64,000 bases of DNA from Bacteroidia bacterium. GTDB taxonomy: Bacteria > Bacteroidota > Bacteroidia > JANWJV01. The stretch covers positions 1,136 through 65,135 of the forward strand of contig JANWJV010000001.1 in assembly GCA_025451785.1 (NCBI GenBank), given 5' to 3'. Shown one piece after another: positions 1-64,000 of the stretch; within the stretch, counting starts at the first letter, position 1, and each line of letters opens with the position of its first letter. Below the pieces are notes generated by a model. That model saw only the letters and a list, made by a program, of their open reading frames with translations, was not told the origin of the DNA and made no database searches. The position numbers and the translations under genes are program-made.

Positions 1-185
1 TCGCCGCTTGTTTCGGCATGAACGGTAGCTTCGTCGATAGCCGCTTTCGCCTTCGGAAGCTTGTCCAGTTCCTTGTACGAATAATATGCGTTCAGGTAAT
101 TGATGGCGCTCAGCCTCTTGTTGCTCTGGGCGCTTGCTGCTCCCGCGATGAAAAGCGCAAGCAGTAACATAGATGATCGTTTCAT
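1..185 (-). CDS. Hypothetical secreted protein, N-terminal fragment only (gene runs off the window start); possibly the TPR-type protein often found downstream of gyrA in Bacteroidetes
   Basis: Reverse-complement of 1..185 reads MKRSSMLLLALFIAGAASAQSNKRLSAINYLNAYYSYKELDKLPKAKAAIDEATVHAETSG... with a classic signal peptide. The ATG is at 183-185 and there is no stop before position 1. Only 61 aa are visible. Confidence 0.4.
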   Translation of the reverse strand, partial: MKRSSMLLLALFIAGAASAQSNKRLSAINYLNAYYSYKELDKLPKAKAAIDEATVHAETSG

Positions 186-219
186 CATGGTATTAACGTT
201 TAAGCCTGTGTTTTTATTG

Positions 220-2772
220 TCAGGATTCCGGCGTGGTATCAATTTCTGTTCCGTTCTCTTCACCGCCTTGTCCTTCTTCTTTACCTGTAGACGTTTCGCC
301 TTCCGTGTTTCCATACACTTCTTCGGTGCTTTCTTCAGCGATCTCCACTTTCGCAACGGCGGCAATTTCATCGTCATCGCGCAGGTTAATCAGCTTCACG
401 CCCTGCGATACCCTTCCGATAACGCGGAGGTCACATACCTTGAGGCGAATGGTGATGCCCGAGCGGGTAATGATCATAAGATCATCCTTATCGGTCACAT
501 CCTTAATGGCGATGAGCTCCCCTGTTTTGTCGGTGATATTGATCGTCTTCACACCCTTGCCGCCCCTGTTAGTAACGCGGTACTCTTCCAGGTCGGAACG
601 TTTTCCGAAACCCTTTGAAGCAACTACCAATACGTTGGTGGCAGGATCAGAAAGACAGATCATGCCGATCACTTCGTCTTTGGCACCGCCGAGTGTAATT
701 GCTTTTACACCACTGGCGTTCCTGCCCATGGGCCTTACTTTCTCTTCGGGGAAACGAACCGCTTTGCCCGACTTAAGGGCCATCATGATCTCGCTCTTTC
801 CGTTGGTAAGCCTTGCCTCCAGCAGTGTATCGCCGTCGCGTACCGTAATGGCGTTGATACCTCCCTGGCGCGGCCTTGAATAAGCCTCCAGCGTGGTCTT
901 CTTGATCACACCCTTCTTGGTGCACATTACGATGTAATTATTATTGAGATACTCAGCGTCGCTGAGGTTCTTCACATTGATATAGGCCTTCACCTTGTCA
1001 TCGGGAGGAATGTTGATGAGGTTTTGGATGGCTCTGCCCTTCGAAGCTTTGTTGCCTTCCGGCACTTCAAAGGCCCGCATCCAGAAACATCTTCCCTGTT
1101 CGGTGAACAGCATTAGGTAGTTGTGAGTGGAGGCCACGAACAAATGCTCCAGGAAATCCTCTTCCCTGGTGGTGGTGCCCTTCGCTCCTACCCCTCCCCT
1201 GCTTTGGGTACGGTATTCCGCCAGGGGAGTACGCTTAATATAGCCCATGTGGGAAATGGTGATCACCACCTCTTCGTTGGCGATCATATCTTCGATCCTG
1301 AAATCGCTCGCAGAATATACTATCTCTGTTTTGCGCCCGTCGCCGTATTTTGTTTTGATCTCCCTCAGCTCGTCCTTGATGATCTCCATGCGGAGAAGTT
1401 CGTCGGCGAGTACTTCTTTCAAATAGCTGATGAGTTCCATCAGGCTGTTGTATTCTTCCTTGATCTTGTCGCGCTCAAGGCCTGTCAGCACACGGAGACG
1501 CAGCTCCAGTACCGCCTTGGCCTGTATCTCGCTCATGCCGAAATTGCTCATCAGGCCGTCCTGCGCTGTTTGTGGCGTTGCCGATTCGCGGATAAGCTTG
1601 ATCACTTCGTCGAGGTGATCGAGAGCAATGAGATAGCCCTGCAGTATATGCGCTCTTTTTTCAGCCTGGTCAAGTTCATATTTCGCCCTGCGTATCACCA
1701 CGTCATGGCGGTGGTCAACAAAATACTTGATCAGGTCCTTAAGATTGAGCATCATCGGTCTGCCCGCTACCAGCGCGATGTTATTTACGCTGAAAGAGTT
1801 TTGAAGCTCAGTATATTTATAGAGGTTGTTTAATACCACGTTGGTAATAGCGTCCCTCTTCAGTTCGTACACGATGCGCATTCCGTCGCGGTCACTTTCG
1901 TCGCGTATATCGCTGATGCCTTCCAGTTTTTTATCATTCACGAGGTCGGCGGTCTTCTTGATCATTTCCGCCTTATTGATCTGGTAAGGAATTTCGGTAA
2001 CGATGATGCGTTCGCGGTCGTTAACGGTCTCGATATTGGTTTGGGCCCGCAGCACGATCCTGCCTTTGCCGGTCTCGAACGCATCTTTCACACCTTCGTA
2101 TCCGTAAATAGTTCCTCCTGTAGGGAAATCAGGCGCCTTTACATATTGCATGAGCCCTGCGATATCGATGTCGCGGTTATCGATGAAAGCGATGGTGGCA
2201 TCCACGATCTCGGTCAGGTTGTGAGGAGGCATGTTAGTAGCCATGCCCACGGCGATGCCTGAAGAGCCATTGATAAGCAGGTTGGGGATCCTTGCGGGAA
2301 GTACGGTGGGTTCATCCAGTGAATCATCGAAGTTAGGACGGAAGTCAACGGTCTCCTTATCGATATCGGCAAGCATCTCTTCAGCGATCTTCTGCAGCCT
2401 GGCTTCGGTATAACGCATCGCTGCGGGACTGTCGCCGTCAACGGAACCAAAGTTTCCCTGGCCGTCTACCAGCGGATAACGCAGGCTCCAGTGCTGGGCC
2501 ATACGCACCATGGTGTCGTAAACGGAAGTATCGCCGTGCGGGTGGTATTTACCGAGGACCTCCCCTACTATCCTTGCTGATTTTTTATAGGGCCTGTTGG
2601 AAAGTACACCAAGCTCCTGCATGCCATAAAGCACCCTGCGGTGCACCGGCTTTAGGCCGTCGCGTACATCGGGTAAGGCGCGCGATACGATCACCGACAT
2701 GGAATAGTCGATGTACGCGGCCTTCATTTCTTCTTCAATATTGATGGGAATGATCCTTTCTCCGTCTGCCAT
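220..2772 (-). CDS. gyrA: DNA gyrase subunit A
   Basis: 850 aa. The N-terminus (…[18 protein letters not shown]…) and the catalytic-Tyr region are diagnostic of GyrA. Six C-terminal beta-pinwheel repeats are followed by an acidic tail ([19 protein letters not shown]). Confidence 0.95.
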
Positions 2773-2934
2773 GTTATTTTGTCAGTTTAGCTTGGGTTTT
2801 GCATAATAATTGATGTCCTTTTCAAGGCCACCGAAGATACCCATAAATCAAAAACTGGTAAGGCTTTAAAGGGCTATAATTATTAACATTTTCAGGCTTT
2901 ATTAACATTTTCTGGTTAAAAAAAATGAAGAGGC

Positions 2935-2968
2935 TTGTGAAACGTCTGATAAACACTCCTTACCTTTG
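2935..2968 (+). promoter_or_regulatory. Putative Bacteroidetes sigma-A promoter for clpC: -33 TTG (2935-2937) and -7 TAccTTTG (2961-2968)
   Basis: The TAnnTTTG -7 motif sits about 77 nt upstream of the clpC ATG. A TTG lies 23 nt upstream of the TA. Confidence 0.35.
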
Positions 2969-3044
2969 AGAATTATATATTATTGTTTAACTTTATAAAT
3001 GTCTTGATTCCACAAACCCCAGATACACAAAACTAAAACAGTAT

Positions 3045-5582
3045 ATGGAAGCAAAATTCTCACCCAGAGTTAAAGACGTGATCGCGTTCAGCCGCGAGGA
3101 AGCCTTGCGCCTCGGACACGATTACATCGGCACCGAGCATTTGCTTCTCGGTATCATCAGGGAAGGCGAAGGCACCGCTGTCAAGCTCCTCAAATCATTG
3201 GAGGTAGATATGGCAGAGCTCCGAAAGGCCATCGAGCAAAGCATCACCACCACCTCTAAGAAGGTGGTCAATCTCGGAAACATTCCGCTCATCAAACAGG
3301 CGGAGCGCGCGCTCAAGATCACCTATCTTGAGGCGAAGCTCTTCAAAAGCCCTGTGATCGGTACCGAACACTTGCTGCTTTCTATCCTTAAGGATGAAGA
3401 TAACATCGCTACCAAAGCGCTCAAGAAGTTTAAGGTGGATTACGATGTGCTAAAACAAGAGCTCGAGCTTTTTAATGCTGATCCCAAAGCAGAGTTCCCC
3501 GGCAGTCCTACCGACGATGACAGCGATGACGACGCAGGAACATTCGGTGCCAGCTCCAAAAAAGTGGCGGACTCCAAATCAAAGACACCAGTGCTCGATA
3601 ATTTCGGAAGGGACCTTACCAAGGCCGCTGAAGAAGGCAAGCTCGATCCCATTGTGGGAAGGGAAAAAGAGATCGAGCGTGTTTCACAGATCCTCTCCCG
3701 CAGAAAGAAGAACAACCCCATCCTTATTGGTGAGCCCGGCGTAGGTAAATCGGCGATCGCCGAAGGCCTCGCTCTGCGCATTGTGCAGCGCAAGGTTTCG
3801 AGGGTGTTGTTCAATAAACGTGTTGTTACACTTGACCTCGCTTCTCTCGTTGCCGGCACTAAATACAGGGGCCAGTTCGAAGAGCGTATGAAAGCGGTGA
3901 TGAACGAGCTCGAGAAATCACCTGATGTGATCCTCTTCATCGACGAGATACATACCATTATTGGCGCAGGCGGCGCTTCCGGTTCGCTTGACGCGTCCAA
4001 TATGTTCAAGCCCGCCCTTGCCCGCGGGGAGATACAATGCATCGGTGCTACTACCCTCGACGAGTACAGGCAGTACATTGAGAAGGACGGCGCCCTCGAA
4101 AGGCGTTTCCAGAAAGTGATCGTTGAGCCTACTTCACCCGAAGAAACGCTCGAGATCCTCAAGAACATCAAAGAGAAATACGAGGACCATCACAATGTGT
4201 TATATACTGACGATGCCCTTAAGGCTTGCGTGAACCTTACTACCCGTTACATCAGCGACCGTCATTTGCCTGACAAGGCTATCGACGCGATGGACGAAGC
4301 CGGCTCACGTGTGCACATCACCAATATCAACGTTCCGAAGAATATCCTGGAGATCGAAAAAAAGATCGAAGAGATAAAAGAAGAGAAGAACAAAGTGGTG
4401 CGCAGCCAGAAATATGAAGAGGCCGCCAAGCTGAGAGATACCGAAAGGCAATTGCTCGAGCAGCTGGAAACGGCTAAGAAGGCCTGGGAAGAAGAGACCA
4501 AAGTTCACCGTGAGACCGTGTCAGAAGACAATGTGGCCGAAGTGGTGGCCATGATGACAGGCGTTCCTGTTCAGCGTATCGCGCAGAACGAGAGCAACCG
4601 CCTGGTGAAGATGTACGAGGAGCTGAAAGGCAAGGTGATCGGCCAGGACGAAGCGATCAAGAAAGTGGTGAAGGCCATCCAGCGTAACCGCGCGGGACTT
4701 AAAGACCCGAGCAAGCCTATCGGCTCGTTCATTTTCCTTGGTCCTACCGGCGTTGGTAAAACCCAATTGGCCAAGATACTTTCCAAATATCTGTTCGATA
4801 ACGACGATGCGCTGATACGTATCGATATGAGCGAATACATGGAGAAGTTCGCGGTGTCACGCCTGGTGGGCGCGCCTCCCGGATATGTAGGTTATGAAGA
4901 AGGCGGACAGCTTACTGAGAAAGTAAGAAGGCGCCCCTACTCTGTGATCCTCCTCGACGAGATCGAAAAGGCACACCCTGATGTGTTCAACCTGCTGCTG
5001 CAGGCGCTCGACGACGGGCAGCTGACCGACAGCCTTGGAAGAAAGGTGGATTTCAAGAACACCATCATTATCATGACCTCGAACATCGGTTCACGCCAGC
5101 TCAAGGATTTCGGACAAGGCGTAGGCTTTGCCACCAATGCCAAGGTGAACTCCGCCGATGATCATACCAAAGGTGTTATTGAGAACGCGCTGAAAAAAGC
5201 CTTTGCCCCTGAGTTCCTGAACAGGATCGACGACGTGATCCTGTTTAACTCGCTCAGCCGTGAAGACATCCACAGCATTATTGACATCGAACTTGACAAG
5301 CTTTATAACCGCATCAACAATCTCGGCTATACCATTAAGCTTACTGAGGAAGCCAAGGATTTTATTGTGGAAAAGGGCTACGACTCGCAGTTCGGCGCAA
5401 GGCCGCTGAAACGAGCCATCCAAAAATACCTGGAAGATCCGCTCGCTGAAGAGATAATTCGTTCCGGTGTGGTAGAAGGCGATGTGATAGAGGCCGGCTT
5501 CGATAAGGAGAAGCAGGAGATCACCATGAAGGTTGTGAAGCCCAAGGCTAAGAAAGACAAGAAGGACAAGAAGGAAGAATAA
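3045..5582 (+). CDS. clpC: ATP-dependent Clp protease ATP-binding subunit ClpC (class III AAA+ chaperone)
   Basis: 845 aa. Two Clp_N repeats (…GTEHLLLGI…), AAA1 Walker A GEPGVGKSAIAEGLA, a UVR-type linker helix, and AAA2 Walker A GPTGVGKTQLAK. Carries an Asp-rich insertion after Clp_N. Confidence 0.9.
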   Translation: MEAKFSPRVKDVIAFSREEALRLGHDYIGTEHLLLGIIREGEGTAVKLLKSLEVDMAELRKAIEQSITTTSKKVVNLGNIPLIKQAERALKITYLEAKLFKSPVIGTEHLLLSILKDEDNIATKALKKFKVDYDVLKQELELFNADPKAEFPGSPTDDDSDDDAGTFGASSKKVADSKSKTPVLDNFGRDLTKAAEEGKLDPIVGREKEIERVSQILSRRKKNNPILIGEPGVGKSAIAEGLALRIVQRKVSRVLFNKRVVTLDLASLVAGTKYRGQFEERMKAVMNELEKSPDVILFIDEIHTIIGAGGASGSLDASNMFKPALARGEIQCIGATTLDEYRQYIEKDGALERRFQKVIVEPTSPEETLEILKNIKEKYEDHHNVLYTDDALKACVNLTTRYISDRHLPDKAIDAMDEAGSRVHITNINVPKNILEIEKKIEEIKEEKNKVVRSQKYEEAAKLRDTERQLLEQLETAKKAWEEETKVHRETVSEDNVAEVVAMMTGVPVQRIAQNESNRLVKMYEELKGKVIGQDEAIKKVVKAIQRNRAGLKDPSKPIGSFIFLGPTGVGKTQLAKILSKYLFDNDDALIRIDMSEYMEKFAVSRLVGAPPGYVGYEEGGQLTEKVRRRPYSVILLDEIEKAHPDVFNLLLQALDDGQLTDSLGRKVDFKNTIIIMTSNIGSRQLKDFGQGVGFATNAKVNSADDHTKGVIENALKKAFAPEFLNRIDDVILFNSLSREDIHSIIDIELDKLYNRINNLGYTIKLTEEAKDFIVEKGYDSQFGARPLKRAIQKYLEDPLAEEIIRSGVVEGDVIEAGFDKEKQEITMKVVKPKAKKDKKDKKEE

Positions 5583-5605
5583 GATTCAAGGAGATCACAA
5601 TACAA

Positions 5606-5636
5606 CCCTGTAGCGTTATGCTGCAGGGTTTTTTAT
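5606..5636. terminator. Bidirectional rho-independent terminator between convergent clpC and the minus-strand gene
   Basis: Hairpin ccctgtagcg-ttat-gctgcaggg followed by a T6 run. Confidence 0.55.
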
Positions 5637-6310
5637 TGCTTGATGGGGTTGTTGGTGCCGTCGCCCGACTTCTTACGCTTGGAGAAGCCATAGAAGAACC
5701 CAAAGCCGAAATCAAGATACGTAGTGGGCCCGCCAAGTTCATAATCCCTGTAGGGCTTGTGGTCGTTCAGGCAAAGGAAATAAGGGTCGAAGGCTTTATC
5801 CATCATGTAATAAGATACATTGATGCCGATCGCGAAATTACTTTCGATATAAAAGTTCATGATCAGCTCCGGCTCAATGAAGTTGGCTTTGTAGCTAAAG
5901 GCATGGTCGGCCGGTGTATAACACGATACAGCCGCGAAGTTGGTCCAGGTAACTCCCCCGTTGATCGCCATGGTAAGAAATGCCTTATTGCCTACATACC
6001 AATCGTAGCCTATCTTTCCCCCAGCGGAATACATCTCCATGGTGGTCTTCAGGTTGGGGATCTTGTTAGGCGGTATCTTCAGCAGGCTGGCCTTTCCCAT
6101 TCCACCGGCGAAAAATCCCCCATAATAGTTGTAGCATACAGAACCGTTGATGTCGAATACGCCAACGAACGTTTTGGTGAAGGCCCGGTTTACAATGGGC
6201 GAAGGCACCGAACAGGTGGCCCTTGCGTTTAACTTATGCTTGGGCTCTGATTGAGCAAAACAAGAGGCAGAAAGAAGAAAAAGACAAATGATTCCGGGAA
6301 CTCGCTTCAT
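5633..6310 (-). CDS. Hypothetical outer-membrane beta-barrel-like protein with signal peptide
   Basis: 225 aa. Signal peptide MKRVPGIICLFLLSASCFAQ. Gly/Tyr/Phe-rich, alternating-hydrophobic composition and a C-terminal aromatic-rich segment typical of small Bacteroidetes OMP barrels. No specific family recognised. Confidence 0.5.
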   Translation of the reverse strand: MKRVPGIICLFLLSASCFAQSEPKHKLNARATCSVPSPIVNRAFTKTFVGVFDINGSVCYNYYGGFFAGGMGKASLLKIPPNKIPNLKTTMEMYSAGGKIGYDWYVGNKAFLTMAINGGVTWTNFAAVSCYTPADHAFSYKANFIEPELIMNFYIESNFAIGINVSYYMMDKAFDPYFLCLNDHKPYRDYELGGPTTYLDFGFGFFYGFSKRKKSGDGTNNPIKQ

Positions 6311-6365
6311 ATCTTCTCTGTTGGGGGCTTTATTACCAGACGCAGCACCGTTCGCAAAGGTTGCT

Positions 6366-7175
6366 TTACGCTGAGAACTTTGCCATGGCTTCCATGCTTA
6401 CTCCGGTGGTGGAGTATCCCCCATCGTGGTACAGGTTCTGCATGGTTACCATGCGGGTAAGGTCGGAGAACATGGTAATGCAGTAATCGGCGCATGACTC
6501 GGCGCTTGCGTTGCCAAGAGGTGACAGCGTATCGGCGAAATTGAAAAAATCGTCGAAACCCTTAATGCCGCTACCCGCAGTGGTGCGTGTAGGCGACTGT
6601 GATACTGAATTGACACGCACCTTGTTCTTCTTGCCATAATGATATCCGAAACTTCGTACGATGGATTCGAGCATGGCTTTGGCTTCTGCCATATCATTAT
6701 AAAAAGGATAAGCGCGCTGTGCGGCGATATACGAAAGCGCTACTACACTGCCTCCGGCGCTGAGCGCATCCTGTTTCCAGGCTACGCTCATCATCTTGTG
6801 TAGCGACATTGCTGAAACATCCAATGACTTGGCGTAGAAATCGTAATTAAGTTCTGAGTAGGGAATGTTCTTGCGTACGTTGGGCGACATACCGATAGAG
6901 TGAAGCACGAAATCGATCTTGCCCCCCAGCACCTCCTGTGACTTTGTAAAAAGGTTGCTGAGCTCGTCCATTGAGGTGGCGTCGGCCGGCACTATTTCGG
7001 AGCCGCAGGCCTCCGCCAGTTTCTTGATCTCTCCCATGCGCATGGCGATGGGCGCGTTGGTAAGTACGAACTTAGCCCCCTGCGCATGCGCTCTTTCCGC
7101 CACTTTCCATGCGATAGAGCTTGAGTCGAGCGCACCCGATATAATGCCTCTTTTTCCCTTTAACAGATCGTTCAT
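6366..7175 (-). CDS. fabI: Enoyl-[acyl-carrier-protein] reductase (NADH), FabI
   Basis: 269 aa SDR. N-terminal GKRGIISGALDSSSIAW glycine motif and Y…K active-site spacing are characteristic of FabI. Confidence 0.9.
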   Translation of the reverse strand: MNDLLKGKRGIISGALDSSSIAWKVAERAHAQGAKFVLTNAPIAMRMGEIKKLAEACGSEIVPADATSMDELSNLFTKSQEVLGGKIDFVLHSIGMSPNVRKNIPYSELNYDFYAKSLDVSAMSLHKMMSVAWKQDALSAGGSVVALSYIAAQRAYPFYNDMAEAKAMLESIVRSFGYHYGKKNKVRVNSVSQSPTRTTAGSGIKGFDDFFNFADTLSPLGNASAESCADYCITMFSDLTRMVTMQNLYHDGGYSTTGVSMEAMAKFSA

Positions 7176-7228
7176 AAACTTGAGTTTGTTTAGTACAGAA
7201 CAAATATATCATCTTTTGTTATTCGCTA

Positions 7229-8884
7229 CTATCCCTCCAGGAGTTCCCTGGCGTTTCGCAGGGCAGCCTCCGAGGGTTTCCCTGAACTTAGAAGGCGCGC
7301 GATCTCTTCTACACGTTCGTTCCTGGCAAGCTCCCTGAAGCGGGTGAAGGTCTTCCCTCCTTTCTCTTCCTTGTAAACGTAGAGGTGCGAAGCCGCGAGG
7401 CCCGCGATCTGCGGAAGGTGGCTGATGCTGATCACCTGCATGGTGCCTGCCATTTTACGCATGATCTCCCCTGCCCTGCCGGCGGTTGACCCGCTGATAC
7501 CTGTGTCGATCTCATCGAAGATAACGGTGGGAAGCAATGAAGAACGGGCGATGAGCGATTTGAGCGCCAGCATGAGCCTCGATAGCTCACCACCCGAAGC
7601 GATCTTCTGTATTTCTTTTGGGGCGGCGCCCTTATTTGCGGAGAACAGGAAAGACACGCGGTCGATCCCATCGGGTCCGGGTGTGTCCAGTACTTCGTTC
7701 ACAATTTCCAGGCGTCCTGAAGGCATCGCGAGATCAGCAAGCAGCATAGACACTTCTTTCTCGATCAGGGGTATTGTTTTTGCCCGGCGGGCTGAAAGAA
7801 GTTTCGCCTTGGCAGCCATTGCTTCTTCGAGCTCATCGATGGCCGTGTTGGCCTTTTTAATGTCTGTTTCAAGTGAGCTGATGCCCAGCAATTTTTCGCT
7901 TATATCTTCTCTGATCTTTAAAAGTTCTTCCACCGTTTTTACCTGGTGTTTGTGCTGAAGCCTGTAAAGAGCGTCGAGTTGCGCGTTCAGGTCGCTGATG
8001 CGTTTAGGATCGTAGTTAACAGCGCTTTCAGAATTGCTCGTTTCATTGGAGAGGTCCTTTAGTTCCAACAGCAGGCTGTTCAACCGGTCATGCAGGCCGT
8101 TAAAAGTGGCCCCGTATTTTGAGATACCGGCCAATAACAGTTTTACTTCCTTCATTACGGTAAGCAAGCTACCCTCTCCCCCATCCATGGCATTAGTGGC
8201 GCGCGATAGCGCTTCTTTTATTTTCTCCGCATTGTTGAGGGTGGAAAGTTCTTCCTCCATTTCCTCCTGCGATACACCCGAGAGCCCTGCGCTGTCTAAT
8301 TCCTGGAACTGGAACTGGAGGTAGTCCAGGTCCTTGCGGCTTTGGGCTTCTTTCGTGAGCAGGAGCTCCAGCTCCAATCGCTGGCGCTTGTATTCCTTAT
8401 GGTCTTTGCGATATCCTTCCAGCAGCTTTTCCTGCTGCGCCATGGCGTCGATCACCGAAAGCTGGAAAGCGGAGTCGTTGAGCGAAAGTGTTTCATGCTG
8501 TGAGTGAATATCAATGAGGCGTAAGCCGAGCTCCTTTAGCAGCGCCAGGTTCACCGGGCTGTCGTTGATGAAGGCCCTTGATTTTCCTTCGCTGCTTATC
8601 TCCCGGCGCAGGATGGTCTCCTCCTGGTATTCGAGCTCACGTTCTTGGAAGAATTTTTTGAGATCGTGTTTGCGGATATCGAACACTCCTTCTATCACGC
8701 ATTTGTTCTTGCGGTCATACAGCGACTGCGTATCCGCCCGCTCTCCCAACACCAGGCCCAACGCTCCCAGCAGCACCGATTTGCCCGCGCCGGTCTCGCC
8801 GGTGATAATGGTAAAACCATTGCCGAAAGCGATCTCAGCACGGTCGATGAGCGCATAGTTCTGTACGCAGAGTAGTTTGAGCAT
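7229..8884 (-). CDS. recN: DNA repair protein RecN
   Basis: 551 aa. N-terminal Walker A GETGAGKSVLLGALGLVLGERAD, a long coiled-coil middle, and a C-terminal SMC signature/Walker B region. Confidence 0.93.
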   Translation of the reverse strand: MLKLLCVQNYALIDRAEIAFGNGFTIITGETGAGKSVLLGALGLVLGERADTQSLYDRKNKCVIEGVFDIRKHDLKKFFQERELEYQEETILRREISSEGKSRAFINDSPVNLALLKELGLRLIDIHSQHETLSLNDSAFQLSVIDAMAQQEKLLEGYRKDHKEYKRQRLELELLLTKEAQSRKDLDYLQFQFQELDSAGLSGVSQEEMEEELSTLNNAEKIKEALSRATNAMDGGEGSLLTVMKEVKLLLAGISKYGATFNGLHDRLNSLLLELKDLSNETSNSESAVNYDPKRISDLNAQLDALYRLQHKHQVKTVEELLKIREDISEKLLGISSLETDIKKANTAIDELEEAMAAKAKLLSARRAKTIPLIEKEVSMLLADLAMPSGRLEIVNEVLDTPGPDGIDRVSFLFSANKGAAPKEIQKIASGGELSRLMLALKSLIARSSLLPTVIFDEIDTGISGSTAGRAGEIMRKMAGTMQVISISHLPQIAGLAASHLYVYKEEKGGKTFTRFRELARNERVEEIARLLSSGKPSEAALRNARELLEG

Positions 8885-8936
8885 TCCGGTTAAAATTCCG
8901 GAATAAAAATAATATTAAATGGGATATTAAAAGAGA

Positions 8937-9842
8937 TTAATTACCAGAGGCAAGTATCTTTTGATACTTATTGCTGTTGGCGGGGTCTATCTCGTCGAGG
9001 AGGTTCACCACCTTGTTCTTCTCCTCAGTGAACGACTGTGAGAAGATATTGATGATCTCTGTGGCTTTGGCCTCAAAGAAAAGCTGCATGTTGAAGGAGA
9101 GCGGTTTCACCTGGTGCACCTTGCGAAGCAGCTCAAGGCTTTCGGCGATGGCCTGCCTGCCGGTCTCTTTTGTGTTTTGCATGAGGTCGAGGCCCAGGCG
9201 GTGATATTTATACATGCACTCGCGCATGGGCGAAAAGGCCGGGCTGAGCATGTTCTCCATGTACCAGTAGCGGTTGCGTGTGCCTTCGTAGGCCTTCCAG
9301 CCTTTCTCCTGCGCGTTTTGGGCGTTGTTCACAATGGTCTGCGCCTTCTGGAAATAGGGGGTTCCGCCATTGAGCGAAAAAGTATCGTAATCGAGGCCAA
9401 GCACCACGTACACATAATAAGCAAGTGTTGAGGTAAGGTTTGAAACGAAAGTAGCTTCCGAATAATCGAGCGATTGTGATTCGATGTATTTGAACTGGAA
9501 CTCATCATCAAGGTAATTCAGGATCGGCGAAGGATAAGAGGTTTTGTAGGCAGGCCTGCGTGAGATCACCTGCAGGGTGGCCTTGAACTCATCCACCGAA
9601 AGTTTCTCAGTAATGTTGATAATGAAAGTGCATTCTATCTTTTCGCTCGGCTGAAAGGTTTCCTTGGTCCATTTGGTATTGTTCACAAATTCGTAAATGG
9701 ATTTCTGGAGCGCGTCGAAGATCACCTTGTCGGTCTGCCCCTGTATCTGGGGCGAAAGCACCTGTACTGTGCAGTTCAGCTCCTGGGCGGGAGCTAATCC
9801 CGCCAGAAGGATGATCATGAGGAGCGACAGGGCCTTACGCAT
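8937..9842 (-). CDS. Secreted hypothetical protein (DUF4835-like; conserved between coaBC and recN in Bacteroidetes)
   Basis: 301 aa with signal peptide MRKALSLLMIILLAGLAPAQ. Its start overlaps the coaBC stop by 8 nt. The family assignment is from memory of the conserved synteny, not from a search. Confidence 0.6.
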   Translation of the reverse strand: MRKALSLLMIILLAGLAPAQELNCTVQVLSPQIQGQTDKVIFDALQKSIYEFVNNTKWTKETFQPSEKIECTFIINITEKLSVDEFKATLQVISRRPAYKTSYPSPILNYLDDEFQFKYIESQSLDYSEATFVSNLTSTLAYYVYVVLGLDYDTFSLNGGTPYFQKAQTIVNNAQNAQEKGWKAYEGTRNRYWYMENMLSPAFSPMRECMYKYHRLGLDLMQNTKETGRQAIAESLELLRKVHQVKPLSFNMQLFFEAKATEIINIFSQSFTEEKNKVVNLLDEIDPANSNKYQKILASGN

Positions 9843-11043
9843 GTTTGATCTTCTTAATTATTTCCAAGACGATGTCCTTTGCGACAAGTTGCTTCGTCTT
9901 GAGGTCAAAATTAAGGGTTTTATTGTTTTTATCAAGAATGCTCACCTTATTTGAGTCGCCGCTGAATCCCGCCCCTTTTTGCCTCAATGAATTGAGCACT
10001 ATCATGTCGAGGTTCTTCTTTCTTAGCTTTTCCTTTGCGTTGGCTACCTCATTGTCGGTTTCAAGCGCAAAGCCAACGAGCAATTGTTTTTTTGTCTTTC
10101 TCTTGCCCAGTTCTGCGGCAATGTCCTTTGTCTTTACAAGTGCGATCTCAGGTACTTTCCCTTCTTTTTTCTTGATCTTTTTCGCGGAGGCTTTTTCAGG
10201 CCTGAAGTCGGCCACAGCGGCGGCAAGAATGGCAATATCGGTATTCTTAAAAGTCCCCGCCGCAGCCTGGTACATTTCTTCGGCGCTGGTCACATCAATG
10301 CGTTTGATACTCTTGTTCCTGAGCTCCAACTGGTTGGGGCCGCACACAAGTGTAACGAAGGCTCCTGCGGCTGCAAGTTCCTCTGCCAGCGCAAAGCCCA
10401 TCTTTCCGGAAGAATGATTGCCGATAAAGCGAACAGGGTCAATGGCTTCGTAGGTGGGGCCGGCTGTTACGAGCGCCGATCTACCAGCGAGCGGAAGTTT
10501 TTTTTTTAAGGAAGTCCTCAGGAAGTCCATGATCTCCTCCGGTTCAGCCATGCGTCCTTCGCCGTATAAACCGCTTGCCAATTCCCCATCGCCGGGAGGT
10601 ATAATGGTATTACTGAAAGAGGATAGTTTTTTCAGGTTGGCCAATGTGCTGGGATGTTTGTACATATCGGCATCCATGGCAGGCGCCAGGTACACAGGGC
10701 AGCGTGCCGAGAGATAGGTAGCCATAAGGAGGTTGTCGCAGGCACCGCTGGCCATTTTTGCGATGGTGTTGGCTGAAGCCGGGGCTATCAGGAGGAGGTC
10801 GGCCCAAAGGCCCAGTTCCACATGGTTGTTCCACTCCCCTGTTTTACCCTTGGTGAATTCGGTGAGCACGGGATGCCTGGAAAGTGTGCTGAGTGTAAGC
10901 GGCGTGATAAAATCGTGAGCGGCGGGTGTCATGATCACACGCACTTCCGCCCCTTCTTTCACAAGAAGACGTAACAGAAAAGCCGCTTTATAAGCAGCGA
11001 TGCTGGCGGTAACACCGAGGATGATCTTTTTTCCGTTGAGCAC
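9835..11043 (-). CDS. coaBC: Bifunctional phosphopantothenoylcysteine decarboxylase / phosphopantothenate--cysteine ligase
   Basis: 402 aa. N-terminal flavoprotein domain (KKIILGVTASIAAYKA…) and a C-terminal DFP/CoaB ligase domain. Confidence 0.9.
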   Translation of the reverse strand: MLNGKKIILGVTASIAAYKAAFLLRLLVKEGAEVRVIMTPAAHDFITPLTLSTLSRHPVLTEFTKGKTGEWNNHVELGLWADLLLIAPASANTIAKMASGACDNLLMATYLSARCPVYLAPAMDADMYKHPSTLANLKKLSSFSNTIIPPGDGELASGLYGEGRMAEPEEIMDFLRTSLKKKLPLAGRSALVTAGPTYEAIDPVRFIGNHSSGKMGFALAEELAAAGAFVTLVCGPNQLELRNKSIKRIDVTSAEEMYQAAAGTFKNTDIAILAAAVADFRPEKASAKKIKKKEGKVPEIALVKTKDIAAELGKRKTKKQLLVGFALETDNEVANAKEKLRKKNLDMIVLNSLRQKGAGFSGDSNKVSILDKNNKTLNFDLKTKQLVAKDIVLEIIKKIKHA

Positions 11044-11071
11044 GGCCGACGGAATTCAGGAAATGAAAAGC

Positions 11072-11404
11072 CTAGTTTTGTTCAGGCTCTATGGAAGGCT
11101 TGCGGTAATAAATCTTGTTTTCGAGGTACTCCTGCACAGCGATGAGCGTGGGCTTGGGAAGACGCTCATAGAACTTAGAGATCTCGATCTGCTCCCTGTT
11201 CTCGAAGATCTCTTCGAGATTATCAGTATGCGAAGCGAACTCAGCGAGCTTGTTGGTAAGCTCCTCTTTGATCTCTACGCTGATCTGGTTTGCCCTCTTG
11301 GAGATGATGGCCAGGGTCTCGTAAATATTACCTGTTTTGTTCTCGAGGTCGCGGAGGTCACGTGTAGTGGTGGTGGTCTCTGCATTCGTCTTTTTGTAGT
11401 CCAT
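11072..11404 (-). CDS. rpoZ: DNA-directed RNA polymerase subunit omega (Bacteroidetes-type)
   Basis: 110 aa. The motif NIYETLAIISKRANQI matches the RpoZ helix. It sits between bamD and coaBC, as is usual in this phylum. Confidence 0.7.
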   Translation of the reverse strand: MDYKKTNAETTTTTRDLRDLENKTGNIYETLAIISKRANQISVEIKEELTNKLAEFASHTDNLEEIFENREQIEISKFYERLPKPTLIAVQEYLENKIYYRKPSIEPEQN

Positions 11405-11409
11405 GTCTC

Positions 11410-12228
11410 CTATAGTTGAGGTTTGCTGATCTTTTCTTTTAATTTTTTAGAGCTGTCGTAAATTGTTTCAGCTTCTTTAAGGTATTCGCTTTTTGGAAAA
11501 TTGTCTACAAATTTAATATAAGTTTCGATAGCCAGGTCAAGCCTTTCCGCTTTTTTTGTCTCTATACTGTTTTTCGCCAGCAGGTAATACGATTTTATAG
11601 TGAGAAAGCTCATCTCTTCGGAGTATTTGGTGCCCGGAAAATCCTTAATTACATTGGTAAAAGCCACCACTGAGGCTTTATAATCTCCCACGTAATAATA
11701 CTGTTTGGCGATCTCATACGATTTGCGCTCCAGCTTTGCCCTCAGTTTATCAAGGATATCGTTGCATTCGGGGATCCTCGAGCTGTTAGGGTACTGATTA
11801 ACGAATATCTGCAGTTCTTTAACAGCCGCCCGCGTATCCTCCTGGTCGAGGCTGTAAGAGGAAGAGCTCAGGTAATAGCAATAGGCGTTCATATAGGCAC
11901 ACTCTTCGGCACGCGTGCTGGTGGGAAATGTGCGGGCGAAGTTCTTGAAGTGGTAGCCGGCAAGTACGTAGTCGCCCATCTCGAAATTGGCATAGGCGTA
12001 ATAAAACAAGATGTTTTCTGCTTTATCGGTGCCCCGGTACAGAGGTATGAGCTCTTCAAGCAGGGTAACGGTACGTACATAGTCCCCTTTTTCGTAGTAT
12101 TTAATGGCCATGGTATATTTCTTCTCCAGGTCGGTGCTCTTAAGCAACTTGTTGTATTCGCTGCAGGATCCCAACAGGATAAGCAGACAAATGGAGGCTA
12201 AAAAGGCGTAAAAAGAGGGTTTTTTCAT
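11410..12228 (-). CDS. bamD: Outer membrane protein assembly factor BamD (TPR lipoprotein)
   Basis: The likely start is the internal Met (MKKPSFYAFLASICLLILLGSCS), which gives a lipobox. The ORF-track version has a 26-aa N-terminal extension up to 12306. The body is TPR-like repeats, as in BamD/YfiO. Confidence 0.8.
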   Translation of the reverse strand: MKKPSFYAFLASICLLILLGSCSEYNKLLKSTDLEKKYTMAIKYYEKGDYVRTVTLLEELIPLYRGTDKAENILFYYAYANFEMGDYVLAGYHFKNFARTFPTSTRAEECAYMNAYCYYLSSSSYSLDQEDTRAAVKELQIFVNQYPNSSRIPECNDILDKLRAKLERKSYEIAKQYYYVGDYKASVVAFTNVIKDFPGTKYSEEMSFLTIKSYYLLAKNSIETKKAERLDLAIETYIKFVDNFPKSEYLKEAETIYDSSKKLKEKISKPQL

Positions 12229-12397
12229 ACCGAAGGCCGCAAAGATACGTATATTTAAATGGTTTATTTTACAGGTATGACGGTTAAATACCCCGAAAAG
12301 ACACAAAAAATAAATTATTCACAGGCTGTTAATATCTAAATTGCACAAAACGCTCAAATTTCCTAAATTTGCCCATTATTTTTACAAAACGCTGAAA

Positions 12398-13642
12398 ATG
12401 AAGGACCTTTTTGACAAGATAAAAGCCAACCGCGGGCCCATCGGCCAGCATGCCAAAGAGTCGCACGGTTACTTTACCTTTCCTAAGCTGGAAGGCGATA
12501 TTGGCCCCCACATGGTTTTTCGCGGAAAAAAACGCCTTAACTGGAGCCTCAATAATTACCTGGGTCTTGCTGACCATCCCGAAGTGCGTAAGGCCGATGC
12601 GGATGGCGCCAAGGAATTTGGACTGGCATTGCCCATGGGTGCCCGCATGATGAGTGGCAACTCAAACAATCACGAGAAACTGGAGGCCGAGCTTTCTGCT
12701 TATGTTGAGAAACAAGATACCATTCTTTGCAATTACGGTTACCAGGCCATGGTTTCGGCCATCGATTGTTTGGTTGACCGACACGATGTGATCGTTTATG
12801 ATGGAGAGTCGCATGCCTGTATCCTTGACGGGGTGCGCCTGCACATGGGCAAACGTTATGTGTATAAGCACAATGATATTGCTGATTGCGAAAAGCAATT
12901 GCAGCGTGCCGCCAAGCTCATCGAAGGCACTAACGGCTCTATCCTGGTGATCACCGAAGGTGTTTTCGGGATGCGCGGAGATCAGGGAAGGCTGAAGGAG
13001 ATCGTTGCGCTCAAGAAAAAATATTCGTTCCGCCTGTTTGTTGATGATGCTCACGGCATAGGAACAATGGGCAAAAAAGGCGGCGGCACAGGCCAGGAGC
13101 AAGGCTGCCAGGACGGCATCGATATTTACTTCGGCACTTTTGCTAAATCATTTGCGCTCATAGGAGGTTTTATTTCGAGTGAAGAGCAGATCGTGGAATA
13201 CCTCCGTTACAATATGCGCTCACAGATATTCGCCAAATCGCTTCCCATGCCGCTGGTTGTTGGAGCGCTCAAGCGCCTTGAGCTTATGCGTAATCACCCT
13301 GAACTTCGTGAGAAACTTTGGGACATTACCCGCGCCCTTCAGAGCGGACTCAAAAAAGCGGGTTTCGACATTGGTGTGACCGATTCACCGGTAACACCCG
13401 TGTATATGAATGGCTCCATTCCCGAGGCCACCAATCTTATCTTCGACCTTAGGGAGAACTTCAATATCTTCTGCTCGATGGTGGTGTATCCCGTAGTGCC
13501 CAAGGGAATGATCATCCTGCGCCTCATCCCTACCGCGGTGCATACGCTGGAGGATGTGAACTATACGATCGAGGCGTTCTCTAAGATCGTAGGAAAACTT
13601 AAATCAGGACAATACATGGCCGATAAGATCGCCGCGACTTAA
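12398..13642 (+). CDS. PLP-dependent alpha-oxoamine synthase family acyltransferase (serine palmitoyltransferase / cysteate-fatty-acyltransferase-like)
   Basis: Class-II aminotransferase fold. The PLP-lysine motif GTFAKSFALIGGF resembles Spt (GTFTKS) more than BioF or Kbl. The start is taken at the internal Met MKDLFDKIK (12398); the ORF-track start is 12341. Confidence 0.75.
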   Translation: MKDLFDKIKANRGPIGQHAKESHGYFTFPKLEGDIGPHMVFRGKKRLNWSLNNYLGLADHPEVRKADADGAKEFGLALPMGARMMSGNSNNHEKLEAELSAYVEKQDTILCNYGYQAMVSAIDCLVDRHDVIVYDGESHACILDGVRLHMGKRYVYKHNDIADCEKQLQRAAKLIEGTNGSILVITEGVFGMRGDQGRLKEIVALKKKYSFRLFVDDAHGIGTMGKKGGGTGQEQGCQDGIDIYFGTFAKSFALIGGFISSEEQIVEYLRYNMRSQIFAKSLPMPLVVGALKRLELMRNHPELREKLWDITRALQSGLKKAGFDIGVTDSPVTPVYMNGSIPEATNLIFDLRENFNIFCSMVVYPVVPKGMIILRLIPTAVHTLEDVNYTIEAFSKIVGKLKSGQYMADKIAAT

Positions 13643-13683
13643 AATAAATAGAAATAACAAATAATAACCAAAAACAAGTAAAC

Positions 13684-13857
13684 ATGAAACAGTACGAAGA
13701 CATGAAGAACCTGGTAGCAGCCATGGAAGCCGATGTGATTAAATTCAACAATGGCAATGCAGCTGCAGGTACGAGGGTTAGGAAAGCCCTCCAGGAAATA
13801 AAAAGGGCTGCTCAAGCCATGAGGGTGGAGATCCAGAAAGTTAAGAAGTCTGACTAG
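13684..13857 (+). CDS. Histone H1-like small basic DNA-binding protein (57 aa; absent from the ORF track because it is under 60 aa)
   Basis: Translation: MKQYEDMKNLVAAMEADVIKFNNGNAAAGTRVRKALQEIKRAAQAMRVEIQKVKKSD. The GNxAAGTR(A/V)RKA core is characteristic of Bacteroidetes histone-H1-like proteins. A terminator follows directly. Confidence 0.65.
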   Translation: MKQYEDMKNLVAAMEADVIKFNNGNAAAGTRVRKALQEIKRAAQAMRVEIQKVKKSD

Positions 13858-13887
13858 TAGCAAACTCATGTGATCCATACCGAAAGT

Positions 13888-13925
13888 CCCGCCTGTGCTC
13901 TGCATGGGCGGGATTTTCTATTTTT
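13888..13925 (+). terminator. Rho-independent terminator after the histone-like gene
   Basis: Hairpin cccgcc-tgtgctctgcat-ggcggg followed by attttctattttt. It lies inside the 5' end of the track ORF 13895..15892, which argues for a later start for that gene. Confidence 0.55.
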
Positions 13926-13933
13926 ACATTCCA

Positions 13934-15892
13934 TTGAAAAAGCATCTTCTAATTTCCTTCCTCCTTTTGCTGTGTATCTGCGGCCCTGTACGGGCTACGG
14001 TTGATCCACTCTTTCAGCATCGTATGGATTCCCTTAAGAAGCTTCTTCCTGGTATGCAGGAGGATACGGTTCTTATTTATGTGCTTAACGAGCTTGGAAG
14101 GGAGTTGGTAGTACCGATGCCTGAGGAGGCCATCGAGTACGCGCGGAAGGCGCTTGCCCTGTCTACTGAGATGGAGCACATCCGGGGGATCGCAAGGGCT
14201 GAAAATATAATTGGCTGTTATTACGATGACAAGAACAATTACGCGGAGGCGCTTACACATTACTTCAAAAGCCTTGATGCCTGTGAGAAGAGCGGATGGA
14301 AGTTCATGGAGGCGAATACCCTTAACTATATAGGCATCGTTTACCTTGTAAGGGAAAATCATAAGGATGCGCGTAAGTTCCTTGAAAGAGCGAGGGATAT
14401 CGCGGAGGAAAGAAAGGACAAGTCACGCCTTGCCAGTATCCTTAACAACCTGGGGGTGGTGTATAAGGACCTTGGCGAGCTTGACAAGGCCATGGAATGT
14501 TATAAGAGGCAGCTCCAGGTGTTCGAAGAGCTTGGCCACAAGAAAGGCATTGGCTCGGTGTACATCAATATGGGTGTGGTGCACGACAAAAAAGGCGAGA
14601 ACGAGATCGCGATCGATTATAATTTTAAGGCCCTGGAAGTATTCCATGAGATCAACGATAATCTTGGGCTGGGCATTGCCTACATGAACGTTGCTGATAG
14701 TTATTGGAAGCACAAAGAGCCCGCCTTGTCGATCAAGTACATGCAACTGGGGGAAAAATACCTCATCGCCGCCGGCGACAGGAACTATATACAGGAAGCG
14801 TATAAAACATTCGCGCGAGGTTACCAGGGGATCGGCGACTATCGGCAGGCCTACGACTACCAGGTGCGTTACGATTCGTTAAAGGATATCATTTTCGGTG
14901 AAGAGAGCAACCGGCAGATCAACGAGCTGGAGACAAAATATGCTACCTCTGAAAAGGAAAAGCAGATAGAGCTGCAGAAGGAGCAGTTGGAGAAGAACCG
15001 CATCGTTACCTATGCCGCCATCATTGGCTCTGTGCTGATCCTTGGTTTACTTCTTGTTATTTTCAACCGTTACAAGCTAAAGCAGCGGGCTAATTCTCTG
15101 CTGGAGGCGCAGAACAAGATCATCGCCGAAAAACAGAAAGATATTACGGACAGTATCAATTATGCCAAGCGCATACAGGACGCCATATTGCCTGCCAAAG
15201 AGATCAAGTACCAGCTATTCCCCGATGCCTTTGTTATGCTCAAGCCGCGCGACAATGTGAGTGGTGATTTTTACTGGTTTGGCGAGCAAGAGGGCAAGCG
15301 GATCATCGCGGCTGTTGATTGTACGGGCCACGGGGTTCCGGGGGCTTTCATGAGCCTTATCGGCAACACGTTCCTCAACGAGATCGTGCACGAGTGTAAC
15401 ATTACTGTTCCTTCGGAGATACTCAGCGAGTTGAGGAACAGGATCATTAAATCACTGAAGCAAACATCATCTCTTGACGCCACCCGCGATGGAATGGATA
15501 TTGCCTTGCTTTGTTTCGATGACGCGAACCAGGTGGTGGAATACGCCGGCGCCAACAACCCGCTCTGGATCATCAGGAATGGTGAGATCATAGAGTTCCA
15601 GGCCGATAAAAGACCGATAGGATATTTCCAGGGCAAAGGACTCCCGTTCACCAATAATAAAACCACTTATCAGAAAGGCGACGCACTGTATGTTTTCACT
15701 GATGGCTATGCCGACCAATTTGGAGGCCCCGAAGGAAAGAAGTTCATGCGCAAACGGTTAAAGGAACTGCTGTTGATGATCCAGGACAAGAACATGGAAC
15801 AGCAGGAACGTTTCCTTGAAAAGACCTTCAATGACTGGAAAGGAGAGAAAGAGCAGGTGGACGATGTGCTCGTGATAGGCATCAGGGCCTAG
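13934..15892 (+). CDS. TPR-repeat, single-TM, PP2C/SpoIIE-family serine phosphatase (sensor phosphatase), paralog 1
   Basis: TPR units in the N-terminal half, a coiled coil (ELETKYATSEKEKQIELQKEQLEK), a TM helix (IVTYAAIIGSVLILGLLLVIF), then a PP2C domain (DVSGDFYWF…AVDCTGHGVPGAFMS…FTDGYADQ). The start is proposed at TTG 13934, giving signal peptide (M)KKHLLISFLLLLCICGPVRA, which parallels the paralog's MKKSLLLLFSL. The ORF track starts at 13895, inside the upstream terminator. Confidence 0.75.
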   Translation: MKKHLLISFLLLLCICGPVRATVDPLFQHRMDSLKKLLPGMQEDTVLIYVLNELGRELVVPMPEEAIEYARKALALSTEMEHIRGIARAENIIGCYYDDKNNYAEALTHYFKSLDACEKSGWKFMEANTLNYIGIVYLVRENHKDARKFLERARDIAEERKDKSRLASILNNLGVVYKDLGELDKAMECYKRQLQVFEELGHKKGIGSVYINMGVVHDKKGENEIAIDYNFKALEVFHEINDNLGLGIAYMNVADSYWKHKEPALSIKYMQLGEKYLIAAGDRNYIQEAYKTFARGYQGIGDYRQAYDYQVRYDSLKDIIFGEESNRQINELETKYATSEKEKQIELQKEQLEKNRIVTYAAIIGSVLILGLLLVIFNRYKLKQRANSLLEAQNKIIAEKQKDITDSINYAKRIQDAILPAKEIKYQLFPDAFVMLKPRDNVSGDFYWFGEQEGKRIIAAVDCTGHGVPGAFMSLIGNTFLNEIVHECNITVPSEILSELRNRIIKSLKQTSSLDATRDGMDIALLCFDDANQVVEYAGANNPLWIIRNGEIIEFQADKRPIGYFQGKGLPFTNNKTTYQKGDALYVFTDGYADQFGGPEGKKFMRKRLKELLLMIQDKNMEQQERFLEKTFNDWKGEKEQVDDVLVIGIRA

Positions 15893-16856
15893 TTAGCTCC
15901 GTGAAGCGCATCAGCTGATCTTTGCTGAAGGTCCACTCGGGCGTTTCCAGGTCACCGGTAAATTTCGTTTTGTACCAGGGGCTTAGTGCCGCGTCGCCGG
16001 GATTTCTGAGCAGGTGTATCTCTTGCGCGGGCATATAGCTTTGCTGAATGAGGAAGAGCTTCTCCCCTGTCCTATCGTTCTCCGCCATGTCAACAACGAG
16101 AACCGCATGTCCCGGAGATCCTCCGAGGATGAATACGTCTCCTGGCTGCATTTCATCAACGCTTACTTTCTTTAATTCCTTGCTGAGCGAAAGTGTACCT
16201 GCATAGGTAAAAACGATATCGAGGTATTGCCGGAAACAGGTATAGCTCTCGTCTTTGCCGGCTTTCTTTACCCAGCTTACTTTATTCCCTTTGATCACAG
16301 GCCGGTATCCATCGGTCCATTTGGTATAAGGCGCATCGTCGCCGCTGGTGAAACGGAAATGGATGTCATCGTAACGTTTTACCGAATAAAGATATTCGGC
16401 CCGCATGCGCATCACCGCGTCAGCGCATTGCTGCAGGTCGGTTTTGCCAGGATCGATGTCAACGATCGCGGCATGAGCATCCTGGTTGCCTTTTAGTTTA
16501 CCATTGTACAGGTGAACGTCAGGTTTGCCCTTGAGCAGCGGAAGGAAGCGCAGCCATTCGCCAAATGAGCCTTGCTTTACTAGCACTCGTTTGAATCCGG
16601 CGGGAACACCAATGCGGCTATGAAGGCTTTGGCTGCCATCATAGGCCTTGGTCCATGAATAGGCCAAATGCGCTGGCGCTCTTACCGAGGTGTCGGGCGG
16701 CAGTACAGCAGATCCCACTGGTTCATCGGCTTTGCTGGGGCCGCAGGAAGTTAATGCACCCATCAGTAAAGCAGTAAAAGCAAAGAGATGAAAAGAGAAA
16801 GTGAGCTTACTTGCTCTTGGTCTCCGCCTCAAAAGTGTAATCGGAGATGCTGACAT
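15882..16856 (-). CDS. Hypothetical lipoprotein (possibly DUF4846-like)
   Basis: The reading frame is long. The probable start is an internal Met giving …LFAFTALLMGALTSCGP (lipobox-like). It overlaps the 3' end of the giant repeat gene on the same strand and overlaps convergently by 11 nt with the PP2C gene. No family is confidently recognised. Confidence 0.5.
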   Translation of the reverse strand: MSASPITLLRRRPRASKLTFSFHLFAFTALLMGALTSCGPSKADEPVGSAVLPPDTSVRAPAHLAYSWTKAYDGSQSLHSRIGVPAGFKRVLVKQGSFGEWLRFLPLLKGKPDVHLYNGKLKGNQDAHAAIVDIDPGKTDLQQCADAVMRMRAEYLYSVKRYDDIHFRFTSGDDAPYTKWTDGYRPVIKGNKVSWVKKAGKDESYTCFRQYLDIVFTYAGTLSLSKELKKVSVDEMQPGDVFILGGSPGHAVLVVDMAENDRTGEKLFLIQQSYMPAQEIHLLRNPGDAALSPWYKTKFTGDLETPEWTFSKDQLMRFTELTRP

Positions 16857-19800
16857 CGTTCTTGAAATAATAGGTTCCGCCCCAGTTCCAGATCTTCTTG
16901 GTGTAAACATTGGCTTCGTTGTCTTTCACCACAATACGCCTTATCACCTTGCAGTTGGGCTCGTCCTGTGTTTCTTCAGTAACACCAGGGCCGTACTTCG
17001 CGAGAAGCGCGTTCATGAAAGCCTTTTTGCGCTCGTCTTCCGCCTTGCCGTCGGCAACAGTGGTTGCACTTCCAACTTTCTTAAGAAGTTCGTCTATCTC
17101 CTTGATCCGGTCCTTGGGGTATTTTTCGGAGGGCTTAATGGTGAGCGCATCAGAATAAGCTACCCTCGCCACCCTGTACTCCTTGTCGGCGAATAGTTTA
17201 TCAGCCTTTTCAATGGCTTCCTGGAACTTCTTGTCGTTCTCTGCTCCCCTCGCTTGCGCGTCAAGGATCTTATCGATCTCGGCGATCTTAGCCTTGGGAT
17301 ATTTTTCGTTGGGCTTAAAGTTGAGCGCTTCAGTATAAGCTGATTTCGCGCCGGCGTAATCCTTGATGCCAAAAGCCTTGTCGGCACGCGCCATGGCGTC
17401 GTTGTATTTCTGATCGGCCTCATGATCTTTGGCGTACCTGTCGAGGATCCCGTCGATCTCCTTCATCCTGTCCTTCGGATACTGTTCGTTGGGCTTATAG
17501 CTCGATGCCTCTGAATACAAAGGCCTGGCGCCTTCATAATCCTTTGCCGTAAACGCTTTGTCGGCCCTGGCAATGGCATCATTGTATTTCGCCTGCAGCT
17601 CCTTGTCCTTGGCCATATCCCCTACCAGTTTGTCGATCTCTGCGATCTTATCCTTGGGATATTTTTCATCGGGTTTAACACCAAGTGCTTCAGTGTATGT
17701 GTTCCTTGCTTTCGGGTAATCTTTCAGCGTAAAGGCCTGGTCGGCACGCGCAATGATCTCGTTGTACTTCTTCATGAGCTCATTGTTCTTCGCCATGTCC
17801 GCCAGCAGTTTCTCTATTTCCTTGAGTCTGTCCTTAGGATATTTCTCGGCAGGCTTCAGTCCTGATGCTTCGCTGTAACCGCCTTTTGCGGAAGTGTAGT
17901 CTTTCGCGTCAAAGGCCTTGTCGGCTTTTGCGATGGCGGCTTTGTAAGCGTTCTCCAGTTCTTTGCCTTTGTTCAAAGCAGCAAGAAGTTTGTCCACTTC
18001 CGCCAGTTTATCCTTCGGATATTTCTCAGCGGGCTTCAGGCCCAGCGCGTCGGTATAAGCTGTTTTGGCCGATACATAATCCTGTGTACCGAAGGCAGCA
18101 TCTCCTCTTGCAATGGCTGCATTGTATTTGTCGTTGAGCTCTTTCTCTTTGGCAAGACGGTCTTTTTCGGCCATCAGCTTCTCTATCTCCGCAAGTTTGT
18201 CCTTGGGATATTTTTCAGAGGGCTTATAACCCAGCGCTTCGTTGTAAGCAGCTTTTGCGGAAGTGTAATCTTGCGATCCGAAGCCCTTATCTCCTTTCGC
18301 GATGGCGTTCTGGTATTTTTGCTCCAGGTCTTTTGTCTTGGCAAGTTCAGCCAGCAGTCGGTCGATCTCGGCAAGTTTGTCCTTAGGGTATTTTTCGGCG
18401 GGCTTAATGCTTGCCGCTTCCGTATAACCGGCCTTTGCCATATTGTATTCCTTAGAAGCAAAAGTGGCATCGGCTTTCGCGATGGCATTCTTATAGCGTT
18501 CCTCCAGGTCCTTGTTCTTGGCAATGTCGGCAAGTATCTTGTCTATCTCGTAGATCTTGTTCTTGGGATATACTTCAGCAGGTTTTACTCCCAGCGCATC
18601 GTTGTAAGCCGTCTTGGCGTTCTCGTAATCTTTCGCGCCAAATGCCTTGTCGCCGCGGGCGATGGCGTCGTTATATTTTTGCTCTGCCTCTTTGCCTTTG
18701 GCAAGCTCAGCCAGCAGCCTGTCGCATTCAGCAATGCGGTCGGCGGGATATTTCTCTTCGGGCTTAATGCCTTGCGCCTCGGTATAAGAACCTTTGGCGC
18801 CATTGTAATCTTTCGCCTTGAAAGCAGCGTCGGCTTTGGTGATGGCAGCGAGGTAGTTCTTCTCCCTTTCTTTTCCTTTTGCCATATCACCAAGTATCTT
18901 GTCGATCTCAGCAAGTTTGTCCTTGGGATATTGTTCTCCCGGTTTCACCGCAAGCGCTTCGTTATACCCGATCTTGGCTGTGCCGTAGTCCTTCGCTGCA
19001 AAGCCTTTGTCGCCTTTGGCGATAGCGGCATTGTATCTATCCTCGAGCTGTTTGTTCTTTGCCGCGTCGGTTAAAATGCGGTCGATCTCCGCTAACTTGT
19101 CTTTGGGATATTTTTCAGCAGGCTTGAAACCGAGCGCCGCATTATAGCTTGTTTTCGCAGCAGAATAATCAGCAGCGGTGAAAGCCGCATCGGCTTTGGC
19201 AATGGCGGCGTTATATTTTTCGTTCAGCTCCTTGTCTTTGGCGTTCTTCGCCTGTTCGGCCAATAAACGGTCGATCTCAGCGATCTTATCCTTGGGATAT
19301 TTTTCGGCCGACTTGTAACCCAGCGCTTCGTTATAAGCCGCTTTGGCGGTAGTATAATCCTGCGCGCCAAAACCCTTGTCGCCCTTCTCTATCGCCTGTT
19401 TGTATTTTTCTTCCAGGTCTTTTGTTTTGGCCATGTCCGCCAGCAGCTTATCTATCTCCGCTATCTTTTGTTTGGGATAGGCTTCGGCAGGCTTAATACC
19501 CAATGCCTCATTGTAAGAACCTTTGGCGCCCTGGTAATCTTTACCAGCGAAAGCCTGGTCAGCCTTCGCGATGGCAGCGTTGTACTTTTCGTCAAGCTCT
19601 TTCTTCTTTGCCAGGTCACCCATCAGGCGGTCACACTCGGCTATCCTGTCGCGGGGATACTTCTCTTCAGGTTTGAATCCCATCGCCTCGGTGTAAAAGG
19701 TCTTGGCGGCAAGGTATTCTTTGGCCTTAAATGAATTGTCGGCCTTAACAATAGCCTCTTTGTATTTTACATCTGCCTCCTTCGCCTTCGCGATATCTCC

Positions 19801-21360
19801 CAATAACTTATCGCATTCGGCGATACGGTCGGTGGGATATTTCTCGCCGGGCTTTATGCCGAGCGCTTCGTTGTAGGTCACTTTGGCGCCCGCATAGTCT
19901 TTTCCGTTGAAGGAAAGGTCGGCCTTGGCGATCACCGCCTTGTATCGTTCGTCTTTCAGCTTATCCGCTTCAGCAGCGGCAAGCAAACGGGTGATCTCCG
20001 CCAGGCGGTCCTTAGGATATTGTTCAGAAGGTTTAAGCGTTAGCGCCTCGTTGTACCCTGCTTTGGCAGTACTGTAATCTTTCGCATCGAAGCCTTTATC
20101 TCCCTTCGCAACAGCAGCCTTGTAGGCGTCTTCGAGCTCCTTGTCCTTCGAAAGCTTGGCAAGTATGCCATCGATCTCAATGATCCTGTCGGTAGGATAT
20201 TTCTCACCCGGCTTAATGCCCAGCGCCTCGTTGTAAGCGGCCTTGGCACCCGCATAGTCCTTGCCGTTAAAGGCATTGTCGCCTTTGGTGATCGCATCCT
20301 TGTACTTCTGCTCTTTTGCCTTCTCAGCATCAACAGCGGCCAGCAGCTTGGCGATCTCGGCGATCTTGTCTTTGGGATATTGTTCGTTAGGCTTTATCAG
20401 TAATGCCTGCTCATAGCCCGACTTAGCGAAGGAATAGAGTTTGGTGTTGAAGGATTTGTCAGCATTCGCGATAGCAGCACGGTATTTCTCATCGAGTTCG
20501 CGCTGCTTCTGCTGGTCGGCGAATAGCTTGTCGATCTCGGCGATCTTTTGCTTGGGATAGGCTTCGTTCGGTTTTATTCCAAGCGCTTCGGTATATGCGG
20601 CCTTGGCGCCTGCCCATTCCTTTACGGTCATGTTCTGGTCGCCCCGGGTGATCGCGTCTTTGTACTTCTGCTCCTTTTCCTGGTCGCCTTTCATTGAGGC
20701 GAGCATCTTGTCGCACTCTGCGATCTTTGTCTTGGGATATTGCTCTTCAGGTTTGAAGTTGGTAGCTTCGGTAAAAGCGGCTTTGGCTCCGGTGTAATCC
20801 TTCGCGGCAAACGCTTTGTCACCACGCGCTACCGCGTTCTTGTAATTCTCTTCCGCCGACCTTCTCGATTGTTCTTCGAGTTCCTGTAGTCTGCGCAGGG
20901 CGTCCTGTATCGACTGCGTGTAAGCCTTGTCGTAATCAAAATCTTCTTCGGAGGTTTCGTATTTTACTTTGGCGAGTGGCTGGTTCAAAATGGAGTAATC
21001 AACACCTTTAAGCGCGTCGAATATAGAGATGGTCATGTCCATGCCAGCGAAGCCAGCTTTGCCGCGTTCGTCGGGAACGTTCCTGGTGTTAAAACTGAAT
21101 CGCTTAGTGATGTGCCCTGACTTGGTGACGGTGATCATATAGTCACTGTTAGGCATCAATGTAAAGTCGAATTTTCCGCTGGAAGAAGTTGTGACCTGTT
21201 TTACCATGGAGGAGCCCTGGTAAAGGGTAACGATGGCACCGTCAAGCTTTTTGCCAGCCTTCTCTACCTTTCCGCTTACTTTGAAATCCCAGTCCTGGGC
21301 AACTACGGCAGTGGAAAGCAACAGCAGAAGGCCGGCAAGCATTTTGCCGCACAATTTCAT
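16807..21360 (-). CDS. Giant secreted tandem-repeat protein: signal peptide, CarboxypepD_reg-like beta-sandwich, about 21 repeats of 60-63 aa (TPR-like helical hairpins), short unique C-terminal domain
   Basis: The start is taken at MKLCGKMLAGLLLLLSTAVVAQD (21360); the ORF-track start is 21429. The N-terminus (KVSGKVEKAGKKLDGAIVTLYQG…GKFDFTLMPNSDYMITVTKSGH) looks like a carboxypeptidase-regulatory fold. The repeat consensus is KYNxAIAKADKAFxAKDYxxAKxAYNEALGxKPxEKYPKDKIAEIDKLLAxxAKxKELEE. The C-terminus …CKVIRRIVVKDNEANVYTKKIWNWGGTYYFKNDVSISDYTFE is unassigned. There is no OmpA domain. Confidence 0.8.
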   Translation of the reverse strand: MKLCGKMLAGLLLLLSTAVVAQDWDFKVSGKVEKAGKKLDGAIVTLYQGSSMVKQVTTSSSGKFDFTLMPNSDYMITVTKSGHITKRFSFNTRNVPDERGKAGFAGMDMTISIFDALKGVDYSILNQPLAKVKYETSEEDFDYDKAYTQSIQDALRRLQELEEQSRRSAEENYKNAVARGDKAFAAKDYTGAKAAFTEATNFKPEEQYPKTKIAECDKMLASMKGDQEKEQKYKDAITRGDQNMTVKEWAGAKAAYTEALGIKPNEAYPKQKIAEIDKLFADQQKQRELDEKYRAAIANADKSFNTKLYSFAKSGYEQALLIKPNEQYPKDKIAEIAKLLAAVDAEKAKEQKYKDAITKGDNAFNGKDYAGAKAAYNEALGIKPGEKYPTDRIIEIDGILAKLSKDKELEDAYKAAVAKGDKGFDAKDYSTAKAGYNEALTLKPSEQYPKDRLAEITRLLAAAEADKLKDERYKAVIAKADLSFNGKDYAGAKVTYNEALGIKPGEKYPTDRIAECDKLLGDIAKAKEADVKYKEAIVKADNSFKAKEYLAAKTFYTEAMGFKPEEKYPRDRIAECDRLMGDLAKKKELDEKYNAAIAKADQAFAGKDYQGAKGSYNEALGIKPAEAYPKQKIAEIDKLLADMAKTKDLEEKYKQAIEKGDKGFGAQDYTTAKAAYNEALGYKSAEKYPKDKIAEIDRLLAEQAKNAKDKELNEKYNAAIAKADAAFTAADYSAAKTSYNAALGFKPAEKYPKDKLAEIDRILTDAAKNKQLEDRYNAAIAKGDKGFAAKDYGTAKIGYNEALAVKPGEQYPKDKLAEIDKILGDMAKGKEREKNYLAAITKADAAFKAKDYNGAKGSYTEAQGIKPEEKYPADRIAECDRLLAELAKGKEAEQKYNDAIARGDKAFGAKDYENAKTAYNDALGVKPAEVYPKNKIYEIDKILADIAKNKDLEERYKNAIAKADATFASKEYNMAKAGYTEAASIKPAEKYPKDKLAEIDRLLAELAKTKDLEQKYQNAIAKGDKGFGSQDYTSAKAAYNEALGYKPSEKYPKDKLAEIEKLMAEKDRLAKEKELNDKYNAAIARGDAAFGTQDYVSAKTAYTDALGLKPAEKYPKDKLAEVDKLLAALNKGKELENAYKAAIAKADKAFDAKDYTSAKGGYSEASGLKPAEKYPKDRLKEIEKLLADMAKNNELMKKYNEIIARADQAFTLKDYPKARNTYTEALGVKPDEKYPKDKIAEIDKLVGDMAKDKELQAKYNDAIARADKAFTAKDYEGARPLYSEASSYKPNEQYPKDRMKEIDGILDRYAKDHEADQKYNDAMARADKAFGIKDYAGAKSAYTEALNFKPNEKYPKAKIAEIDKILDAQARGAENDKKFQEAIEKADKLFADKEYRVARVAYSDALTIKPSEKYPKDRIKEIDELLKKVGSATTVADGKAEDERKKAFMNALLAKYGPGVTEETQDEPNCKVIRRIVVKDNEANVYTKKIWNWGGTYYFKNDVSISDYTFEAETKSK
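17050..20860 (-). repeat. In-frame tandem DNA repeats of about 180-189 bp, 21 copies, encoding the protein repeats of the giant gene
   Basis: The period is visible in the translation. Every unit carries (E/Q)(K/Q/A)YPKDK(I/L)AEID and KDYxxAK. Coordinates are approximate. Confidence 0.7.
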
Positions 21361-21558
21361 CCCGACATTTTTCAGAGGCACACCCAATGGGTTGAGGGTG
21401 ATGCCACGATCCGGCCTTTGAAAGCTCATAAACTGTCCGCTAGAAAAGTTTTTTCACAAGTTAGCAAATATCGTAAAATAATGCCAAGTTTGATACTTTT
21501 GACGCTTATTTTAATTCCGGGTTTAATTGACATTATTTCCCGTCTTTTACGGTAAACT

Positions 21559-22689
21559 ATGAACTGGAGTTTTTGGGAATACGAAACATTTTTCAACAAA
21601 ATCGACGTTGCTGTTGTTGGTAGCGGACTGGTAGGCCTTAACGCCGCGCTTAGCCTGAAGCTGCAACAACCGAAACTGAATGTGCTCGTGCTTGAACGAG
21701 GAATACTCCCATCGGGAGCAAGTACCAAGAACGCAGGGTTCGCCTGCTTCGGAAGTCCCTCCGAATTACTGGATGACCTTGGTCGTGGCAGCGAGGAAAA
21801 AGTATTTGCGCTTGTTGAAAAAAGGTGGAAAGGCCTTCGCCGTTTAAGAAGGATCCTTGGTGATAAGGCCATTGCCTACGAAGGCTTTGGTGGATTCGAG
21901 GTTTTTACTGATAATGAGCTGTATGGTGCTTGTGAAGAGAACATTGATCTTCTCAACAAAAACCTTCGAAAAGTAACAGGCATTCCAGCGGTATATCGTA
22001 AGGCAGACGGGGCCATAAAAAAGTTTGGCTTGAAAGGGGTGGGTCACATCATTGAGAACACCGCCGAGGGTCAGATAGATACCGGTAAAATGATGCGCGC
22101 CCTGATATCGAAAGTTCAAAGCAAAGGCATCACGATCCTGAACGGTTTTCCTGTGAAAGAGATACGCGATACAGGAAGTTACGCTGAGATAGAGGCGGAA
22201 GACGGCTTTGTTTTTCGCTGTGGAAAAGTGCTGGTGGCTACCAATGGTTTCGCGAAACAATTACTTCCCTCCTACCCTGTTCAGCCGGCGCGTGCGCAGG
22301 TGCTCATTACCTCACCGCTTAAAAGCCTGAAGCTGAAAGGCACTTTTCATATGGACAGAGGTTATTATTATTTCCGTAATGTGGGCAGGCGTGTGCTGCT
22401 TGGCGGAGGGCGGAACCTTGACTTCGAAGGAGAGGAAACATTTGAAGCGGGTTTGACGGAAAGGATACAAAAGAGCCTCGAGGAATTATTGGCAACTGTT
22501 ATTCTCCCCGGGGAGAAGTTCGAGATAGAGCGCCGCTGGAGCGGGATCATGGGACTCGGCGGCGAAAAATCATACATCGCGAAAGCGGCTTCTAAGAACG
22601 TTTTTGTAGCTGTACGCATGGGCGGAATGGGCGTCGCCATCGGCAGCCTGGTGGGTGAAGAGGCCGCTGGCCTGGTATTGAACTCCTGA
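21559..22689 (+). CDS. FAD-dependent oxidoreductase (DAO / glycine-oxidase-like family)
   Basis: N-terminal Rossmann motif DVAVVGSGLVGLNAALSL. 376 aa, DAO-like length and layout. Confidence 0.75.
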   Translation: MNWSFWEYETFFNKIDVAVVGSGLVGLNAALSLKLQQPKLNVLVLERGILPSGASTKNAGFACFGSPSELLDDLGRGSEEKVFALVEKRWKGLRRLRRILGDKAIAYEGFGGFEVFTDNELYGACEENIDLLNKNLRKVTGIPAVYRKADGAIKKFGLKGVGHIIENTAEGQIDTGKMMRALISKVQSKGITILNGFPVKEIRDTGSYAEIEAEDGFVFRCGKVLVATNGFAKQLLPSYPVQPARAQVLITSPLKSLKLKGTFHMDRGYYYFRNVGRRVLLGGGRNLDFEGEETFEAGLTERIQKSLEELLATVILPGEKFEIERRWSGIMGLGGEKSYIAKAASKNVFVAVRMGGMGVAIGSLVGEEAAGLVLNS

Positions 22690-22737
22690 AAACACCCCTT
22701 AAATCAAGCAATTTAGAGGCCTTCTGAAGTCCGTTTT

Positions 22738-22757
22738 TTGAACATTTTGATGTTCAA
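22738..22757. promoter_or_regulatory. Perfect palindrome TTGAACAT-TTTG-ATGTTCAA upstream of the adhesin gene array (candidate operator)
   Basis: 8-bp perfect inverted repeat with a 4-bp spacer, located 85-105 nt upstream of the first adhesin ORF. Confidence 0.3.
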
Positions 22758-22766
22758 AATTTAATT

Positions 22767-22799
22767 TCCCCTCTGAGCAACCTTTCCAGGGGTTTTTTT
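22767..22799 (+). terminator. Rho-independent terminator after the FAD oxidoreductase gene
   Basis: Stem cccct…agggg (22768-22792) followed by a T7 run. Confidence 0.5.
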
Positions 22800-22865
22800 G
22801 TCTGATAATGAGCTTGTTAATGTTCATTTTTTTGCTCAAATTTGCTTGTTTTAAAGCCCCTGTTA

Positions 22866-25800
22866 ATGCACAAAGCGATCCCCGTTAAATTTTGCCTGTT
22901 TTTTTTATTGCTTTTTGCTGCCCGGTCCAGTGCCCAATTCAACCAATGGACCTGGATGGCTGGCGACAATCTTACCAACCAGGCAGGGGTATACGGAACA
23001 CAGGGTGTTGGCAATGCCGCTAACAAACCCAGCGCCCGTTATGAAGGCGGCGGCGAATGGATAGACCTGCAAGGAAACTTCTGGCATTTTGGCGGTGGCG
23101 GTTTTGCTTCTTCCCGCAGCGATCTCTGGAAATACGATCCCAATACGAATATCTGGACCTGGATGAAAGGCCCTACTACTCCCGCGGTGCCCGGTGTTTA
23201 CGGCACTATGGGTGTGGCCAACATTGCTAACTGCCCGGGGGGACGAGCTTTCGCCTCTCTCACTTGGGTGGACCTGGCAGGAAACTTCTGGCTGTTCGGC
23301 GGTTCGGGCTATAACAACACTTCCACTTCAGGCCGCCTCAGCGATCTTTGGAAATACGATCCTATCACTAACATGTGGACCTGGATGAACGGCCCTATGA
23401 CGGTGAACACGCAAGGTGTTTACGGTACCAAGGGAGTTGCCAGCGCTGCCAACCGCCCCGGAGGGCGTGATGAAACAGATGCTGCCTGGGTAGATGCCCA
23501 GGGCAATTTCTGGATCTTTGGTGGTTACGGTTACGATGGTGTTGGTGGCTTCGGCTGTTTGAACGACCTCTGGAAATACGATCCCATCACCAACCAATGG
23601 ACCTGGGTGAGCGGCGATAACCTTGCCAACCAGGTGGCGGTTTACGGCACCAAGGGAATTGCCAACGCGGCAAACAAGCCTGACGGCCGTATGCAATACG
23701 CAAGCTGGAAAGATAACGCCGGCAACTTCTGGATCTTCGGCTCCAGGGGCGGAAGCGCGTTTACCCAACACGATGATCTTTGGAAATACGATCCTGTTAC
23801 GAACATGTGGACCTGGATGAAGGGCGCCGCGGGAGCGGGAAATGCTTCTGGCACCTACGGCACCAAGTGTGTTGACGGACCTAACAACAATCCTCCCGCA
23901 CTCTATGAGAACCGCTGCCGCTGGGAAGATGATTGCGGCAATCTCTGGCTTTGGGGCGGCAACAGTCACAACGATCTTTGGCGATACAGTCAGACTACGG
24001 GCAACTGGACCTGGGTGAGCGGTTCGAACCTTACGGGGCAGGCAGGTGTATATGGCACCAAGGGCGTTTCGAACGCCACCAATATGCCGGGCGCGCGCTG
24101 CGGCAATCTGCCCTTCAGGAGGAAGAACACCAATGAACTTTGGTTCTTCGGCGGCGGCCTTCCTGGTGACTTCAATGATTTCTGGAAATACGTTCCCGAT
24201 AAACCTGTGGCGTCTTTTACTTTTAATCCCAACAACGCCTGCGCGCCTATCGCGGTGGCATTTACTAATACAAGCACGCCCGGTTGTAACGAAATAAAAT
24301 CATCAGCATGGAACTTCGGTGATCCGGGCTCGGGCGCCAACAACGTTTCAACGCTTACCAATCCCAATCATACGTTCAACACACCCGGCAGCTATACGGT
24401 TAAGCTGGTGGTGACGAATTGCACCGGCAGTAAAGATTCTACCACCGCTATTGTTACAGTAACCTCCTGCGGTTTCGTGGTGAATGCCACCGGCTCGAAC
24501 ATTTGTTCCGGTTCTTGCGGATCGGTGACCACCACCTGCCTTGCAGGAACATCGCCTTACACCTATTCCTGGAATACAGGTGCCACTACTTCGAACATCA
24601 ATCCCTGCCCTACTGTTACTACGATCTACACGGTGGTGGTCACTGACGCCAACGCCGCCACCGCTTCGGCAACGGCGCAGGTAACGGTGAGCCCGCCCAT
24701 GACACTGGGAACAAATACTGTTGATGTAAAATGCAACGGAGGCTTTACAGGTTCAGCTACGGTAAGCAGCATCACAGGCGGTACTTCGCCCTACACCTAT
24801 TCCTGGGCGGGAGGTTTTGGGACCACAGGCTTCGCTACGGGATTATCGGCGGGAAATTATTCCATCACGATCACCGACTCGTTCGGGTGTACCAAAACGG
24901 CCGGCTTTGTTGTGAACCAGCCCACCGCGCTAGTGCTCAACCCAGGATCGGCAGCGGTGCTATGTAACGGCGGCAGTACCGGGTCCGCTTCCGTAACGGC
25001 AAGCGGTGGAACCACTTCGTACACCTACGCCTGGAACAACGGACAAACAAACGCTAACGCTACGGGCCTCAGTGCAGGTACCTATACAGTAACTGTTACT
25101 GACGCGAATGCATGTACCAAGTCGGTGACGGTTTCCGTAACGCAGCCCACGGCTATCATAACGACCACTACTGTAACCGCTTCTACTTGTACTTTGGGCG
25201 GCACCGCCACAGCTAGCAGCGGCGGCGGAACAGGAGTGTATTCGTATTTGTGGAGCAACGGACAAACAACGCAAACAGCTACGGGTCTTGCTATAGGAAA
25301 TTACACCGTTACAGTCAGTGACGCGAACAACTGTACCCAAACAGCAACAGCTTCTATCATTGGAACCTCAGGTCCTACTGCCGGTATAAGTATTGCGAAC
25401 AATCTGAAATGCTTTAACGATAACAGTGGTAGTACTACTGTAACAGCTACCGGTGGTACCGGTTCCTATACTTATTCCTGGAACAACGGACAAACAAACG
25501 CGAATGCTACGGGCCTTAACGCTGGAAGCTATACGGTGACCGTTACCGATAACAATGGCTGTACCTTCACGGTGAGCGTAGCGCTTACCGAACCGGCGGT
25601 TCTGGTGGCCACCGCTACCGGCGCCAATGCCTGCCAGAACGCTACCGCAAATGGAAACGCGGTTGGCGGAACGGTAAACTATAATTACCTCTGGAGCAAC
25701 GGCCAGGCAACACAAAATGCCACCGGCCTTTCCACGGGCGTTTACACTCTTACTGTTACTGACGCTAATGGATGTACCGCTACTGATACCGCGGTGGTGA

Positions 25801-26603
25801 ACATCAGCCCTCCCCCGATCATTGTGTTTACTGTTGATGATTCGGCGGGCTGTGTAGCGCTCTGTGTCAACTTCACTTGTAACACTGCTAACATCGTTGC
25901 TTATACCTGGGATTTTGGTGATGGCAGCACTATTGTTACCGGAACAATAAATACCCAGGCGCATTGCTATAAACAAACAGGGACATTCAGTGTAACGCTT
26001 ACGGTGACCGATAACAAAGGCTGCACGGCGACCTTGACAAAGAACAATATGATCTTTGTTTATCCCAATGTGGTAGCCGCCTTTAACGCGTCGCCACAAC
26101 CTACAACTATTCTCAATCCCATTATTACGTTCACCGACCAGAGCACCGGCGGTCCGAATACCTGGAGCTGGACCTTCTTTGACGATGGAGCAACAAGCGC
26201 TCTTCAAAACCCTAAACACGCCTACAAGGACAGCGGCTGCTTTAACGTGGAACTCATTGCCAATAACCAATACAATTGTCCTGACACGGTGAGTGAACAG
26301 GTATGTATACAGGGTGATTACGAATTATACGCGCCCAACGCGTTCACTCCCGATGGCAGTGGGCTGAACGATGTGTGGAATGTGAAGGGCATCGGTATCG
26401 ACCCGAACAATTTTAAGCTTTGGATCTTCGACCGCTGGGGAGATCTTATTTACGAAACCTCGGACCTTTACAAAGGCTGGGATGGACGTGCCAATGGCGG
26501 CAAGGACATCGCGCAGCAGGATGTGTATGTGTGGAAGGTGGCGACGAAGGATTTCCAGGGAGGAAAGCATTCTTACATCGGACATATTAACCTCGTTAGA
26601 TAA
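22866..26603 (+). CDS. T9SS type-B sorted cell-surface adhesin-like protein 1: signal peptide, 6-7-blade Kelch/galactose-oxidase-type beta-propeller, PKD, about 9 SprB repeats, 2 PKD, gliding-motility C-terminal domain (CHU_C)
   Basis: Propeller blades repeat as WTWMxG…GVYGTxGV…AAN(K/R)PG…G-FW-FGG…DLWKYDP. SprB-type units: CNGGxTGSAxV…GGTSPYTYSW(N/S)NGQT…ATGLxAGxYTVTVTDANGC. C-terminus: YELYAPNAFTPDGSGLNDVWNVKGIGID…DRWG…VYVWK…GHINLVR, the type-B CTD. The start is taken at MHKAIPVKF (22866); the alternative upstream Met is at 22842. Confidence 0.85.
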   Translation: MHKAIPVKFCLFFLLLFAARSSAQFNQWTWMAGDNLTNQAGVYGTQGVGNAANKPSARYEGGGEWIDLQGNFWHFGGGGFASSRSDLWKYDPNTNIWTWMKGPTTPAVPGVYGTMGVANIANCPGGRAFASLTWVDLAGNFWLFGGSGYNNTSTSGRLSDLWKYDPITNMWTWMNGPMTVNTQGVYGTKGVASAANRPGGRDETDAAWVDAQGNFWIFGGYGYDGVGGFGCLNDLWKYDPITNQWTWVSGDNLANQVAVYGTKGIANAANKPDGRMQYASWKDNAGNFWIFGSRGGSAFTQHDDLWKYDPVTNMWTWMKGAAGAGNASGTYGTKCVDGPNNNPPALYENRCRWEDDCGNLWLWGGNSHNDLWRYSQTTGNWTWVSGSNLTGQAGVYGTKGVSNATNMPGARCGNLPFRRKNTNELWFFGGGLPGDFNDFWKYVPDKPVASFTFNPNNACAPIAVAFTNTSTPGCNEIKSSAWNFGDPGSGANNVSTLTNPNHTFNTPGSYTVKLVVTNCTGSKDSTTAIVTVTSCGFVVNATGSNICSGSCGSVTTTCLAGTSPYTYSWNTGATTSNINPCPTVTTIYTVVVTDANAATASATAQVTVSPPMTLGTNTVDVKCNGGFTGSATVSSITGGTSPYTYSWAGGFGTTGFATGLSAGNYSITITDSFGCTKTAGFVVNQPTALVLNPGSAAVLCNGGSTGSASVTASGGTTSYTYAWNNGQTNANATGLSAGTYTVTVTDANACTKSVTVSVTQPTAIITTTTVTASTCTLGGTATASSGGGTGVYSYLWSNGQTTQTATGLAIGNYTVTVSDANNCTQTATASIIGTSGPTAGISIANNLKCFNDNSGSTTVTATGGTGSYTYSWNNGQTNANATGLNAGSYTVTVTDNNGCTFTVSVALTEPAVLVATATGANACQNATANGNAVGGTVNYNYLWSNGQATQNATGLSTGVYTLTVTDANGCTATDTAVVNISPPPIIVFTVDDSAGCVALCVNFTCNTANIVAYTWDFGDGSTIVTGTINTQAHCYKQTGTFSVTLTVTDNKGCTATLTKNNMIFVYPNVVAAFNASPQPTTILNPIITFTDQSTGGPNTWSWTFFDDGATSALQNPKHAYKDSGCFNVELIANNQYNCPDTVSEQVCIQGDYELYAPNAFTPDGSGLNDVWNVKGIGIDPNNFKLWIFDRWGDLIYETSDLYKGWDGRANGGKDIAQQDVYVWKVATKDFQGGKHSYIGHINLVR

Positions 26604-26613
26604 TAACCAATAA

Positions 26614-29600
26614 ATGAAAAACGCCCTTTCAATTCTTATCGCTTTGTTCTTGCTCCTAAAGGCGGACGCCCAGTCGGCACCCGGAGGCTGGACGACTGAT
26701 CCTTTCAGGCAGCATGCTTTCATTGAGAACAAAGGACAGTTCGATGGCAAAGACAAGCGCAGGAACAGCGAGATCATGTACGGTGTCTCCAATGATGGCG
26801 TTGATATTTATTTTACGAAGGAAGGAATTACCTGGAGGCATGACCGGTCAGAAAGGGAAGAAAAGAAAATGCTTCCGATCATTGGAGGGAAAATAGAGGA
26901 AGAAGAGGAAAAAATAGAGCTCATCGCCCACATGGCCCATATGAACTGGGAAGGCGCCGACGCTAATGTAAAGATCATCGCGAGCGATCCCATTACCTCC
27001 TACTACACCTATCCTGACCTTAGTGATCGTTCTGGAAATAAAACGCTCAAGGCTTTTGCTTATAAGAAGATCAGGTATCAAAACCTTTACCCGGGTATTG
27101 ATGTTGAGTTCGTGGTTCACGAAAAGAGCGGGGTAAAATACAGTCTCCATCTCCAGCCAGGCGCCAATGCTTCGCTGGTAAAGATGATCTACAAAGGGAT
27201 AGAGGGAATATCAAAGGACGCGGAAGGGAATATTCGTGTTAGTACCCGATTCGGTGAACTGGTTGACCATGCTCCTTCCAGTTTTTACCAGGGTGGAAAA
27301 GGTATCATTTCTTCTTTTGAGTTGAAGGGGTCATCGGTAAGTTTTAAAATGGGAACCTACGATCATTCCAAAAGCGTGGTGATCGATCCCTGGCTTGCGA
27401 ACCCGAATTACACTGGCTTTAACTCCGCTTACGACGTTAACTTCGACGTGGCGGGTAACGTATATGCCTGCGGCTCTTACAATCCTTTCAAACTGGTAAA
27501 GGTCAATAACGCCGGCGCGGTGCAATGGACCTTCAACGCGGCTCAGATCAACGCGACCTATTACGGTGATTTCGCTACAGACGAGGGGACGGGTACCTGC
27601 TACATAGTGGAGGGCCTCAACAACGGACAGGGCTCCAACATTCTTAAAGTAAACAACCAGGGAATACAAACAGCGAAGTTCAACGGCAATACCCAGATCA
27701 CAGAGATGTGGCGCTGCGAGTACAACCGCTGCATCAAGAAGATCGTTATTGCGGGCGGCGGTGTGAGCTTTACCTTCCAGGCGGCGATGATGGATACTTC
27801 TATGTCGACACTCACTCCTGTGAACGTACTTTCCACCAATAAGACCTTTCGCGATATGGCTTTGCTGGGCATCGATAACAACAGCAATTTCTGTTACATG
27901 AGCACCACCAAATCGGTGAGCGCGCCTACCATCGCCGATGACAATATCCTCATCAAGTGTCCTATTCCCGCGCTGATACCACTGGGTTTCGCGATACGCA
28001 CCTTTCATCGCATCGGAGAGATGGGCAGCGTTTGTTATGTGAACAATATGGTGCCGAACGGCAACGCGCCGGCGGTTGGGTTTAACGGGCTTACAGTAAG
28101 CCCTACCGGTGTTTATACTTATGACAGCGATTCGGTGAAACGCTGGAACAAAAATACCGGCGCATTGCTCGCTGCGATCGATGCTTCTGCCACTGCTCCC
28201 ATCTACGCGGGTTATACCGGCAGTGAGATACAGGTAAAATGGGGCGGCATTTGGGCCGATGAGTGCGATAACCTTTACGTGGGTGTTGATAAGGCGATCA
28301 AGTGTTATAACAGTAACCTTACCCTTACAAATACGATCGCGCTTTCGAACACAGTGTTCGATGTGAAGCTGGGGGTCAATAACAAGCTCTACGCTTGCGG
28401 TGTGGGCTTTGTGCAGGAGATCGCTGTAACACCATTGAATAAGACAATTACAATGAGCGCTACTCCTTCTACCGGTTGCAGCGGTTGCAGCGGTACGGCT
28501 ACGGCAAACATCACTTGCGGCAACGGTAACCTTTCGGGATACGGTTATAGCTGGTCGCCGGGCGGACAGTCGACACAAACGGCTACTGCCCTTTGCGCGG
28601 GTATCTATACGGTAACCGTTACCAGCTATTGTGTGAACTCCATGAGCGCTACCGTGCAGGTAACAGGCGGCAGCGGCAGCGGTCTTGTTGTTGCCGGCAG
28701 TACCATTGGCGGCGGCTGCGGATCACTGGGAAGCGCTTCAGCGACTTCTTCGAGCGGTACCGGCCCTTATACTTACAGTTGGAATCCCACAGGACAAAAT
28801 ACGCAGACGGCCACCGGGCTTACGAACGGAACTTATACGGTTACTATTACCGATGCTAATGGTTGCAGCGGAACCACTTCGATCAACGTGACCAACAATG
28901 GAAGTCTTACCGCGAACACCACATTCTCTAATGTGCTGTGTAATGGCGGCGTTAACGGCACCGCATCAGTTACAGCAAGCGGCGGGAGCGGTACCATGAC
29001 CTATTCCTGGAGCAACGGGCAAACAAACCAAACGGCGACTGGACTTGGTTCGGGAACCTACACTGTTACGGTAACCGATAATAGCGGCTGCAGTACCAGC
29101 AAAACAATAAGTGTAACGCAGCCTGCAGCGCTCGCGCTTAACCAGGGCCAGGTGAATGCCGGTTGTAATACCACAGGCAGCGCTTCGGTGACAGCAAGCG
29201 GCGGTACAGGCGCATTCACATATTCATGGAACAACGGACAAACCTCGCAAACGGCAACCGGCCTTGCCGCGGGCAGCTATACGGTTACAGTTACTGACAA
29301 TAACGGCTGCAGCACAACGGCAGCCTATACTATAACGGGCGGCGTGGGCCCTACTATCAGCGGTGTGAACCCAACGAACGTATTGTGTAACGGCGGCACG
29401 AATGGCTCCGCTACCGCTACCGGCACAGGTGGCACAGGCACCCTCACCTACTCCTGGAGTAACGGACAAGCCACATCAAATGCTACTGGTCTTACGGCGG
29501 GAACGTATACTGTTACTGTGACCGATAACAATGGCTGCAGCACCACCACTACTGTGATCGTTACCGAACCTCCTGTTCTTACGGTGAATGCCAACGGAAC

Positions 29601-30576
29601 TGTTAGCTGCGCGGGACAAGCCGCAACGGCTTCGGCAACAGGTGCCGGCGGTACAGGCGCCTATAATTATCTCTGGAACAATGGCCAGGCCAGTCAAACA
29701 GCTACCGGCCTCACGAATGGAACATACACGGTGGTGATCACCGACGCGAACAATTGCACCGCAACAGCAACCGCTGTTGTGAATGCCAACGCGAGCCCTT
29801 CGGCTGTGTTCACTGGCGTGGATACAGTGGGATGCGTTCCGCTTTGTGTGACCTTCAACAATGCCTCAGCCAACATTGCCACCTGGTCGTGGACCTTTGG
29901 CGACGGAAGTACCGGTACAGGCGCTTCACCGAAACATTGTTATACTTCACCCGGAACCTATAGCGTTTCGCTTACGGTTATTGACAATAACGGTTGTACG
30001 GGGACCTATACCAAACCTAATTGGATACAAGTGTATCCCACAGTAACGGCAGCCTTCAGCGCTTCGCCGCAACCTACCACGGTGCTTAACCCTGTTATAC
30101 AATTCACCGACCAGAGCCAGAACGCCACCTCCTGGAAATGGAGCTTTGGCGACCTTCTTAACTCCACTTCTATCTTGCAGAATCCCAGTTTCAATTACAA
30201 AGACAGTGGTTGTTATAACGTGGTGCTCATTGCCGATAACCAATACAACTGTCCGGATACGGCCCAGGAACAAGTGTGCATACAAGGCGACTACGAACTA
30301 TACGCGCCCAATGCTTTTACTCCTGACGGCAGTGGTCTTAATGATCTGTGGAACGTAAAAGGCATTGGCATTGACCCCGCTCATTTCAAGCTATGGATAT
30401 TCGACCGCTGGGGCAATCTTATTTATGAGACCTCCGATCTTTACAAAGGCTGGGATGGCCGTGCCAACGGCGGCAAGGACATCGCGCAGCAAGACGTTTA
30501 CGTTTGGAAGGTGGCGACGCAGGATTTCATAGGCAATAAGCATAATTACATTGGACATATCAATCTCGTTCGGTAA
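26614..30576 (+). CDS. T9SS type-B sorted adhesin-like protein 2: signal peptide, FIENKGQ-motif N-terminal domain with an acidic Glu/Lys stretch and SBBP-like (GNVYxxG) beta-propeller repeats, about 10 SprB repeats, 2 PKD, CHU_C CTD
   Basis: The N-terminus (…HAFIENKGQFDGKDKRRNSEIMYGV…) is homologous to the N-terminus of adhesin 4. GNVYACGSYNP / LYACGVGF are SBBP-like. The SprB, PKD and CTD region is paralogous to the other three genes. Confidence 0.85.
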   Translation: MKNALSILIALFLLLKADAQSAPGGWTTDPFRQHAFIENKGQFDGKDKRRNSEIMYGVSNDGVDIYFTKEGITWRHDRSEREEKKMLPIIGGKIEEEEEKIELIAHMAHMNWEGADANVKIIASDPITSYYTYPDLSDRSGNKTLKAFAYKKIRYQNLYPGIDVEFVVHEKSGVKYSLHLQPGANASLVKMIYKGIEGISKDAEGNIRVSTRFGELVDHAPSSFYQGGKGIISSFELKGSSVSFKMGTYDHSKSVVIDPWLANPNYTGFNSAYDVNFDVAGNVYACGSYNPFKLVKVNNAGAVQWTFNAAQINATYYGDFATDEGTGTCYIVEGLNNGQGSNILKVNNQGIQTAKFNGNTQITEMWRCEYNRCIKKIVIAGGGVSFTFQAAMMDTSMSTLTPVNVLSTNKTFRDMALLGIDNNSNFCYMSTTKSVSAPTIADDNILIKCPIPALIPLGFAIRTFHRIGEMGSVCYVNNMVPNGNAPAVGFNGLTVSPTGVYTYDSDSVKRWNKNTGALLAAIDASATAPIYAGYTGSEIQVKWGGIWADECDNLYVGVDKAIKCYNSNLTLTNTIALSNTVFDVKLGVNNKLYACGVGFVQEIAVTPLNKTITMSATPSTGCSGCSGTATANITCGNGNLSGYGYSWSPGGQSTQTATALCAGIYTVTVTSYCVNSMSATVQVTGGSGSGLVVAGSTIGGGCGSLGSASATSSSGTGPYTYSWNPTGQNTQTATGLTNGTYTVTITDANGCSGTTSINVTNNGSLTANTTFSNVLCNGGVNGTASVTASGGSGTMTYSWSNGQTNQTATGLGSGTYTVTVTDNSGCSTSKTISVTQPAALALNQGQVNAGCNTTGSASVTASGGTGAFTYSWNNGQTSQTATGLAAGSYTVTVTDNNGCSTTAAYTITGGVGPTISGVNPTNVLCNGGTNGSATATGTGGTGTLTYSWSNGQATSNATGLTAGTYTVTVTDNNGCSTTTTVIVTEPPVLTVNANGTVSCAGQAATASATGAGGTGAYNYLWNNGQASQTATGLTNGTYTVVITDANNCTATATAVVNANASPSAVFTGVDTVGCVPLCVTFNNASANIATWSWTFGDGSTGTGASPKHCYTSPGTYSVSLTVIDNNGCTGTYTKPNWIQVYPTVTAAFSASPQPTTVLNPVIQFTDQSQNATSWKWSFGDLLNSTSILQNPSFNYKDSGCYNVVLIADNQYNCPDTAQEQVCIQGDYELYAPNAFTPDGSGLNDLWNVKGIGIDPAHFKLWIFDRWGNLIYETSDLYKGWDGRANGGKDIAQQDVYVWKVATQDFIGNKHNYIGHINLVR

Positions 30577-33500
30577 ATGAAAAAACTTTCTCTCCTACTC
30601 ATCGCCCTGTTCAGCTTCAGCGCTTCCCGTGCGCAGATGGAGGCGAACATATGGTACTTCGGCGCCAACGCCGGTGTAACCTTCGCGAGCGGCGCGCCTG
30701 TTGCCCTTACCAACGGCAATATGAACTCCTTTGAGGGGAGCGCCACTATTTGCGACGCGGCAGGCAACCTGCTGTTCTATACCGACGGCATGACGGTTTG
30801 GAACAAGACCATGGCGGTGATGACCAACGGGACAGGTCTAATGGGCAACTCCTCCTCCACTCAATCGGGCGTGATCATTAAGAAACCCGGAAGCAACACC
30901 ATCTATTACCTCTTTACTACCGATGCGCAAGCAGGGGCCAACGGCCTTCGCTGGTCGGAGATCGACCTGGCACAGTCGGGCGGCAACGGTGCTGTTACCG
31001 CTAACAAGAACATTCTCCTATGGGCCTCCACTACCGAGAGGATCGCCGGTGTAAGGCATTGTAATAATATTGATGTATGGGTGGTGACCCATGACTGGAA
31101 CTCAAACAACTTCCGCACCTATCCTGTCACGTCGGCAGGCATTGGCGCTGCAATAAATACGGCCATCGGCTCAGTGCACAATGGAACCACCGGCAATACC
31201 ATTGGTTATCTTAAAGCGTCGCCCGACGGAAAAAAACTTGCCTGCGCTATACGTTACTTAAGCGCTTTTGAGCTTTTCGACTTTAACAATTCCACGGGTG
31301 TGATCAGTAATTTTGTTTCGCTGGGCACCACATTCCCCTACACCTATGGTGTGGAGTTCTCTCCTGACGGAACAAGGCTTTACGGCAATTCTTCGCAGCC
31401 GGGAAGGATATGGCAATGGAACCTTTGCGCGGGAAGCAACGCGGCCATTGTGGCTTCAGCAACGCAGATCGGATCTTCTGCCCAAGGCTGGTTGGGTGCG
31501 CTTCAGATGGGAAGGGATAAAAAGATCTACATGTGTCGTTATACCGATCCCTGGCTGGCGGTGATCCCCAATCCTAATACACTCGGTACGGGCTGCGGTT
31601 ATACTGATAATGGCGTGAGCCTGCTGGGAAGAGCTTCCAACTTTGGTTTGCCTAACTACGTGGCCAACTATTTCAAAACGGTGCCGCCCTTCACTACGGT
31701 GATCAACTGCCTTAACGTGACCTTTACTCCGCCTACCGTAAATAACACCAATTGCTCCGGATCTACTAACGCGGTGGTATCGCAGTCGTGGAACTTTGGC
31801 GATCCTAACTCAGGTGGAAGTAATACTTCTACCAGCAGCACTTCTTCCCACACCTTTACAAGCTCCGGTACTTTTAACGTGGTATTGGTGCTTAACTACG
31901 CTTGCGGTTTCGATTCCATCAAACAAACCGTTACGGTTACCAGCTGCGGTATTACGGTAACCGCTCCCGGCGGAACTGTTTGTCCGGGCGGCTGTAAAAA
32001 CATCACGGCTACCGTAAGCGCGGGCACTTCGCCTTATACTTATTCCTGGAGCACCGGTGCTACTACGCAAAGTATTAATCCTTGTCCTACGATCACTACT
32101 TCCTATACCGTTCTGGCAACCGACGCTAACGGAGCCACTGCTTCAACGGTGGCAACGATAACGGTGAGCAGTGCTATTGTTATAAATACCACGGTGCAGA
32201 ATGTGAAATGCAATGGAGGGACCACAGGTTCGGCAACCTCTACAGTAAGCGGCGGCACTTCGCCCTATACGTATTCGTGGAGCAATGCTCAAACAGGTTC
32301 AAGTACTTCGGGCCTTGGCCAGGGCAATTACACCTTAACGGTTACTGACGCTAACGGTTGTACCGGTACGGCTACCGTTGTTATTACGCAGCCCAGCCAG
32401 TTGGCAGTAGCAGTTGCAGGAGGCAGTATCAGTTGTAATGGTGGTAATAATGGCTCGTTGAGCGCAACCGCCTCCGGAGGAACTTCTAACTATACCTATA
32501 GCTGGAGCAACGCCCAGACAGGAGCTACAGCAACGGGATTAATAGCGGGCACCTACACAGTAACAGTAACGGACGCGAATGGATGTACTGCTACTGCTAC
32601 TGCCACCGCTACCCAGCCAACTGCCATTGCTATTCAAACGTCAACCACCAACGCTACCTGCGCGCAAGCAGGAACTATAAGTACGACCGTAACAGGCGGC
32701 ACCGGCTCCTACACTTATACCTGGAGCAACGGTCAAACAGGAGCTACGGCTACCGGTCTGAGCGCCGGAACGTATATTGTAGGTGTGGCTGACGCGAATG
32801 GCTGCACGAAGACAGCTACCGCCACCATTACAGGCATTGCCGGCCCTACAGCGGCAGGCATGAGCACGGTGAACAATGTGCTTTGTAACGGCGGCACTAC
32901 TGGTTCGGCAACAGCAACCGCAACCGGCGGTACAGGTTCTTACACTTACAGCTGGAGCAATACGCTTACCAACGCAACTGCCACCGGTCTTGCCGCGGGT
33001 ACATATACCGTAACCATTACCGACGCGAACAACTGCAGCATAACCGCCGCCGTAACTATCACCGAGCCCACGGCCCTGGTAGTAACGGCGAATGGAAGCA
33101 GTGCTTGCCTTAATGCTACCGCTACCGGAAGCGCCAGCGGCGGAACAGGCACTTACAATTACCTGTGGAGCAATGGCCAGAACACCCAGAACGCTACCGG
33201 CCTTAACGCAGGCGTGTATACGCTTACCGTTACTGATGCTAACGGATGTACCTCGCAGGATACAGCCCTTGTTTCGATCAGCCCTCCCCCATTGGTAGCC
33301 TTTGCGGCCGATGATTCAGCGGGCTGTGTGGCTTTGTGTGTGAACTTTACCTGCAACAGCTCCAACATTACCAGCTATACCTGGAATTTTGGTGATGGCA
33401 GCAATGGTAATGGTTCTACAGTGAACCACTGCTATAAAAACACCGGTTCATTTACTGTTACGCTTACGGTTACCGATAATAACGGCTGTACCGGTTCGCT

Positions 33501-34068
33501 GACCAAGAACAGCTATATAAGTGTTTATCCAAATGTGGTGGCGTCTTTCACATCCGCCCCCCAGCCCACGACGATCCTGAATCCAACGATCACCTTTACG
33601 GACATGAGCCAGGGCGGAGCGAACACATGGAGCTGGACATTCCTCGACGATGGAAGTACCAGCACCCTCCAGAATCCCAGGCATACCTATAAGGACAGCG
33701 GCTGCTACAACGTGCAGCTCATAGCTGATAACCAATACAATTGTCCTGACACCACTTCAGAAGTGATCTGCATCAACGGCGACTTTGAGCTTTTCGCGCC
33801 CAATGCATTCACTCCTGACGGTACCGGTCTTAATGATAACTGGAACGTGAAAGGCATCGGCATTGACCCAAATCATTTTGAACTGTATATCTACGATCGC
33901 TGGGGAAATCTCATCTTCAAGACCACTGATCTTTACGAAGGCTGGAATGGTCATGCCAACGGTGGCAAGGACATTGCTCAGCAGGACGTTTACGTTTGGA
34001 AGGCCTTTGTGAGGGATTACCAGGGAGGTAAACACAATTACATTGGACACGTTACGCTTGTCAGATAA
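30577..34068 (+). CDS. T9SS type-B sorted adhesin-like protein 3: signal peptide, distinct N-terminal beta-rich head (IWYFGANAGVTF…), PKD-like domain, about 9 SprB repeats, 2 PKD, CHU_C CTD
   Basis: The ATG follows the preceding stop with no gap. The head domain is unlike those of genes 1, 2 and 4. The C-terminal cassette is conserved (…FELFAPNAFTPDGTGLNDNWNVKGIGIDPNHFELYIYDRWGNLIFKTTDLYEGWNG…HVTLVR). Confidence 0.85.
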   Translation: MKKLSLLLIALFSFSASRAQMEANIWYFGANAGVTFASGAPVALTNGNMNSFEGSATICDAAGNLLFYTDGMTVWNKTMAVMTNGTGLMGNSSSTQSGVIIKKPGSNTIYYLFTTDAQAGANGLRWSEIDLAQSGGNGAVTANKNILLWASTTERIAGVRHCNNIDVWVVTHDWNSNNFRTYPVTSAGIGAAINTAIGSVHNGTTGNTIGYLKASPDGKKLACAIRYLSAFELFDFNNSTGVISNFVSLGTTFPYTYGVEFSPDGTRLYGNSSQPGRIWQWNLCAGSNAAIVASATQIGSSAQGWLGALQMGRDKKIYMCRYTDPWLAVIPNPNTLGTGCGYTDNGVSLLGRASNFGLPNYVANYFKTVPPFTTVINCLNVTFTPPTVNNTNCSGSTNAVVSQSWNFGDPNSGGSNTSTSSTSSHTFTSSGTFNVVLVLNYACGFDSIKQTVTVTSCGITVTAPGGTVCPGGCKNITATVSAGTSPYTYSWSTGATTQSINPCPTITTSYTVLATDANGATASTVATITVSSAIVINTTVQNVKCNGGTTGSATSTVSGGTSPYTYSWSNAQTGSSTSGLGQGNYTLTVTDANGCTGTATVVITQPSQLAVAVAGGSISCNGGNNGSLSATASGGTSNYTYSWSNAQTGATATGLIAGTYTVTVTDANGCTATATATATQPTAIAIQTSTTNATCAQAGTISTTVTGGTGSYTYTWSNGQTGATATGLSAGTYIVGVADANGCTKTATATITGIAGPTAAGMSTVNNVLCNGGTTGSATATATGGTGSYTYSWSNTLTNATATGLAAGTYTVTITDANNCSITAAVTITEPTALVVTANGSSACLNATATGSASGGTGTYNYLWSNGQNTQNATGLNAGVYTLTVTDANGCTSQDTALVSISPPPLVAFAADDSAGCVALCVNFTCNSSNITSYTWNFGDGSNGNGSTVNHCYKNTGSFTVTLTVTDNNGCTGSLTKNSYISVYPNVVASFTSAPQPTTILNPTITFTDMSQGGANTWSWTFLDDGSTSTLQNPRHTYKDSGCYNVQLIADNQYNCPDTTSEVICINGDFELFAPNAFTPDGTGLNDNWNVKGIGIDPNHFELYIYDRWGNLIFKTTDLYEGWNGHANGGKDIAQQDVYVWKAFVRDYQGGKHNYIGHVTLVR

Positions 34069-34076
34069 AAAGACCT

Positions 34077-37000
34077 ATGAAAAATAACCCCTTCGTTCGT
34101 TTCGCCTTTATTGCCAGCATAGCGCTTGCCTTTTCAGGCGAAGCGCTTGCGCAGCAAACTACTTCCAAAGGCTGGAGCCTGAATCCTTATGAGCAGAAAG
34201 TGTTCATTGAGAACCAGGGCCAGTTCAATGGCAAGGACAAGCTAAGGAACTCTCAGATACTTTTTGGTGTGGACAATCTGGGTGTACAAATGTATTTTAC
34301 CGCCAAGGGTCTCACCTATCGTTACGATGAAACGGAGGTGATCCCCGGCGACAGGAAGGAGGAAGTGAACAAGGCAGGCGGTGAAAAGGATGAAGAAGAA
34401 AGAGAAAAAGAGGAAAAGAAGCGCAAGATCATCACACAGACACATACTGCTCACCTCGAATGGTTAGGCGCCAACCCTAACGCGCAGCTGCTGGCCGAAG
34501 AGATGGCCACTGAATATTCGAGCTATGCCAACGAGGAAGATCCCCAGCATCAGTTGGTGACCCATGCCCGTTCTTACCGTAAACTGCTTTACAAGAACCT
34601 CTACCCTAACATCGATGTAGAATACATCTTCCACAAGACCTCGGGAATGAAATACACGATTATCCTTCATCCTGGCGCAGACCTTACGCAGGTGAAGATG
34701 AAGTGGGATGGTGATAAGTCAGTTTTCAAAGCGCAGGATGGTAATATCCATGTGCCTACCCATTATGGTGATATCGTTGATCACGCACCGCTTAGTTTTT
34801 TTGAAGGTGGGGATGTTGTTCGTTCTTCATTCCAGTTCGAGAAAGGAGTTGTTTCTTTTTCACTTGATCTCACCGCAAGTCAAAAATCAAAGATCAGCAA
34901 TCAAAAATTGATCATCGATCCATGGACGATCAACCCGGGCCTTACGATCCAAAACAAAGCAATGGATATTGAGAAGGATAAAGCCGGTAACGTTTATGTG
35001 TTTGGCGGTAAGACACCTTACAAGCTGAAGAAGTACGATATCAACGGCAACCTGCTTTGGACATTCAATACCCCTTACAACGGCTGGTACGGCGATATGG
35101 CGGTAGATAATCCCGGTAACGCGTTCATCTCCGAAGGTTATAACCAGGCGAACTCTTTTCCCAACCTGATCAAGGTAAACCCCGCGGGTGTTCAGCTGTT
35201 TCTTTACTCCATTAACGGATGCTGCGAGTTTTGGTCATTGGCCTTTAACTGCAGTTATACCCAGCTTACGGTAGCGGGTGGCCTTTGGTCAGGGCGTATC
35301 TCCAATGTGAACACCACCAACGGTACAGTGACCGGCACTACTAATATCAATCCCGGCGAATCGAGGAGTATGACCATGGGGCCCAACGGTCGTTTTTATT
35401 CCATTACCACCACCAATCAATTGGTATGTGTGAACGGTGCCTTTGCCAATGTATTTACGGTGGGCAATGGTTACGCTTTTACGTACAATATGCCTTTGTA
35501 TACCAATGGGTCCACACAGCAAGGCGGCTCCAACTTCATTACGGTGTATAGCAACTTTGTGTATACCACCAATGGCGCGCGTCTCGATAAATGGAATGCC
35601 ACTACAGGCGGCAATCTTGGCGGCGTGGTATTACCCGGAGGAGTATTCGGTATGAACGGCGGTATTTTTTGCGATGCCTGTGGAAATATCTTCGTAGGAA
35701 CTTCCAACTCAGTTCTCAAATACGATCCCAGCCTTACACTGCTTAGCACCACCAATACCGCTAACCCGGTGTATGACGTATCGCAAGGTACCGGCAGCGA
35801 GGTGCTTGCTTGTGGCGACAACTTCGCTTCTTCACTCAATATTTCCAGCACCAATTGCTCCGTGAGCCTTACGTTGAGCAAAGCCTCTACAGGCATTGGC
35901 TGCGGAGGTGGTAATACCGGCACTGCCAGCGTTACTGCTTTAGGCGGCACCGGGCCCTATACTTATTCATGGAACCCGGGAGGTTTTACTACTTCTTCGC
36001 TCACGGGTCTCTCTGCTGGTACTTATACCTGCTTAGTGACCGATGCTTCCTCTTGTTATTCCGATACCATAAGCGTAACAATAACTTCTACCGGCGGCGG
36101 ATTGAACTCCACCATGTCGTCGGTAGGTGCGTTGTGCAACGGCGGCAACAACGGTACTGCCACCATTACAGCTAACGGAGGAACATCGCCTTATACCTAT
36201 TCCTGGACCTCCTTAGGACAAAACACACAAACAGCCACCGGCCTTAGCGCGGGTACTTATACCGTTACGATCACTGATGCCACTGGCTGCAGCGGAACCA
36301 AAACGGTAACCGTAACGCAGCCAACAGCGGTAACGGTTAACCAAAGCCAGGTAAATGCCGGCTGTAATGCCACCGGCAGCGCTTCCGTGACCGGCAGCGG
36401 CGGAACAGGTGCTTTTACCTATAGCTGGAACAACGGACAAACCAATCAAACGGCTACCGCTCTTGCCGCCGGCAGTTATACGGCAACGGTAACTGATAAT
36501 AACGGCTGCTCAAAAACAACCACCTTCACCATTACAGGTGGAACGGGACCAACTATAAGCGGCGTAACCCCAACCAATGTACTTTGCAATGGAGGTACAA
36601 GCGGTATTGCTACTGCCACAGGATCTGGCGGAACAGGGGCCCTCACCTACTCATGGAACAACGGCCAGAACACACAAGGCGCTACGGGCCTTAGTGCAGG
36701 AACTTATACGGTAACGGTATCTGACAACAATGGTTGTACGTCAACCACCACAGTAGTCATTACCGAGCCTCCTGTACTTACAGTGAATGCAAACGGAACG
36801 GCGGCTTGCTCGGGATCCAACGCCCAGGCTTCTTCTACGGCGGCGGGCGGTTTTGGTGCCTTTACCTATTCCTGGAACAACGGGCAGAATACCGCTACAG
36901 CTACAGGCCTTAGCACCGGCAATTATACAGTTACCATCACCGATGCCAATGGATGTACGGCCCAGGCTACAACAGCTGTTAACTCACAGGCCATTCCTTC

Positions 37001-37775
37001 GGCGGTATTTACTGGTGTTGATACCGCGGGCTGCGCCCCGCTTTGCGTCACTTTTAATAATACCACGGCGAATATCACCAATTGGTCATGGAATTTTGGC
37101 GATGGTAACAATGGTACCGGCGCTTCACCCAAGCATTGTTACACTTCACCCGGTACTTACAGCGTAACGCTTACGGTTACTGATAATAACGGCTGTACCA
37201 GCACCTACGCGAAGAACAACTGGATACAGGTATATCCGCAGGTGACGGCTGGCTTTAGCGCTTCGCCGCAGCCCACTACCATTCTTAATCCTACCATCCA
37301 GTTCACCGACCAAAGTTTGAACGCCTCTTCCTGGAGCTGGAGCTTTGGCGATATACTTAACTCTACTTCAAACCTGCAAAATCCTACGTTCAATTACAAA
37401 GACAGCGGCTGTTACAATGTGCAGCTCATTGCCGATAACCAATACAATTGCGCCGACACCGCCAATGAACTGGTGTGCATACAGGGCGACTACGAGCTGT
37501 TCGCTCCCAACGCTTTTACTCCTGACGGCAGCGGTCTCAACGATGTGTGGAATGTAAAGGGCATCGGTATTGATCCCAATAACTTTAAGATGTGGATATT
37601 CGACCGCTGGGGTAATTTGATCTTCGAAACTTCAGACCTGTACCAGGGTTGGAACGGAAAGGCCAACGGAGGCAAAGAGATCGCGCAGCAGGATGTGTAT
37701 GTTTGGAAAGTGGCAACGAAAGACTTCTTAGGCAATAAGCATAATTATATCGGGCACGTTTCATTGGTAAGATAA
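34077..37775 (+). CDS. T9SS type-B sorted adhesin-like protein 4: signal peptide, FIENQGQ-motif / SBBP-like N-terminal domain (paralog of gene 2 head), about 8 SprB repeats, 2 PKD, CHU_C CTD
   Basis: …KVFIENQGQFNGKDKLRNSQILFGV…, an acidic KEEVNKAGGEKDEEEREKEEKK stretch, and GNVYVFGGKTP SBBP-like motifs. The C-terminal cassette is conserved. Confidence 0.85.
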   Translation: MKNNPFVRFAFIASIALAFSGEALAQQTTSKGWSLNPYEQKVFIENQGQFNGKDKLRNSQILFGVDNLGVQMYFTAKGLTYRYDETEVIPGDRKEEVNKAGGEKDEEEREKEEKKRKIITQTHTAHLEWLGANPNAQLLAEEMATEYSSYANEEDPQHQLVTHARSYRKLLYKNLYPNIDVEYIFHKTSGMKYTIILHPGADLTQVKMKWDGDKSVFKAQDGNIHVPTHYGDIVDHAPLSFFEGGDVVRSSFQFEKGVVSFSLDLTASQKSKISNQKLIIDPWTINPGLTIQNKAMDIEKDKAGNVYVFGGKTPYKLKKYDINGNLLWTFNTPYNGWYGDMAVDNPGNAFISEGYNQANSFPNLIKVNPAGVQLFLYSINGCCEFWSLAFNCSYTQLTVAGGLWSGRISNVNTTNGTVTGTTNINPGESRSMTMGPNGRFYSITTTNQLVCVNGAFANVFTVGNGYAFTYNMPLYTNGSTQQGGSNFITVYSNFVYTTNGARLDKWNATTGGNLGGVVLPGGVFGMNGGIFCDACGNIFVGTSNSVLKYDPSLTLLSTTNTANPVYDVSQGTGSEVLACGDNFASSLNISSTNCSVSLTLSKASTGIGCGGGNTGTASVTALGGTGPYTYSWNPGGFTTSSLTGLSAGTYTCLVTDASSCYSDTISVTITSTGGGLNSTMSSVGALCNGGNNGTATITANGGTSPYTYSWTSLGQNTQTATGLSAGTYTVTITDATGCSGTKTVTVTQPTAVTVNQSQVNAGCNATGSASVTGSGGTGAFTYSWNNGQTNQTATALAAGSYTATVTDNNGCSKTTTFTITGGTGPTISGVTPTNVLCNGGTSGIATATGSGGTGALTYSWNNGQNTQGATGLSAGTYTVTVSDNNGCTSTTTVVITEPPVLTVNANGTAACSGSNAQASSTAAGGFGAFTYSWNNGQNTATATGLSTGNYTVTITDANGCTAQATTAVNSQAIPSAVFTGVDTAGCAPLCVTFNNTTANITNWSWNFGDGNNGTGASPKHCYTSPGTYSVTLTVTDNNGCTSTYAKNNWIQVYPQVTAGFSASPQPTTILNPTIQFTDQSLNASSWSWSFGDILNSTSNLQNPTFNYKDSGCYNVQLIADNQYNCADTANELVCIQGDYELFAPNAFTPDGSGLNDVWNVKGIGIDPNNFKMWIFDRWGNLIFETSDLYQGWNGKANGGKEIAQQDVYVWKVATKDFLGNKHNYIGHVSLVR

Positions 37776-38254
37776 TGGCGGATAAGTTTTTTGATTCGAA
37801 AGAGTATACCACTCTTTATCTCGGCGCATCGGGCGCTGAGAATGGCGCGAAAGGCATAGAGGCTCTGGTTGACCTGCTAAGCAACCCGGAAAACCGCGAG
37901 GTAAGGGAAGATGTGCTGAAGCTCCTGAGGATGGAGAAAAAAGCACAAGCTTTATTGTTGGAGGCTATCAATGATAAACAGTACAAGGAGCAGTATCAGT
38001 TCCTGGTAGCTGCCTGCTGGGAAGCCGGTATCGATTGCGATAATAACATCGTTCTGTTTACCGATATCGCCATCAGCGGCGATCTTGCCACAGCCATAGA
38101 GGCCATTACCGTTATTGAGGAAATGCCAGGCCCTTTTAAAGAAAAGGATATTGAGGAATGTATAGCTAAGCTGGGAAAGGCTGTGAAAAGCCCGGCCCCC
38201 GGTAAGGAAGAACTGCTGAAAGACCTTTCACTGTTTATGGAGAACCTCCGCTGA
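37775..38254 (+). CDS. Hypothetical soluble alpha-helical protein, translationally coupled (TAATG) to the last adhesin gene
   Basis: 159 aa, no signal peptide. Helical, HEAT/armadillo-like composition. The ATG shares 1 nt with the upstream TAA stop. It ends 1 nt before the convergent deaD stop. Confidence 0.5.
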   Translation: MADKFFDSKEYTTLYLGASGAENGAKGIEALVDLLSNPENREVREDVLKLLRMEKKAQALLLEAINDKQYKEQYQFLVAACWEAGIDCDNNIVLFTDIAISGDLATAIEAITVIEEMPGPFKEKDIEECIAKLGKAVKSPAPGKEELLKDLSLFMENLR

Positions 38255-38255
38255 A

Positions 38256-40148
38256 CTAGCGGCGTTTCTTATTGAATCCCCTTTCTTTTTTGAACCTATC
38301 CTTGCGGCCACCGCTATCATCCTGCTGCCCGAACGATTTGTATTTGTTCCTGTCGCCGTTACCGCCGCCGCCACCACCTTCTTCCTGCTTCCCGTACGAC
38401 TTGTATTTATTCCTGCCGCCGTTACCACCGCCTTCTTCCTTATTTCCGTAGGATTTAAACTTCTTCTTGCCGGCATAACCGCCTCCGCCTCCACCGCCGT
38501 ACTTGAACTTTTTGCCAAATCTTCCTTCACCCCCCCTAAAGCCACCACCGCCCGATGAGAGCTCGATCTTTACAGGACGATCATTGTAAAGCTCGTTCTG
38601 AAAAGCGGCCTGTACCTTCTCCACTTCTTTTTGGTCTACACTAAAAAACGAGAAACTGTTCTTTACGTCTACCATGGTAGCACCGGGTTGTCCCAGGCCT
38701 GCCTTTTCGTTGATATAGGTTCGTAGTTCCTCTTCGAACAAGCCATCCAGCCGGCCCAGGCTGATGAACAGGCGCTGAATGTTGCCCCTGTTGGCACCGC
38801 CATGCTCCTGGTGTCCGCCGCCTTCGGCGTTCAGATCGGGAGCGTTCTTATAGTAAGAGAGAAAACGGTTGAATTCTTCAGAGATAAAACGCTTGATCAG
38901 TTCTTCTTTGCTTAGGTCCTTGAGCTCCTCATAGATCTTCGGCAGGTATTTGCTGATCTCCTGCTCGTTCACCTCTATATTATGCACTTTGTTTACCAGG
39001 TGGAACAGCTGTTTTTCGCAAACATCAAATCCAACCGGTATCGTAGCCTTGCTGAACTTCTTGCCAATGATACGCTCGATCATCCTGATCTTGCCGATCT
39101 CCTTCGTGTTGATGATGGCGATGGATACTCCTGATTTTCCCGCCCTGGCGGTACGTCCGCTACGGTGAGTATAGTTCTCCGCCTCGTCAGGCAAATTATA
39201 ATTGATCACGTGCGTTACGTCGTCCACGTCAATGCCGCGGGCAGCCACGTCGGTAGCTACCAGCATTTGCAGCGCGCGGCTGCGGTAACGCTTCATTACA
39301 TGGTCGCGCTGTGCCTGCGAAAGGTCACCGTGCAGGGCGTCGGCATTATAGCCGTCGCGGATCAGCCAGTCGGCCACCTCCTGCGTTTCCATTTTGGTAC
39401 GGCAAAACACGATGGCGAATATCTCGGGATTGAAATCGGCAATGCGTTTCAGAGCCTTGTACTTATCCCTGGCATGCACCACATAGTATAAATGCTCAAT
39501 ATTTTCCGCGCCCTGGTTCTTGTTCCCTACCGTTATCTCGAAGGGATTTTCCATGTACTTCTTCGCGATGCGCGATACTTCGTTGGGCATGGTGGCCGAG
39601 AAAAGCCAGGTGCTCTTCTCTCCGGGAGTTTGCGAAAGGATCGTTGTAAGGTCTTCCTGGAAACCCATGTTCAGCATTTCATCTGCCTCATCGAGTACCA
39701 CGTAACTTACTTTACCCAACTGTACGCGTTTGCGGTCGATCATATCCACCATACGGCCTGGTGTAGCCACAATGATCTGTGCTCCTTTACGTATCTCACG
39801 TGTTTGGGTCTCGATGCTGGCGCCGCCGTATATAGCAACGATATTGGCACCCTGCAGAAACTTGGTATAGCTCTTCAGGTCGCGGGTTATCTGCATGCAG
39901 AGCTCCCTTGTAGGACAAAGGATCAGGGCCTGCGTTTCTTTGGAGTTGAAGTTCACCAGCTGCGCTAAGGGTAATCCGAAGGCGGCTGTTTTTCCTGTGC
40001 CTGTTTGGGCCAGTGCTACCAGGTCGCGGTGACCGTTGAGGAGCTCAGGCAATACTTTTTCCTGGATAGGCGTAGGCGTTTCAAAACCAAGCTCGCTAAT
40101 AGCTTTTAATACAAGGGAGTTAACTCCCAGCGATTCAAATTTGTTCAT
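38256..40148 (-). CDS. deaD: DEAD-box ATP-dependent RNA helicase (DeaD/CsdA-like) with DbpA-type RNA-binding domain and Gly/Arg-rich C-terminal tail
   Basis: Q-motif (GFETPTPIQ), motif I AQTGTGKT, DEAD box VLDEADEM, SAT, HRSGRTAR. The C-terminal tail is GGGG/RGG-rich. Confidence 0.9.
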   Translation of the reverse strand: MNKFESLGVNSLVLKAISELGFETPTPIQEKVLPELLNGHRDLVALAQTGTGKTAAFGLPLAQLVNFNSKETQALILCPTRELCMQITRDLKSYTKFLQGANIVAIYGGASIETQTREIRKGAQIIVATPGRMVDMIDRKRVQLGKVSYVVLDEADEMLNMGFQEDLTTILSQTPGEKSTWLFSATMPNEVSRIAKKYMENPFEITVGNKNQGAENIEHLYYVVHARDKYKALKRIADFNPEIFAIVFCRTKMETQEVADWLIRDGYNADALHGDLSQAQRDHVMKRYRSRALQMLVATDVAARGIDVDDVTHVINYNLPDEAENYTHRSGRTARAGKSGVSIAIINTKEIGKIRMIERIIGKKFSKATIPVGFDVCEKQLFHLVNKVHNIEVNEQEISKYLPKIYEELKDLSKEELIKRFISEEFNRFLSYYKNAPDLNAEGGGHQEHGGANRGNIQRLFISLGRLDGLFEEELRTYINEKAGLGQPGATMVDVKNSFSFFSVDQKEVEKVQAAFQNELYNDRPVKIELSSGGGGFRGGEGRFGKKFKYGGGGGGGYAGKKKFKSYGNKEEGGGNGGRNKYKSYGKQEEGGGGGGNGDRNKYKSFGQQDDSGGRKDRFKKERGFNKKRR

Positions 40149-40387
40149 ATTTCCTGTTCTGACACGGAAAAACCTCGTTCAGTCAGACAGGACCAGGGGA
40201 AGGAATTTCCGTTTGCTCTTTTAAGGGGACGACTTTCCCATGAGCGATCAGGCCGCAAAGATAAGCGAATTATCGGAATCGGGCGTTTTTAATATGTGAT
40301 GTCGAAGTACATACCGCAAAAATGCGTCGCATTGGCGCTTCGGGCAAACAATAATAAGTTGAAGGTTAGGTGTCTGAATTCAGCCCC

Positions 40388-42181
40388 CTACATCTTCCTT
40401 ACCCGGTAGTAATTGAGGCCGTTGTTCTTGTAAAGGGGCGCGGGATAAGGCTGTACCGGCTCGAACTTGTAGTCCTGCCCGTACAGGAAGTGATAATAGG
40501 CCCCAAGGAAGTTGTTGTAATTGTCGTCGGAGATGAACACCACGTTGTCCATTTCGCTGATCTTCTTAAAGAGCTTGCTATGGTCGTTGGTGCCGAACTT
40601 GGCGATAAGCTGGTCCTGTGTTTCGGGCGCCAGCGAAAGTTCAATGGAAAGGTAAACATAGCTGTTGCCGTTCAGCATGTTCATCTCCTTAATGGGGTCG
40701 GTGGCGAAATGTACCTCCCAGGCAGAAATGTTGGTGGGAATGAAAATGGTGTTCTTGAAAGAGTTCATATTCTCCACCATAGCGTTATTGATCCTGCCGA
40801 ACATAGAATAGTTCTTCAGGTTCTTATGCGTTCCGCTGAAATAACCGGGTATAAAGATGATGGCCGCCGCCAGGCCCGCTATGGCGGTGATCATCTTAAA
40901 GCGATCGAGAACAGTATATAGGCCGGAGCCCATGAAGAGAATGAAGTTGCAGAGCACGAATAACAATAGCATAGGATTATAGATCCTGGCAGGAAGTTTC
41001 ATGAACACAATGAGCGTGAGCAATAGCCCCGCAAAAAATACCTGGAAGAACAGGAAACGGAACAAGAGCGGTCCGCCCTGCTTTTTGTCTTTCCAGTAAT
41101 AGAGCAAGGTGCAGAAAAGGAAAAACACAGTGAACATGAGCGCCGGCGATGAATCACCCAGTATGCTTATCTTGAAATCCTTCAGCGACTCATCCAGCTT
41201 TTTGTAATTGATGCCCTGCTCCAGCAAGGGGCCTCCAGTTACCTTCTTCAGGAAGTTTACAGTTACAGTACTATTATCGGTGAGATAATAGGCCCGAACC
41301 GCGGCGTCGAAGGTGAGCGAATCACGAATGTTCTCGGGTGTAAAGGGGCGTATGTTCTGGTAGTTGTCGTATTCCTTCAGCAGTCGTGCCTTTTCCACAA
41401 AATCCTCGTTGCCTTTACGGATGCTGAAGCTGTCAGAGACCTTTACCAGCATTATCACCGCAAGGAAAGGCAATAGCGGGTACAACAGTTTCACCGACCA
41501 TATTTTCATTCCTTTAAATGAATTGAGCACAAGGAACACGGCGCAAAAGGCGAAGGCCAGGTACCCCGCATCGATGCGGGTAAGATGCCCCAGTATAAAT
41601 GCGATGATGAGAAAACCAGCCATGAGCTTTCTTTTCTTCAGGGTTTCCTTATCGGGTATAAGCAAGGCAAAGAGCAATACGCTTGTTCCCGTAGCTAATA
41701 TCGCCGGGCGTGTGAAGTTCATGTAGTATTCGCTTTGCAGGAAAAGCAGGAGATACGCGGCGGCGATCATCAAAGCTATGATCCAGTTGCTTAACCTGCC
41801 ACCCAGGAAATAGAACAGCAATAACCCTGTGTTTGCCACCGCAAACCACAGCAGCAGGAACATGGACCAGCCATACCAGGCCACAGTGGGAAAATGCTGG
41901 TACAGCCATATATACCAGTCAACGGTAAAGCGGTATACCGAAATAAAGTTGTCGTAAGGCTTTGGTGTGGCCACCCCTTTCATGGCCAGTACATAACGGG
42001 GGTCGTCGTTGGTCTCGAAGAAAGAACCGAACAATGTATAAGAAATGTAAAGCAGCAATACCGGGAGCAGGAAAACAATGAGGTACTGCTCCAGTGTATA
42101 GTTCTCGAATTTCCTTGCGGGAATGCGCGGTGCCTGCTGCTGTTTTACCGGATTGGCCTTTGGCTTATGCTTGCTGCCCAT
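40388..42181 (-). CDS. Polytopic membrane protein, probable GT-C-fold glycosyltransferase (paralog of the 43111..44859 product)
   Basis: 597 aa with at least 12 predicted TM segments. Periplasmic loop-1 motif FFETNDDPRY parallels FERDEGSY of the upstream paralog. Shared C-terminal motif EPVQPYPAP vs VPVQPIPAP. Confidence 0.6.
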   Translation of the reverse strand: MGSKHKPKANPVKQQQAPRIPARKFENYTLEQYLIVFLLPVLLLYISYTLFGSFFETNDDPRYVLAMKGVATPKPYDNFISVYRFTVDWYIWLYQHFPTVAWYGWSMFLLLWFAVANTGLLLFYFLGGRLSNWIIALMIAAAYLLLFLQSEYYMNFTRPAILATGTSVLLFALLIPDKETLKKRKLMAGFLIIAFILGHLTRIDAGYLAFAFCAVFLVLNSFKGMKIWSVKLLYPLLPFLAVIMLVKVSDSFSIRKGNEDFVEKARLLKEYDNYQNIRPFTPENIRDSLTFDAAVRAYYLTDNSTVTVNFLKKVTGGPLLEQGINYKKLDESLKDFKISILGDSSPALMFTVFFLFCTLLYYWKDKKQGGPLLFRFLFFQVFFAGLLLTLIVFMKLPARIYNPMLLLFVLCNFILFMGSGLYTVLDRFKMITAIAGLAAAIIFIPGYFSGTHKNLKNYSMFGRINNAMVENMNSFKNTIFIPTNISAWEVHFATDPIKEMNMLNGNSYVYLSIELSLAPETQDQLIAKFGTNDHSKLFKKISEMDNVVFISDDNYNNFLGAYYHFLYGQDYKFEPVQPYPAPLYKNNGLNYYRVRKM

Positions 42182-42190
42182 CCCTGCAGG

Positions 42191-43114
42191 TTAGAATTTG
42201 TCGCGGATGATATAATTGGGGCGGTTCTTCACCTCGTCGTAAATACGCCAGATGTATTCGCCGATGATCCCCAGCATCAGCATCAGTAAACCTCCTATTA
42301 TGAGCAGCACCATCATAATGGGCGCCCAGCCGGTGAAAGGGGTGTGATGTACGAAATAAGCATAAAGGATAGTGAGCGAATACAGGAAGCCGCCGAAAGC
42401 GGTAAAGATGCCCAGGAATGAAATGAGGCGTATGGGAAAATAACTTACGTTGAGGAAAGCCACCATGAAATTGCCAAAGCGCTTCGCCAGGCTGTAGCCC
42501 GATTTACCATGCTCGCGCTTTTGGCGCTTGTAAGGAATATAGCTGATGCTGAAGCCCACCCAAAGTATATCGCCCTGGAAGAAACGGTTGCGCTCACTGA
42601 TGGAGTTAACGGCGTTCATGGCCTTGCGGTCGAGCAAGGTAAAGTCGAAACCACCGGGAGGAATGTTGGGAAGTGATATCCTTAAAAGCTTGTAGGCTAC
42701 TTTCGAAGTGAGTGCCCAGGAGAATCCATCGTCGCGCGCTTCGCGGTAGCAGATCACTATCTCGTTGCCCTTTTGCCATTGTTCCAGCATCTTCATTAGC
42801 TGCTCGGGAGGGTCCTGGAGGTCGGCCGACATGTTGATGACCGCATCGCCGGTAGCGGCTTCCCAGCCGGCAAGGATGCCTGCCATTTGTCCGAAGTTCC
42901 TGGAGAAATCGATCAGCACTACTCCATTGGGGTCAGCGGCCTTCAGCTCCTTTAATAGTTCAAGCGAATGATCCTTTGAGCCATCGTTAATAAAAATGAA
43001 CTCCCAGGTAAACGATGAATTGAACGAAGTGATAGTGCTGCGCAGGCGCTCGTAAAGCGCGCGAAGTGAACCTTCGTTATTATAGACCGGTATTACTACG
43101 GAGATCTTTTTCAC
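42191..43114 (-). CDS. GT2 polyprenyl-phosphate glycosyltransferase (GtrB/CsbB/ArnC/DPM1-like) with two C-terminal TM helices
   Basis: 307 aa. VVIPVYNNEG…INDGSKD…, a DxD-like DLQDPPE motif, and a C-terminal double TM segment (…LGIFTAFGGFLYSL… / …IMMVLLIIGGLLMLMLGII…), typical of bactoprenol-phosphate sugar synthases. Confidence 0.85.
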   Translation of the reverse strand: MKKISVVIPVYNNEGSLRALYERLRSTITSFNSSFTWEFIFINDGSKDHSLELLKELKAADPNGVVLIDFSRNFGQMAGILAGWEAATGDAVINMSADLQDPPEQLMKMLEQWQKGNEIVICYREARDDGFSWALTSKVAYKLLRISLPNIPPGGFDFTLLDRKAMNAVNSISERNRFFQGDILWVGFSISYIPYKRQKREHGKSGYSLAKRFGNFMVAFLNVSYFPIRLISFLGIFTAFGGFLYSLTILYAYFVHHTPFTGWAPIMMVLLIIGGLLMLMLGIIGEYIWRIYDEVKNRPNYIIRDKF

Positions 43115-44859
43115 TGTGCGGGCGCAGGTGCTGGAATTGGTTGTACAGGCACCTTTCTTTTTTCAAAGATATACACTTTAAAATCAGACTTGGGCGGATC
43201 GTTCACCATATCAATGTTTGGTGTCCAGGCCCAGCGGGTAATATTGCTGTACATATCAGCATATCCGTAAAGGTCGTAATGCTGGTTGGCGAAGGTGTTG
43301 AACCAGGGTTCGATGAGGTTCTCCGCTTTTGGGTGCTGCATCCAGGAATAACGGTTGCCGTAAAATATCAGGAAGCGCGGCATCGCATTCTCCACGTCGC
43401 GTATGAACTCGCGCTGCCAGTCCTTGTACTGCGCCACAGGGAATTCCACCAGGGCGCCCGAACCGGCGAACCGCGAAACAGAAAGCTTGTTGGTGTAAAC
43501 GTACACCTCCACCTCTGTGCCCAGGATCACGATCTTATCTTCCGGCTTGAGCACCGTGTTCAGCTTATCAGCGATCACTTTCGATTCGGGAAAAGGATTG
43601 ATGCCGTAAACCGCCCTCAATACTTTGAAGAAGTTGGGATTGAAATAGTATTCTGACATCTTACTGATGTTATTACCCGCCGCAAATACAAACACCAGTG
43701 TTGCGATGATGCCTGCCGACCTCCAGAGCTTCGCTTTCTCTTTGAGAACGCGCATGATGCCATAGATGCAAACACCCACCGAGAGTGCTACCGCAGGAGT
43801 GAACTGCAGGAAATAGTGACCATAATAGTGGTTGCCGGGCATTACGGTGATAAAGCAGAAAATATACAAGCCGATCATGAACAGCTTTTTGAATGTGTCC
43901 ATTTTCAGATAGATGGTAAGGCCGATACCAAGCAGCGAGAGGTACCACAGAAGCGAATAACCCTGTCCGATGAGCACCAGCTCGCTGCCAAGCAGGTCGA
44001 GTCCATCGGAAAAGGAGATCACCGAAGTATAGGTCTTCGATACATCAAAGAACCAAATATGAAAATCGGCCCAGGCGCCTTGCTTCCATATTACGAACAG
44101 CGAGAAGAGAACAGGCACCAAAAAGCTGCCGAAAAAGATCAGGCCTTTCAATATCATCTCTTTCCATTTCACCGGGCGCACCTTGAAATAATGATACAAG
44201 AACAGTATGCCGCAAAAGCCCGCATAAAAAACACTGGTTTGTTTCACCTGGAAAGCAATGGACAAGAGCACGCCGCTTAGTACAAGCCAATACCATTTCT
44301 CGTTCCTGAACCATAGTACAAGGCACAGGATGCCGGTAAAGCCGAATAGCGCCACCAGGTGTTCGCTCTGGGTGGTAAAGCCGTACACATCGGGTATCAT
44401 GGATATCAGCACAAAGCTGGCCGCGGTGATAAGCGCCGTGAAATTGTCGAATACCAGCTTGGCCAGGTACCAGAGCACAATGATCGTGAGAACGTTTACG
44501 AACATAAAGCCGATGTGCATCGATTCGAGCGAGTAGCCGAACAGCCAAACCATGAATGCGTAAACATAGAACACACCTGGCAGACGCTGTGAGCCGATGT
44601 CTTTAAAAGGAATGGCCCCGTCGAGAATGATCTTGCCGCAATAAGTGTACGAACCTTCGTCCCGTTCAAATGGGATGTCGATAAAGTTACTGCGGATATA
44701 GATGGAGAACAGGATGCAAACTGCCAGGCCGATCAGGTAAACGTAGGCCGGGATCGAGAACCATGCGGCGGTACCCGTACCCGGTTGTTTTTGCTGGGAC
44801 CCGCCCTGCTTTTTGGTTTTTTGCTTGTTATTGCTCAAGGAGCGATAGAATTTTCTCAA
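43111..44859 (-). CDS. GT-C-fold membrane glycosyltransferase (ArnT/PMT/YfhO-like), 582 aa
   Basis: Polytopic N-terminal region with a loop-1 acidic motif (IPFERDEGSYTYCG) typical of GT-C enzymes, followed by a roughly 200-aa C-terminal periplasmic domain. Its stop overlaps the GT2 start by 4 nt. Confidence 0.65.
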   Translation of the reverse strand: MRKFYRSLSNNKQKTKKQGGSQQKQPGTGTAAWFSIPAYVYLIGLAVCILFSIYIRSNFIDIPFERDEGSYTYCGKIILDGAIPFKDIGSQRLPGVFYVYAFMVWLFGYSLESMHIGFMFVNVLTIIVLWYLAKLVFDNFTALITAASFVLISMIPDVYGFTTQSEHLVALFGFTGILCLVLWFRNEKWYWLVLSGVLLSIAFQVKQTSVFYAGFCGILFLYHYFKVRPVKWKEMILKGLIFFGSFLVPVLFSLFVIWKQGAWADFHIWFFDVSKTYTSVISFSDGLDLLGSELVLIGQGYSLLWYLSLLGIGLTIYLKMDTFKKLFMIGLYIFCFITVMPGNHYYGHYFLQFTPAVALSVGVCIYGIMRVLKEKAKLWRSAGIIATLVFVFAAGNNISKMSEYYFNPNFFKVLRAVYGINPFPESKVIADKLNTVLKPEDKIVILGTEVEVYVYTNKLSVSRFAGSGALVEFPVAQYKDWQREFIRDVENAMPRFLIFYGNRYSWMQHPKAENLIEPWFNTFANQHYDLYGYADMYSNITRWAWTPNIDMVNDPPKSDFKVYIFEKRKVPVQPIPAPAPAQ

Positions 44860-44954
44860 AAATAGAAATTTATTCGTGAGCTGTATATAATACTGTGAAG
44901 CGGCCTTCGTTCTATTATTTTGGTAATTTAGCCAACCTTAAATACCCAAGTAGT

Positions 44955-45668
44955 ATGACGAGTAACGACGAAGAAAAGATCCGCAAGGCCTTTGCCTCTA
45001 AAGACTGGAACGATATAAAAGCTTCCGACTCCTGGATGATCTTCAAGATCATGGGTGAGTTTGTGGAAGGCTTTGAGAAAATGTCGCGCATCGGTCCCTG
45101 TGTATCGGTGTTCGGATCGGCACGTACAAAGCCTGAAAACAAATACTATAAGCTGGCTGAAGAGATCTCTTTTAAGCTGGTGCGTGAAGGGTATGGTGTT
45201 ATCACCGGCGGCGGTCCAGGTATTATGGAAGCCGGTAACAAAGGCGCCAAGGCTGGCGGGGGAAAATCGGTGGGCCTTAACATTGTACTTCCCTTCGAAC
45301 AGAGCCACAATACATTTATCGATAATGATAAGCTCATCTCTTTCGATTACTTCTTTGTTCGCAAGACCATCTTCCTGAAATACTCGCAAGGCTTTATAGC
45401 GCTTCCCGGCGGTTTCGGAACGCTCGACGAGCTGTTTGAAGCTATTACGCTGGTGCAGACCAATAAGATCGCGCATTTTCCTATTGTGCTCGTAGGCCGC
45501 GAGTATTGGGAAGGCATGATGGCCTGGATCAAGAGCACTATGCTGGCCGAGGAGAAGAACATCAGTCCTGAGGACCTCGATCTTTTCCATGTAGTTGACA
45601 CCGCCGACGAGGCGGTGAGGGTCATCACCGATTTCTACGCTAAGTACCTCCTCAAGCCCAATTTCTGA
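44955..45668 (+). CDS. LOG-family protein (TIGR00730; cytokinin riboside 5'-monophosphate phosphoribohydrolase-like / Rossmann-fold nucleotide-binding)
   Basis: Motifs VFGSAR, GGGPGIMEA and PGGFGTLDELFE. The start is taken at MTSNDEEKI; the ORF-track start is 44895. Confidence 0.8.
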   Translation: MTSNDEEKIRKAFASKDWNDIKASDSWMIFKIMGEFVEGFEKMSRIGPCVSVFGSARTKPENKYYKLAEEISFKLVREGYGVITGGGPGIMEAGNKGAKAGGGKSVGLNIVLPFEQSHNTFIDNDKLISFDYFFVRKTIFLKYSQGFIALPGGFGTLDELFEAITLVQTNKIAHFPIVLVGREYWEGMMAWIKSTMLAEEKNISPEDLDLFHVVDTADEAVRVITDFYAKYLLKPNF

Positions 45669-45674
45669 TCCCGC

Positions 45675-47657
45675 ATGTGCGGCATTGCCGGCATAATCAA
45701 TTTCAAGGGCAATGACCCCGGCCTTGCGCGGCATATCCGGCAGATGAGCGCCGCCATACGGCACCGCGGCCCTGACGGCGAAGGATTTGCTTTTTTTGGG
45801 GAGGAATATCTTACCGCGGGCAGCGACGAAACTCCTGCGGATGTTTTCGGCGCAAAGCTCCCCTACTCTCCTACAAAACGTATTGACCAGGTTAATGGAA
45901 ATTATTCCATTGCCTTTGGCCATCGCCGTCTTTCCATTATCGACCTGAGCCCAGCGGGACACCAGCCTATGTGTTCAAAGGGTAAAGATCTTTGGATCAC
46001 CTATAACGGTGAGATATATAACTACATTGAGATAAGGCAGGAACTTGAAAGCAAGGGACACAAGTTTAGTACGCAAACAGATACGGAGGTCATTCTCAAC
46101 GCCTACGTTGAATGGGGCGAGAAATGCGTGGACCGTTTCAATGGCATGTGGGCCTTCGTGATCTACGACCGTACCAAGAACGAGCTCTTCGCCAGCCGCG
46201 ACCGTTTTGGGGTGAAGCCTTTCTATTATTACCATGATAAAAATGTTCTCGCTTTTGCTTCAGAGCAAAAAGCGCTCATGCAACTTCCTTTTGTGCCAAA
46301 AGGGATCAACGATACCGCGGTGTTCGATTTCTTCGCCAAGGGTGAGATAGAATACGAAGAGGAAGGCATGTTCAAGGGGATCATCGAGCTTTTTCCTTCC
46401 CATTCCATGCGGGTGTCGATCGCTACAGGCAAGCTTAAGAAATGGAAATACTATTCGCTGGAGGTGAATCGCAGCAGGCAATTGTTCAGTGAGGAAAAGT
46501 TCAGGCCGGCGGCAGCGCATACCGAGGAACTATTGAGCCGCGCTATCGCGCTCAGGATGCGCTCCGATGTTCCGGTGGGTTCCTGCCTTAGCGGCGGCAT
46601 CGACAGTTCGGCCATTGTAGGTATTATGCAGCACCTGCGCGAGAAGGAAAAGATGCCCAATAAGCTGAAGGTATTTACCGCTTCGTTCAACGAAAAGGAG
46701 ATCGACGAGAGCCATTGGGCCAAAACAGTGGTGGAGCGTACCGGCGCTGAGTGGCACCAGGTATATCCTTCTTCCGAGGATCTTTTGCGTGATCTCGAAG
46801 ATCTTATCCATTGCCAGGATGTGCCGATATGGTCAACGAGCACCTACGCGCAATACCGCGTAATGCAAACGGCGAAAGAGAAAGGCATTAAGGTGGTGCT
46901 CGACGGGCAGGGCGGCGATGAGCTGTTTGCCGGCTACGATACTTATTTCATGGCCCGCTGGATGGAGCTATTGCGCAAAGGCCGCGCGGGCACGATGCGT
47001 TCGGAAATGAAGCTGGCGGGAAGAACACCTACCTTCCTGTTCAAGCAATACCTGCGTTATTCGGGACTGAAGAAATTACCCAGGGGTTTGCGCTCCAGTC
47101 TTTCGGGATGGTATTACGACGATATCCAATACCTGAGCCCTGGTTTTTGGAGCAAGCATAAACAACGTTTCGGCACCGGGCATGAGCCGGACACCAGTTC
47201 GCTCAATGCCATGCTTTGGGATGAGTTTTACAATACACGTCTTAAAGGATACCTCAAATGCGAAGACCGCTGTTCGATGCGGCATTCGGTGGAATCGCGC
47301 ACACCTTTTGCCGACGATGTTGACCTGGTGGAGTATGTGTTCAGCCTTCCCGGCGCTTTCAAGATGCACAAAGGCCTCAGCAAGTATTTGTTCAGGGAAG
47401 CGGCCAAGAGATACCTTCCTCCGGCCATTGCGGCACGTACCGATAAAATGGGTTATACAACACCCAATAACCGCTGGATCGCCGCTTTAAAAGAGGAACT
47501 CCGTCCGTTGTTCAATGAAAGTTTGAGTGACTTCATCGATACAAAGAAGCTGCTGAAGGACTACGACCGCTTTTTTTCACCCGGCGAAGCGGTGGAAAAT
47601 GGCAGGATATTCAAGTTTATCAGCTTTGCGGTGTGGAAGAAACGCTTCCAGTTGTAA
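45675..47657 (+). CDS. asnB: Asparagine synthase (glutamine-hydrolysing)
   Basis: N-terminal MCGIAGI (Cys2 nucleophile), the PP-loop SGGIDSS, and a length of 660 aa. Confidence 0.9.
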   Translation: MCGIAGIINFKGNDPGLARHIRQMSAAIRHRGPDGEGFAFFGEEYLTAGSDETPADVFGAKLPYSPTKRIDQVNGNYSIAFGHRRLSIIDLSPAGHQPMCSKGKDLWITYNGEIYNYIEIRQELESKGHKFSTQTDTEVILNAYVEWGEKCVDRFNGMWAFVIYDRTKNELFASRDRFGVKPFYYYHDKNVLAFASEQKALMQLPFVPKGINDTAVFDFFAKGEIEYEEEGMFKGIIELFPSHSMRVSIATGKLKKWKYYSLEVNRSRQLFSEEKFRPAAAHTEELLSRAIALRMRSDVPVGSCLSGGIDSSAIVGIMQHLREKEKMPNKLKVFTASFNEKEIDESHWAKTVVERTGAEWHQVYPSSEDLLRDLEDLIHCQDVPIWSTSTYAQYRVMQTAKEKGIKVVLDGQGGDELFAGYDTYFMARWMELLRKGRAGTMRSEMKLAGRTPTFLFKQYLRYSGLKKLPRGLRSSLSGWYYDDIQYLSPGFWSKHKQRFGTGHEPDTSSLNAMLWDEFYNTRLKGYLKCEDRCSMRHSVESRTPFADDVDLVEYVFSLPGAFKMHKGLSKYLFREAAKRYLPPAIAARTDKMGYTTPNNRWIAALKEELRPLFNESLSDFIDTKKLLKDYDRFFSPGEAVENGRIFKFISFAVWKKRFQL

Positions 47658-47717
47658 AACCTCTCCTTTCCGCATTTCATCCCTTTATCAGGCTATTTTA
47701 TCCGTTCAAAAAAATTA

Positions 47718-47748
47718 TTGGTCGGAATATTTAGTTTTTCTATATTTG
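47718..47748 (+). promoter_or_regulatory. Canonical Bacteroidetes sigma-A promoter (-33 TTG at 47718-47720; -7 TATATTTG at 47741-47748) for the BNR/T9SS gene
   Basis: Exact TAnnTTTG with a TTG 20 nt upstream, about 50 nt before the ATG. Confidence 0.45.
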
Positions 47749-47797
47749 CGTACTTATCTCTAAAAACCTATCTAAGTCTAATTAACACCACAAACAA

Positions 47798-49783
47798 ATG
47801 AAAAACAAATTACTATTGGGACTCGCGCTGGTGGTTGGCTTTACGGCCGCTGCACAAAGCCCGTATGCCCCGAAACAAAAACAGGCAGCGAAAGTTCCTT
47901 CATCTTTTGCGAACGTTTCCATGCCCTTTAAAAAGAGTGATGTTTACAAAGGCGGCGATGACGAAATCGGTTTCGACAAATACGCCCTCCAGAGCAAAAT
48001 AGTGACCGCTCAGAACAAGAACTATGGCGGAAACACTGTTCAAGGTTACACCCTTAAGGTGCTCGATAGTACATATTATGATCTTCAAACCAACACGGCC
48101 ATCGGCAACAGGATGGACTGGAACTCCCAGGACAATGCCATCTCTGCAGTATGGACCCTTTGCCCCATCGCAACCCACCCTTCTTTCCCTACAAGGGGTA
48201 CCGGTTACAGCTATGGTGCTAACATGGGAACCAACTGGAGCGTGAGCGTTGCTCGCGAAGAGAACGACCGTACCGGCTGGCCCAGCATCCTGGTGACCTC
48301 TACCGGCAAGGAACTTAACATTGCCCATAACACCAACCAGATGCAGCTGCATATGATCAGCAGGAACGGCGCTGGTGGCGGTGCATGGACACAGTCTACA
48401 ACCACCCTTGCAAGCACCGCAACAGGCGGTAACCTTTGGGCAAGAGCAGTGGTTGGCGGTACCGCAAGGAAATCCATCCACATGATCTCTCTTACTGCTC
48501 CTGTAGCTAACTCAGGCGCTATTTACAAAGGAATGGACGGCGCTGTTCTTTACAGCCGTTCACTCGACGAAGGCGCTACCTGGCCTATTCTTCACCAGGA
48601 CATCGTTGGCATCGACTCTTCTGGCTATATCGGCTGGGGCGGTGACAACTACGCGATCGACGCGCGCGGCGATACCATCGCTATCGTGCTCGGCGGTTTC
48701 GACGTTGACGTTGTGCTCATGAAGTCGACCGACAACGGAACTACCTGGACCAAGAAGATCGTTCACCCCTTCCCGATCCCGAAATACGACTCAGCGATCA
48801 AAACTACCGACTGGGATAACGACGGAACACCTGACACCATCGACTCTAACGACGGTTCAGTGGCGGTTCTCCTCGACAACGCCGGTAAGGCGCACGTTTG
48901 GTTTGGCAACATGAGGGTTCTTTGTACCACTCCCGGCACCGGCAACGGACAGGGGTTGAGCTATTTCCCTTATACTGACGGCCTCATGTACTGGAACGAG
49001 ATCACACAGGGCTCTGCCACTATGATCGCTTCTTGTATGGACGTAAACCCCTCTAACGGTCAGATCGACATTCCCACCGGTGGTACTCCTCTTTCTATTG
49101 GCAGCTACTACAAGGGACTTTCTTCTTTCCCCAATGCGGGTATCGATGCTTCCGGCAAGATCTTCCTGGCTTACGCCAGCCTTGCTGAAGGTACCGATGA
49201 CGGTAACAGCAAAGCATACCGCCACACCTTCCTGATGCGCTCTGACGATAACGGCGCTACCTGGATGCAGGCGAAAGACATCGTTGACAGCACATGGCAG
49301 GGCAGCGGCAGCTCAGGTAACTTCCTCGAAGGTATCTACTGCGACGTTCTGCGCAGGGTTGACAACAACGTTCACCTGATCTATCAGCGCGACGGTTACG
49401 CGGGCCACAGCCTTTCAGGCGCCAACCCTGGCGATACCGATCCCAGCAACAAGAACCAGATCAACGAGATCTGCTACCTCCAGGTTCCTGTTAACTACCT
49501 GTTCGTAGGTAACAACGAGATCGAGACCGACCTCGCGAAGAGTGTTTCTATTTACCCGAACCCCGCGCACACCTTTACTAACGTGAGCATCGAACTTACC
49601 AAGCCTGAGAAGGTGAACGTAACGATCCTCGACATCGTTGGCAAAGAAGTGAGCTCATTCAGCAGGGATCTCCTCGCAAGCGGCATCCTCAGCGTGAACA
49701 CCTCTGCTATGCCTGCAGGTGTTTACTTTGTAAGGACCACCGTTGGCGCGCAAAGCGTAACCAACAAGCTTATTGTTGAGTAA
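47798..49783 (+). CDS. Secreted BNR/Asp-box repeat (sialidase-like beta-propeller) protein with T9SS type-A C-terminal sorting domain
   Basis: Signal peptide MKNKLLLGLALVVGFTAAAQ. Asp-boxes SLDEGATW, STDNGTTW and SDDNGATW. The last roughly 80 aa (…SVSIYPNPAHTFTNVSIEL…GVYFVRTTVGAQSVTNKLIVE) match the Por secretion tail (type-A CTD). Confidence 0.85.
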   Translation: MKNKLLLGLALVVGFTAAAQSPYAPKQKQAAKVPSSFANVSMPFKKSDVYKGGDDEIGFDKYALQSKIVTAQNKNYGGNTVQGYTLKVLDSTYYDLQTNTAIGNRMDWNSQDNAISAVWTLCPIATHPSFPTRGTGYSYGANMGTNWSVSVAREENDRTGWPSILVTSTGKELNIAHNTNQMQLHMISRNGAGGGAWTQSTTTLASTATGGNLWARAVVGGTARKSIHMISLTAPVANSGAIYKGMDGAVLYSRSLDEGATWPILHQDIVGIDSSGYIGWGGDNYAIDARGDTIAIVLGGFDVDVVLMKSTDNGTTWTKKIVHPFPIPKYDSAIKTTDWDNDGTPDTIDSNDGSVAVLLDNAGKAHVWFGNMRVLCTTPGTGNGQGLSYFPYTDGLMYWNEITQGSATMIASCMDVNPSNGQIDIPTGGTPLSIGSYYKGLSSFPNAGIDASGKIFLAYASLAEGTDDGNSKAYRHTFLMRSDDNGATWMQAKDIVDSTWQGSGSSGNFLEGIYCDVLRRVDNNVHLIYQRDGYAGHSLSGANPGDTDPSNKNQINEICYLQVPVNYLFVGNNEIETDLAKSVSIYPNPAHTFTNVSIELTKPEKVNVTILDIVGKEVSSFSRDLLASGILSVNTSAMPAGVYFVRTTVGAQSVTNKLIVE

Positions 49784-49807
49784 TCAGACCTTACCTGTTT
49801 GCAGAGA

Positions 49808-49838
49808 GCCCTTGACGAAAGTCAGGGGCTTTTTGTTT
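49808..49838 (+). terminator. Rho-independent terminator after the BNR/T9SS gene
   Basis: Hairpin gcccttgacgaaagtcaggggc followed by tttttgtttt. Confidence 0.6.
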
Positions 49839-50038
49839 TACCTGCTGTAGCTTTAGCGAAGGCAGGTTTTATTCACATGAGCATTCCTCTCATCACACCG
49901 GGGAAATGTCGCCTTGTAGGTCATTTTCTACGGCTGGGTTTTCTTCTAAAATCACACTTCGTCGCCTCTTTTCTGCTGGCATTATTTTGCTGGTCTAATG
50001 CAAACTAATTAATCAATCAATTTAAAAAGGAGGTAACA

Positions 50039-50686
50039 ATGAGAAGATCAAGCAACAGAGGGTTTGCATCGATGGACCCAGAAGAACATCGTGAACTATC
50101 GCGCCGGGGCGGCCAGGCCTCTCATGGCACAAGTAATTCGCGCAGGAGCCGCAGCGATCGCGACGAAGACGACAACCGCTATCAGAACCGAAATAACTGG
50201 TACGACGAAGACCATGGATCGGGTTACGGGCGTTACAGCGATGAAAATAACGACTACAGCAGGGGCAGAAGCCGCGACAGAGAGGATGATAATTCCTCTT
50301 CCCGGGGCCGCAGCCAGGGCAGCATTTACGATGAGAACGATCATCGTGGTTCATCGAGAGGCCGAAGTCGCTATTATGATGAAGATTATCGTGGCAGCGA
50401 CTATGGTTCGAGGAGCATTCAAAGCGACTATGATGATGACGATTACCGTGGTTCGTCCAGGAACGATCAAAGGCGTTACGAAGAGGATGAGGATGATTAT
50501 CGCTATTCCGGAAGAAGAGGATATTCAAGGAGGGGCTTTGCCGGCATGGACCCAGAAGAACAGCGTGAGATCGCCAGCATGGGCGGCAGGGCCGCGCATG
50601 AACAGGGTGTTGCCCATGAGTTTGATTCAGAAGAAGCGCGCAGGGCCGGCCGTAAAGGCGGCAGAACAAGGTCGCAAAAACGCTAA
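50039..50686 (+). CDS. KGG-repeat stress-induced protein; intrinsically disordered, hydrophilin-like, with (D/E)(D/E)YRGS(S/D) low-complexity repeats
   Basis: Terminal motifs RGFASMDPEEHRELSRRGGQASH and RRGFAGMDPEEQREIASMGGRAAHE are KGG-type stress repeats. The middle is Arg/Ser/Asp/Tyr-rich repeats. A strong SD, aaaggaggt, sits 6 nt before the ATG. Confidence 0.7.
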   Translation: MRRSSNRGFASMDPEEHRELSRRGGQASHGTSNSRRSRSDRDEDDNRYQNRNNWYDEDHGSGYGRYSDENNDYSRGRSRDREDDNSSSRGRSQGSIYDENDHRGSSRGRSRYYDEDYRGSDYGSRSIQSDYDDDDYRGSSRNDQRRYEEDEDDYRYSGRRGYSRRGFAGMDPEEQREIASMGGRAAHEQGVAHEFDSEEARRAGRKGGRTRSQKR

Positions 50687-50708
50687 TCGTATCGATCTGA
50701 AAATGGAA

Positions 50709-50734
50709 GACCGCCGCAATGGCGGTCTTTTTTT
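50709..50734. terminator. Bidirectional rho-independent terminator between the KGG gene and convergent bshB1
   Basis: Perfect hairpin gaccgcc-gcaat-ggcggtc followed by a T7 run. The bshB1 stop lies in the T-run. Confidence 0.7.
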
Positions 50735-51449
50735 AGATAAGGCTGAAGAGGTCGTGTACGCCAATGCTGCGCTCAGTAGTGAAGGCCTCAGCGTATTCAA
50801 CATTAATGTCCCTTCCGGAGATCCGCATTTTGGCCCTTACAAAATCGAAGAAATTTTTAGAGGAGATCGGCGTCTCCGCCTCTTTGGAGTTCTTGTCGTA
50901 GAACTGCGAAGCAAAAGCCTGAATGGCTTCCATCTTCTTGTCCATGAAAGGAGTGATGTCAACCAGAATATCGGGTTTGATATAGCGGTCCTGCACATAA
51001 TGGTAAACGGCTGCCGGGCGCCAGGCCTGCTGTTCCTTCCCTCCCACCTTGGTCACTAACTTTTGAAGGCCCGACAAATAACAGGCATCCGATACCAATT
51101 GCGAAGACCTTCCATGGTCAGGATGCCGGTCAGCAACCGCATTGCATAACACAAGGAAGGGTCTGTATTGGCGTATCTTTTGGATGATGAGTTCCTGGTG
51201 AGCACGGTCGTTACTGAAAAAGCCATCAGCCATGCACAGGTTCTCCCTTACAGAAACGCCAAGGATCTTTGCCGCTTTTGCGGCTTCTTTCATACGGATG
51301 GCCGCGCTGCCGCGGGTACCCAGCTCGCCTTGTGTAAGGTCGATGATGCCGGCCTTTTTGCCCTGATGAATATGTTTGAGGATAGTGCCGGCGCAGGAAA
51401 GCTCCACATCGTCGGGGTGCGCGCCAAATGCAAGAAGATCGAGTTTCAC
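50733..51449 (-). CDS. bshB1: Bacillithiol biosynthesis deacetylase BshB1 (PIG-L/LmbE family)
   Basis: AFGAHPDDVELSCAGT…HPDH zinc-binding motifs of the LmbE fold. 238 aa. Confidence 0.8.
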   Translation of the reverse strand: MKLDLLAFGAHPDDVELSCAGTILKHIHQGKKAGIIDLTQGELGTRGSAAIRMKEAAKAAKILGVSVRENLCMADGFFSNDRAHQELIIQKIRQYRPFLVLCNAVADRHPDHGRSSQLVSDACYLSGLQKLVTKVGGKEQQAWRPAAVYHYVQDRYIKPDILVDITPFMDKKMEAIQAFASQFYDKNSKEAETPISSKNFFDFVRAKMRISGRDINVEYAEAFTTERSIGVHDLFSLI

Positions 51450-51464
51450 GTGTATTGTTTCGGC

Positions 51465-52010
51465 TTATTTACCGGTGATCCACTTTACCAGTTCTTCGTC
51501 CATGGGCTTTACCTTCGAGGAATAGTCCCCGCACCATTTTCCATTCTCATCAATGGCGAACTTCCAGAAGTTCCAGCGGATCTCGGCGTCCTTTACGCCG
51601 TTGAGCGTTTTCTGTGTGAGCCATTGGTAAACAGGATCAATGTCGGAACCTTTTACAGAAACCTTCGACATCATGGTGAAGCTCACGCCGTAGTTCTTCT
51701 TACAAAATTCCGCAATGTCCTTATTGGTACCCGGCTCTTGCGCGCCGAAGTTATTGGCGGGGAAGCCGACGATGGTAAAGTTCTTGCCACCGTATTTCTT
51801 AAAAAGCTTTTCCAGGTCTTCGTACTGAGGGGTATAGCCGCATTCGGAAGCGGTGTTTACGATAAGCACCTTTTTGCCTTTAAGCGTAGCGAAATCGAAT
51901 TCCTTGCCGTCGATGGTGGTACCTTTCAGTTCGTAGAACGATTTTACAGAGGGCTGCGCGGCCAGGTTGATGCCTAAAAGCGAAGCGACAAAGAGTAAGA
52001 ACTTTTTCAT
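51465..52010 (-). CDS. Glutathione peroxidase (secreted/periplasmic form)
   Basis: Catalytic motif LIVNTASECGYT, FPANNFGAQEPG and WNFWKF signatures. The start is taken at MKKFLLFVASLLGINLAAQ, which gives a signal peptide; the ORF-track start is 52037. Confidence 0.85.
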   Translation of the reverse strand: MKKFLLFVASLLGINLAAQPSVKSFYELKGTTIDGKEFDFATLKGKKVLIVNTASECGYTPQYEDLEKLFKKYGGKNFTIVGFPANNFGAQEPGTNKDIAEFCKKNYGVSFTMMSKVSVKGSDIDPVYQWLTQKTLNGVKDAEIRWNFWKFAIDENGKWCGDYSSKVKPMDEELVKWITGK

Positions 52011-52040
52011 CTTGGTTTTTATTGAATAGCTACACAAATA

Positions 52041-52184
52041 TAGTTATTAGTTGGTTAGTTATTGGTTTTGGTTTTTTAGGTATTTGTTATGGTTTTCTGG
52101 TTGGATTCAGGCTCTGGATCATAGAACTATGACTGACAACCAAATTAACTATAACCATAAACCAACCAACCAATAACCAATTAT
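52041..52184. repeat. Long imperfect inverted repeat built from TTGGTT/AACCAA units, flanking a roughly 35-bp core, in the gpx/ccmB divergent intergenic region
   Basis: Left arm tagttggttagttattggttttggtt…tatggtt versus right arm aaccataaaccaaccaaccaataaccaatta, which are reverse-complementary with mismatches. A nested ggttg…caacc pair encloses the core. Confidence 0.5.
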
Positions 52185-52189
52185 CTTTG
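52182..52189 (+). promoter_or_regulatory. Candidate -7 box TATCTTTG only 8 nt upstream of the ccmB ATG (possible leaderless or near-leaderless transcript, or an internal later start)
   Basis: Exact TAnnTTTG match at 52182-52189; the ccmB ATG is at 52197. Confidence 0.3.
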
Positions 52190-52196
52190 CTCCGGA

Positions 52197-52856
52197 ATGG
52201 CTGCCAAAGAAGTACTGCACCTAATGGGAAAAGAACTTTCCCTCGAACTGCGCCAGCGCAACGCGCTGAATGGCATTCTGCTGTATGTCATTTCCACCGT
52301 TTTTATCGCCTACCTCAGCTTCAAACATGTGATCGATCCTCCTACCTGGAACGCCCTGTTCTGGATCATCTTGCTGTTTGCCTCGGTGAACGCTGTTTCC
52401 AAAAGCTTCCTCCAGGAGAACAAAGGGCGATTGCTCTATTTGTATACGCTTGCCTCACCCCGTTCGGTGATCACCGCAAAGATCCTCTATAACATGGCCC
52501 TGGTGGCGCTGCTGTCGTTGCTCAACTTTGCCTGTTACAGCCTGTTCATAGGAAATAGTGTACAGGACATCACCCTGTTCTTGATCGTTCTTTTGCTTGG
52601 CAGCGCAGGGCTTGCCTCGGTACTTGCCATGGTATCGGCCATTGCCTCAAAAACCAATAACAGTACAGGCCTTATGGCGGTGCTCAGCTTCCCAATTTTG
52701 ATCCCTTTGCTGCTCACCCTTATCAAAGCCTCCAAGAACGCCGTTGACGGCCTCGACTGGAGCGTTAGCTATTCGTTACTGATCGTGCTGGTCGCTCTCA
52801 ACCTCCTGGTGTTCGCACTGGCCTATCTGTTATTTCCTTACCTTTGGAAAGATTAA
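52197..52856 (+). CDS. ccmB: Heme exporter protein B (cytochrome c maturation ABC permease)
   Basis: 219 aa with 6 TM helices. CcmB-like length and topology. Adjacent to ccmC. Confidence 0.75.
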   Translation: MAAKEVLHLMGKELSLELRQRNALNGILLYVISTVFIAYLSFKHVIDPPTWNALFWIILLFASVNAVSKSFLQENKGRLLYLYTLASPRSVITAKILYNMALVALLSLLNFACYSLFIGNSVQDITLFLIVLLLGSAGLASVLAMVSAIASKTNNSTGLMAVLSFPILIPLLLTLIKASKNAVDGLDWSVSYSLLIVLVALNLLVFALAYLLFPYLWKD

Positions 52857-52871
52857 ATTCCCTGTGAAATC

Positions 52872-53555
52872 ATGAAGAAAAACTGGTGGAAGATCGTGGC
52901 GGTTGCACTGGTGGCGTATACCATCCTGGGCGGCTTTCTTTTCGATGTGCCGCGCAGGGCGATCCTTCATGAAAGCATCCGAAATGTACATTTTCACGTT
53001 TGTATGTGGTTCGCCATGCTATTTACCATGACAGCGGCCCTGGTGTTCGGCATCCGCTACCTTCTTAAGTTCCGTACCGAAGACGATATTTACGCCTCCG
53101 AGGCAATGAACATAAGCATTCTGTTTTCGGCTCTTGGCGTGATCACCGGTTCGGTATGGGCTAAGTTCACCTGGAGCGAATGGCCCCTCTTATCGCTCAA
53201 AGGCTGGTGGGTGGACGATGTGAAGTTGAACGGTTCCGCCATCTGCATGCTGGTATTCCTCGCCTACCTGGTATTGAGAGGCGCCATTGATGAAGAACAA
53301 AAGAGCGCGAGGATCGCCGCGGTGTACAGCATATTTGCGTATGTGATCATGATCGTGCTGCTGCTTATCCTTCCCCGCTTGACCGATTCTCTGCATCCCG
53401 GCAACGGTGGCAATCCCGGCTTCAGCCAGTATGACCTCGACAGCCGCATGCGCATAGTATTTTATCCTGCTATTATCGGCTGGACATTGCTTGGTGTATG
53501 GATGATGCAGCTCCGCGTACGTATTAAAAAACTTGAACGGAAAACAGAACTATGA
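52872..53555 (+). CDS. ccmC: Heme exporter protein C
   Basis: 227 aa. A Trp-rich periplasmic loop (WAKFTWSEWPLLSLKGWWVDD) corresponds to the WWD domain. Flanking His residues are present. Confidence 0.8.
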   Translation: MKKNWWKIVAVALVAYTILGGFLFDVPRRAILHESIRNVHFHVCMWFAMLFTMTAALVFGIRYLLKFRTEDDIYASEAMNISILFSALGVITGSVWAKFTWSEWPLLSLKGWWVDDVKLNGSAICMLVFLAYLVLRGAIDEEQKSARIAAVYSIFAYVIMIVLLLILPRLTDSLHPGNGGNPGFSQYDLDSRMRIVFYPAIIGWTLLGVWMMQLRVRIKKLERKTEL

Positions 53556-53764
53556 AACGCATTCTTAGCTTTTTCGCATTCCTTATGATCGCCTTTTCTT
53601 CCTTTGCGCAGGAAGATGGCGTAGAGATGGCCGACGCGCTGCGCTCCAACGGAAAGATCTATGTGGTGGTAACGGTGTTGATGGTTATTTTCATAGGCAT
53701 CGTGCTTTACCTCGTGAGGATCGACAGGAAATTGTCTAAACTTGAATCAGGACAAAAGAAATGA
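53552..53764 (+). CDS. ccmD: CcmD-family small membrane protein
   Basis: 70 aa, single TM. Translationally coupled to both ccmC and ccmE by ATGA overlaps. Confidence 0.6.
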   Translation: MKRILSFFAFLMIAFSSFAQEDGVEMADALRSNGKIYVVVTVLMVIFIGIVLYLVRIDRKLSKLESGQKK

Positions 53765-54171
53765 AAAAGATACACGTAATAGGGATCATTGTCATCGCGG
53801 TAGCCATTGGCGCCATCATGACCACGCTGGGCAGCACCAGCACCTATGCTTCTTTTACCGAAGCCGCTCAAAAGCCCAATACTGAATTTCACGTGGTGGG
53901 AAAACTGAACAAGGACAAAGAGACCGTTTACGATCCCAAGACCAATGCCAACCTTTTCACCTTTTATATGATCGATAATAAAGGCGTTGAGAAAAAGGTA
54001 TTGCTTTACAAGAACAAACCTCAGGACTTCGAGCGCTCCGAGCAGATCGTGCTCATTGGCAAATGCACCGGCGACGAGTTCCATGCCAACGACATCCTGA
54101 TGAAATGCCCGTCGAAGTACAACGACGGCAAGCCCCAGGAAAAAACCTCCGGCGCCAAACCAGCAGCCTAA
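53761..54171 (+). CDS. ccmE: Cytochrome c maturation heme chaperone CcmE, CXXXY variant
   Basis: N-terminal TM anchor plus an OB-fold. The heme-binding motif is LMKCPSKY (Cys in place of the canonical His of HxxxY). Confidence 0.75.
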   Translation: MKKIHVIGIIVIAVAIGAIMTTLGSTSTYASFTEAAQKPNTEFHVVGKLNKDKETVYDPKTNANLFTFYMIDNKGVEKKVLLYKNKPQDFERSEQIVLIGKCTGDEFHANDILMKCPSKYNDGKPQEKTSGAKPAA

Positions 54172-56769
54172 ATGGAAATTGAATATGTAGGAGAGCGCCT
54201 TCTGCCCGGACAATTAGGGAATGCTTTTCTTATCCTCTCCTTCGTTGCTTCGCTCGTGGCGGCCATCGCCTATTTCTTCGCGGAGAAAGATCAGTTAGGA
54301 ACCAGTTGGAAGAACACCGGCCGCTGGGCTTTCAGGATCCATTTTATTTCGGTATTGGGAATGATCGGCACTCTTTTCTGGATGCTGTTCAATCATTACT
54401 TTGAATACGAGTACGTGTGGCACCATTCCAATACGGCTATGCCCATGCGTTATATCATGAGCTGCTTTTGGGAAGGCCAGGAAGGCAGCTTCCTGCTCTG
54501 GATCTTCTGGCAAAGCTTATTAGGCCTTATCCTTATTCGCAGCGCAAAGGATTTTGAAGCGCCGGTTATGAGCGTAGTATCGCTGGCACAGGCCTTCCTC
54601 GGCACCATGCTGCTGGGAGTGTATGTGCTCGATTATAAACTGGGAAGCAATCCCTTTACGGTTCTTCTGAGGGAAATGCCCGACTCGGTAAATATGCCTT
54701 TGTTCACGAATACCAAGGCAGCAGCTGACGGGCATCTTTATAATGATTACCTGAGCAAGCTCGATGGCCGCGGCCTTAACCTATTGCTGCAGAACTACTG
54801 GATGACCATCCACCCTCCTACTCTTTTCCTGGGCTTTGCCTTAACGCTTGTTCCCTTCGCGTATGCCATTGCGGGGCTTTGGACCAAACGTTTGCACGAA
54901 TGGCAAACGCCGGCCCTGCCCTGGACCTTCTTTGGGGTAATGGTATTGGGAACAGGTATCCTTATGGGCGGCGCCTGGGCTTACGAAGCGCTTAGCTTCG
55001 GCGGATTCTGGGCCTGGGACCCTGTGGAGAACGCGTCATTGGTGCCCTGGCTCACCTTTGTGGCCTCGGCCCACGTAATGATCATCAGCCGGAAAAAAGG
55101 CGGCTCGCTGTACGCTACTTTCCTGCTTACAAGTATTACCTACATTCTTATCCTGTATTCCACCTTCCTTACCCGCAGCGGAATATTGGGTGATACCTCC
55201 GTACACTCTTTCACTGACCTGGGTCTGCTTCGGCAATTGTTATTCTACCTGCTCTTCTTTGTAGCGCTCACCATTTATTTGCTCCTGCTCGATAAACAAA
55301 CAAGATTGGTATATGGAGTATTGTGTTTATTGATCTTTACCTTCCTGTTCTTTGTTCCCGGTGCGGCTTCTGTATCGTCTATCACCTTTGCGGCTGTTTC
55401 GTTGATCGCCCTGTTCTATGGCTACTTCAGGTTCTTTCCTAAGGAAACCGAAGAAGAAGACCTTTGGTCGAGGGAGTTTTGGATGTTCATAGGAGCGCTT
55501 GTGCTTGTCATCTCTTCCTGCCAGATCATCCTGGAAACATCGCAGCCCGTGATCAATAAAATATTTGGCTGGACAAAAGCGCCGCGGAAAGATGCCATCG
55601 CGTATTATAATCAGTGGCAGGTAGCCTTCGCTATTCTCGTCGCCTTGCTTATTGCCACCGGACAGTTCTTTCGCTTTAAGAAGACCGAGATAAAAGTGTT
55701 CCTGAAAAAGATATCCCTTTCCTTTGCTTTATCGGCCCTGCTCTCCGGGCTCATGATGTGGGGTCTTGGGTTGAAGAACGTGTTTTATTGCACCCTGCTT
55801 TTCTGCTCTGTGTTCGCGGTACTGGCTAATATGGATTATTTTATTCGCGTTCTCAAAGGCAGCATTTCTAAAGCCGGCGCCTCGGTAGCGCATGCAGGTT
55901 TCGGCCTTATCCTGCTGGGAGTACTTATCTCCACTTCCAAAAAGGACATTATCTCGATAAATACTTCAGGCAAGGACATTGAAAGCCTCGGGACGTCCAA
56001 TAAAACCAACATCCTTCTTAACCAAGGCGATACTCTTAAGATGGGCGATTATTTTGTTACCTATACCAGCAAGGATTTCGAAGGGCCTAATGTTTATTTT
56101 AACATTGAGTATTATTCGAAGGACGCAGCGGGTGTTATGAAGCATGAGTTCACGTTAAGGCCCCGTCTGCAGACCAGTAAGAACGAGAACATGGGCATGG
56201 TGCCCGAACCTGATACGCGGCATTTTTTGCATAAGGATATTTACACCCATGTAACCTTTGTGGAACCTGAGTCGCTGAAGAAGAAAAAAGCAGCCTCCGA
56301 TGAATACGGTCCGCCCTCAGCCTTCAGCATCAAGCGGGGCGATTCACTTTTCTCCTCCAATAGTATTATCGTACTCGAGGAGATCGATACTAAACGGAGC
56401 CTGGATTCCATGAAGCGCTTTGGCATTACCGAAGGCGATATATGGGTGGTGGCGAAACTGAAGGCCGTTGATATCAAGAAGAAGCTGCGTTATGCCGAGC
56501 CGGTGTATGTGATCCGCGGTAACGAAACGCATACGATCCTCGCCGAGATAAAAGAGCTGGGCCTGCGATTTGCTTTCGAGAAGGTAGATCCTAACACCGG
56601 TACCTTTACCATCTCGCTGATGGAGAAGAATTCCAACAAGCAGGACTTCATTGTGATGGAAGCCATCATTTTTCCCTGGATCAATGTGTTGTGGCTGGGC
56701 TGTATCATTATGATCATCGGTACGGTGATCGCTGTCATAGAAAGGATACGAAAGCTGAAACATGGCTAA
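54172..56769 (+). CDS. ccmF: Cytochrome c-type biogenesis protein CcmF (heme lyase), long form
   Basis: 865 aa. WWD domain GGFWAWDPVENASLVPWL, the conserved His residues, and a roughly 250-aa C-terminal periplasmic extension. Confidence 0.9.
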   Translation: MEIEYVGERLLPGQLGNAFLILSFVASLVAAIAYFFAEKDQLGTSWKNTGRWAFRIHFISVLGMIGTLFWMLFNHYFEYEYVWHHSNTAMPMRYIMSCFWEGQEGSFLLWIFWQSLLGLILIRSAKDFEAPVMSVVSLAQAFLGTMLLGVYVLDYKLGSNPFTVLLREMPDSVNMPLFTNTKAAADGHLYNDYLSKLDGRGLNLLLQNYWMTIHPPTLFLGFALTLVPFAYAIAGLWTKRLHEWQTPALPWTFFGVMVLGTGILMGGAWAYEALSFGGFWAWDPVENASLVPWLTFVASAHVMIISRKKGGSLYATFLLTSITYILILYSTFLTRSGILGDTSVHSFTDLGLLRQLLFYLLFFVALTIYLLLLDKQTRLVYGVLCLLIFTFLFFVPGAASVSSITFAAVSLIALFYGYFRFFPKETEEEDLWSREFWMFIGALVLVISSCQIILETSQPVINKIFGWTKAPRKDAIAYYNQWQVAFAILVALLIATGQFFRFKKTEIKVFLKKISLSFALSALLSGLMMWGLGLKNVFYCTLLFCSVFAVLANMDYFIRVLKGSISKAGASVAHAGFGLILLGVLISTSKKDIISINTSGKDIESLGTSNKTNILLNQGDTLKMGDYFVTYTSKDFEGPNVYFNIEYYSKDAAGVMKHEFTLRPRLQTSKNENMGMVPEPDTRHFLHKDIYTHVTFVEPESLKKKKAASDEYGPPSAFSIKRGDSLFSSNSIIVLEEIDTKRSLDSMKRFGITEGDIWVVAKLKAVDIKKKLRYAEPVYVIRGNETHTILAEIKELGLRFAFEKVDPNTGTFTISLMEKNSNKQDFIVMEAIIFPWINVLWLGCIIMIIGTVIAVIERIRKLKHG

Positions 56770-57526
56770 GCGCGTTATACTTATCGGCGCCGGCAATGTG
56801 GCAAGCCACCTGGGACCTGCGCTTAAAAAGAAAGGCTATTCTGTTGTGCAGGTATACAGCCGTACGAAAGCCGCTGCCATTCTGCTTGCAAAGAAAACAG
56901 GCGCGCAAGCCGTTACCAACCTGCGTTCATTGAAGGAAGCCGATATTATTATCATTTCCGTAAAGGACGATGCCCTTCCCAAAGTTGCGGCGCAGATAAG
57001 GACAAAAGCTTTGGTGCTTCATACTTCCGGTCCGCTGGGGTTGGGTGTTTTAAAAAAATGTTCTCCTCATACAGGCGTTCTCTACCCTTTGCAAACATTC
57101 TCCAAAGAGGAAACCGTTGACATGAAAAGTGTGCCTTTGTGCATTGAGGCTAACAGTAAGCAGGCCTGGGCCGATCTTACAGAACTTGCGCTGAAACTTT
57201 CAGGTACTGCCTACAAAGTAAATTCAGCGAAGAGAGAAACACTTCATTTGGCGGCGGTGTTCGCCTGTAATTTCACCAATCACTTTTATGGGATCGCCGA
57301 GAAGCTGATGAAGCAAAAGGGAATGCCTTTCTATTTGCTCAATCCGCTTATTGCCGAAACCATGCGTAAGGCATCGCATGGCGATCCCATAAAAATGCAA
57401 ACGGGCCCGGCGGTACGCGGCGATAAGAAGACAATGAGCAAACACCTGGCATTGCTTAAAAAGGAGCCGGAACTGCAGCGCCTGTATCGTTTGCTGAGCA
57501 AGAGCATTATGAGAAATAAACCCTAA
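56762..57526 (+). CDS. Rossmann-like / DUF2520 domain protein (ketopantoate-reductase-like NAD(P)-binding)
   Basis: N-terminal ILIGAGNVASHLG dinucleotide-binding motif. 254 aa. Overlaps the ccmF stop by 8 nt. Confidence 0.65.
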   Translation: MAKRVILIGAGNVASHLGPALKKKGYSVVQVYSRTKAAAILLAKKTGAQAVTNLRSLKEADIIIISVKDDALPKVAAQIRTKALVLHTSGPLGLGVLKKCSPHTGVLYPLQTFSKEETVDMKSVPLCIEANSKQAWADLTELALKLSGTAYKVNSAKRETLHLAAVFACNFTNHFYGIAEKLMKQKGMPFYLLNPLIAETMRKASHGDPIKMQTGPAVRGDKKTMSKHLALLKKEPELQRLYRLLSKSIMRNKP

Positions 57527-57535
57527 TTTTGAAGC

Positions 57536-58051
57536 ATGCCCGATAACTTCAAACAGCTCCTCGGAAATATCAAGGCTTTTGTATTCGATGTGGACGGTGT
57601 ATTGACCGATGGTTCACTATTGCTTTTACCCGGCGGCGAACAGGCCCGCACCATGAATATCCGCGACGGCTATGCGCTGCAGCTTGCGGCGAAGAAAGGT
57701 TACCAGATCGCGGTAATTACTGGTGGTCGTTCTGAAGAAGTGAAAAAGCGCTTGAAGGGCCTGGGTGTTACCAGCATTTATCTCGACGCGCAGATCAAGA
57801 TAGAAGCCTACAACGATTTTGTTGCCTCCTATAGCCTTAAAAAGGAAGAGATCCTCTATATGGGCGACGACCTGCCGGATGAAGAAGTGATGATGAAAGT
57901 GGGTGTGCCCGCTTGTCCTAAAGATGCGGCTCCTGAGATTCGGGCGATCAGTATTTATATCTCTGATAAAAAAGGCGGCGAGGGTTGTGTGCGTGATGTG
58001 ATCGAACAAGTGATGCGCCTCCATGGCAAATGGGAGGCCGAAAGATCGTAG
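57536..58051 (+). CDS. kdsC: 3-deoxy-D-manno-octulosonate 8-phosphate phosphatase (HAD family)
   Basis: FVFDVDGVLTDG motif I, GDDLPD motif. 171 aa. Confidence 0.85.
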   Translation: MPDNFKQLLGNIKAFVFDVDGVLTDGSLLLLPGGEQARTMNIRDGYALQLAAKKGYQIAVITGGRSEEVKKRLKGLGVTSIYLDAQIKIEAYNDFVASYSLKKEEILYMGDDLPDEEVMMKVGVPACPKDAAPEIRAISIYISDKKGGEGCVRDVIEQVMRLHGKWEAERS

Positions 58052-58054
58052 ACC

Positions 58055-59008
58055 ATGATATCATTCCTGAGGCTCATACGCCTGCCTAACCTGTTGATCA
58101 TCGCGGGCACCCAATACCTGATGAGGTATTGTGTGGTGCAGCCCTTGCTGGCCACCGCGGGATTGGAGCTTCAGCTCAGTCATTTTGATTTTTTCCTGCT
58201 CTGCCTCTCCACTGTCATGATCGCGGCGGCAGGCTATGTTATTAACGATTATTTCGATACCAAGACCGACATTATCAATCGCCCCGAAAGTGTTGTGATC
58301 GATAAAGGGGTGAAACGCCGTGTGGCGATGGGCGCGCATTCGGTGATCAATTTTGCAGGTGTGGTACTGGGGTTTTATGCCGGCTATAAGGCAGGACTTT
58401 ACAAGCTGGGTGTCATTCATTTTGTGAGCGCGGGCCTGTTGTGGTTTTACTCTACCGATTTTAAGCGGCAACTTATTGTAGGAAACATTGTTGTATCGGT
58501 GCTCACAGCCCTGGTGCCTATGCTGGTGGTATTGTATGACATGCCCCGCATTAATGTTCACTATTACCTGGAGCTGGTGCAATCGGGCATTAACCTGAAC
58601 TTCATCACCCGCTTTGTTGCCGCCTTCGCGCTGTTTGCCTTCCTTACCTCGCTCATACGCGAGATCATTAAGGACATGGAAGACATGGAAGGCGACGCGG
58701 CCATCGGCTGTAAAACCATTCCGCTCTCTTTCGGGATCAGGACCTCTAAGACAATTGTCATCCTCCTGGTGCTTTCCACCTGCGTGCTGCTCGGCCTTAT
58801 ACAGTTGAAGCAATACGAGGCCGGCGACCTTCTTTCGTTTGCTTATCTCTCGGCAGGTGTGCAGGTCCCTATGCTGATACTCGCAGGGCTTGTGCTCAGG
58901 GCCTCAGCACCGAAACATTACCACAACGCCAGCGTGTTCATAAAAGTGATCATGCTTACAGGGGTGTTGTATTCATTCATTGTTTATTACAGTTTGCTTC
59001 CTAAGTGA
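58055..59008 (+). CDS. UbiA-family prenyltransferase (membrane)
   Basis: Asp-rich motif YVINDYFDTKTDIINRP. 8-9 TM helices. 317 aa. Confidence 0.8.
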   Translation: MISFLRLIRLPNLLIIAGTQYLMRYCVVQPLLATAGLELQLSHFDFFLLCLSTVMIAAAGYVINDYFDTKTDIINRPESVVIDKGVKRRVAMGAHSVINFAGVVLGFYAGYKAGLYKLGVIHFVSAGLLWFYSTDFKRQLIVGNIVVSVLTALVPMLVVLYDMPRINVHYYLELVQSGINLNFITRFVAAFALFAFLTSLIREIIKDMEDMEGDAAIGCKTIPLSFGIRTSKTIVILLVLSTCVLLGLIQLKQYEAGDLLSFAYLSAGVQVPMLILAGLVLRASAPKHYHNASVFIKVIMLTGVLYSFIVYYSLLPK

Positions 59009-59664
59009 GTCAACCTTCTCTCCTGCTCGCTTCCAAGTCACCGCGTAGGCAATTCCTGATGAAGGAGTTGGGTTACCACTTCACCGTAAGGACAAAGGAG
59101 ACCGACGAATCATTCCCAGCTGACCTTAAGGCGCAGGAGATCGCGCTTTTTCTTTGTAAGAAAAAAGCCGCTGCTTTTGATGCGGAACTTAAGGAGAACA
59201 CTCTTCTTCTAACCGCCGACACCATTGTGTGGGTACAGGGCAATGTGCTTAACAAACCGGCCGACGAAAAGGAAGCGCTGGAAATGCTGATGATGCTCTC
59301 AGGGAAAATGCATGAAGTGTTTACAGGTATCTGCCTGAAAAGCAACAAGACCGAAAAGGTCTTCTTTGTGCGAAGTGAAGTTTGTTTTAAACCGCTTAAC
59401 GAAGAGCAGGTATTGCGTTATGTTCGCGAGCGTTCTCCATTTGACAAGGCGGGATCGTATGGCGCGCAAGAATGTCTGCCAGAAGGCATGGATCCTTGCT
59501 CGGAAGAGGAGCGTTACTTTCTCCGCAAAGCGGGTAAACCCAACCTTGCCGAGCTCAGCAAGGGCCCGCATTACGGTTTCATCGATAAGATACAAGGTTC
59601 CTATTTCAATGTGATGGGGCTGCCCGTTGTTGAGCTCTCCAGGGAGCTGAAACTTTTTTCTTAG
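59005..59664 (+). CDS. maf: Maf-like nucleoside triphosphate pyrophosphatase (septum-formation protein)
   Basis: LLLASKSPRR…LLTADTIV… Maf signature. Overlaps the ubiA stop by 4 nt. Confidence 0.85.
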   Translation: MSQPSLLLASKSPRRQFLMKELGYHFTVRTKETDESFPADLKAQEIALFLCKKKAAAFDAELKENTLLLTADTIVWVQGNVLNKPADEKEALEMLMMLSGKMHEVFTGICLKSNKTEKVFFVRSEVCFKPLNEEQVLRYVRERSPFDKAGSYGAQECLPEGMDPCSEEERYFLRKAGKPNLAELSKGPHYGFIDKIQGSYFNVMGLPVVELSRELKLFS

Positions 59665-59790
59665 CGCTTACCTCCCCAAGGACTGCTTTGGATAAATAGA
59701 TGCCGCCTTATTCTCAAAACGTGCATAAAATTTATTTCGCGGTATTGCTCTTCGGGACCTCCCTTCCTACCTTTATGGAAAATCACGAAC

Positions 59791-59976
59791 ATGAGATCCC
59801 TTACGCTCATCGCCATTTTCCTAAGCCTGTTCCTCATCGCGCTGCTGCTCATTAGTTTTGATCCCGGCAGCGCCATTGACGACCGCAACGCGCTTTCAGT
59901 GGGGGCGCTCAGCATAGCGGTGTACCTGTTTGTTTATTCGATCGTGGTTGCCATGCGTTCGAAGATCAAGCAATAA
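59791..59976 (+). CDS. Hypothetical small two-TM membrane protein
   Basis: 61 aa with two hydrophobic helices. No homology recognised. Confidence 0.3.
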   Translation: MRSLTLIAIFLSLFLIALLLISFDPGSAIDDRNALSVGALSIAVYLFVYSIVVAMRSKIKQ

Positions 59977-60022
59977 GTACCCTTTTCAGGCCCCGTATTT
60001 CCAATAATCGTATTTTTAGCCC

Positions 60023-60982
60023 ATGAAGAGTCTTTTAAAGGGCATTGTTGATGTATTGATCACCCGAGACGCTAAACGCCGGGGCGACCATAAGCCAAGC
60101 CACAAGGACAGGATGGTGTTCATGATCCACGTGCGCCAGCAATTGGTGGATGCTTTCCTTATCACAGCCGGGATGCTTTCAGCGGGTTTAGGCCTCAAGG
60201 GATTTCTACTGCCGAACGGCTTTATCGACGGCGGCATTACAGGAATATCTCTTTTGCTGGAGAACATCACTCATATTCCGCTGGCGGCATTGATCATCGC
60301 CATTAACGTTCCCTTTATTTTTATGGGCTACCGGAACATCGATAAGATATTCGCTTTCAAAACGCTTACGGCCATTGTAGGTCTTGCGCTCTGCCTCATC
60401 TTCATTCCCTATCCTATCGTTACCTCTGACAAGCTGCTGGTGGCGGTATTCGGGGGGCTTTTTCTCGGGGCGGGCATCGGTCTTGCTATGAGGGGCGGCG
60501 GGGTGATCGACGGAACAGAAGTGCTTGCCATTTCCATCAGCCGTAAGTCCACCATGACGCCCGGCGACGTGATCCTTATTGTGAACATTCTCATTTTTTC
60601 TATCGCGGCCTTTGTGCTTTCTTTCGAGCGGGCGCTCTACTCCATCCTCACCTATTTCGCGGCGGCGAAAACATTGGATTATATAATATCCGGTATCGAG
60701 GAATATACGGGTGTTACCATTATCTCAAGTCATAGTGAACAGATCCGTAAAATGATCACTGAGGAACTCGGCCGCGGCGCTACTATTTACCAGGGGAAGA
60801 GAGGTTACGGGACCCATGGCCATAAGCTCGATCAAACAGAGATCATCTTTACAGTGGTAACGCGCCTTGAGATATCAAAATTGAAGGCCGAGATCGAGAA
60901 GATAGATACGCAGGCCTTTGTGGTGATGCACAGCATTAAGGATACCAAAGGCGGTATGATCAAGAAGCGCCCGCTTCACTAA
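60023..60982 (+). CDS. YitT-family membrane protein (DUF161 / DUF2179)
   Basis: Four to five TM helices with GFIDGGITGISLLL and GGGVIDGTEVLAISISRK motifs, and a C-terminal DUF2179-like soluble domain. Confidence 0.75.
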   Translation: MKSLLKGIVDVLITRDAKRRGDHKPSHKDRMVFMIHVRQQLVDAFLITAGMLSAGLGLKGFLLPNGFIDGGITGISLLLENITHIPLAALIIAINVPFIFMGYRNIDKIFAFKTLTAIVGLALCLIFIPYPIVTSDKLLVAVFGGLFLGAGIGLAMRGGGVIDGTEVLAISISRKSTMTPGDVILIVNILIFSIAAFVLSFERALYSILTYFAAAKTLDYIISGIEEYTGVTIISSHSEQIRKMITEELGRGATIYQGKRGYGTHGHKLDQTEIIFTVVTRLEISKLKAEIEKIDTQAFVVMHSIKDTKGGMIKKRPLH

Positions 60983-61229
60983 GCGAACTGCCGATCGCCC
61001 TTAATTTCGAATTCTTGCTTAGTTTTTTGAAAGCGTATTCGGCCTTGGAGGCTTCCGAGCGGTCAGCGTGCGGCCATAGCGCGAGAAGTTTTACCGGTCC
61101 CCTTCCGCGGGTATATTTTGCTCCCTTTCCGGTGTTGTGCTGTTCCAGTCTCTTAACAATGTGGTTGGTGATGCCGCAGTAAAGCGTATCGTCGGCACAT
61201 TCAAGCAGGTATAAATACCAGATCACCAT
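60960..61229 (-). CDS. GIY-YIG nuclease-family small protein (UPF0213-like)
   Basis: YLYLLECADDTLYCGITNHIVKRLEQHNTGKGAKYTRGRGPVKL is the GIY-YIG core. 89 aa. It overlaps the 3' end of yitT convergently by 23 nt. Confidence 0.75.
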   Translation of the reverse strand: MVIWYLYLLECADDTLYCGITNHIVKRLEQHNTGKGAKYTRGRGPVKLLALWPHADRSEASKAEYAFKKLSKNSKLRAIGSSLSEAGAS

Positions 61230-61239
61230 CCGTTCGTGC

Positions 61240-63237
61240 CTAAACCTTTACGCCGATCACCAATACATCGTCCACCTGATCAAGTGTGCCTTTCCAATCA
61301 TTAAAGGCTTTCAACAGGACCGCTTCCTGTTCTTCCATTGGTAGCTCCTGGATGGAAAGAAGCAATTCCTTGAGTGGTTTGTATTTGAATTTTTTTCCTT
61401 TGGGTCCGCCGAACTGGTCGGCATAGCCATCTGAAAAAATATAATAGGTGTCGCCCGCCTTCATTTCCAGCTTATGGCCGATAAATGGATGCGACTGGCC
61501 CATGAAGTAACCGATGGGGCGTTTCGCTGCCTCGTACTCAATTAATTCGTAGTTGGTTGTTTGCTGTTTGTCGTTCCGGCGAACCACCCAAAGAGGATTG
61601 TTGGCGCCAGCAAATTCCACTGTCCCGTTAGCGTCGTCAAAGGCGATAAGGGCAATGTCCATTCCGTCCTTGGCCTCCACCGAATCGCCGGTTTGCTTCA
61701 ATGAGCGGATCACCATATGGCGAAGCTCGCTCAGGATCGTTTCGGGCCGCGTGATACCGCGCTCGTTCACTACTTCATTGAGAAAATCGTTTCCTATAAG
61801 GCTCATGAAGGCGCCCGGCACGCCGTGCCCTGTGCAATCGACCGCGGCGATGAAGCGTTTCCCTCCTTTTTTGGCAAACCAATAGAAGTCGCCGCTCACC
61901 ACATCCCTGGGCTGGAATAGCACAAAGGCATTGGGGAACAAGCTGTACTTGAGCTCCTTTTCTGAAAAGAGCGCTTCCTGGATCTTCTTCGCGTAATTGA
62001 TACTGTCGGTGATATCCTTATTCTTGTCTTCGATGATCTTGTTCTTTTCGGCCAGCGACACATTGGCCCTTTGCTTTTCACGAAAGCTCCGGAAGATGAG
62101 CAGCGCGAGCAGGAATACCAGCACCAGGCCCGCAATAGAGTAGTTTCGCTGCTGTTTCTGCCGGTTCAACTCCGCATCTGCCTGCAGGTCTTTTCGCTCC
62201 TGCTCCAGTTTTTCCTGCGCCTGCTTTTTCTCGTATTCAAAATCCAGTTCGGCCCGCACGCTTTTCTCGAGGTTCGCCTGGTTAAGGATGCTGTCGCGGT
62301 AATCGATATAGAGATCAAAGTGTTTAAGTCCTTTCCTGAAATCCCCTTCGGTGGTATCGAGGCACACCATTTTCTCTAACGTATGTTTCATAGAAGCCTT
62401 AAAGCTCTGTTCGCTCGCGATCTGCGTAGCGCGGTCGAGGTACTGCCTGGCATCTTTGAACTTCCGCATTTTTGTATGAAGACTACCCAGGTTGGTGCAG
62501 GCAGCCGCAATACCTTCCTTATCGCCCAATTCTTCCACAATAGCCAGGGTGCGCTTGTAAATGGCCATGGCGCTGTCCAATTTCCCTTTGGCAAAATAGA
62601 TGTTCCCGATATTATTGAGAGTGCCGGTCATTCCCGCCCGATCGCCGATCTCTTTCTTGATCTCCACCGATTTGTAATAGAATTCCAACGAAAGAGCATC
62701 GTTGTTCATGTCGTAATACACCGTACCAATATTGTTGAGGCTGGCCGCGATCCGTTTTTTATCACCGATCTCTTTGAATATCTCCAGCGACTTCAGGTAA
62801 TTGTCAAGAGCCCTTGGAAGATCAGCGCGTTCCTTAAATACCGACCCGATATTATTGTACGAAGCGGCGATGCCGGGTTTGTCATTCTCAGCAAGCCGTA
62901 TGCGCAGGGCCTGGTAGTTGTTCTCCAGCGATTTGCCGTAATTACCTTTCATGCGGTATAAAATACCCAGGTTATTGAAGGTGGTGGCGGTCATTATCTT
63001 CACACCGCGTTCATTGCCTTTATGCGCAGCCAACAGGGCCATGGCCTGCGAGGAAAAGTTCAGGGCCTTGTCGTATTGCCCGATGGTGATCAGCTGACGG
63101 CTTAGCTTGTTGAGAAGGTCGGCCTTTACAGTATCGACCTTTGCCTCACGCATAATATTCTCGAGCGAGTCAAGCTCGCCTGGCTGTGCAAGCGCCAGGT
63201 AAGGAAGTGAAAATAGTAAGAGAAGGCTTTTCTTCAT
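61240..63237 (-). CDS. TPR-repeat, single-TM, PP2C/SpoIIE-family serine phosphatase, paralog 2
   Basis: Same architecture and length (665 aa) as the 13934..15892 product. Signal peptide MKKSLLLLFSLPYLALAQ, TPR units, a coiled coil, a TM helix (IAGLVLVFLLALLIF), then PP2C (…AVDCTGHGVPGAFMSLIGNDFLNEVV…FSDGYADQFGG). Confidence 0.8.
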   Translation of the reverse strand: MKKSLLLLFSLPYLALAQPGELDSLENIMREAKVDTVKADLLNKLSRQLITIGQYDKALNFSSQAMALLAAHKGNERGVKIMTATTFNNLGILYRMKGNYGKSLENNYQALRIRLAENDKPGIAASYNNIGSVFKERADLPRALDNYLKSLEIFKEIGDKKRIAASLNNIGTVYYDMNNDALSLEFYYKSVEIKKEIGDRAGMTGTLNNIGNIYFAKGKLDSAMAIYKRTLAIVEELGDKEGIAAACTNLGSLHTKMRKFKDARQYLDRATQIASEQSFKASMKHTLEKMVCLDTTEGDFRKGLKHFDLYIDYRDSILNQANLEKSVRAELDFEYEKKQAQEKLEQERKDLQADAELNRQKQQRNYSIAGLVLVFLLALLIFRSFREKQRANVSLAEKNKIIEDKNKDITDSINYAKKIQEALFSEKELKYSLFPNAFVLFQPRDVVSGDFYWFAKKGGKRFIAAVDCTGHGVPGAFMSLIGNDFLNEVVNERGITRPETILSELRHMVIRSLKQTGDSVEAKDGMDIALIAFDDANGTVEFAGANNPLWVVRRNDKQQTTNYELIEYEAAKRPIGYFMGQSHPFIGHKLEMKAGDTYYIFSDGYADQFGGPKGKKFKYKPLKELLLSIQELPMEEQEAVLLKAFNDWKGTLDQVDDVLVIGVKV

Positions 63238-63289
63238 CCGGTAAGGGTGCCGAAACGAGGGTTCTTACCAAACATACAAAAATTCCGGC

Positions 63290-64000
63290 TCAGTTCATCG
63301 GCACTTCTATGAGAAGCACTTCGGCGTTTTCTTTAGCGGAAATAGCAATTGTATCGGTTTCCCAAATGCCAAGGGCATCACGTTTACTGAGTTCCTTCCC
63401 GTCAACCATTACAGCACCATCCACAACCATAAGGTAAACACCATTGCCTTTGAACTTTAGGTTGTACTCCAGCTCTTTTCCCTTATCGATACGCGCCATG
63501 CTGAACACAGTGTCCTGGTGAAGCCACAAAGCCCCTTCTGTTTCATCAGGAGAGACCAGCACCTGGAATTTGTTGTTGCGTTCTTTCGGATCGAACATCT
63601 TTTGATCATAACGCGGCTGCACATTTTTTAGCTTGGGGAATATCCATACCTGGAACAGGCTGCAATGCTCCGTCTTGGAATGGTTGAACTCCGAATGCAT
63701 GATCCCGGAGCCCGCGCTCATCACCTGCACCTCGTTCTTTTGTATCACACCATGTCCGCCTGCATTGTCGCTGTGCTCCAGCGAGCCTTCCAGTGGAATG
63801 GTAACGATCTCCATGTTATCATGGGGGTGCATGCCGAAGCCCATGCCCGGCGCTATGCGGTCGTCGTTGAGCACACGCAGCATACCGAAATGGACCTTTT
63901 TCTCGTCGTACCAGCCGGCGAAGCTGAAAGAGTGATGCGCGTTGAGCCAGCCATGGTCGGCATGGCCACGTTCGGAAGCGGGATGGAATACTGTTTTCAT
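63290..64000 (-). CDS. Pirin-family cupin protein (quercetin-2,3-dioxygenase-like)
   Basis: HPHRGFE-type metal site region MGFGMHPHDNMEIVT…E. Bicupin length of 236 aa. The start ATG is the last 3 nt of the window. Confidence 0.85.
   Translation of the reverse strand: MKTVFHPASERGHADHGWLNAHHSFSFAGWYDEKKVHFGMLRVLNDDRIAPGMGFGMHPHDNMEIVTIPLEGSLEHSDNAGGHGVIQKNEVQVMSAGSGIMHSEFNHSKTEHCSLFQVWIFPKLKNVQPRYDQKMFDPKERNNKFQVLVSPDETEGALWLHQDTVFSMARIDKGKELEYNLKFKGNGVYLMVVDGAVMVDGKELSKRDALGIWETDTIAISAKENAEVLLIEVPMN

Follow-up and report, generated by a model that had tools for sequence, protein, structure and literature searches.

A gene on the minus strand of the 64,000-nucleotide stretch of Bacteroidia bacterium DNA analysed here (the window; contig JANWJV010000001.1) encodes a large protein that consists mostly of one helical unit repeated head to tail, and raises the question of what such an array builds and what it might be for. 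The gene lies at 16807..21360, with its start ATG at 21360 and its stop codon at 16807-16809. The initial annotation had these limits right but gave a length of 1,510 aa; the correct length is 1,517 aa. The open reading frame itself spans 16807..21429, and translation from another ATG upstream, at 21429, would lengthen the protein to 1,540 aa. The layout described in that annotation, in which a signal peptide and a beta-sandwich precede some 21 regular helical units and a unique C-terminal domain, was upheld. More than 1,639 homologues were found with E ≤ 1e-10, so the repeat protein is real and goes beyond chance. Its NCBIfam matches were just weak ones, to TraC, PorW/SprE and SscB, far under their cut-offs, and an Rfam scan of the whole window returned no RNA families. 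A Pfam match to Glyoxalase (E 5e-13), to which no single stretch corresponded, was dismissed as an artefact of repeats and composition.

The first 21 residues, MKLCGKMLAGLLLLLSTAVVA (21298..21360, minus strand), read by eye and set beside the N-termini of homologues, resemble a signal peptide, as had been proposed. Cleavage by signal peptidase I is predicted, again by eye, between A21 and Q22, just ahead of QDW. The same A/Q junction recurs in many homologues and corresponds to the Bacteroidetes 'Q-rule'. The protein was also said to have no lipobox, and this is correct: the signal ends in VVA before QDW and the sole early cysteine is residue 4. A surface location, which had been considered as well, is not supported, as both type IX C-terminal sorting domains, PF18962 (type A) and PF13585 (type B), are absent from the repeat protein in Pfam searches even at E up to 10, though the same library detects such domains in five further proteins encoded in the window. 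The apparent signal peptide and the absence of other sorting signals make it most likely that the protein is Sec-exported and non-lipidated and belongs to the periplasmic part of the cell envelope.

The array (aa 172-1431; 17068..20847, minus strand) was delimited by YP dipeptide anchors, which span aa 208 to 1414, by a unit HMM and by AlphaFold2 (AF2) modelling. Exactly 21 units make it up: 19 are 60 aa long and two (units 9 and 15) are 63 aa long, in agreement with the earlier count of about 21 near-regular repeats of 60-63 aa. The HMM gave 21 matches, each with E < 1e-24, and none elsewhere when the window was translated in all six frames. The array does dominate the protein, but its measured share (taken over aa 172-1437) is 83% rather than about 85%. 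At the protein level the units share a mean identity of 56% (range 38-77%).

It had been argued that the number of repeats might vary by slipped-strand or recombinational change, which would make the protein a candidate variable surface or periplasmic scaffold. In a stronger form of this reading it would be a variable or phase-variable surface protein whose repeat number shifts fast by slipped-strand mispairing or recombination between units. The units are indeed regular and in frame, and their number differs widely among distant relatives. In the closest relative, which is 74% identical, the second 63-aa unit stands at position 14, not 15, and units 10-17 have scrambled best matches, which points to turnover of units during evolution. 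At the DNA level, however, the units share a mean identity of 61% and a maximum of 74%, and the longest exact match between units extends over 26 nt. Tandem Repeats Finder detected no array of about 180 bp period in 16000-22000, so instability of the repeats as DNA is rejected. The closest relative likewise has 21 units, of which units 1-5, 7-9, 12 and 18-21 are in 1:1 orthology with those described here, though across the family the count runs from 0 to about 27. With no surface-sorting signal detected by Pfam either, rapid variation of this kind is very improbable.

Pfam and NCBIfam place the unit in no named family beyond a generic TPR, much as had been thought. Its first 34 aa form the helix-turn-helix motif, with the small/large signature, that characterises the TPR clan (CL0020): A21, Y25, A28 and P33 of the unit correspond to TPR positions A20, F24, A27 and P32. 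A profile search of the PDB matched the unit to TPR3 of PP5 together with its capping helix (1a17; E 3e-7). Pfam matches to the whole protein were weak, both for TPR_2 and for TPR_8, which scored 27.8 bits over the whole protein (cut-off 25.7) with no single stretch passing alone. What is conserved within the units is this TPR structural signature and a KPxExYP turn; the conservation thus looks structural, with core and turn residues kept.

These matches could be taken to indicate a conventional TPR solenoid, that is, a scaffold with a superhelical groove in which a peptide or protein ligand is bound in many copies, and an NlpC/P60-like product of the adjoining gene would recall the pairing of NlpI with MepS. 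The restriction of conservation to core and turn positions argues against this, as does the period, which is 60 or 63 aa with one TPR motif per unit and not the 34 aa of motifs stacked laterally into a right-handed superhelix. In the AF2 model of the N-terminal domain with five units (mean pLDDT 92.1) helices of 39 and 14 residues alternate, one of each per unit; the linkers are helical, and the continuous 39-residue helices join the units lengthwise. The AF2 models had a low pTM, 0.41-0.46, which is to be expected when a chain is elongated. No solved TPR structure aligned beyond ~100 residues at low rmsd.

The lengths of units in relatives bear on the same point. In 2,499 intervals from 160 non-identical relatives, the lengths were 56/57, 60, 63/64, 67 and 70/71, the bins between being nearly empty, and their periodicity peaked at 3.6 residues (R = 0.75). 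As unit lengths step by one helical turn, the helix between units would be continuous and phase-locked. These steps provide support from sequence, independent of the model, for a rod with a continuous inter-unit helix. The solenoid that the initial annotation put forward is at odds both with this limitation of insertions and deletions to whole helical turns and with the AF2 model, and it appears unlikely.

Simple helix geometry, a back-of-envelope estimate of length and straightness, suggests a rod of ~75-80 nm at ~3.6-3.9 nm per unit. This would be ~3 times the usual periplasmic width, and orthologues vary in length from ~860 to >2,000 aa; a fixed perpendicular ruler is therefore disfavoured.

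Ahead of the array lies a beta-sandwich of the transthyretin / CarboxypepD_reg type (aa 23-144; 20929..21294, minus strand). Its Pfam score for CarboxypepD_reg (PF13620) over aa 28-88 was 31.0 bits against a gathering cut-off of 32.3. The domain has a transthyretin-like beta-sandwich fold, in agreement with the CarboxypepD_reg-like sandwich placed here from the outset. A lead-in helix (aa 145-171; 20848..20928, minus strand; within helix 123-163 of the AF2 model) continues unbroken into helix A of unit 1.

At the other end, a linker (SATTVAD, about aa 1432-1438; 17047..17067, minus strand), marked by pLDDT <50 at residues 64-72 of the model, leads to an alpha+beta domain of ~79 aa (aa 1439-1517; 16810..17046, minus strand), which was delimited by alignment and by a pLDDT of 80-96. 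The AF2 model of the last unit with this domain (pLDDT 86.4) shows a helix, five strands and a short helix, and the motif of the domain is YPxGxTEE...RRIVV...WGGxYYFKxxxxIS. Its HMM matched the last 75 aa of the repeat protein with E 1.6e-33, and the domain occurs in at least 1,478 representative clusters, always in C-terminal position. The domain had been described as unique; it proves to be conserved and confidently folded, and it has no named family. Searches against Pfam (E up to 10) and PDB sequences gave noise only, and a Foldseek search of the model against the PDB gave nothing significant, the best E value being 0.05 (SMC head, PUR repeat, cystatin-fold design). The spacers that it follows are diverse: some proteins have between 0 and 27 units, others MORN repeats or a charged helix (AEAKAK). 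In protein P0121 and its neighbour it is doubled in tandem after a Zn-ribbon and a transmembrane helix.

We also considered whether this domain might be a new sorting signal, in which case the protein would be a fibril or adhesin, secreted or on the surface, and exported through the type IX system or by another route. The domain is always at the extreme C-terminus, as secretion signals are, a type IX system is present in the genome, with many of its cargo proteins encoded close by, and a rod of ~80 nm would be too long to cross the periplasm. Known type IX signals, however, are sandwiches of roughly seven strands, unlike the predicted helix and five strands, and their two Pfam families were unmatched, as described above. 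The tandem pair behind a Zn-ribbon and transmembrane helix is also easier to reconcile with a periplasmic module for binding than with an export tag. A fibril or adhesin of this kind seems unlikely.

A further alternative is an anchor or force transducer spanning the periplasm, like TolA, TonB or the OmpA family, in which the C-terminal domain would replace OmpA as the binder of peptidoglycan or outer membrane. One orthologue swaps the units for the TolA-like charged AEAKAK helix, the N-terminal domain resembles the periplasmic N-terminal extension (NTE) of SusC transporters (PMC7782687), and genes for small outer-membrane barrels lie downstream at 17 of 54 related loci. On the other hand, the signal peptide looks cleavable, so there would be no membrane anchor, orthologue length varies several-fold, and TonB_C, TolA and OmpA gave no match in the repeat protein at any threshold. 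That the protein does not end in an OmpA domain had been remarked before, and rightly: none was found in the whole protein or, with E values up to 10 admitted, in its C-terminal domain, and PF00691 is listed for none of the best 120 homologues. An anchor of the TolA or TonB type is accordingly a distinctly unlikely reading.

The repeat protein belongs to a family, defined here as class A, that combines a beta-sandwich, a helical spacer and the YPxGxTEE...WGGxYYFK C-terminal domain. Both end domains were found at 55 complete loci in named Bacteroidota genomes, and the family spans Flavobacteriales, Sphingobacteriales, Chitinophagales and Bacteroidales, with the cultured Acidiluteibacter ferrifornacis S-15 among its carriers. 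The annotation of its members goes no further than 'hypothetical' or 'TPR' protein. In one orthologue of 434 aa, whose gene occupies the corresponding genomic position beside the DAO gene (below), units are missing altogether. Judged by these comparisons, the end domains are the conserved parts of the family and the array varies between them. No characterised member was found in the literature on DUF4846, on CarboxypepD_reg/TPR/OmpA proteins, on SprC/SprD or on the SusC NTE.

The neighbouring genes point to possible partners. A DUF4846 lipoprotein gene (15882..16856, minus strand; PF16138, E 3e-104) lies downstream and overlaps the 3' end of the repeat gene by 50 nt. Its signal, MSASPITLLRRRPRASKLTFSFHLFAFTALLMGALTS, is followed directly by cysteine and carries the lipobox LTSC. 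The overlap with a lipoprotein gene had been recognised earlier, and a terminator scan found none between the two genes, which are probably co-transcribed. DUF4846 proteins are predicted to be NlpC/P60-like (PMC10318531). In relatives the extra neighbours are a small outer-membrane beta-barrel (OMP_b-brl) and a secreted 336-aa protein (unk336). DUF4846 is a same-strand neighbour at 18 of 54 related loci, and at 33 of the 54 unk336, OMP_b-brl and/or DUF4846 lie downstream on the same strand. Neither DUF4846 nor the 336-aa protein gave any match to PDB sequences. On the other side, a gene for an FAD-dependent oxidoreductase of the DAO family (21559..22689, plus strand; PF01266, E 5e-42) diverges from the repeat gene, and is a divergent neighbour at 25 of 53 related loci. 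Part of the synteny of DUF4846 (18/54) and DAO (25/53) may be mere genome relatedness.

We consider the chances about even that the protein is a long, stiff periplasmic rod acting as the tether or spacer of an envelope module. After cleavage of the signal peptide, the transthyretin-like sandwich would head the 21 units. Each unit would comprise a TPR-like pair of helices, A and B, and a helix C that runs unbroken into helix A of the next, so that three-helix bundles are strung head to tail with spectrin-like connectivity. A short flexible linker would then lead to the ~79-aa alpha+beta domain that is the signature of the family. The two end domains would be the working parts and the array a spacer or tether that sets the length between them. 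The likely partner of the protein is the co-transcribed DUF4846 lipoprotein, the predicted NlpC/P60-like papain-fold enzyme, and in relatives the partners probably include the small outer-membrane beta-barrel and the secreted 336-aa protein, giving a module associated with the envelope or cell wall. Of this picture, the analysis shows the anatomy, the fold as predicted, the family and the synteny, while location, rod length, partners and role are inferred.

More tentatively, and as a possibility that we think rather doubtful, the family could represent a previously undescribed sort of envelope rod, a TPR-derived, spectrin-like periplasmic filament that forms a Bacteroidota-specific structural module with the small outer-membrane barrel, the secreted partner and the NlpC/P60-like lipoprotein. 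The length of such a filament could be adjusted both through how many units it has and through how many whole helical turns each unit contains, and a conceivable role for the module lies in organising the remodelling of the cell wall or the spacing of the envelope within the plane of the wall.

If the rod prediction holds, a single TPR motif has been concatenated lengthwise through a shared helix into a rigid rod tens of nm long, and the quantisation of unit length by single turns is a clear evolutionary signature of rigidity. The family is large and unannotated (>1,600 homologues have the repeats and at least 1,478 clusters the C-terminal domain), and its place in a conserved cluster of exported proteins offers a lead on the poorly understood organisation of the Bacteroidota envelope. 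Family models could be made from its two domains and one repeat type, and the length of the rod is a testable prediction.

The CarboxypepD_reg/transthyretin-like fold is typical of Bacteroidota envelope proteins, and a similar domain forms the periplasmic NTE of SusC-type TonB-dependent transporters, although in the present protein it has ~40 extra residues and heads a soluble rod, not a beta-barrel transporter. As the role of the NTE is itself still unknown (PMC7782687), this likeness yields no function for the domain.

In E. coli the NlpC/P60 endopeptidase MepS is paired with NlpI, a small TPR lipoprotein adaptor with a canonical groove. The present locus likewise pairs, at the level of the genes, a TPR-type envelope protein with an NlpC/P60-like lipoprotein, but the repeat protein is non-lipidated, 1,517 aa long and predicted to have no groove. 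The TPR signature in the first 34 aa of each unit is shared with PP5 (1a17), whereas TPR proteins have tandem 34-aa motifs and not one motif per 60-aa unit. In the predicted rod the capping helix enters the next unit and so extends the chain lengthwise, instead of closing a sideways superhelix with a groove.

The connectivity is closer to that of spectrin, alpha-actinin and bacterial EzrA, in which, as in the AF2 model, three-helix bundles follow one another in series, each repeat ending in a helix that carries on as the first helix of its successor. It is the helix connectivity alone that is common to them, as Pfam found no match to the spectrin repeat (PF00435) in the repeat protein; the unit has 60 aa, not ~106 aa, the core of the bundle is TPR-derived and the protein is probably exported, not cytoplasmic. 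Rods of the spectrin type, with a helix shared by adjacent repeats, serve as elongated spacers between terminal functional domains.

The repeat-protein gene occupies an ORF at 16807..21429 on the minus strand, and translation from the ATG at 21360 gives 1,517 aa, where the initial annotation had given 1,510 aa. The near-regular array of 60-63-aa tandem repeats that it described is real. YP dipeptides, used as repeat anchors from aa 208 to 1414, divide the array into exactly 21 units, of which units 9 and 15 have 63 aa and the other 19 have 60 aa. A unit HMM matched the ORF 21 times (E < 1e-24 for each) and matched nothing else in a six-frame translation of the window. The G+C content of the gene is that of the window.

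The units average 56% identity as protein (range 38-77%) and 61% as DNA (maximum 74%), and the longest exact word common to them is 26 nt. With DNA identity this low, no array detected at the gene by Tandem Repeats Finder and also 21 units in the closest relative, P0002 (74% identity), the earlier suggestion that copy number could change by slippage is unsupported here. A phase-variable surface protein was likewise not favoured by the tests run. Orthology with P0002 is clearly 1:1 for units 1-5, 7-9, 12 and 18-21; the second 63-aa unit is number 14 in P0002 and 15 in our protein, and the best matches in mid-array are scrambled, which points to slow turnover of units. Complete genes with the same C-terminal domain (class A, see below) from the genome loci encode 0 to 26 units, and the homologue P0004 has 27. 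Copy number thus varies over evolutionary time.

A profile of the unit matched TPR3 and the capping helix of PP5 (E 3e-7), so that by sequence the unit is TPR-derived. Fold matches of the helical part were all TPR or MIT three-helix proteins, over 60-100 residues only, and no solved structure spanning several units was found among them. An AF2 model of the N-terminal beta-sandwich and five units gave, for each unit, a long helix of 39 residues, a turn of 3, a second helix of 14 and the KPxE turn of 4 residues. The presence of the 39-residue helix in every unit implies that helix C and the following unit's helix A form one helix, and the inter-unit linker segments have pLDDT values of at least 88-89.

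Unit length was then compared across 160 non-identical family proteins, which contain 2,499 YP-to-YP intervals. Lengths of 56/57 aa (541 intervals), 60 aa (1,090), 63/64 aa (279), 67 aa (101) and 70/71 aa (280) were found and the bins between them were nearly empty; a 3.6-residue period gave the highest vector strength (R = 0.75). Such quantisation implies that indels are tolerated only as whole alpha-helical turns, the pattern expected of units that are joined by an unbroken helix and cannot change their orientation to one another. The TPR-like solenoid proposed initially is argued against by this lengthwise joining in the AF2 model and by the turn-quantised lengths in relatives, which support a predicted stiff, phase-locked rod rather than a solenoid or beads on a string. 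A scaffold presenting a TPR groove was not favoured either. The long helix is offset along the preceding one by about 26 residues, and helix geometry would give a rise per unit of about 3.6-3.9 nm, or 75-80 nm for 21 units.

The protein begins MKLCGKMLAGLLLLLSTAVVA/QDW, a signal peptidase I-like signal with Gln at +1. The A/Q junction is also present in many homologues and fits the Bacteroidetes Q-rule, by which Gln stands at +1 after the signal peptidase I cut. Neither kind of type IX secretion signal was detected by Pfam in this protein; five others encoded in the window did show them. As an alternative, a type IX fibril was not favoured by the tests run. Elsewhere in the window, four consecutive large genes at 22842-37775 (+), encoding 1,253, 1,320, 1,163 and 1,232 aa, form a paralogous array of likely surface adhesins. 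All four products have SprB repeats together with PKD domains and a CHU_C type-B signal, and two also have DUF7948. A 661-aa protein at 47798-49783 (+) has a BNR-like region and a type-A signal (Por_Secre_tail), so that signals of type A and type B are both in use in this genome.

A second AF2 model, of the last unit and the C-terminus (34 homologues, pLDDT 86.4), showed a short disordered linker at about aa 1432-1438 and then a compact domain, aa 1439-1517, in which one helix precedes five strands and a short second helix follows them (block pLDDT 80-96). This domain matched neither a Pfam family at E up to 10 nor any PDB sequence, and had no significant match to PDB folds. A search of 1.84 billion proteins with its profile gave 1,478 representative clusters, at the extreme C-terminus in all. 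The whole protein has >1,639 homologues at E <= 1e-10, all annotated as hypothetical or TPR, and they divide into class A, with this domain, and class B, with another C-terminus (...NNWISLYPQGGDVEV...). An anchor of the TolA/OmpA kind was not favoured. None of the best 120 homologues lists OmpA. The spacer ahead of the domain differs greatly between proteins: in P0158 it is a TolA-like charged AEAKAK helix, and elsewhere it is 0 to about 27 units, one unit plus a charged coil, or MORN repeats. P0121 and its tandem paralogue have two copies of the domain after a Zn-ribbon and a transmembrane helix, an arrangement that puts it on the non-cytoplasmic side of the membrane and counts against a role as an export tag. 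Tandem paralogues of this type (locus L089, 1201-3102 and 4328-5167) are separated by about 1.2 kb from a downstream gene whose product has the GldM 3rd and 4th domains.

The genome scan gave 79 loci in Bacteroidota, nearly throughout in metagenome-assembled genomes: Flavobacteriales (Vicingaceae, Acidiluteibacter, Fluviicola), Sphingobacteriales, Chitinophaga-labelled MAGs, and Bacteroidales and Marinilabiliales (Salinivirgaceae, Prolixibacteraceae, Draconibacterium). At locus L006 (15288-21552) a family member ending in units without a terminal domain, P0042, adjoins a type II CRISPR-Cas locus (Cas9, Cas1, Cas2), probably by coincidence.

The putative lipoprotein gene noted at the 3' end was confirmed: it lies at 15882..16856 (-), starts 50 nt inside the repeat-protein gene with no terminator-like site between the two, and encodes a lipoprotein signal (MSASPITLLRRRPRASKLTFSFHLFAFTALLMGALTS/C) and DUF4846 (E 3e-104). 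DUF4846 has been classed as a probable NlpC/P60-like papain-fold domain (PMC10318531), and the window protein has a Cys (QQCAD) and a His (PGHAVLV). Among assessable class-A loci, a divergent DAO-family oxidoreductase gene lies upstream in 25 of 53, and one or more same-strand genes lie downstream in 33 of 54, namely DUF4846 (18), a small outer-membrane barrel, OMP_b-brl (17), and a conserved secreted protein of about 336 aa, unk336 (20). The repeat protein and these three downstream products are all exported. Seven loci have the complete order, repeat protein-unk336-OMP_b-brl-DUF4846; the arrangement in the window is the minimal one, repeat protein-DUF4846, and lacks unk336. The latter, without a Pfam or PDB sequence match, is immediately 3' of the repeat-protein gene in, for example, L001, L009 (12552-13562), L012, L018, L020, L034, L086 and L088.

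Around these genes, a 148-aa ORF at 21426-21872 (-), directly upstream of the repeat-protein gene and on its strand, overlaps the oppositely oriented DAO gene, has no family match and is probably not a gene. Convergent with the DUF4846 gene is one (13895-15892, +) of two genes for paralogous 665-aa proteins (the other at 61240-63237, -), with an N-terminal TPR_12 array and a C-terminal SpoIIE/PP2C phosphatase; they are SiaA-like, with scores far below the NCBIfam cut-off. For a BioF/Kbl-family PLP enzyme at 12341-13642 (+), the top-scoring NCBIfam model was that of the Bacteroidota serine palmitoyltransferase (300 bits against a cut-off of 640), so the enzyme may act in sphingolipid synthesis.

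The protein is very probably exported and non-lipidated, with a stiff helical rod separating its two conserved end domains. Its function and location we infer from this architecture and from the hydrolase-lipoprotein and barrel neighbours, which argue tentatively for a periplasmic tether or spacer of an envelope or cell-wall module. The rod would be of evolvable length; its gene neighbours one for a lipoprotein predicted to be a cell-wall-type hydrolase and, in relatives, also one for an outer-membrane barrel. Against a fixed perpendicular ruler across the periplasm stand the estimated length, about 3x the periplasmic width, and the several-fold variation in length among orthologues; a better fit is a tether of the in-plane or reach type.

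The C-terminal domain family, the turn-quantised unit length and a lengthwise rod of 60-aa repeats combining known parts are undescribed in the libraries and literature searched. The parts themselves, a TPR motif, a transthyretin-like sandwich and spectrin-like connectivity, are already known.

Follow-up and report, generated by a model that had tools for sequence, protein, structure and literature searches.

A tandem array of four predicted type-B T9SS cargo proteins with β-propeller heads in an uncultured Bacteroidia genome

Four intact plus-strand ORFs, herein named g1 to g4, lie in tandem at positions 22,866 to 37,775 of a 64-kb stretch of an uncultured Bacteroidia genome (the window, meaning the whole stretch that was analysed). 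[quoted passage not shown] The reading that we favour, with somewhat more confidence than doubt, is that the array represents tightly packed, probably co-transcribed T9SS type-B cargo, the propeller heads of which would be displayed via one common PorP/SprF shuttle. Each protein would be exported by Sec via its N-terminal signal peptide, its type-B CTD would be recognised, and the protein would be passed through the T9SS translocon to be held on the outer surface by an outer-membrane protein of the PorP/SprF family. There, the head would be presented on its stalk and may have a ligand-binding (adhesive) role. The four proteins would reach the same surface destination, differing only in what the head binds.

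Architecture of the array and its heads

The proteins of g1, g2, g3, and g4 comprise 1245, 1320, 1163, and 1232 aa, where the length of g1 is counted from the ATG (its ORF opens at TTG 22842). The intergenic gaps of 10, 0, and 8 nt agree with the first-pass annotation, which had described four consecutive large genes with gaps of 0 to 10 nt, and this spacing suggests that the array is probably co-transcribed. A promoter and terminator scan of the array, which does not model Bacteroidota promoters, was uninformative. With every ORF longer than 1100 aa and domain E-values between 1e-13 and 1e-45, the array and its domains stand far above chance. The signal peptides annotated for each protein were found by eye in all four as putative Sec signals with a basic n-region, a hydrophobic core, and an A-x-A/A-Q site (in residues 1–20 to 1–26). 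SprB_repeat (PF13573), PKD, and TIGR04131 were likewise found in all four proteins by Pfam/TIGRFAM search. The coordinates are collected in Table 1.

Table 1. Features of the array and of its surroundings in the window, with predicted domains (residue numbers) and the basis of assignment where given.
Feature	Position	Strand	Description
PorD (T9SS component)	8937..9842	−	NF052317, 383.9 bits (cut-off 170)
g1	22866..26603	+	Signal peptide 1–24; six-bladed Kelch propeller ~25–442; PKD ~445–540 (ORF, Pfam, NCBIfam, motifs); SprB-type units ×6 542–992; PKD ×2 993–1150; type-B CTD 1156–1245 (unit HMM, NCBIfam)
g1, last 100 residues with type-B CTD	26301..26600	+	92% identical to the tail of g2, 87% to g4, 75% to g3
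g2	26614..30576	+	Signal peptide; DUF7948 36–260; β-propeller (~350 aa) ~262–610 (Pfam, AF2, Foldseek); SprB-type units ×6 617–1070; then PKD ×2; type-B CTD 1231–1320
g2, C-terminal tract (aa 708–1320)	28735..30573	+	75% identical to g4 aa 617–1232 (window 35925–37772), blastp
g2, tail tract equivalent to that of g1	30274–30573	+	
g3	30577..34068	+	Signal peptide; lactonase/YncE/YVTN-like propeller 20–370; PKD ~375–460 (model, Foldseek versus PDB); SprB-type units ×6 464–913; then PKD ×2; type-B CTD 1074–1163
g3, tail tract equivalent to that of g1	33766–34065	+	
g4	34077..37775	+	Signal peptide; DUF7948 43–283; propeller-like region ~285–600; SprB-type units ×5 604–982; then PKD ×2; type-B CTD 1143–1232
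g4, tail tract equivalent to that of g1	37473–37772	+	
159-aa ORF	37775..38254	+	ATG overlaps the g4 stop by 1 nt (TAATG); product helical

All four heads are β-propellers. They belong to three unrelated families carried on related stalk/CTD modules, in keeping with the original proposal of alternative head modules. As judged from profiles and motifs, the head of g1 is a six-bladed Kelch propeller. It matches the Pfam families Kelch_3 (69 bits, cut-off 22) and Kelch_6 (54 bits), as well as Kelch_2 and Kelch_4, and PDB Kelch entries including the Kelch protein YjhT. The motifs DLWKY and WTW[MV] each occur six times at a spacing of ~70 aa, and these six motif sets set the number of blades at six, within the 6 to 7 initially estimated.

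The heads of g2 and g4 match DUF7948 (PF25778) over profile positions 1 to 214 of 214 with 153.9 and 144.1 bits (cut-off 27). Both carry the FIENKGQ/FIENQGQ motif, an acidic loop, and a propeller of ~350 aa. The AF2 model of the g2 head (pLDDT 78.6, pTM 0.82) consists of a DUF7948 β-sandwich and a propeller, which Foldseek matched to WD40/YncE propellers with a TM of ~0.7 (target-normalised). Of the earlier description as an SBBP-like propeller with a FIENKGQ motif and an acidic stretch, the motif, the acidic loop, and the propeller fold are retained; the SBBP label is dropped, as PF06739 gave no match in the g2 and g4 head regions even at E ≤ 10. A homolog of this head type in another locus (L001) shows a "faint" SBBP match only. 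At 33 to 34% identity, the heads of g2 and g4 are two deeply diverged subtypes. DUF7948, a domain of unknown function, hereby gains a probable cell-surface setting.

The head of g3 matches no Pfam family. Its model (pLDDT 96.1) is a propeller, the best PDB matches of which by Foldseek are lactonase-like, YncE, and YVTN propellers, including the propeller-plus-PKD surface-layer protein 1l0q. The model thus describes a lactonase/YncE/YVTN-like β-propeller: the head is distinct from the others, as had been stated, and what had been called merely β-rich is likewise a β-propeller (pLDDT 96). This head type has 1596 homologs in many architectures, being fused elsewhere to OmpA, PKD, or type-A or type-B CTDs. 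A very widespread Bacteroidota propeller ("YncE/PD40-like", also OmpA-fused) would serve here as a T9SS-displayed head. Propellers of the head families found in the array can also be enzymes.

Stalks, type-B tails, and the predicted shuttle

The stalk is built of 7 to 9 Ig-like modules, namely 0 to 1 PKD domain followed by 5 to 6 SprB-type units and 2 further PKD domains. Pfam matched SprB (PF13573) in g1 to g4 with 103, 77, 118, and 76 bits (cut-off 28) and PKD_4/PKD in all four proteins. A custom unit HMM counts 6, 6, 6, and 5 SprB-type units of ~76 aa, each of which, past the first of each protein, contains exactly 2 Cys. The 8 to 10 repeats per gene reported in the first-pass annotation are therefore not borne out; 7 to 9 is reached only when the PKD domains are counted as well. 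Of the two PKD domains per gene given there, both are present at the C-terminal side in all four proteins, and g1 and g3 possess a third one N-terminal of the SprB-type units. Among solved structures, sequence similarity to these units is confined to the Ig-like stem of the T9SS substrate GhpA (PDB 9flp, E ~1e-12), in a match that is weak and compositionally biased, whereas 1l0q matches the PKD region of the array by sequence. The idea of one stalk module does not hold: at the nucleotide level, 136 informative quartet sites of the stalk group (g1,g3)(g2,g4) versus 41 and 36 for the other topologies. By this count, the stalks fall into two sub-lineages, (g1,g3) and (g2,g4).

The type-B CTD assigned from the beginning was recovered at all four C termini by TIGR04131 (52.5, 53.1, 49.2, and 53.3 bits in g1 to g4, cut-off 35), which aligns over profile positions 3 to 85 of 85 up to the last residue, and by PF13585 CHU_C (49–53 bits, cut-off 27). 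Over the last 100 aa, the array proteins are 75 to 92% identical to each other, compared with 34 ± 7% between unrelated loci. Since the quartet counts in the CTD region are 10, 14, and 12 informative nucleotide sites, no topology is favoured there, and g3 is the outlier.

Type-B CTDs depend on PorP/SprF shuttles and dictate the destination of the cargo; orphan type-B substrates use one common shuttle, and related CTDs cross-talk (PMC12618676). The cargo is anchored by PorP-like proteins (PMC9143113). Because no PorP/SprF-family gene is present among the scanned ORFs of the window, the array proteins represent such "orphan" substrates, and one shared shuttle/anchor, encoded elsewhere, is predicted to serve all four CTDs. 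Strong purifying selection, as opposed to a common shuttle, could also cause the similarity of the CTDs. [quoted passage not shown] In contrast to these, the array is tandem and probably co-transcribed, with propeller heads and CTDs of 75 to 92% identity.

Much less is understood about type-B than about type-A substrates, and how a CTD is paired with its PorP/SprF shuttle is an open question in the field (PMC12618676). With unrelated heads, highly similar CTDs, and no linked shuttle gene, the array constitutes a natural experiment, and a relative with disagreeing head and tail histories is also at hand. Aligning CTD sets of this kind could aid in finding which residues determine the shuttle.

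PorD in the window indicates that the genome uses T9SS, and the window also contains a gene for type-A T9SS cargo (47.3 bits, cut-off 23). Within these 64 kb, nothing was found that the first-pass annotation had named as refuting its reading, be it C-terminal 90 aa that miss the type-B model or a genome without T9SS core genes. The array is neighboured by an FAD oxidoreductase and, downstream, by the 159-aa ORF and a DEAD-box helicase. The 159-aa ORF may be co-transcribed with the array. It is doubtful that it is part of the array system; it matches no family, carries no signal peptide, and has no homolog in loci L001 to L082.

History of the array and its relatives

The stalk/tail module common to g2 and g4 starts inside the SprB-unit region and shows a sliding-window nucleotide identity of 65 to 83%. 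Herein, the heads of g2 and g4 are 33% identical and the tails 84%. A g2 ortholog from metagenomic contigs, which may mix several organisms, is 64% identical to g2 in the head and 75% in the tail. The head of g2 is closer to that of locus L085 (64%) than to that of g4 (33%), whereas the tail tree ((g2,g4),L085) has bootstrap values of 84% and 88%, with 84% for (g2,g4). The disagreement of head and tail histories suggests that recombination or gene conversion has acted in the course of evolution, and g1, g2, and g4 look homogenised in the CTD region. Most likely, a two-gene block was duplicated (g1–g2 to g3–g4) to extend the array, after which recombination or gene conversion re-paired heads with stalk/tail modules. 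The term "cassette-like" used for the family is apt on this timescale and not otherwise: the comparison of the four genes, performed as sliding-window identity, gave only 40 to 84% between paralogs at the nucleotide level, and neither inverted repeats nor a recombinase accompanies them.

A broader notion, which we put forward tentatively and hold to be less likely than its opposite, is that heads (ligand) and type-B tails (shuttle and destination) reassort independently in this lineage, while tails within a genome are kept matched by gene conversion. If so, one PorP-like shuttle could present a varying set of propeller heads, and the array would amount to "one tail, many heads", a combinatorial code of binding target and delivery site. 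In other arrays the relation is reversed, similar heads being joined to dissimilar CTDs, with 76% head and 39% CTD identity in L055 and 64% and 30 to 34% in L051 and L080.

Proteins with DUF7948 heads and the architecture of g2 and g4, annotated as "SprB repeat-containing" or "gliding motility-associated C-terminal domain-containing", occur in MAGs of uncultured Bacteroidia, Chitinophagales, and Flavobacteriales. They gave 132 matches in a protein search and occupy more than 570 loci in species-representative genomes. They often occur in tandem runs of 2 to 3, some with Kelch- or YncE-like-headed neighbours (L001, L015, L025, L071, L085, L088, L106, and L111). Within this sample, which took in flanks of up to 10 kb, no other locus reaches a run of four. 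In the protein database, head identity is ~50% at best, and the nearest relatives are metagenome contigs with heads of 64 to 80% identity. The g2–g3 adjacency is kept in a relative at that same head identity, which indicates an old and stable arrangement. Mixed-head arrays are common in Bacteroidia MAGs; the array is a well-formed example of a common gene family and not a new system. Apart from the points raised above, the locus is an ordinary adhesin-gene expansion.

Alternative readings and named systems

A role as SprB-like mobile adhesins, which would sit on a gliding track and be propelled along the cell as alternative "tyres" for different surfaces, appears unlikely. All four proteins combine a type-B CTD with SprB repeats, a CTD alone is enough for such behaviour (PMC12618676), and Gorasia et al. 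suggest PorP-like proteins that act without a PorE-like partner as the anchors of mobile type-B proteins (PMC9143113). However, not all type-B substrates move, given that Fjoh_3952 and most Fjoh_1123-CTD foci are static (PMC12618676), and the host of the array is uncultured. SprB, the gliding adhesin of F. johnsoniae, shares the PF13573 repeats, the TIGR04131 type-B CTD, and the Sec plus T9SS route. It differs in comprising 6497 aa, in being encoded with sprC, sprD, and sprF, and in moving on a helical track, whereas the array proteins (1163–1320 aa) are about one fifth of its size, with 5 to 6 repeats and globular propeller heads. The scanned ORFs of the window include no sprF-like or porP gene and gave no match to sprC, sprD, or a gld family. 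RemA of F. johnsoniae, a mobile lectin and likewise a surface adhesin secreted by T9SS, is similar in overall size to the array proteins. Its CTD is of type A and takes the PorV route, and it carries a lectin domain (PMC12618676). At the array C termini, TIGR04183 gave no match (one internal match in g2 is sub-threshold at 16 bits versus 23), and no lectin family of Pfam/NCBIfam was matched in the proteins. With type-B CTDs and propeller heads, they do not belong to the RemA family, and the likeness to SprB/RemA-type mobile adhesins first drawn was overstated.

Less probable still are surface-tethered or secreted enzymes, in which catalytic propellers (lactonase-like or Kelch-type mutarotase/oxidase-like) would use the stalk as a spacer only. 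The structures that best match the g3 head carry annotations as 6-phosphogluconolactonases or lactonase-like proteins, YjhT is a match of the g1 head, and enzymes are frequent among T9SS cargo; the neighbouring loci L101 and L111 encode M4 peptidase and β-helix cargo. These structural matches reach TM values of only 0.5 to 0.6 at 10 to 13% identity, though, and many non-enzymatic propellers score equally; no enzyme family was matched by sequence, and the g3-type head occurs in its other fusions in the manner of a general binding module. Multimeric rigid appendages that catch cells or particles, like the grappling hook GhpA of Aureispira, are very improbable. GhpA is a T9SS substrate with an N-terminal functional head, its stem is the closest sequence match to the SprB-type units, and its disulfides join neighbouring Ig-like domains of the stalk (bioRxiv 10.1101/2024.01.29.577165); the array has two Cys per unit. 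Yet besides the bias of that match, GhpA is a heptamer of 5898 aa with 52 repeats, a hook head, and adjacent PorP/PorE homologs (GhpB/C), none of which is seen in the array. Barely credible, and largely refuted, is an actively switching (phase- or antigen-variable) cassette expressing one head at a time via DNA rearrangement. Tandem paralogs with a common 3′ module and the homogenised look of the CTD region would suit it. Against it, inverted repeats of ≥30 nt are absent from 22700 to 38300, no recombinase or invertase occurs in the window, the paralogs lack near-identical DNA or long identical tracts, all four ORFs are complete with their own start codon and signal peptide, and the g2–g3 adjacency is old. 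Hence, the array is not a switching cassette.

In contrast to the array proteins, the archaeal surface-layer protein 1l0q lacks SprB units and a T9SS CTD and is only ~17% identical. Like g3, the head of which it matches in fold, this cell-surface protein, which has tandem YVTN β-propeller and PKD domains, carries a propeller that is directly followed by PKD.

Layout of the array and its sorting signals

Four intact open reading frames, g1–g4, follow each other on the plus strand and are separated by only 10, 0, and 8 nt. Their limits match exactly the span of 22866–37775, and their spacing the gaps, noted in the first-pass annotation. The coordinates of these and other features are compiled in the table. 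The domain search proposed there gave matches in all four proteins to PF13573 (SprB, 76–118 bits, cut-off 28), to TIGR04131 at the extreme C terminus (49.2–53.3 bits, cut-off 35), and to PKD_4/PKD and PF13585 (CHU_C). By inspection, each N terminus carries a putative Sec signal peptide ending in A-Q. The O-glycosylation motif D[ST][AILVMT] is not enriched, since it occurs three to four times per protein versus about 4.5 expected.

[quoted passage not shown] SprB itself differs in size and operon, and RemA in having a type-A CTD and lectin.

Features of the array, its surroundings, and related loci (window positions unless a locus is named)
Feature	Coordinates	Strand	Description
g1	22866–26603	+	intact ORF, 1245 aa from ATG; ORF opens at TTG 22842
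g2	26614–30576	+	intact ORF, 1320 aa
g3	30577–34068	+	intact ORF, 1163 aa
g4	34077–37775	+	intact ORF, 1232 aa
orf159	37775–38254	+	159 aa; starts at last base of g4 stop codon (TAATG)
orf597	40388–42181		597 aa; no family
GT2 glycosyltransferase, then PMT_2 membrane glycosyltransferase	42191–44859	-	GT2 PgfS/ArnC-like, below equivalog cut-offs
Type-A CTD cargo	47798–49783	+	661 aa; TIGR04183, 47 bits (cut-off 23)
PF10685 ORF	50039–50686	+	215 aa; KGG stress-induced repeat motifs
TPR protein	16807–21429	-	1540 aa; CarboxypepD_reg-like N-terminal domain, TPR, weak TraC-like stretch
TPR + SpoIIE/PP2C phosphatase	13895–15892	+	665 aa; SiaA-like, below cut-off
TPR + SpoIIE/PP2C phosphatase (paralog)	61240–63237	-	665 aa; SiaA-like, below cut-off
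L085, g2 ortholog	204–4004		metagenome Ga0163144
L085, g3 ortholog	4027–4662		metagenome Ga0163144
L088, paralogous YncE-like-headed gene	390–3884		metagenome Ga0163144
L088, DUF7948-headed gene	3928–4629		metagenome Ga0163144
L001, helical ORF	12054–13589	-	~510 aa
L101, helical ORF	3140–4666	-	~510 aa
L106, helical ORF	4229–5770	-	~510 aa
L106, helical ORF	11281–12810	-	~510 aa

Propeller heads and Ig-like stalks

All four heads are propellers, and they belong to three unrelated sequence families, as follows from the Kelch matches of g1 and the models of the g2 and g3 heads. The g1 head matches several Kelch families above cut-off and contains six DLWKY and six WTW motifs spaced ~70 aa apart, which indicates a six-bladed propeller and agrees with the six to seven blades read from the sequence at first. 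The heads of g2 and g4 open with DUF7948 (PF25778; full-length matches of 154 and 144 bits), a region that includes the FIENKGQ motif and an acidic loop. For the subsequent ~350 residues, no Pfam match was found even at E ≤ 10; the SBBP-like identity first suggested for this propeller is therefore not supported, while the motif, the acidic loop, and, in the g2 model, the propeller itself stand. Modeled with AF2 (pLDDT 78.6, pTM 0.82), the g2 head consists of a β-sandwich followed by a propeller that superposes on WD40/YncE propellers with a TM-score of about 0.7, normalized by target. The g3 head, previously described merely as a different β-rich head, has no Pfam family (PD40 scores sub-threshold only) and is modeled as a propeller with a pLDDT of 96.1. 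Its best PDB matches are 6-phosphogluconolactonase-like, YncE, YWTD, and YVTN propellers; 1l0q, an archaeal S-layer protein combining propeller and PKD, is also among its structural matches.

The g3-type head is very widespread, with 1596 matches at about 50% identity. Some proteins consist of it alone, and others join it to OmpA, PKD, a type-A CTD, or a type-B CTD, a distribution in which it behaves as a mobile binding module. Its combination with an OmpA C-terminal domain forms a conserved family of ~504 aa across Bacteroidota (proteins P0007–P0017 and similar). A PorE-like role for these propeller–OmpA proteins was considered and dropped because in two contexts, L083 and L084, no porP-like or type-B genes adjoin.

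The stalks were dissected with an HMM built from the ~76-aa repeat (rough consensus ...CNGGxTGSA...GGTxPYTYSWSNGQT...GTYTVTVTDANGC...). It detects 6, 6, 6, and 5 SprB-type units in g1–g4, which replaces the initial count of 8–10 per gene. Apart from the first unit of each protein, every unit contains exactly two cysteines. The two PKD domains reported at first apply to g2 and g4; g1 and g3 carry an additional one between head and repeats. Hence, the stalk comprises nine Ig-like modules in g1 and g3 versus eight in g2 and seven in g4. The nearest sequence relative of the units is the Ig-like stem of GhpA (PDB 9flp, E about 1e-12), a T9SS substrate of solved structure whose stem is disulfide-linked (bioRxiv 10.1101/2024.01.29.577165). 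This match supports an extended, Ig-like stalk in g1–g4. The four are not GhpA-type proteins as a whole, however, differing from it in size, head type, and neighboring genes.

Paralogy and head/tail discordance

Within the array, similarity depends on the part compared. From the first PKD domain to the end, g1 and g3 are 62% identical at the protein level; g2 and g4 share 75% over the last ~615 aa versus 33–34% in their heads. In the stalk, 136 informative nucleotide sites group g1 with g3 and g2 with g4, against 41 and 36 for the other topologies. Together with offsets of about 7.2–7.7 kb, this signal fits duplication of a two-gene block. The CTD region favors no topology (10, 14, and 12 sites), with g3 as the outlier. 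Over the last 100 aa, g1–g2, g1–g4, and g2–g4 are 92, 87, and 86% identical, g3 is 75–77% identical to the other three, and unrelated loci give a background of 34 ± 7%. The array as a whole fits a block duplication followed by either exchange of the 3′ ends or strong constraint on them.

Relatives allow this to be examined further. The closest ones were retrieved from metagenome sample Ga0163144 by a scan with the g2 tail. Contig L085 carries two successive genes 23 nt apart, the first with a head 64% identical to that of g2 and the second with one 80% identical to that of g3, so the g2–g3 adjacency is older than the split from L085; the orders on L085 and L088 taken together show a conserved alternation of DUF7948 and YncE-like heads. 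A neighbor-joining tree of 255-aa tails unites g2 with g4 (84% bootstrap support) and places the L085 ortholog of g2 outside them (88%). The heads oppose this tree, with g2 64% identical to L085 and only 33% to g4. Because the tails of paralogs are thus closer than those of orthologs, gene conversion or module exchange is indicated. Such homogenization is only partial, as a clade of all four window tails receives 0% support, and the tail family, with 59–84% identity within and at most 52% to outgroups, is lineage-wide. Tails specific to this genome had been considered while identities outside the array reached ≤57%, and the idea was abandoned when the metagenome scan returned tails of 58–79% identity. 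Both kinds of discordance are present in other arrays: the CTDs are alike and the heads unlike in L003 (CTD/head 86/35%), L012 (70/39%), and L076 (74/38%), and the reverse applies to L055 (39/76%), L051 (34/64%), and L080 (30/64%).

Nothing suggests an active switching mechanism in the array DNA, since the paralogs are only 40–84% identical in nucleotides and neither long identical tracts nor inverted repeats occur. Phase variation or a shufflon was rejected for lack of inverted repeats and of a recombinase in the window.

The architecture and the tandem mixed-head layout are common in related MAGs and already covered by annotation domain models. A DUF7948 head occurs in this architecture in 132 proteins (protein search, best identity 49%) and in >570 loci of species-representative genomes; all hosts are uncultured Bacteroidia, Chitinophagales, or Flavobacteriales MAGs, and the few named proteins bear the label "SprB repeat-containing" or "gliding motility-associated C-terminal domain." A literature search returned no publication dealing with DUF7948 or such arrays. 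Among loci L001–L082 (flanks ≤10 kb), scanned with HMMs built in this analysis, adjacent same-strand type-B runs have a length of one in 44 loci, two in 11, and three in 2, which makes the window run of four the longest. Mixed arrays of the same three head families are found in L001, L015, L025, L071, L106, and L111. Adjoining the DUF7948–SprB–CTD genes on contigs of sample Ga0163149, helical ORFs of ~510 aa (22–30% mutual identity) lie on the opposite strand. Three members scanned against Pfam gave no match, the L001 copy has no precomputed Pfam match, and the window contains no homolog. The family may represent a linked regulator.

Genomic context and predicted secretion

The window also encodes the T9SS component PorD (384 bits, cut-off 170), a type-A cargo, GyrA, ClpB, RecN, and BamD, and hence appears to belong to the chromosome of a Bacteroidota member that has a T9SS; its GyrA is 82–87% identical to that of "Bacteroidia bacterium" MAGs. 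The type-A gene, ~10 kb from the array, represents a second kind of T9SS cargo.

Type-B CTD proteins require a shuttle of the PorP/SprF family, whose gene usually lies directly downstream of the substrate, although orphans are known; Fjoh_1677 is common to all three orphans of Flavobacterium johnsoniae (PMC12618676). No PorP/SprF match was found among the scanned ORFs of the 64-kb window, nor near the related arrays L087, L101, L106, L111, and L001. By the terminology of Paillat et al. 2025 (PMC12618676), g1–g4 are orphan type-B substrates. Cognate CTD–shuttle pairs reached ipTM values above 0.8 in the structure predictions of that study. Shuttles accept non-cognate but closely related CTDs, and the CTD alone determines whether cargo reaches the gliding track or static sites (PMC12618676); anchoring of type-B cargo by PorP-like proteins has been proposed (PMC9143113). 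The g1–g4 proteins would be exported by Sec, translocated by the T9SS, and anchored at the surface. Given 75–92% identity among their CTDs and the lack of a linked shuttle gene, they would share a single shuttle and destination and would differ in the ligand of the propeller head. The most useful points are the quantified head/tail discordance and this arrangement of four orphans with one CTD type, both of which bear on CTD–shuttle specificity.

Transcriptional signals around the array are inconspicuous. Promoter and terminator counts equal shuffle expectation in a scan that does not model Bacteroidota promoters, a hairpin with T-run at 22768–22799 does not exceed shuffled sequence in stability (z = 0.48), and no exact TAnnTTTG motif precedes g1. 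Downstream, orf159 may be translationally coupled to g4; its product is helical, lacks a signal peptide, and shows only a weak HEAT-like match and no Pfam/NCBIfam family. A convergent DEAD-box helicase gene follows. Upstream lies an FAD oxidoreductase gene and, beyond it at ~1.4 kb from the array, the 1540-aa TPR protein, which has no confident family. These four genes and orf597 have no homologs in L001–L082. The PF10685 ORF overlaps alternative ORFs on both strands, which makes the gene call ambiguous. The GT2 and PMT_2 genes may form, together with orf597, a surface or lipid glycosylation module.
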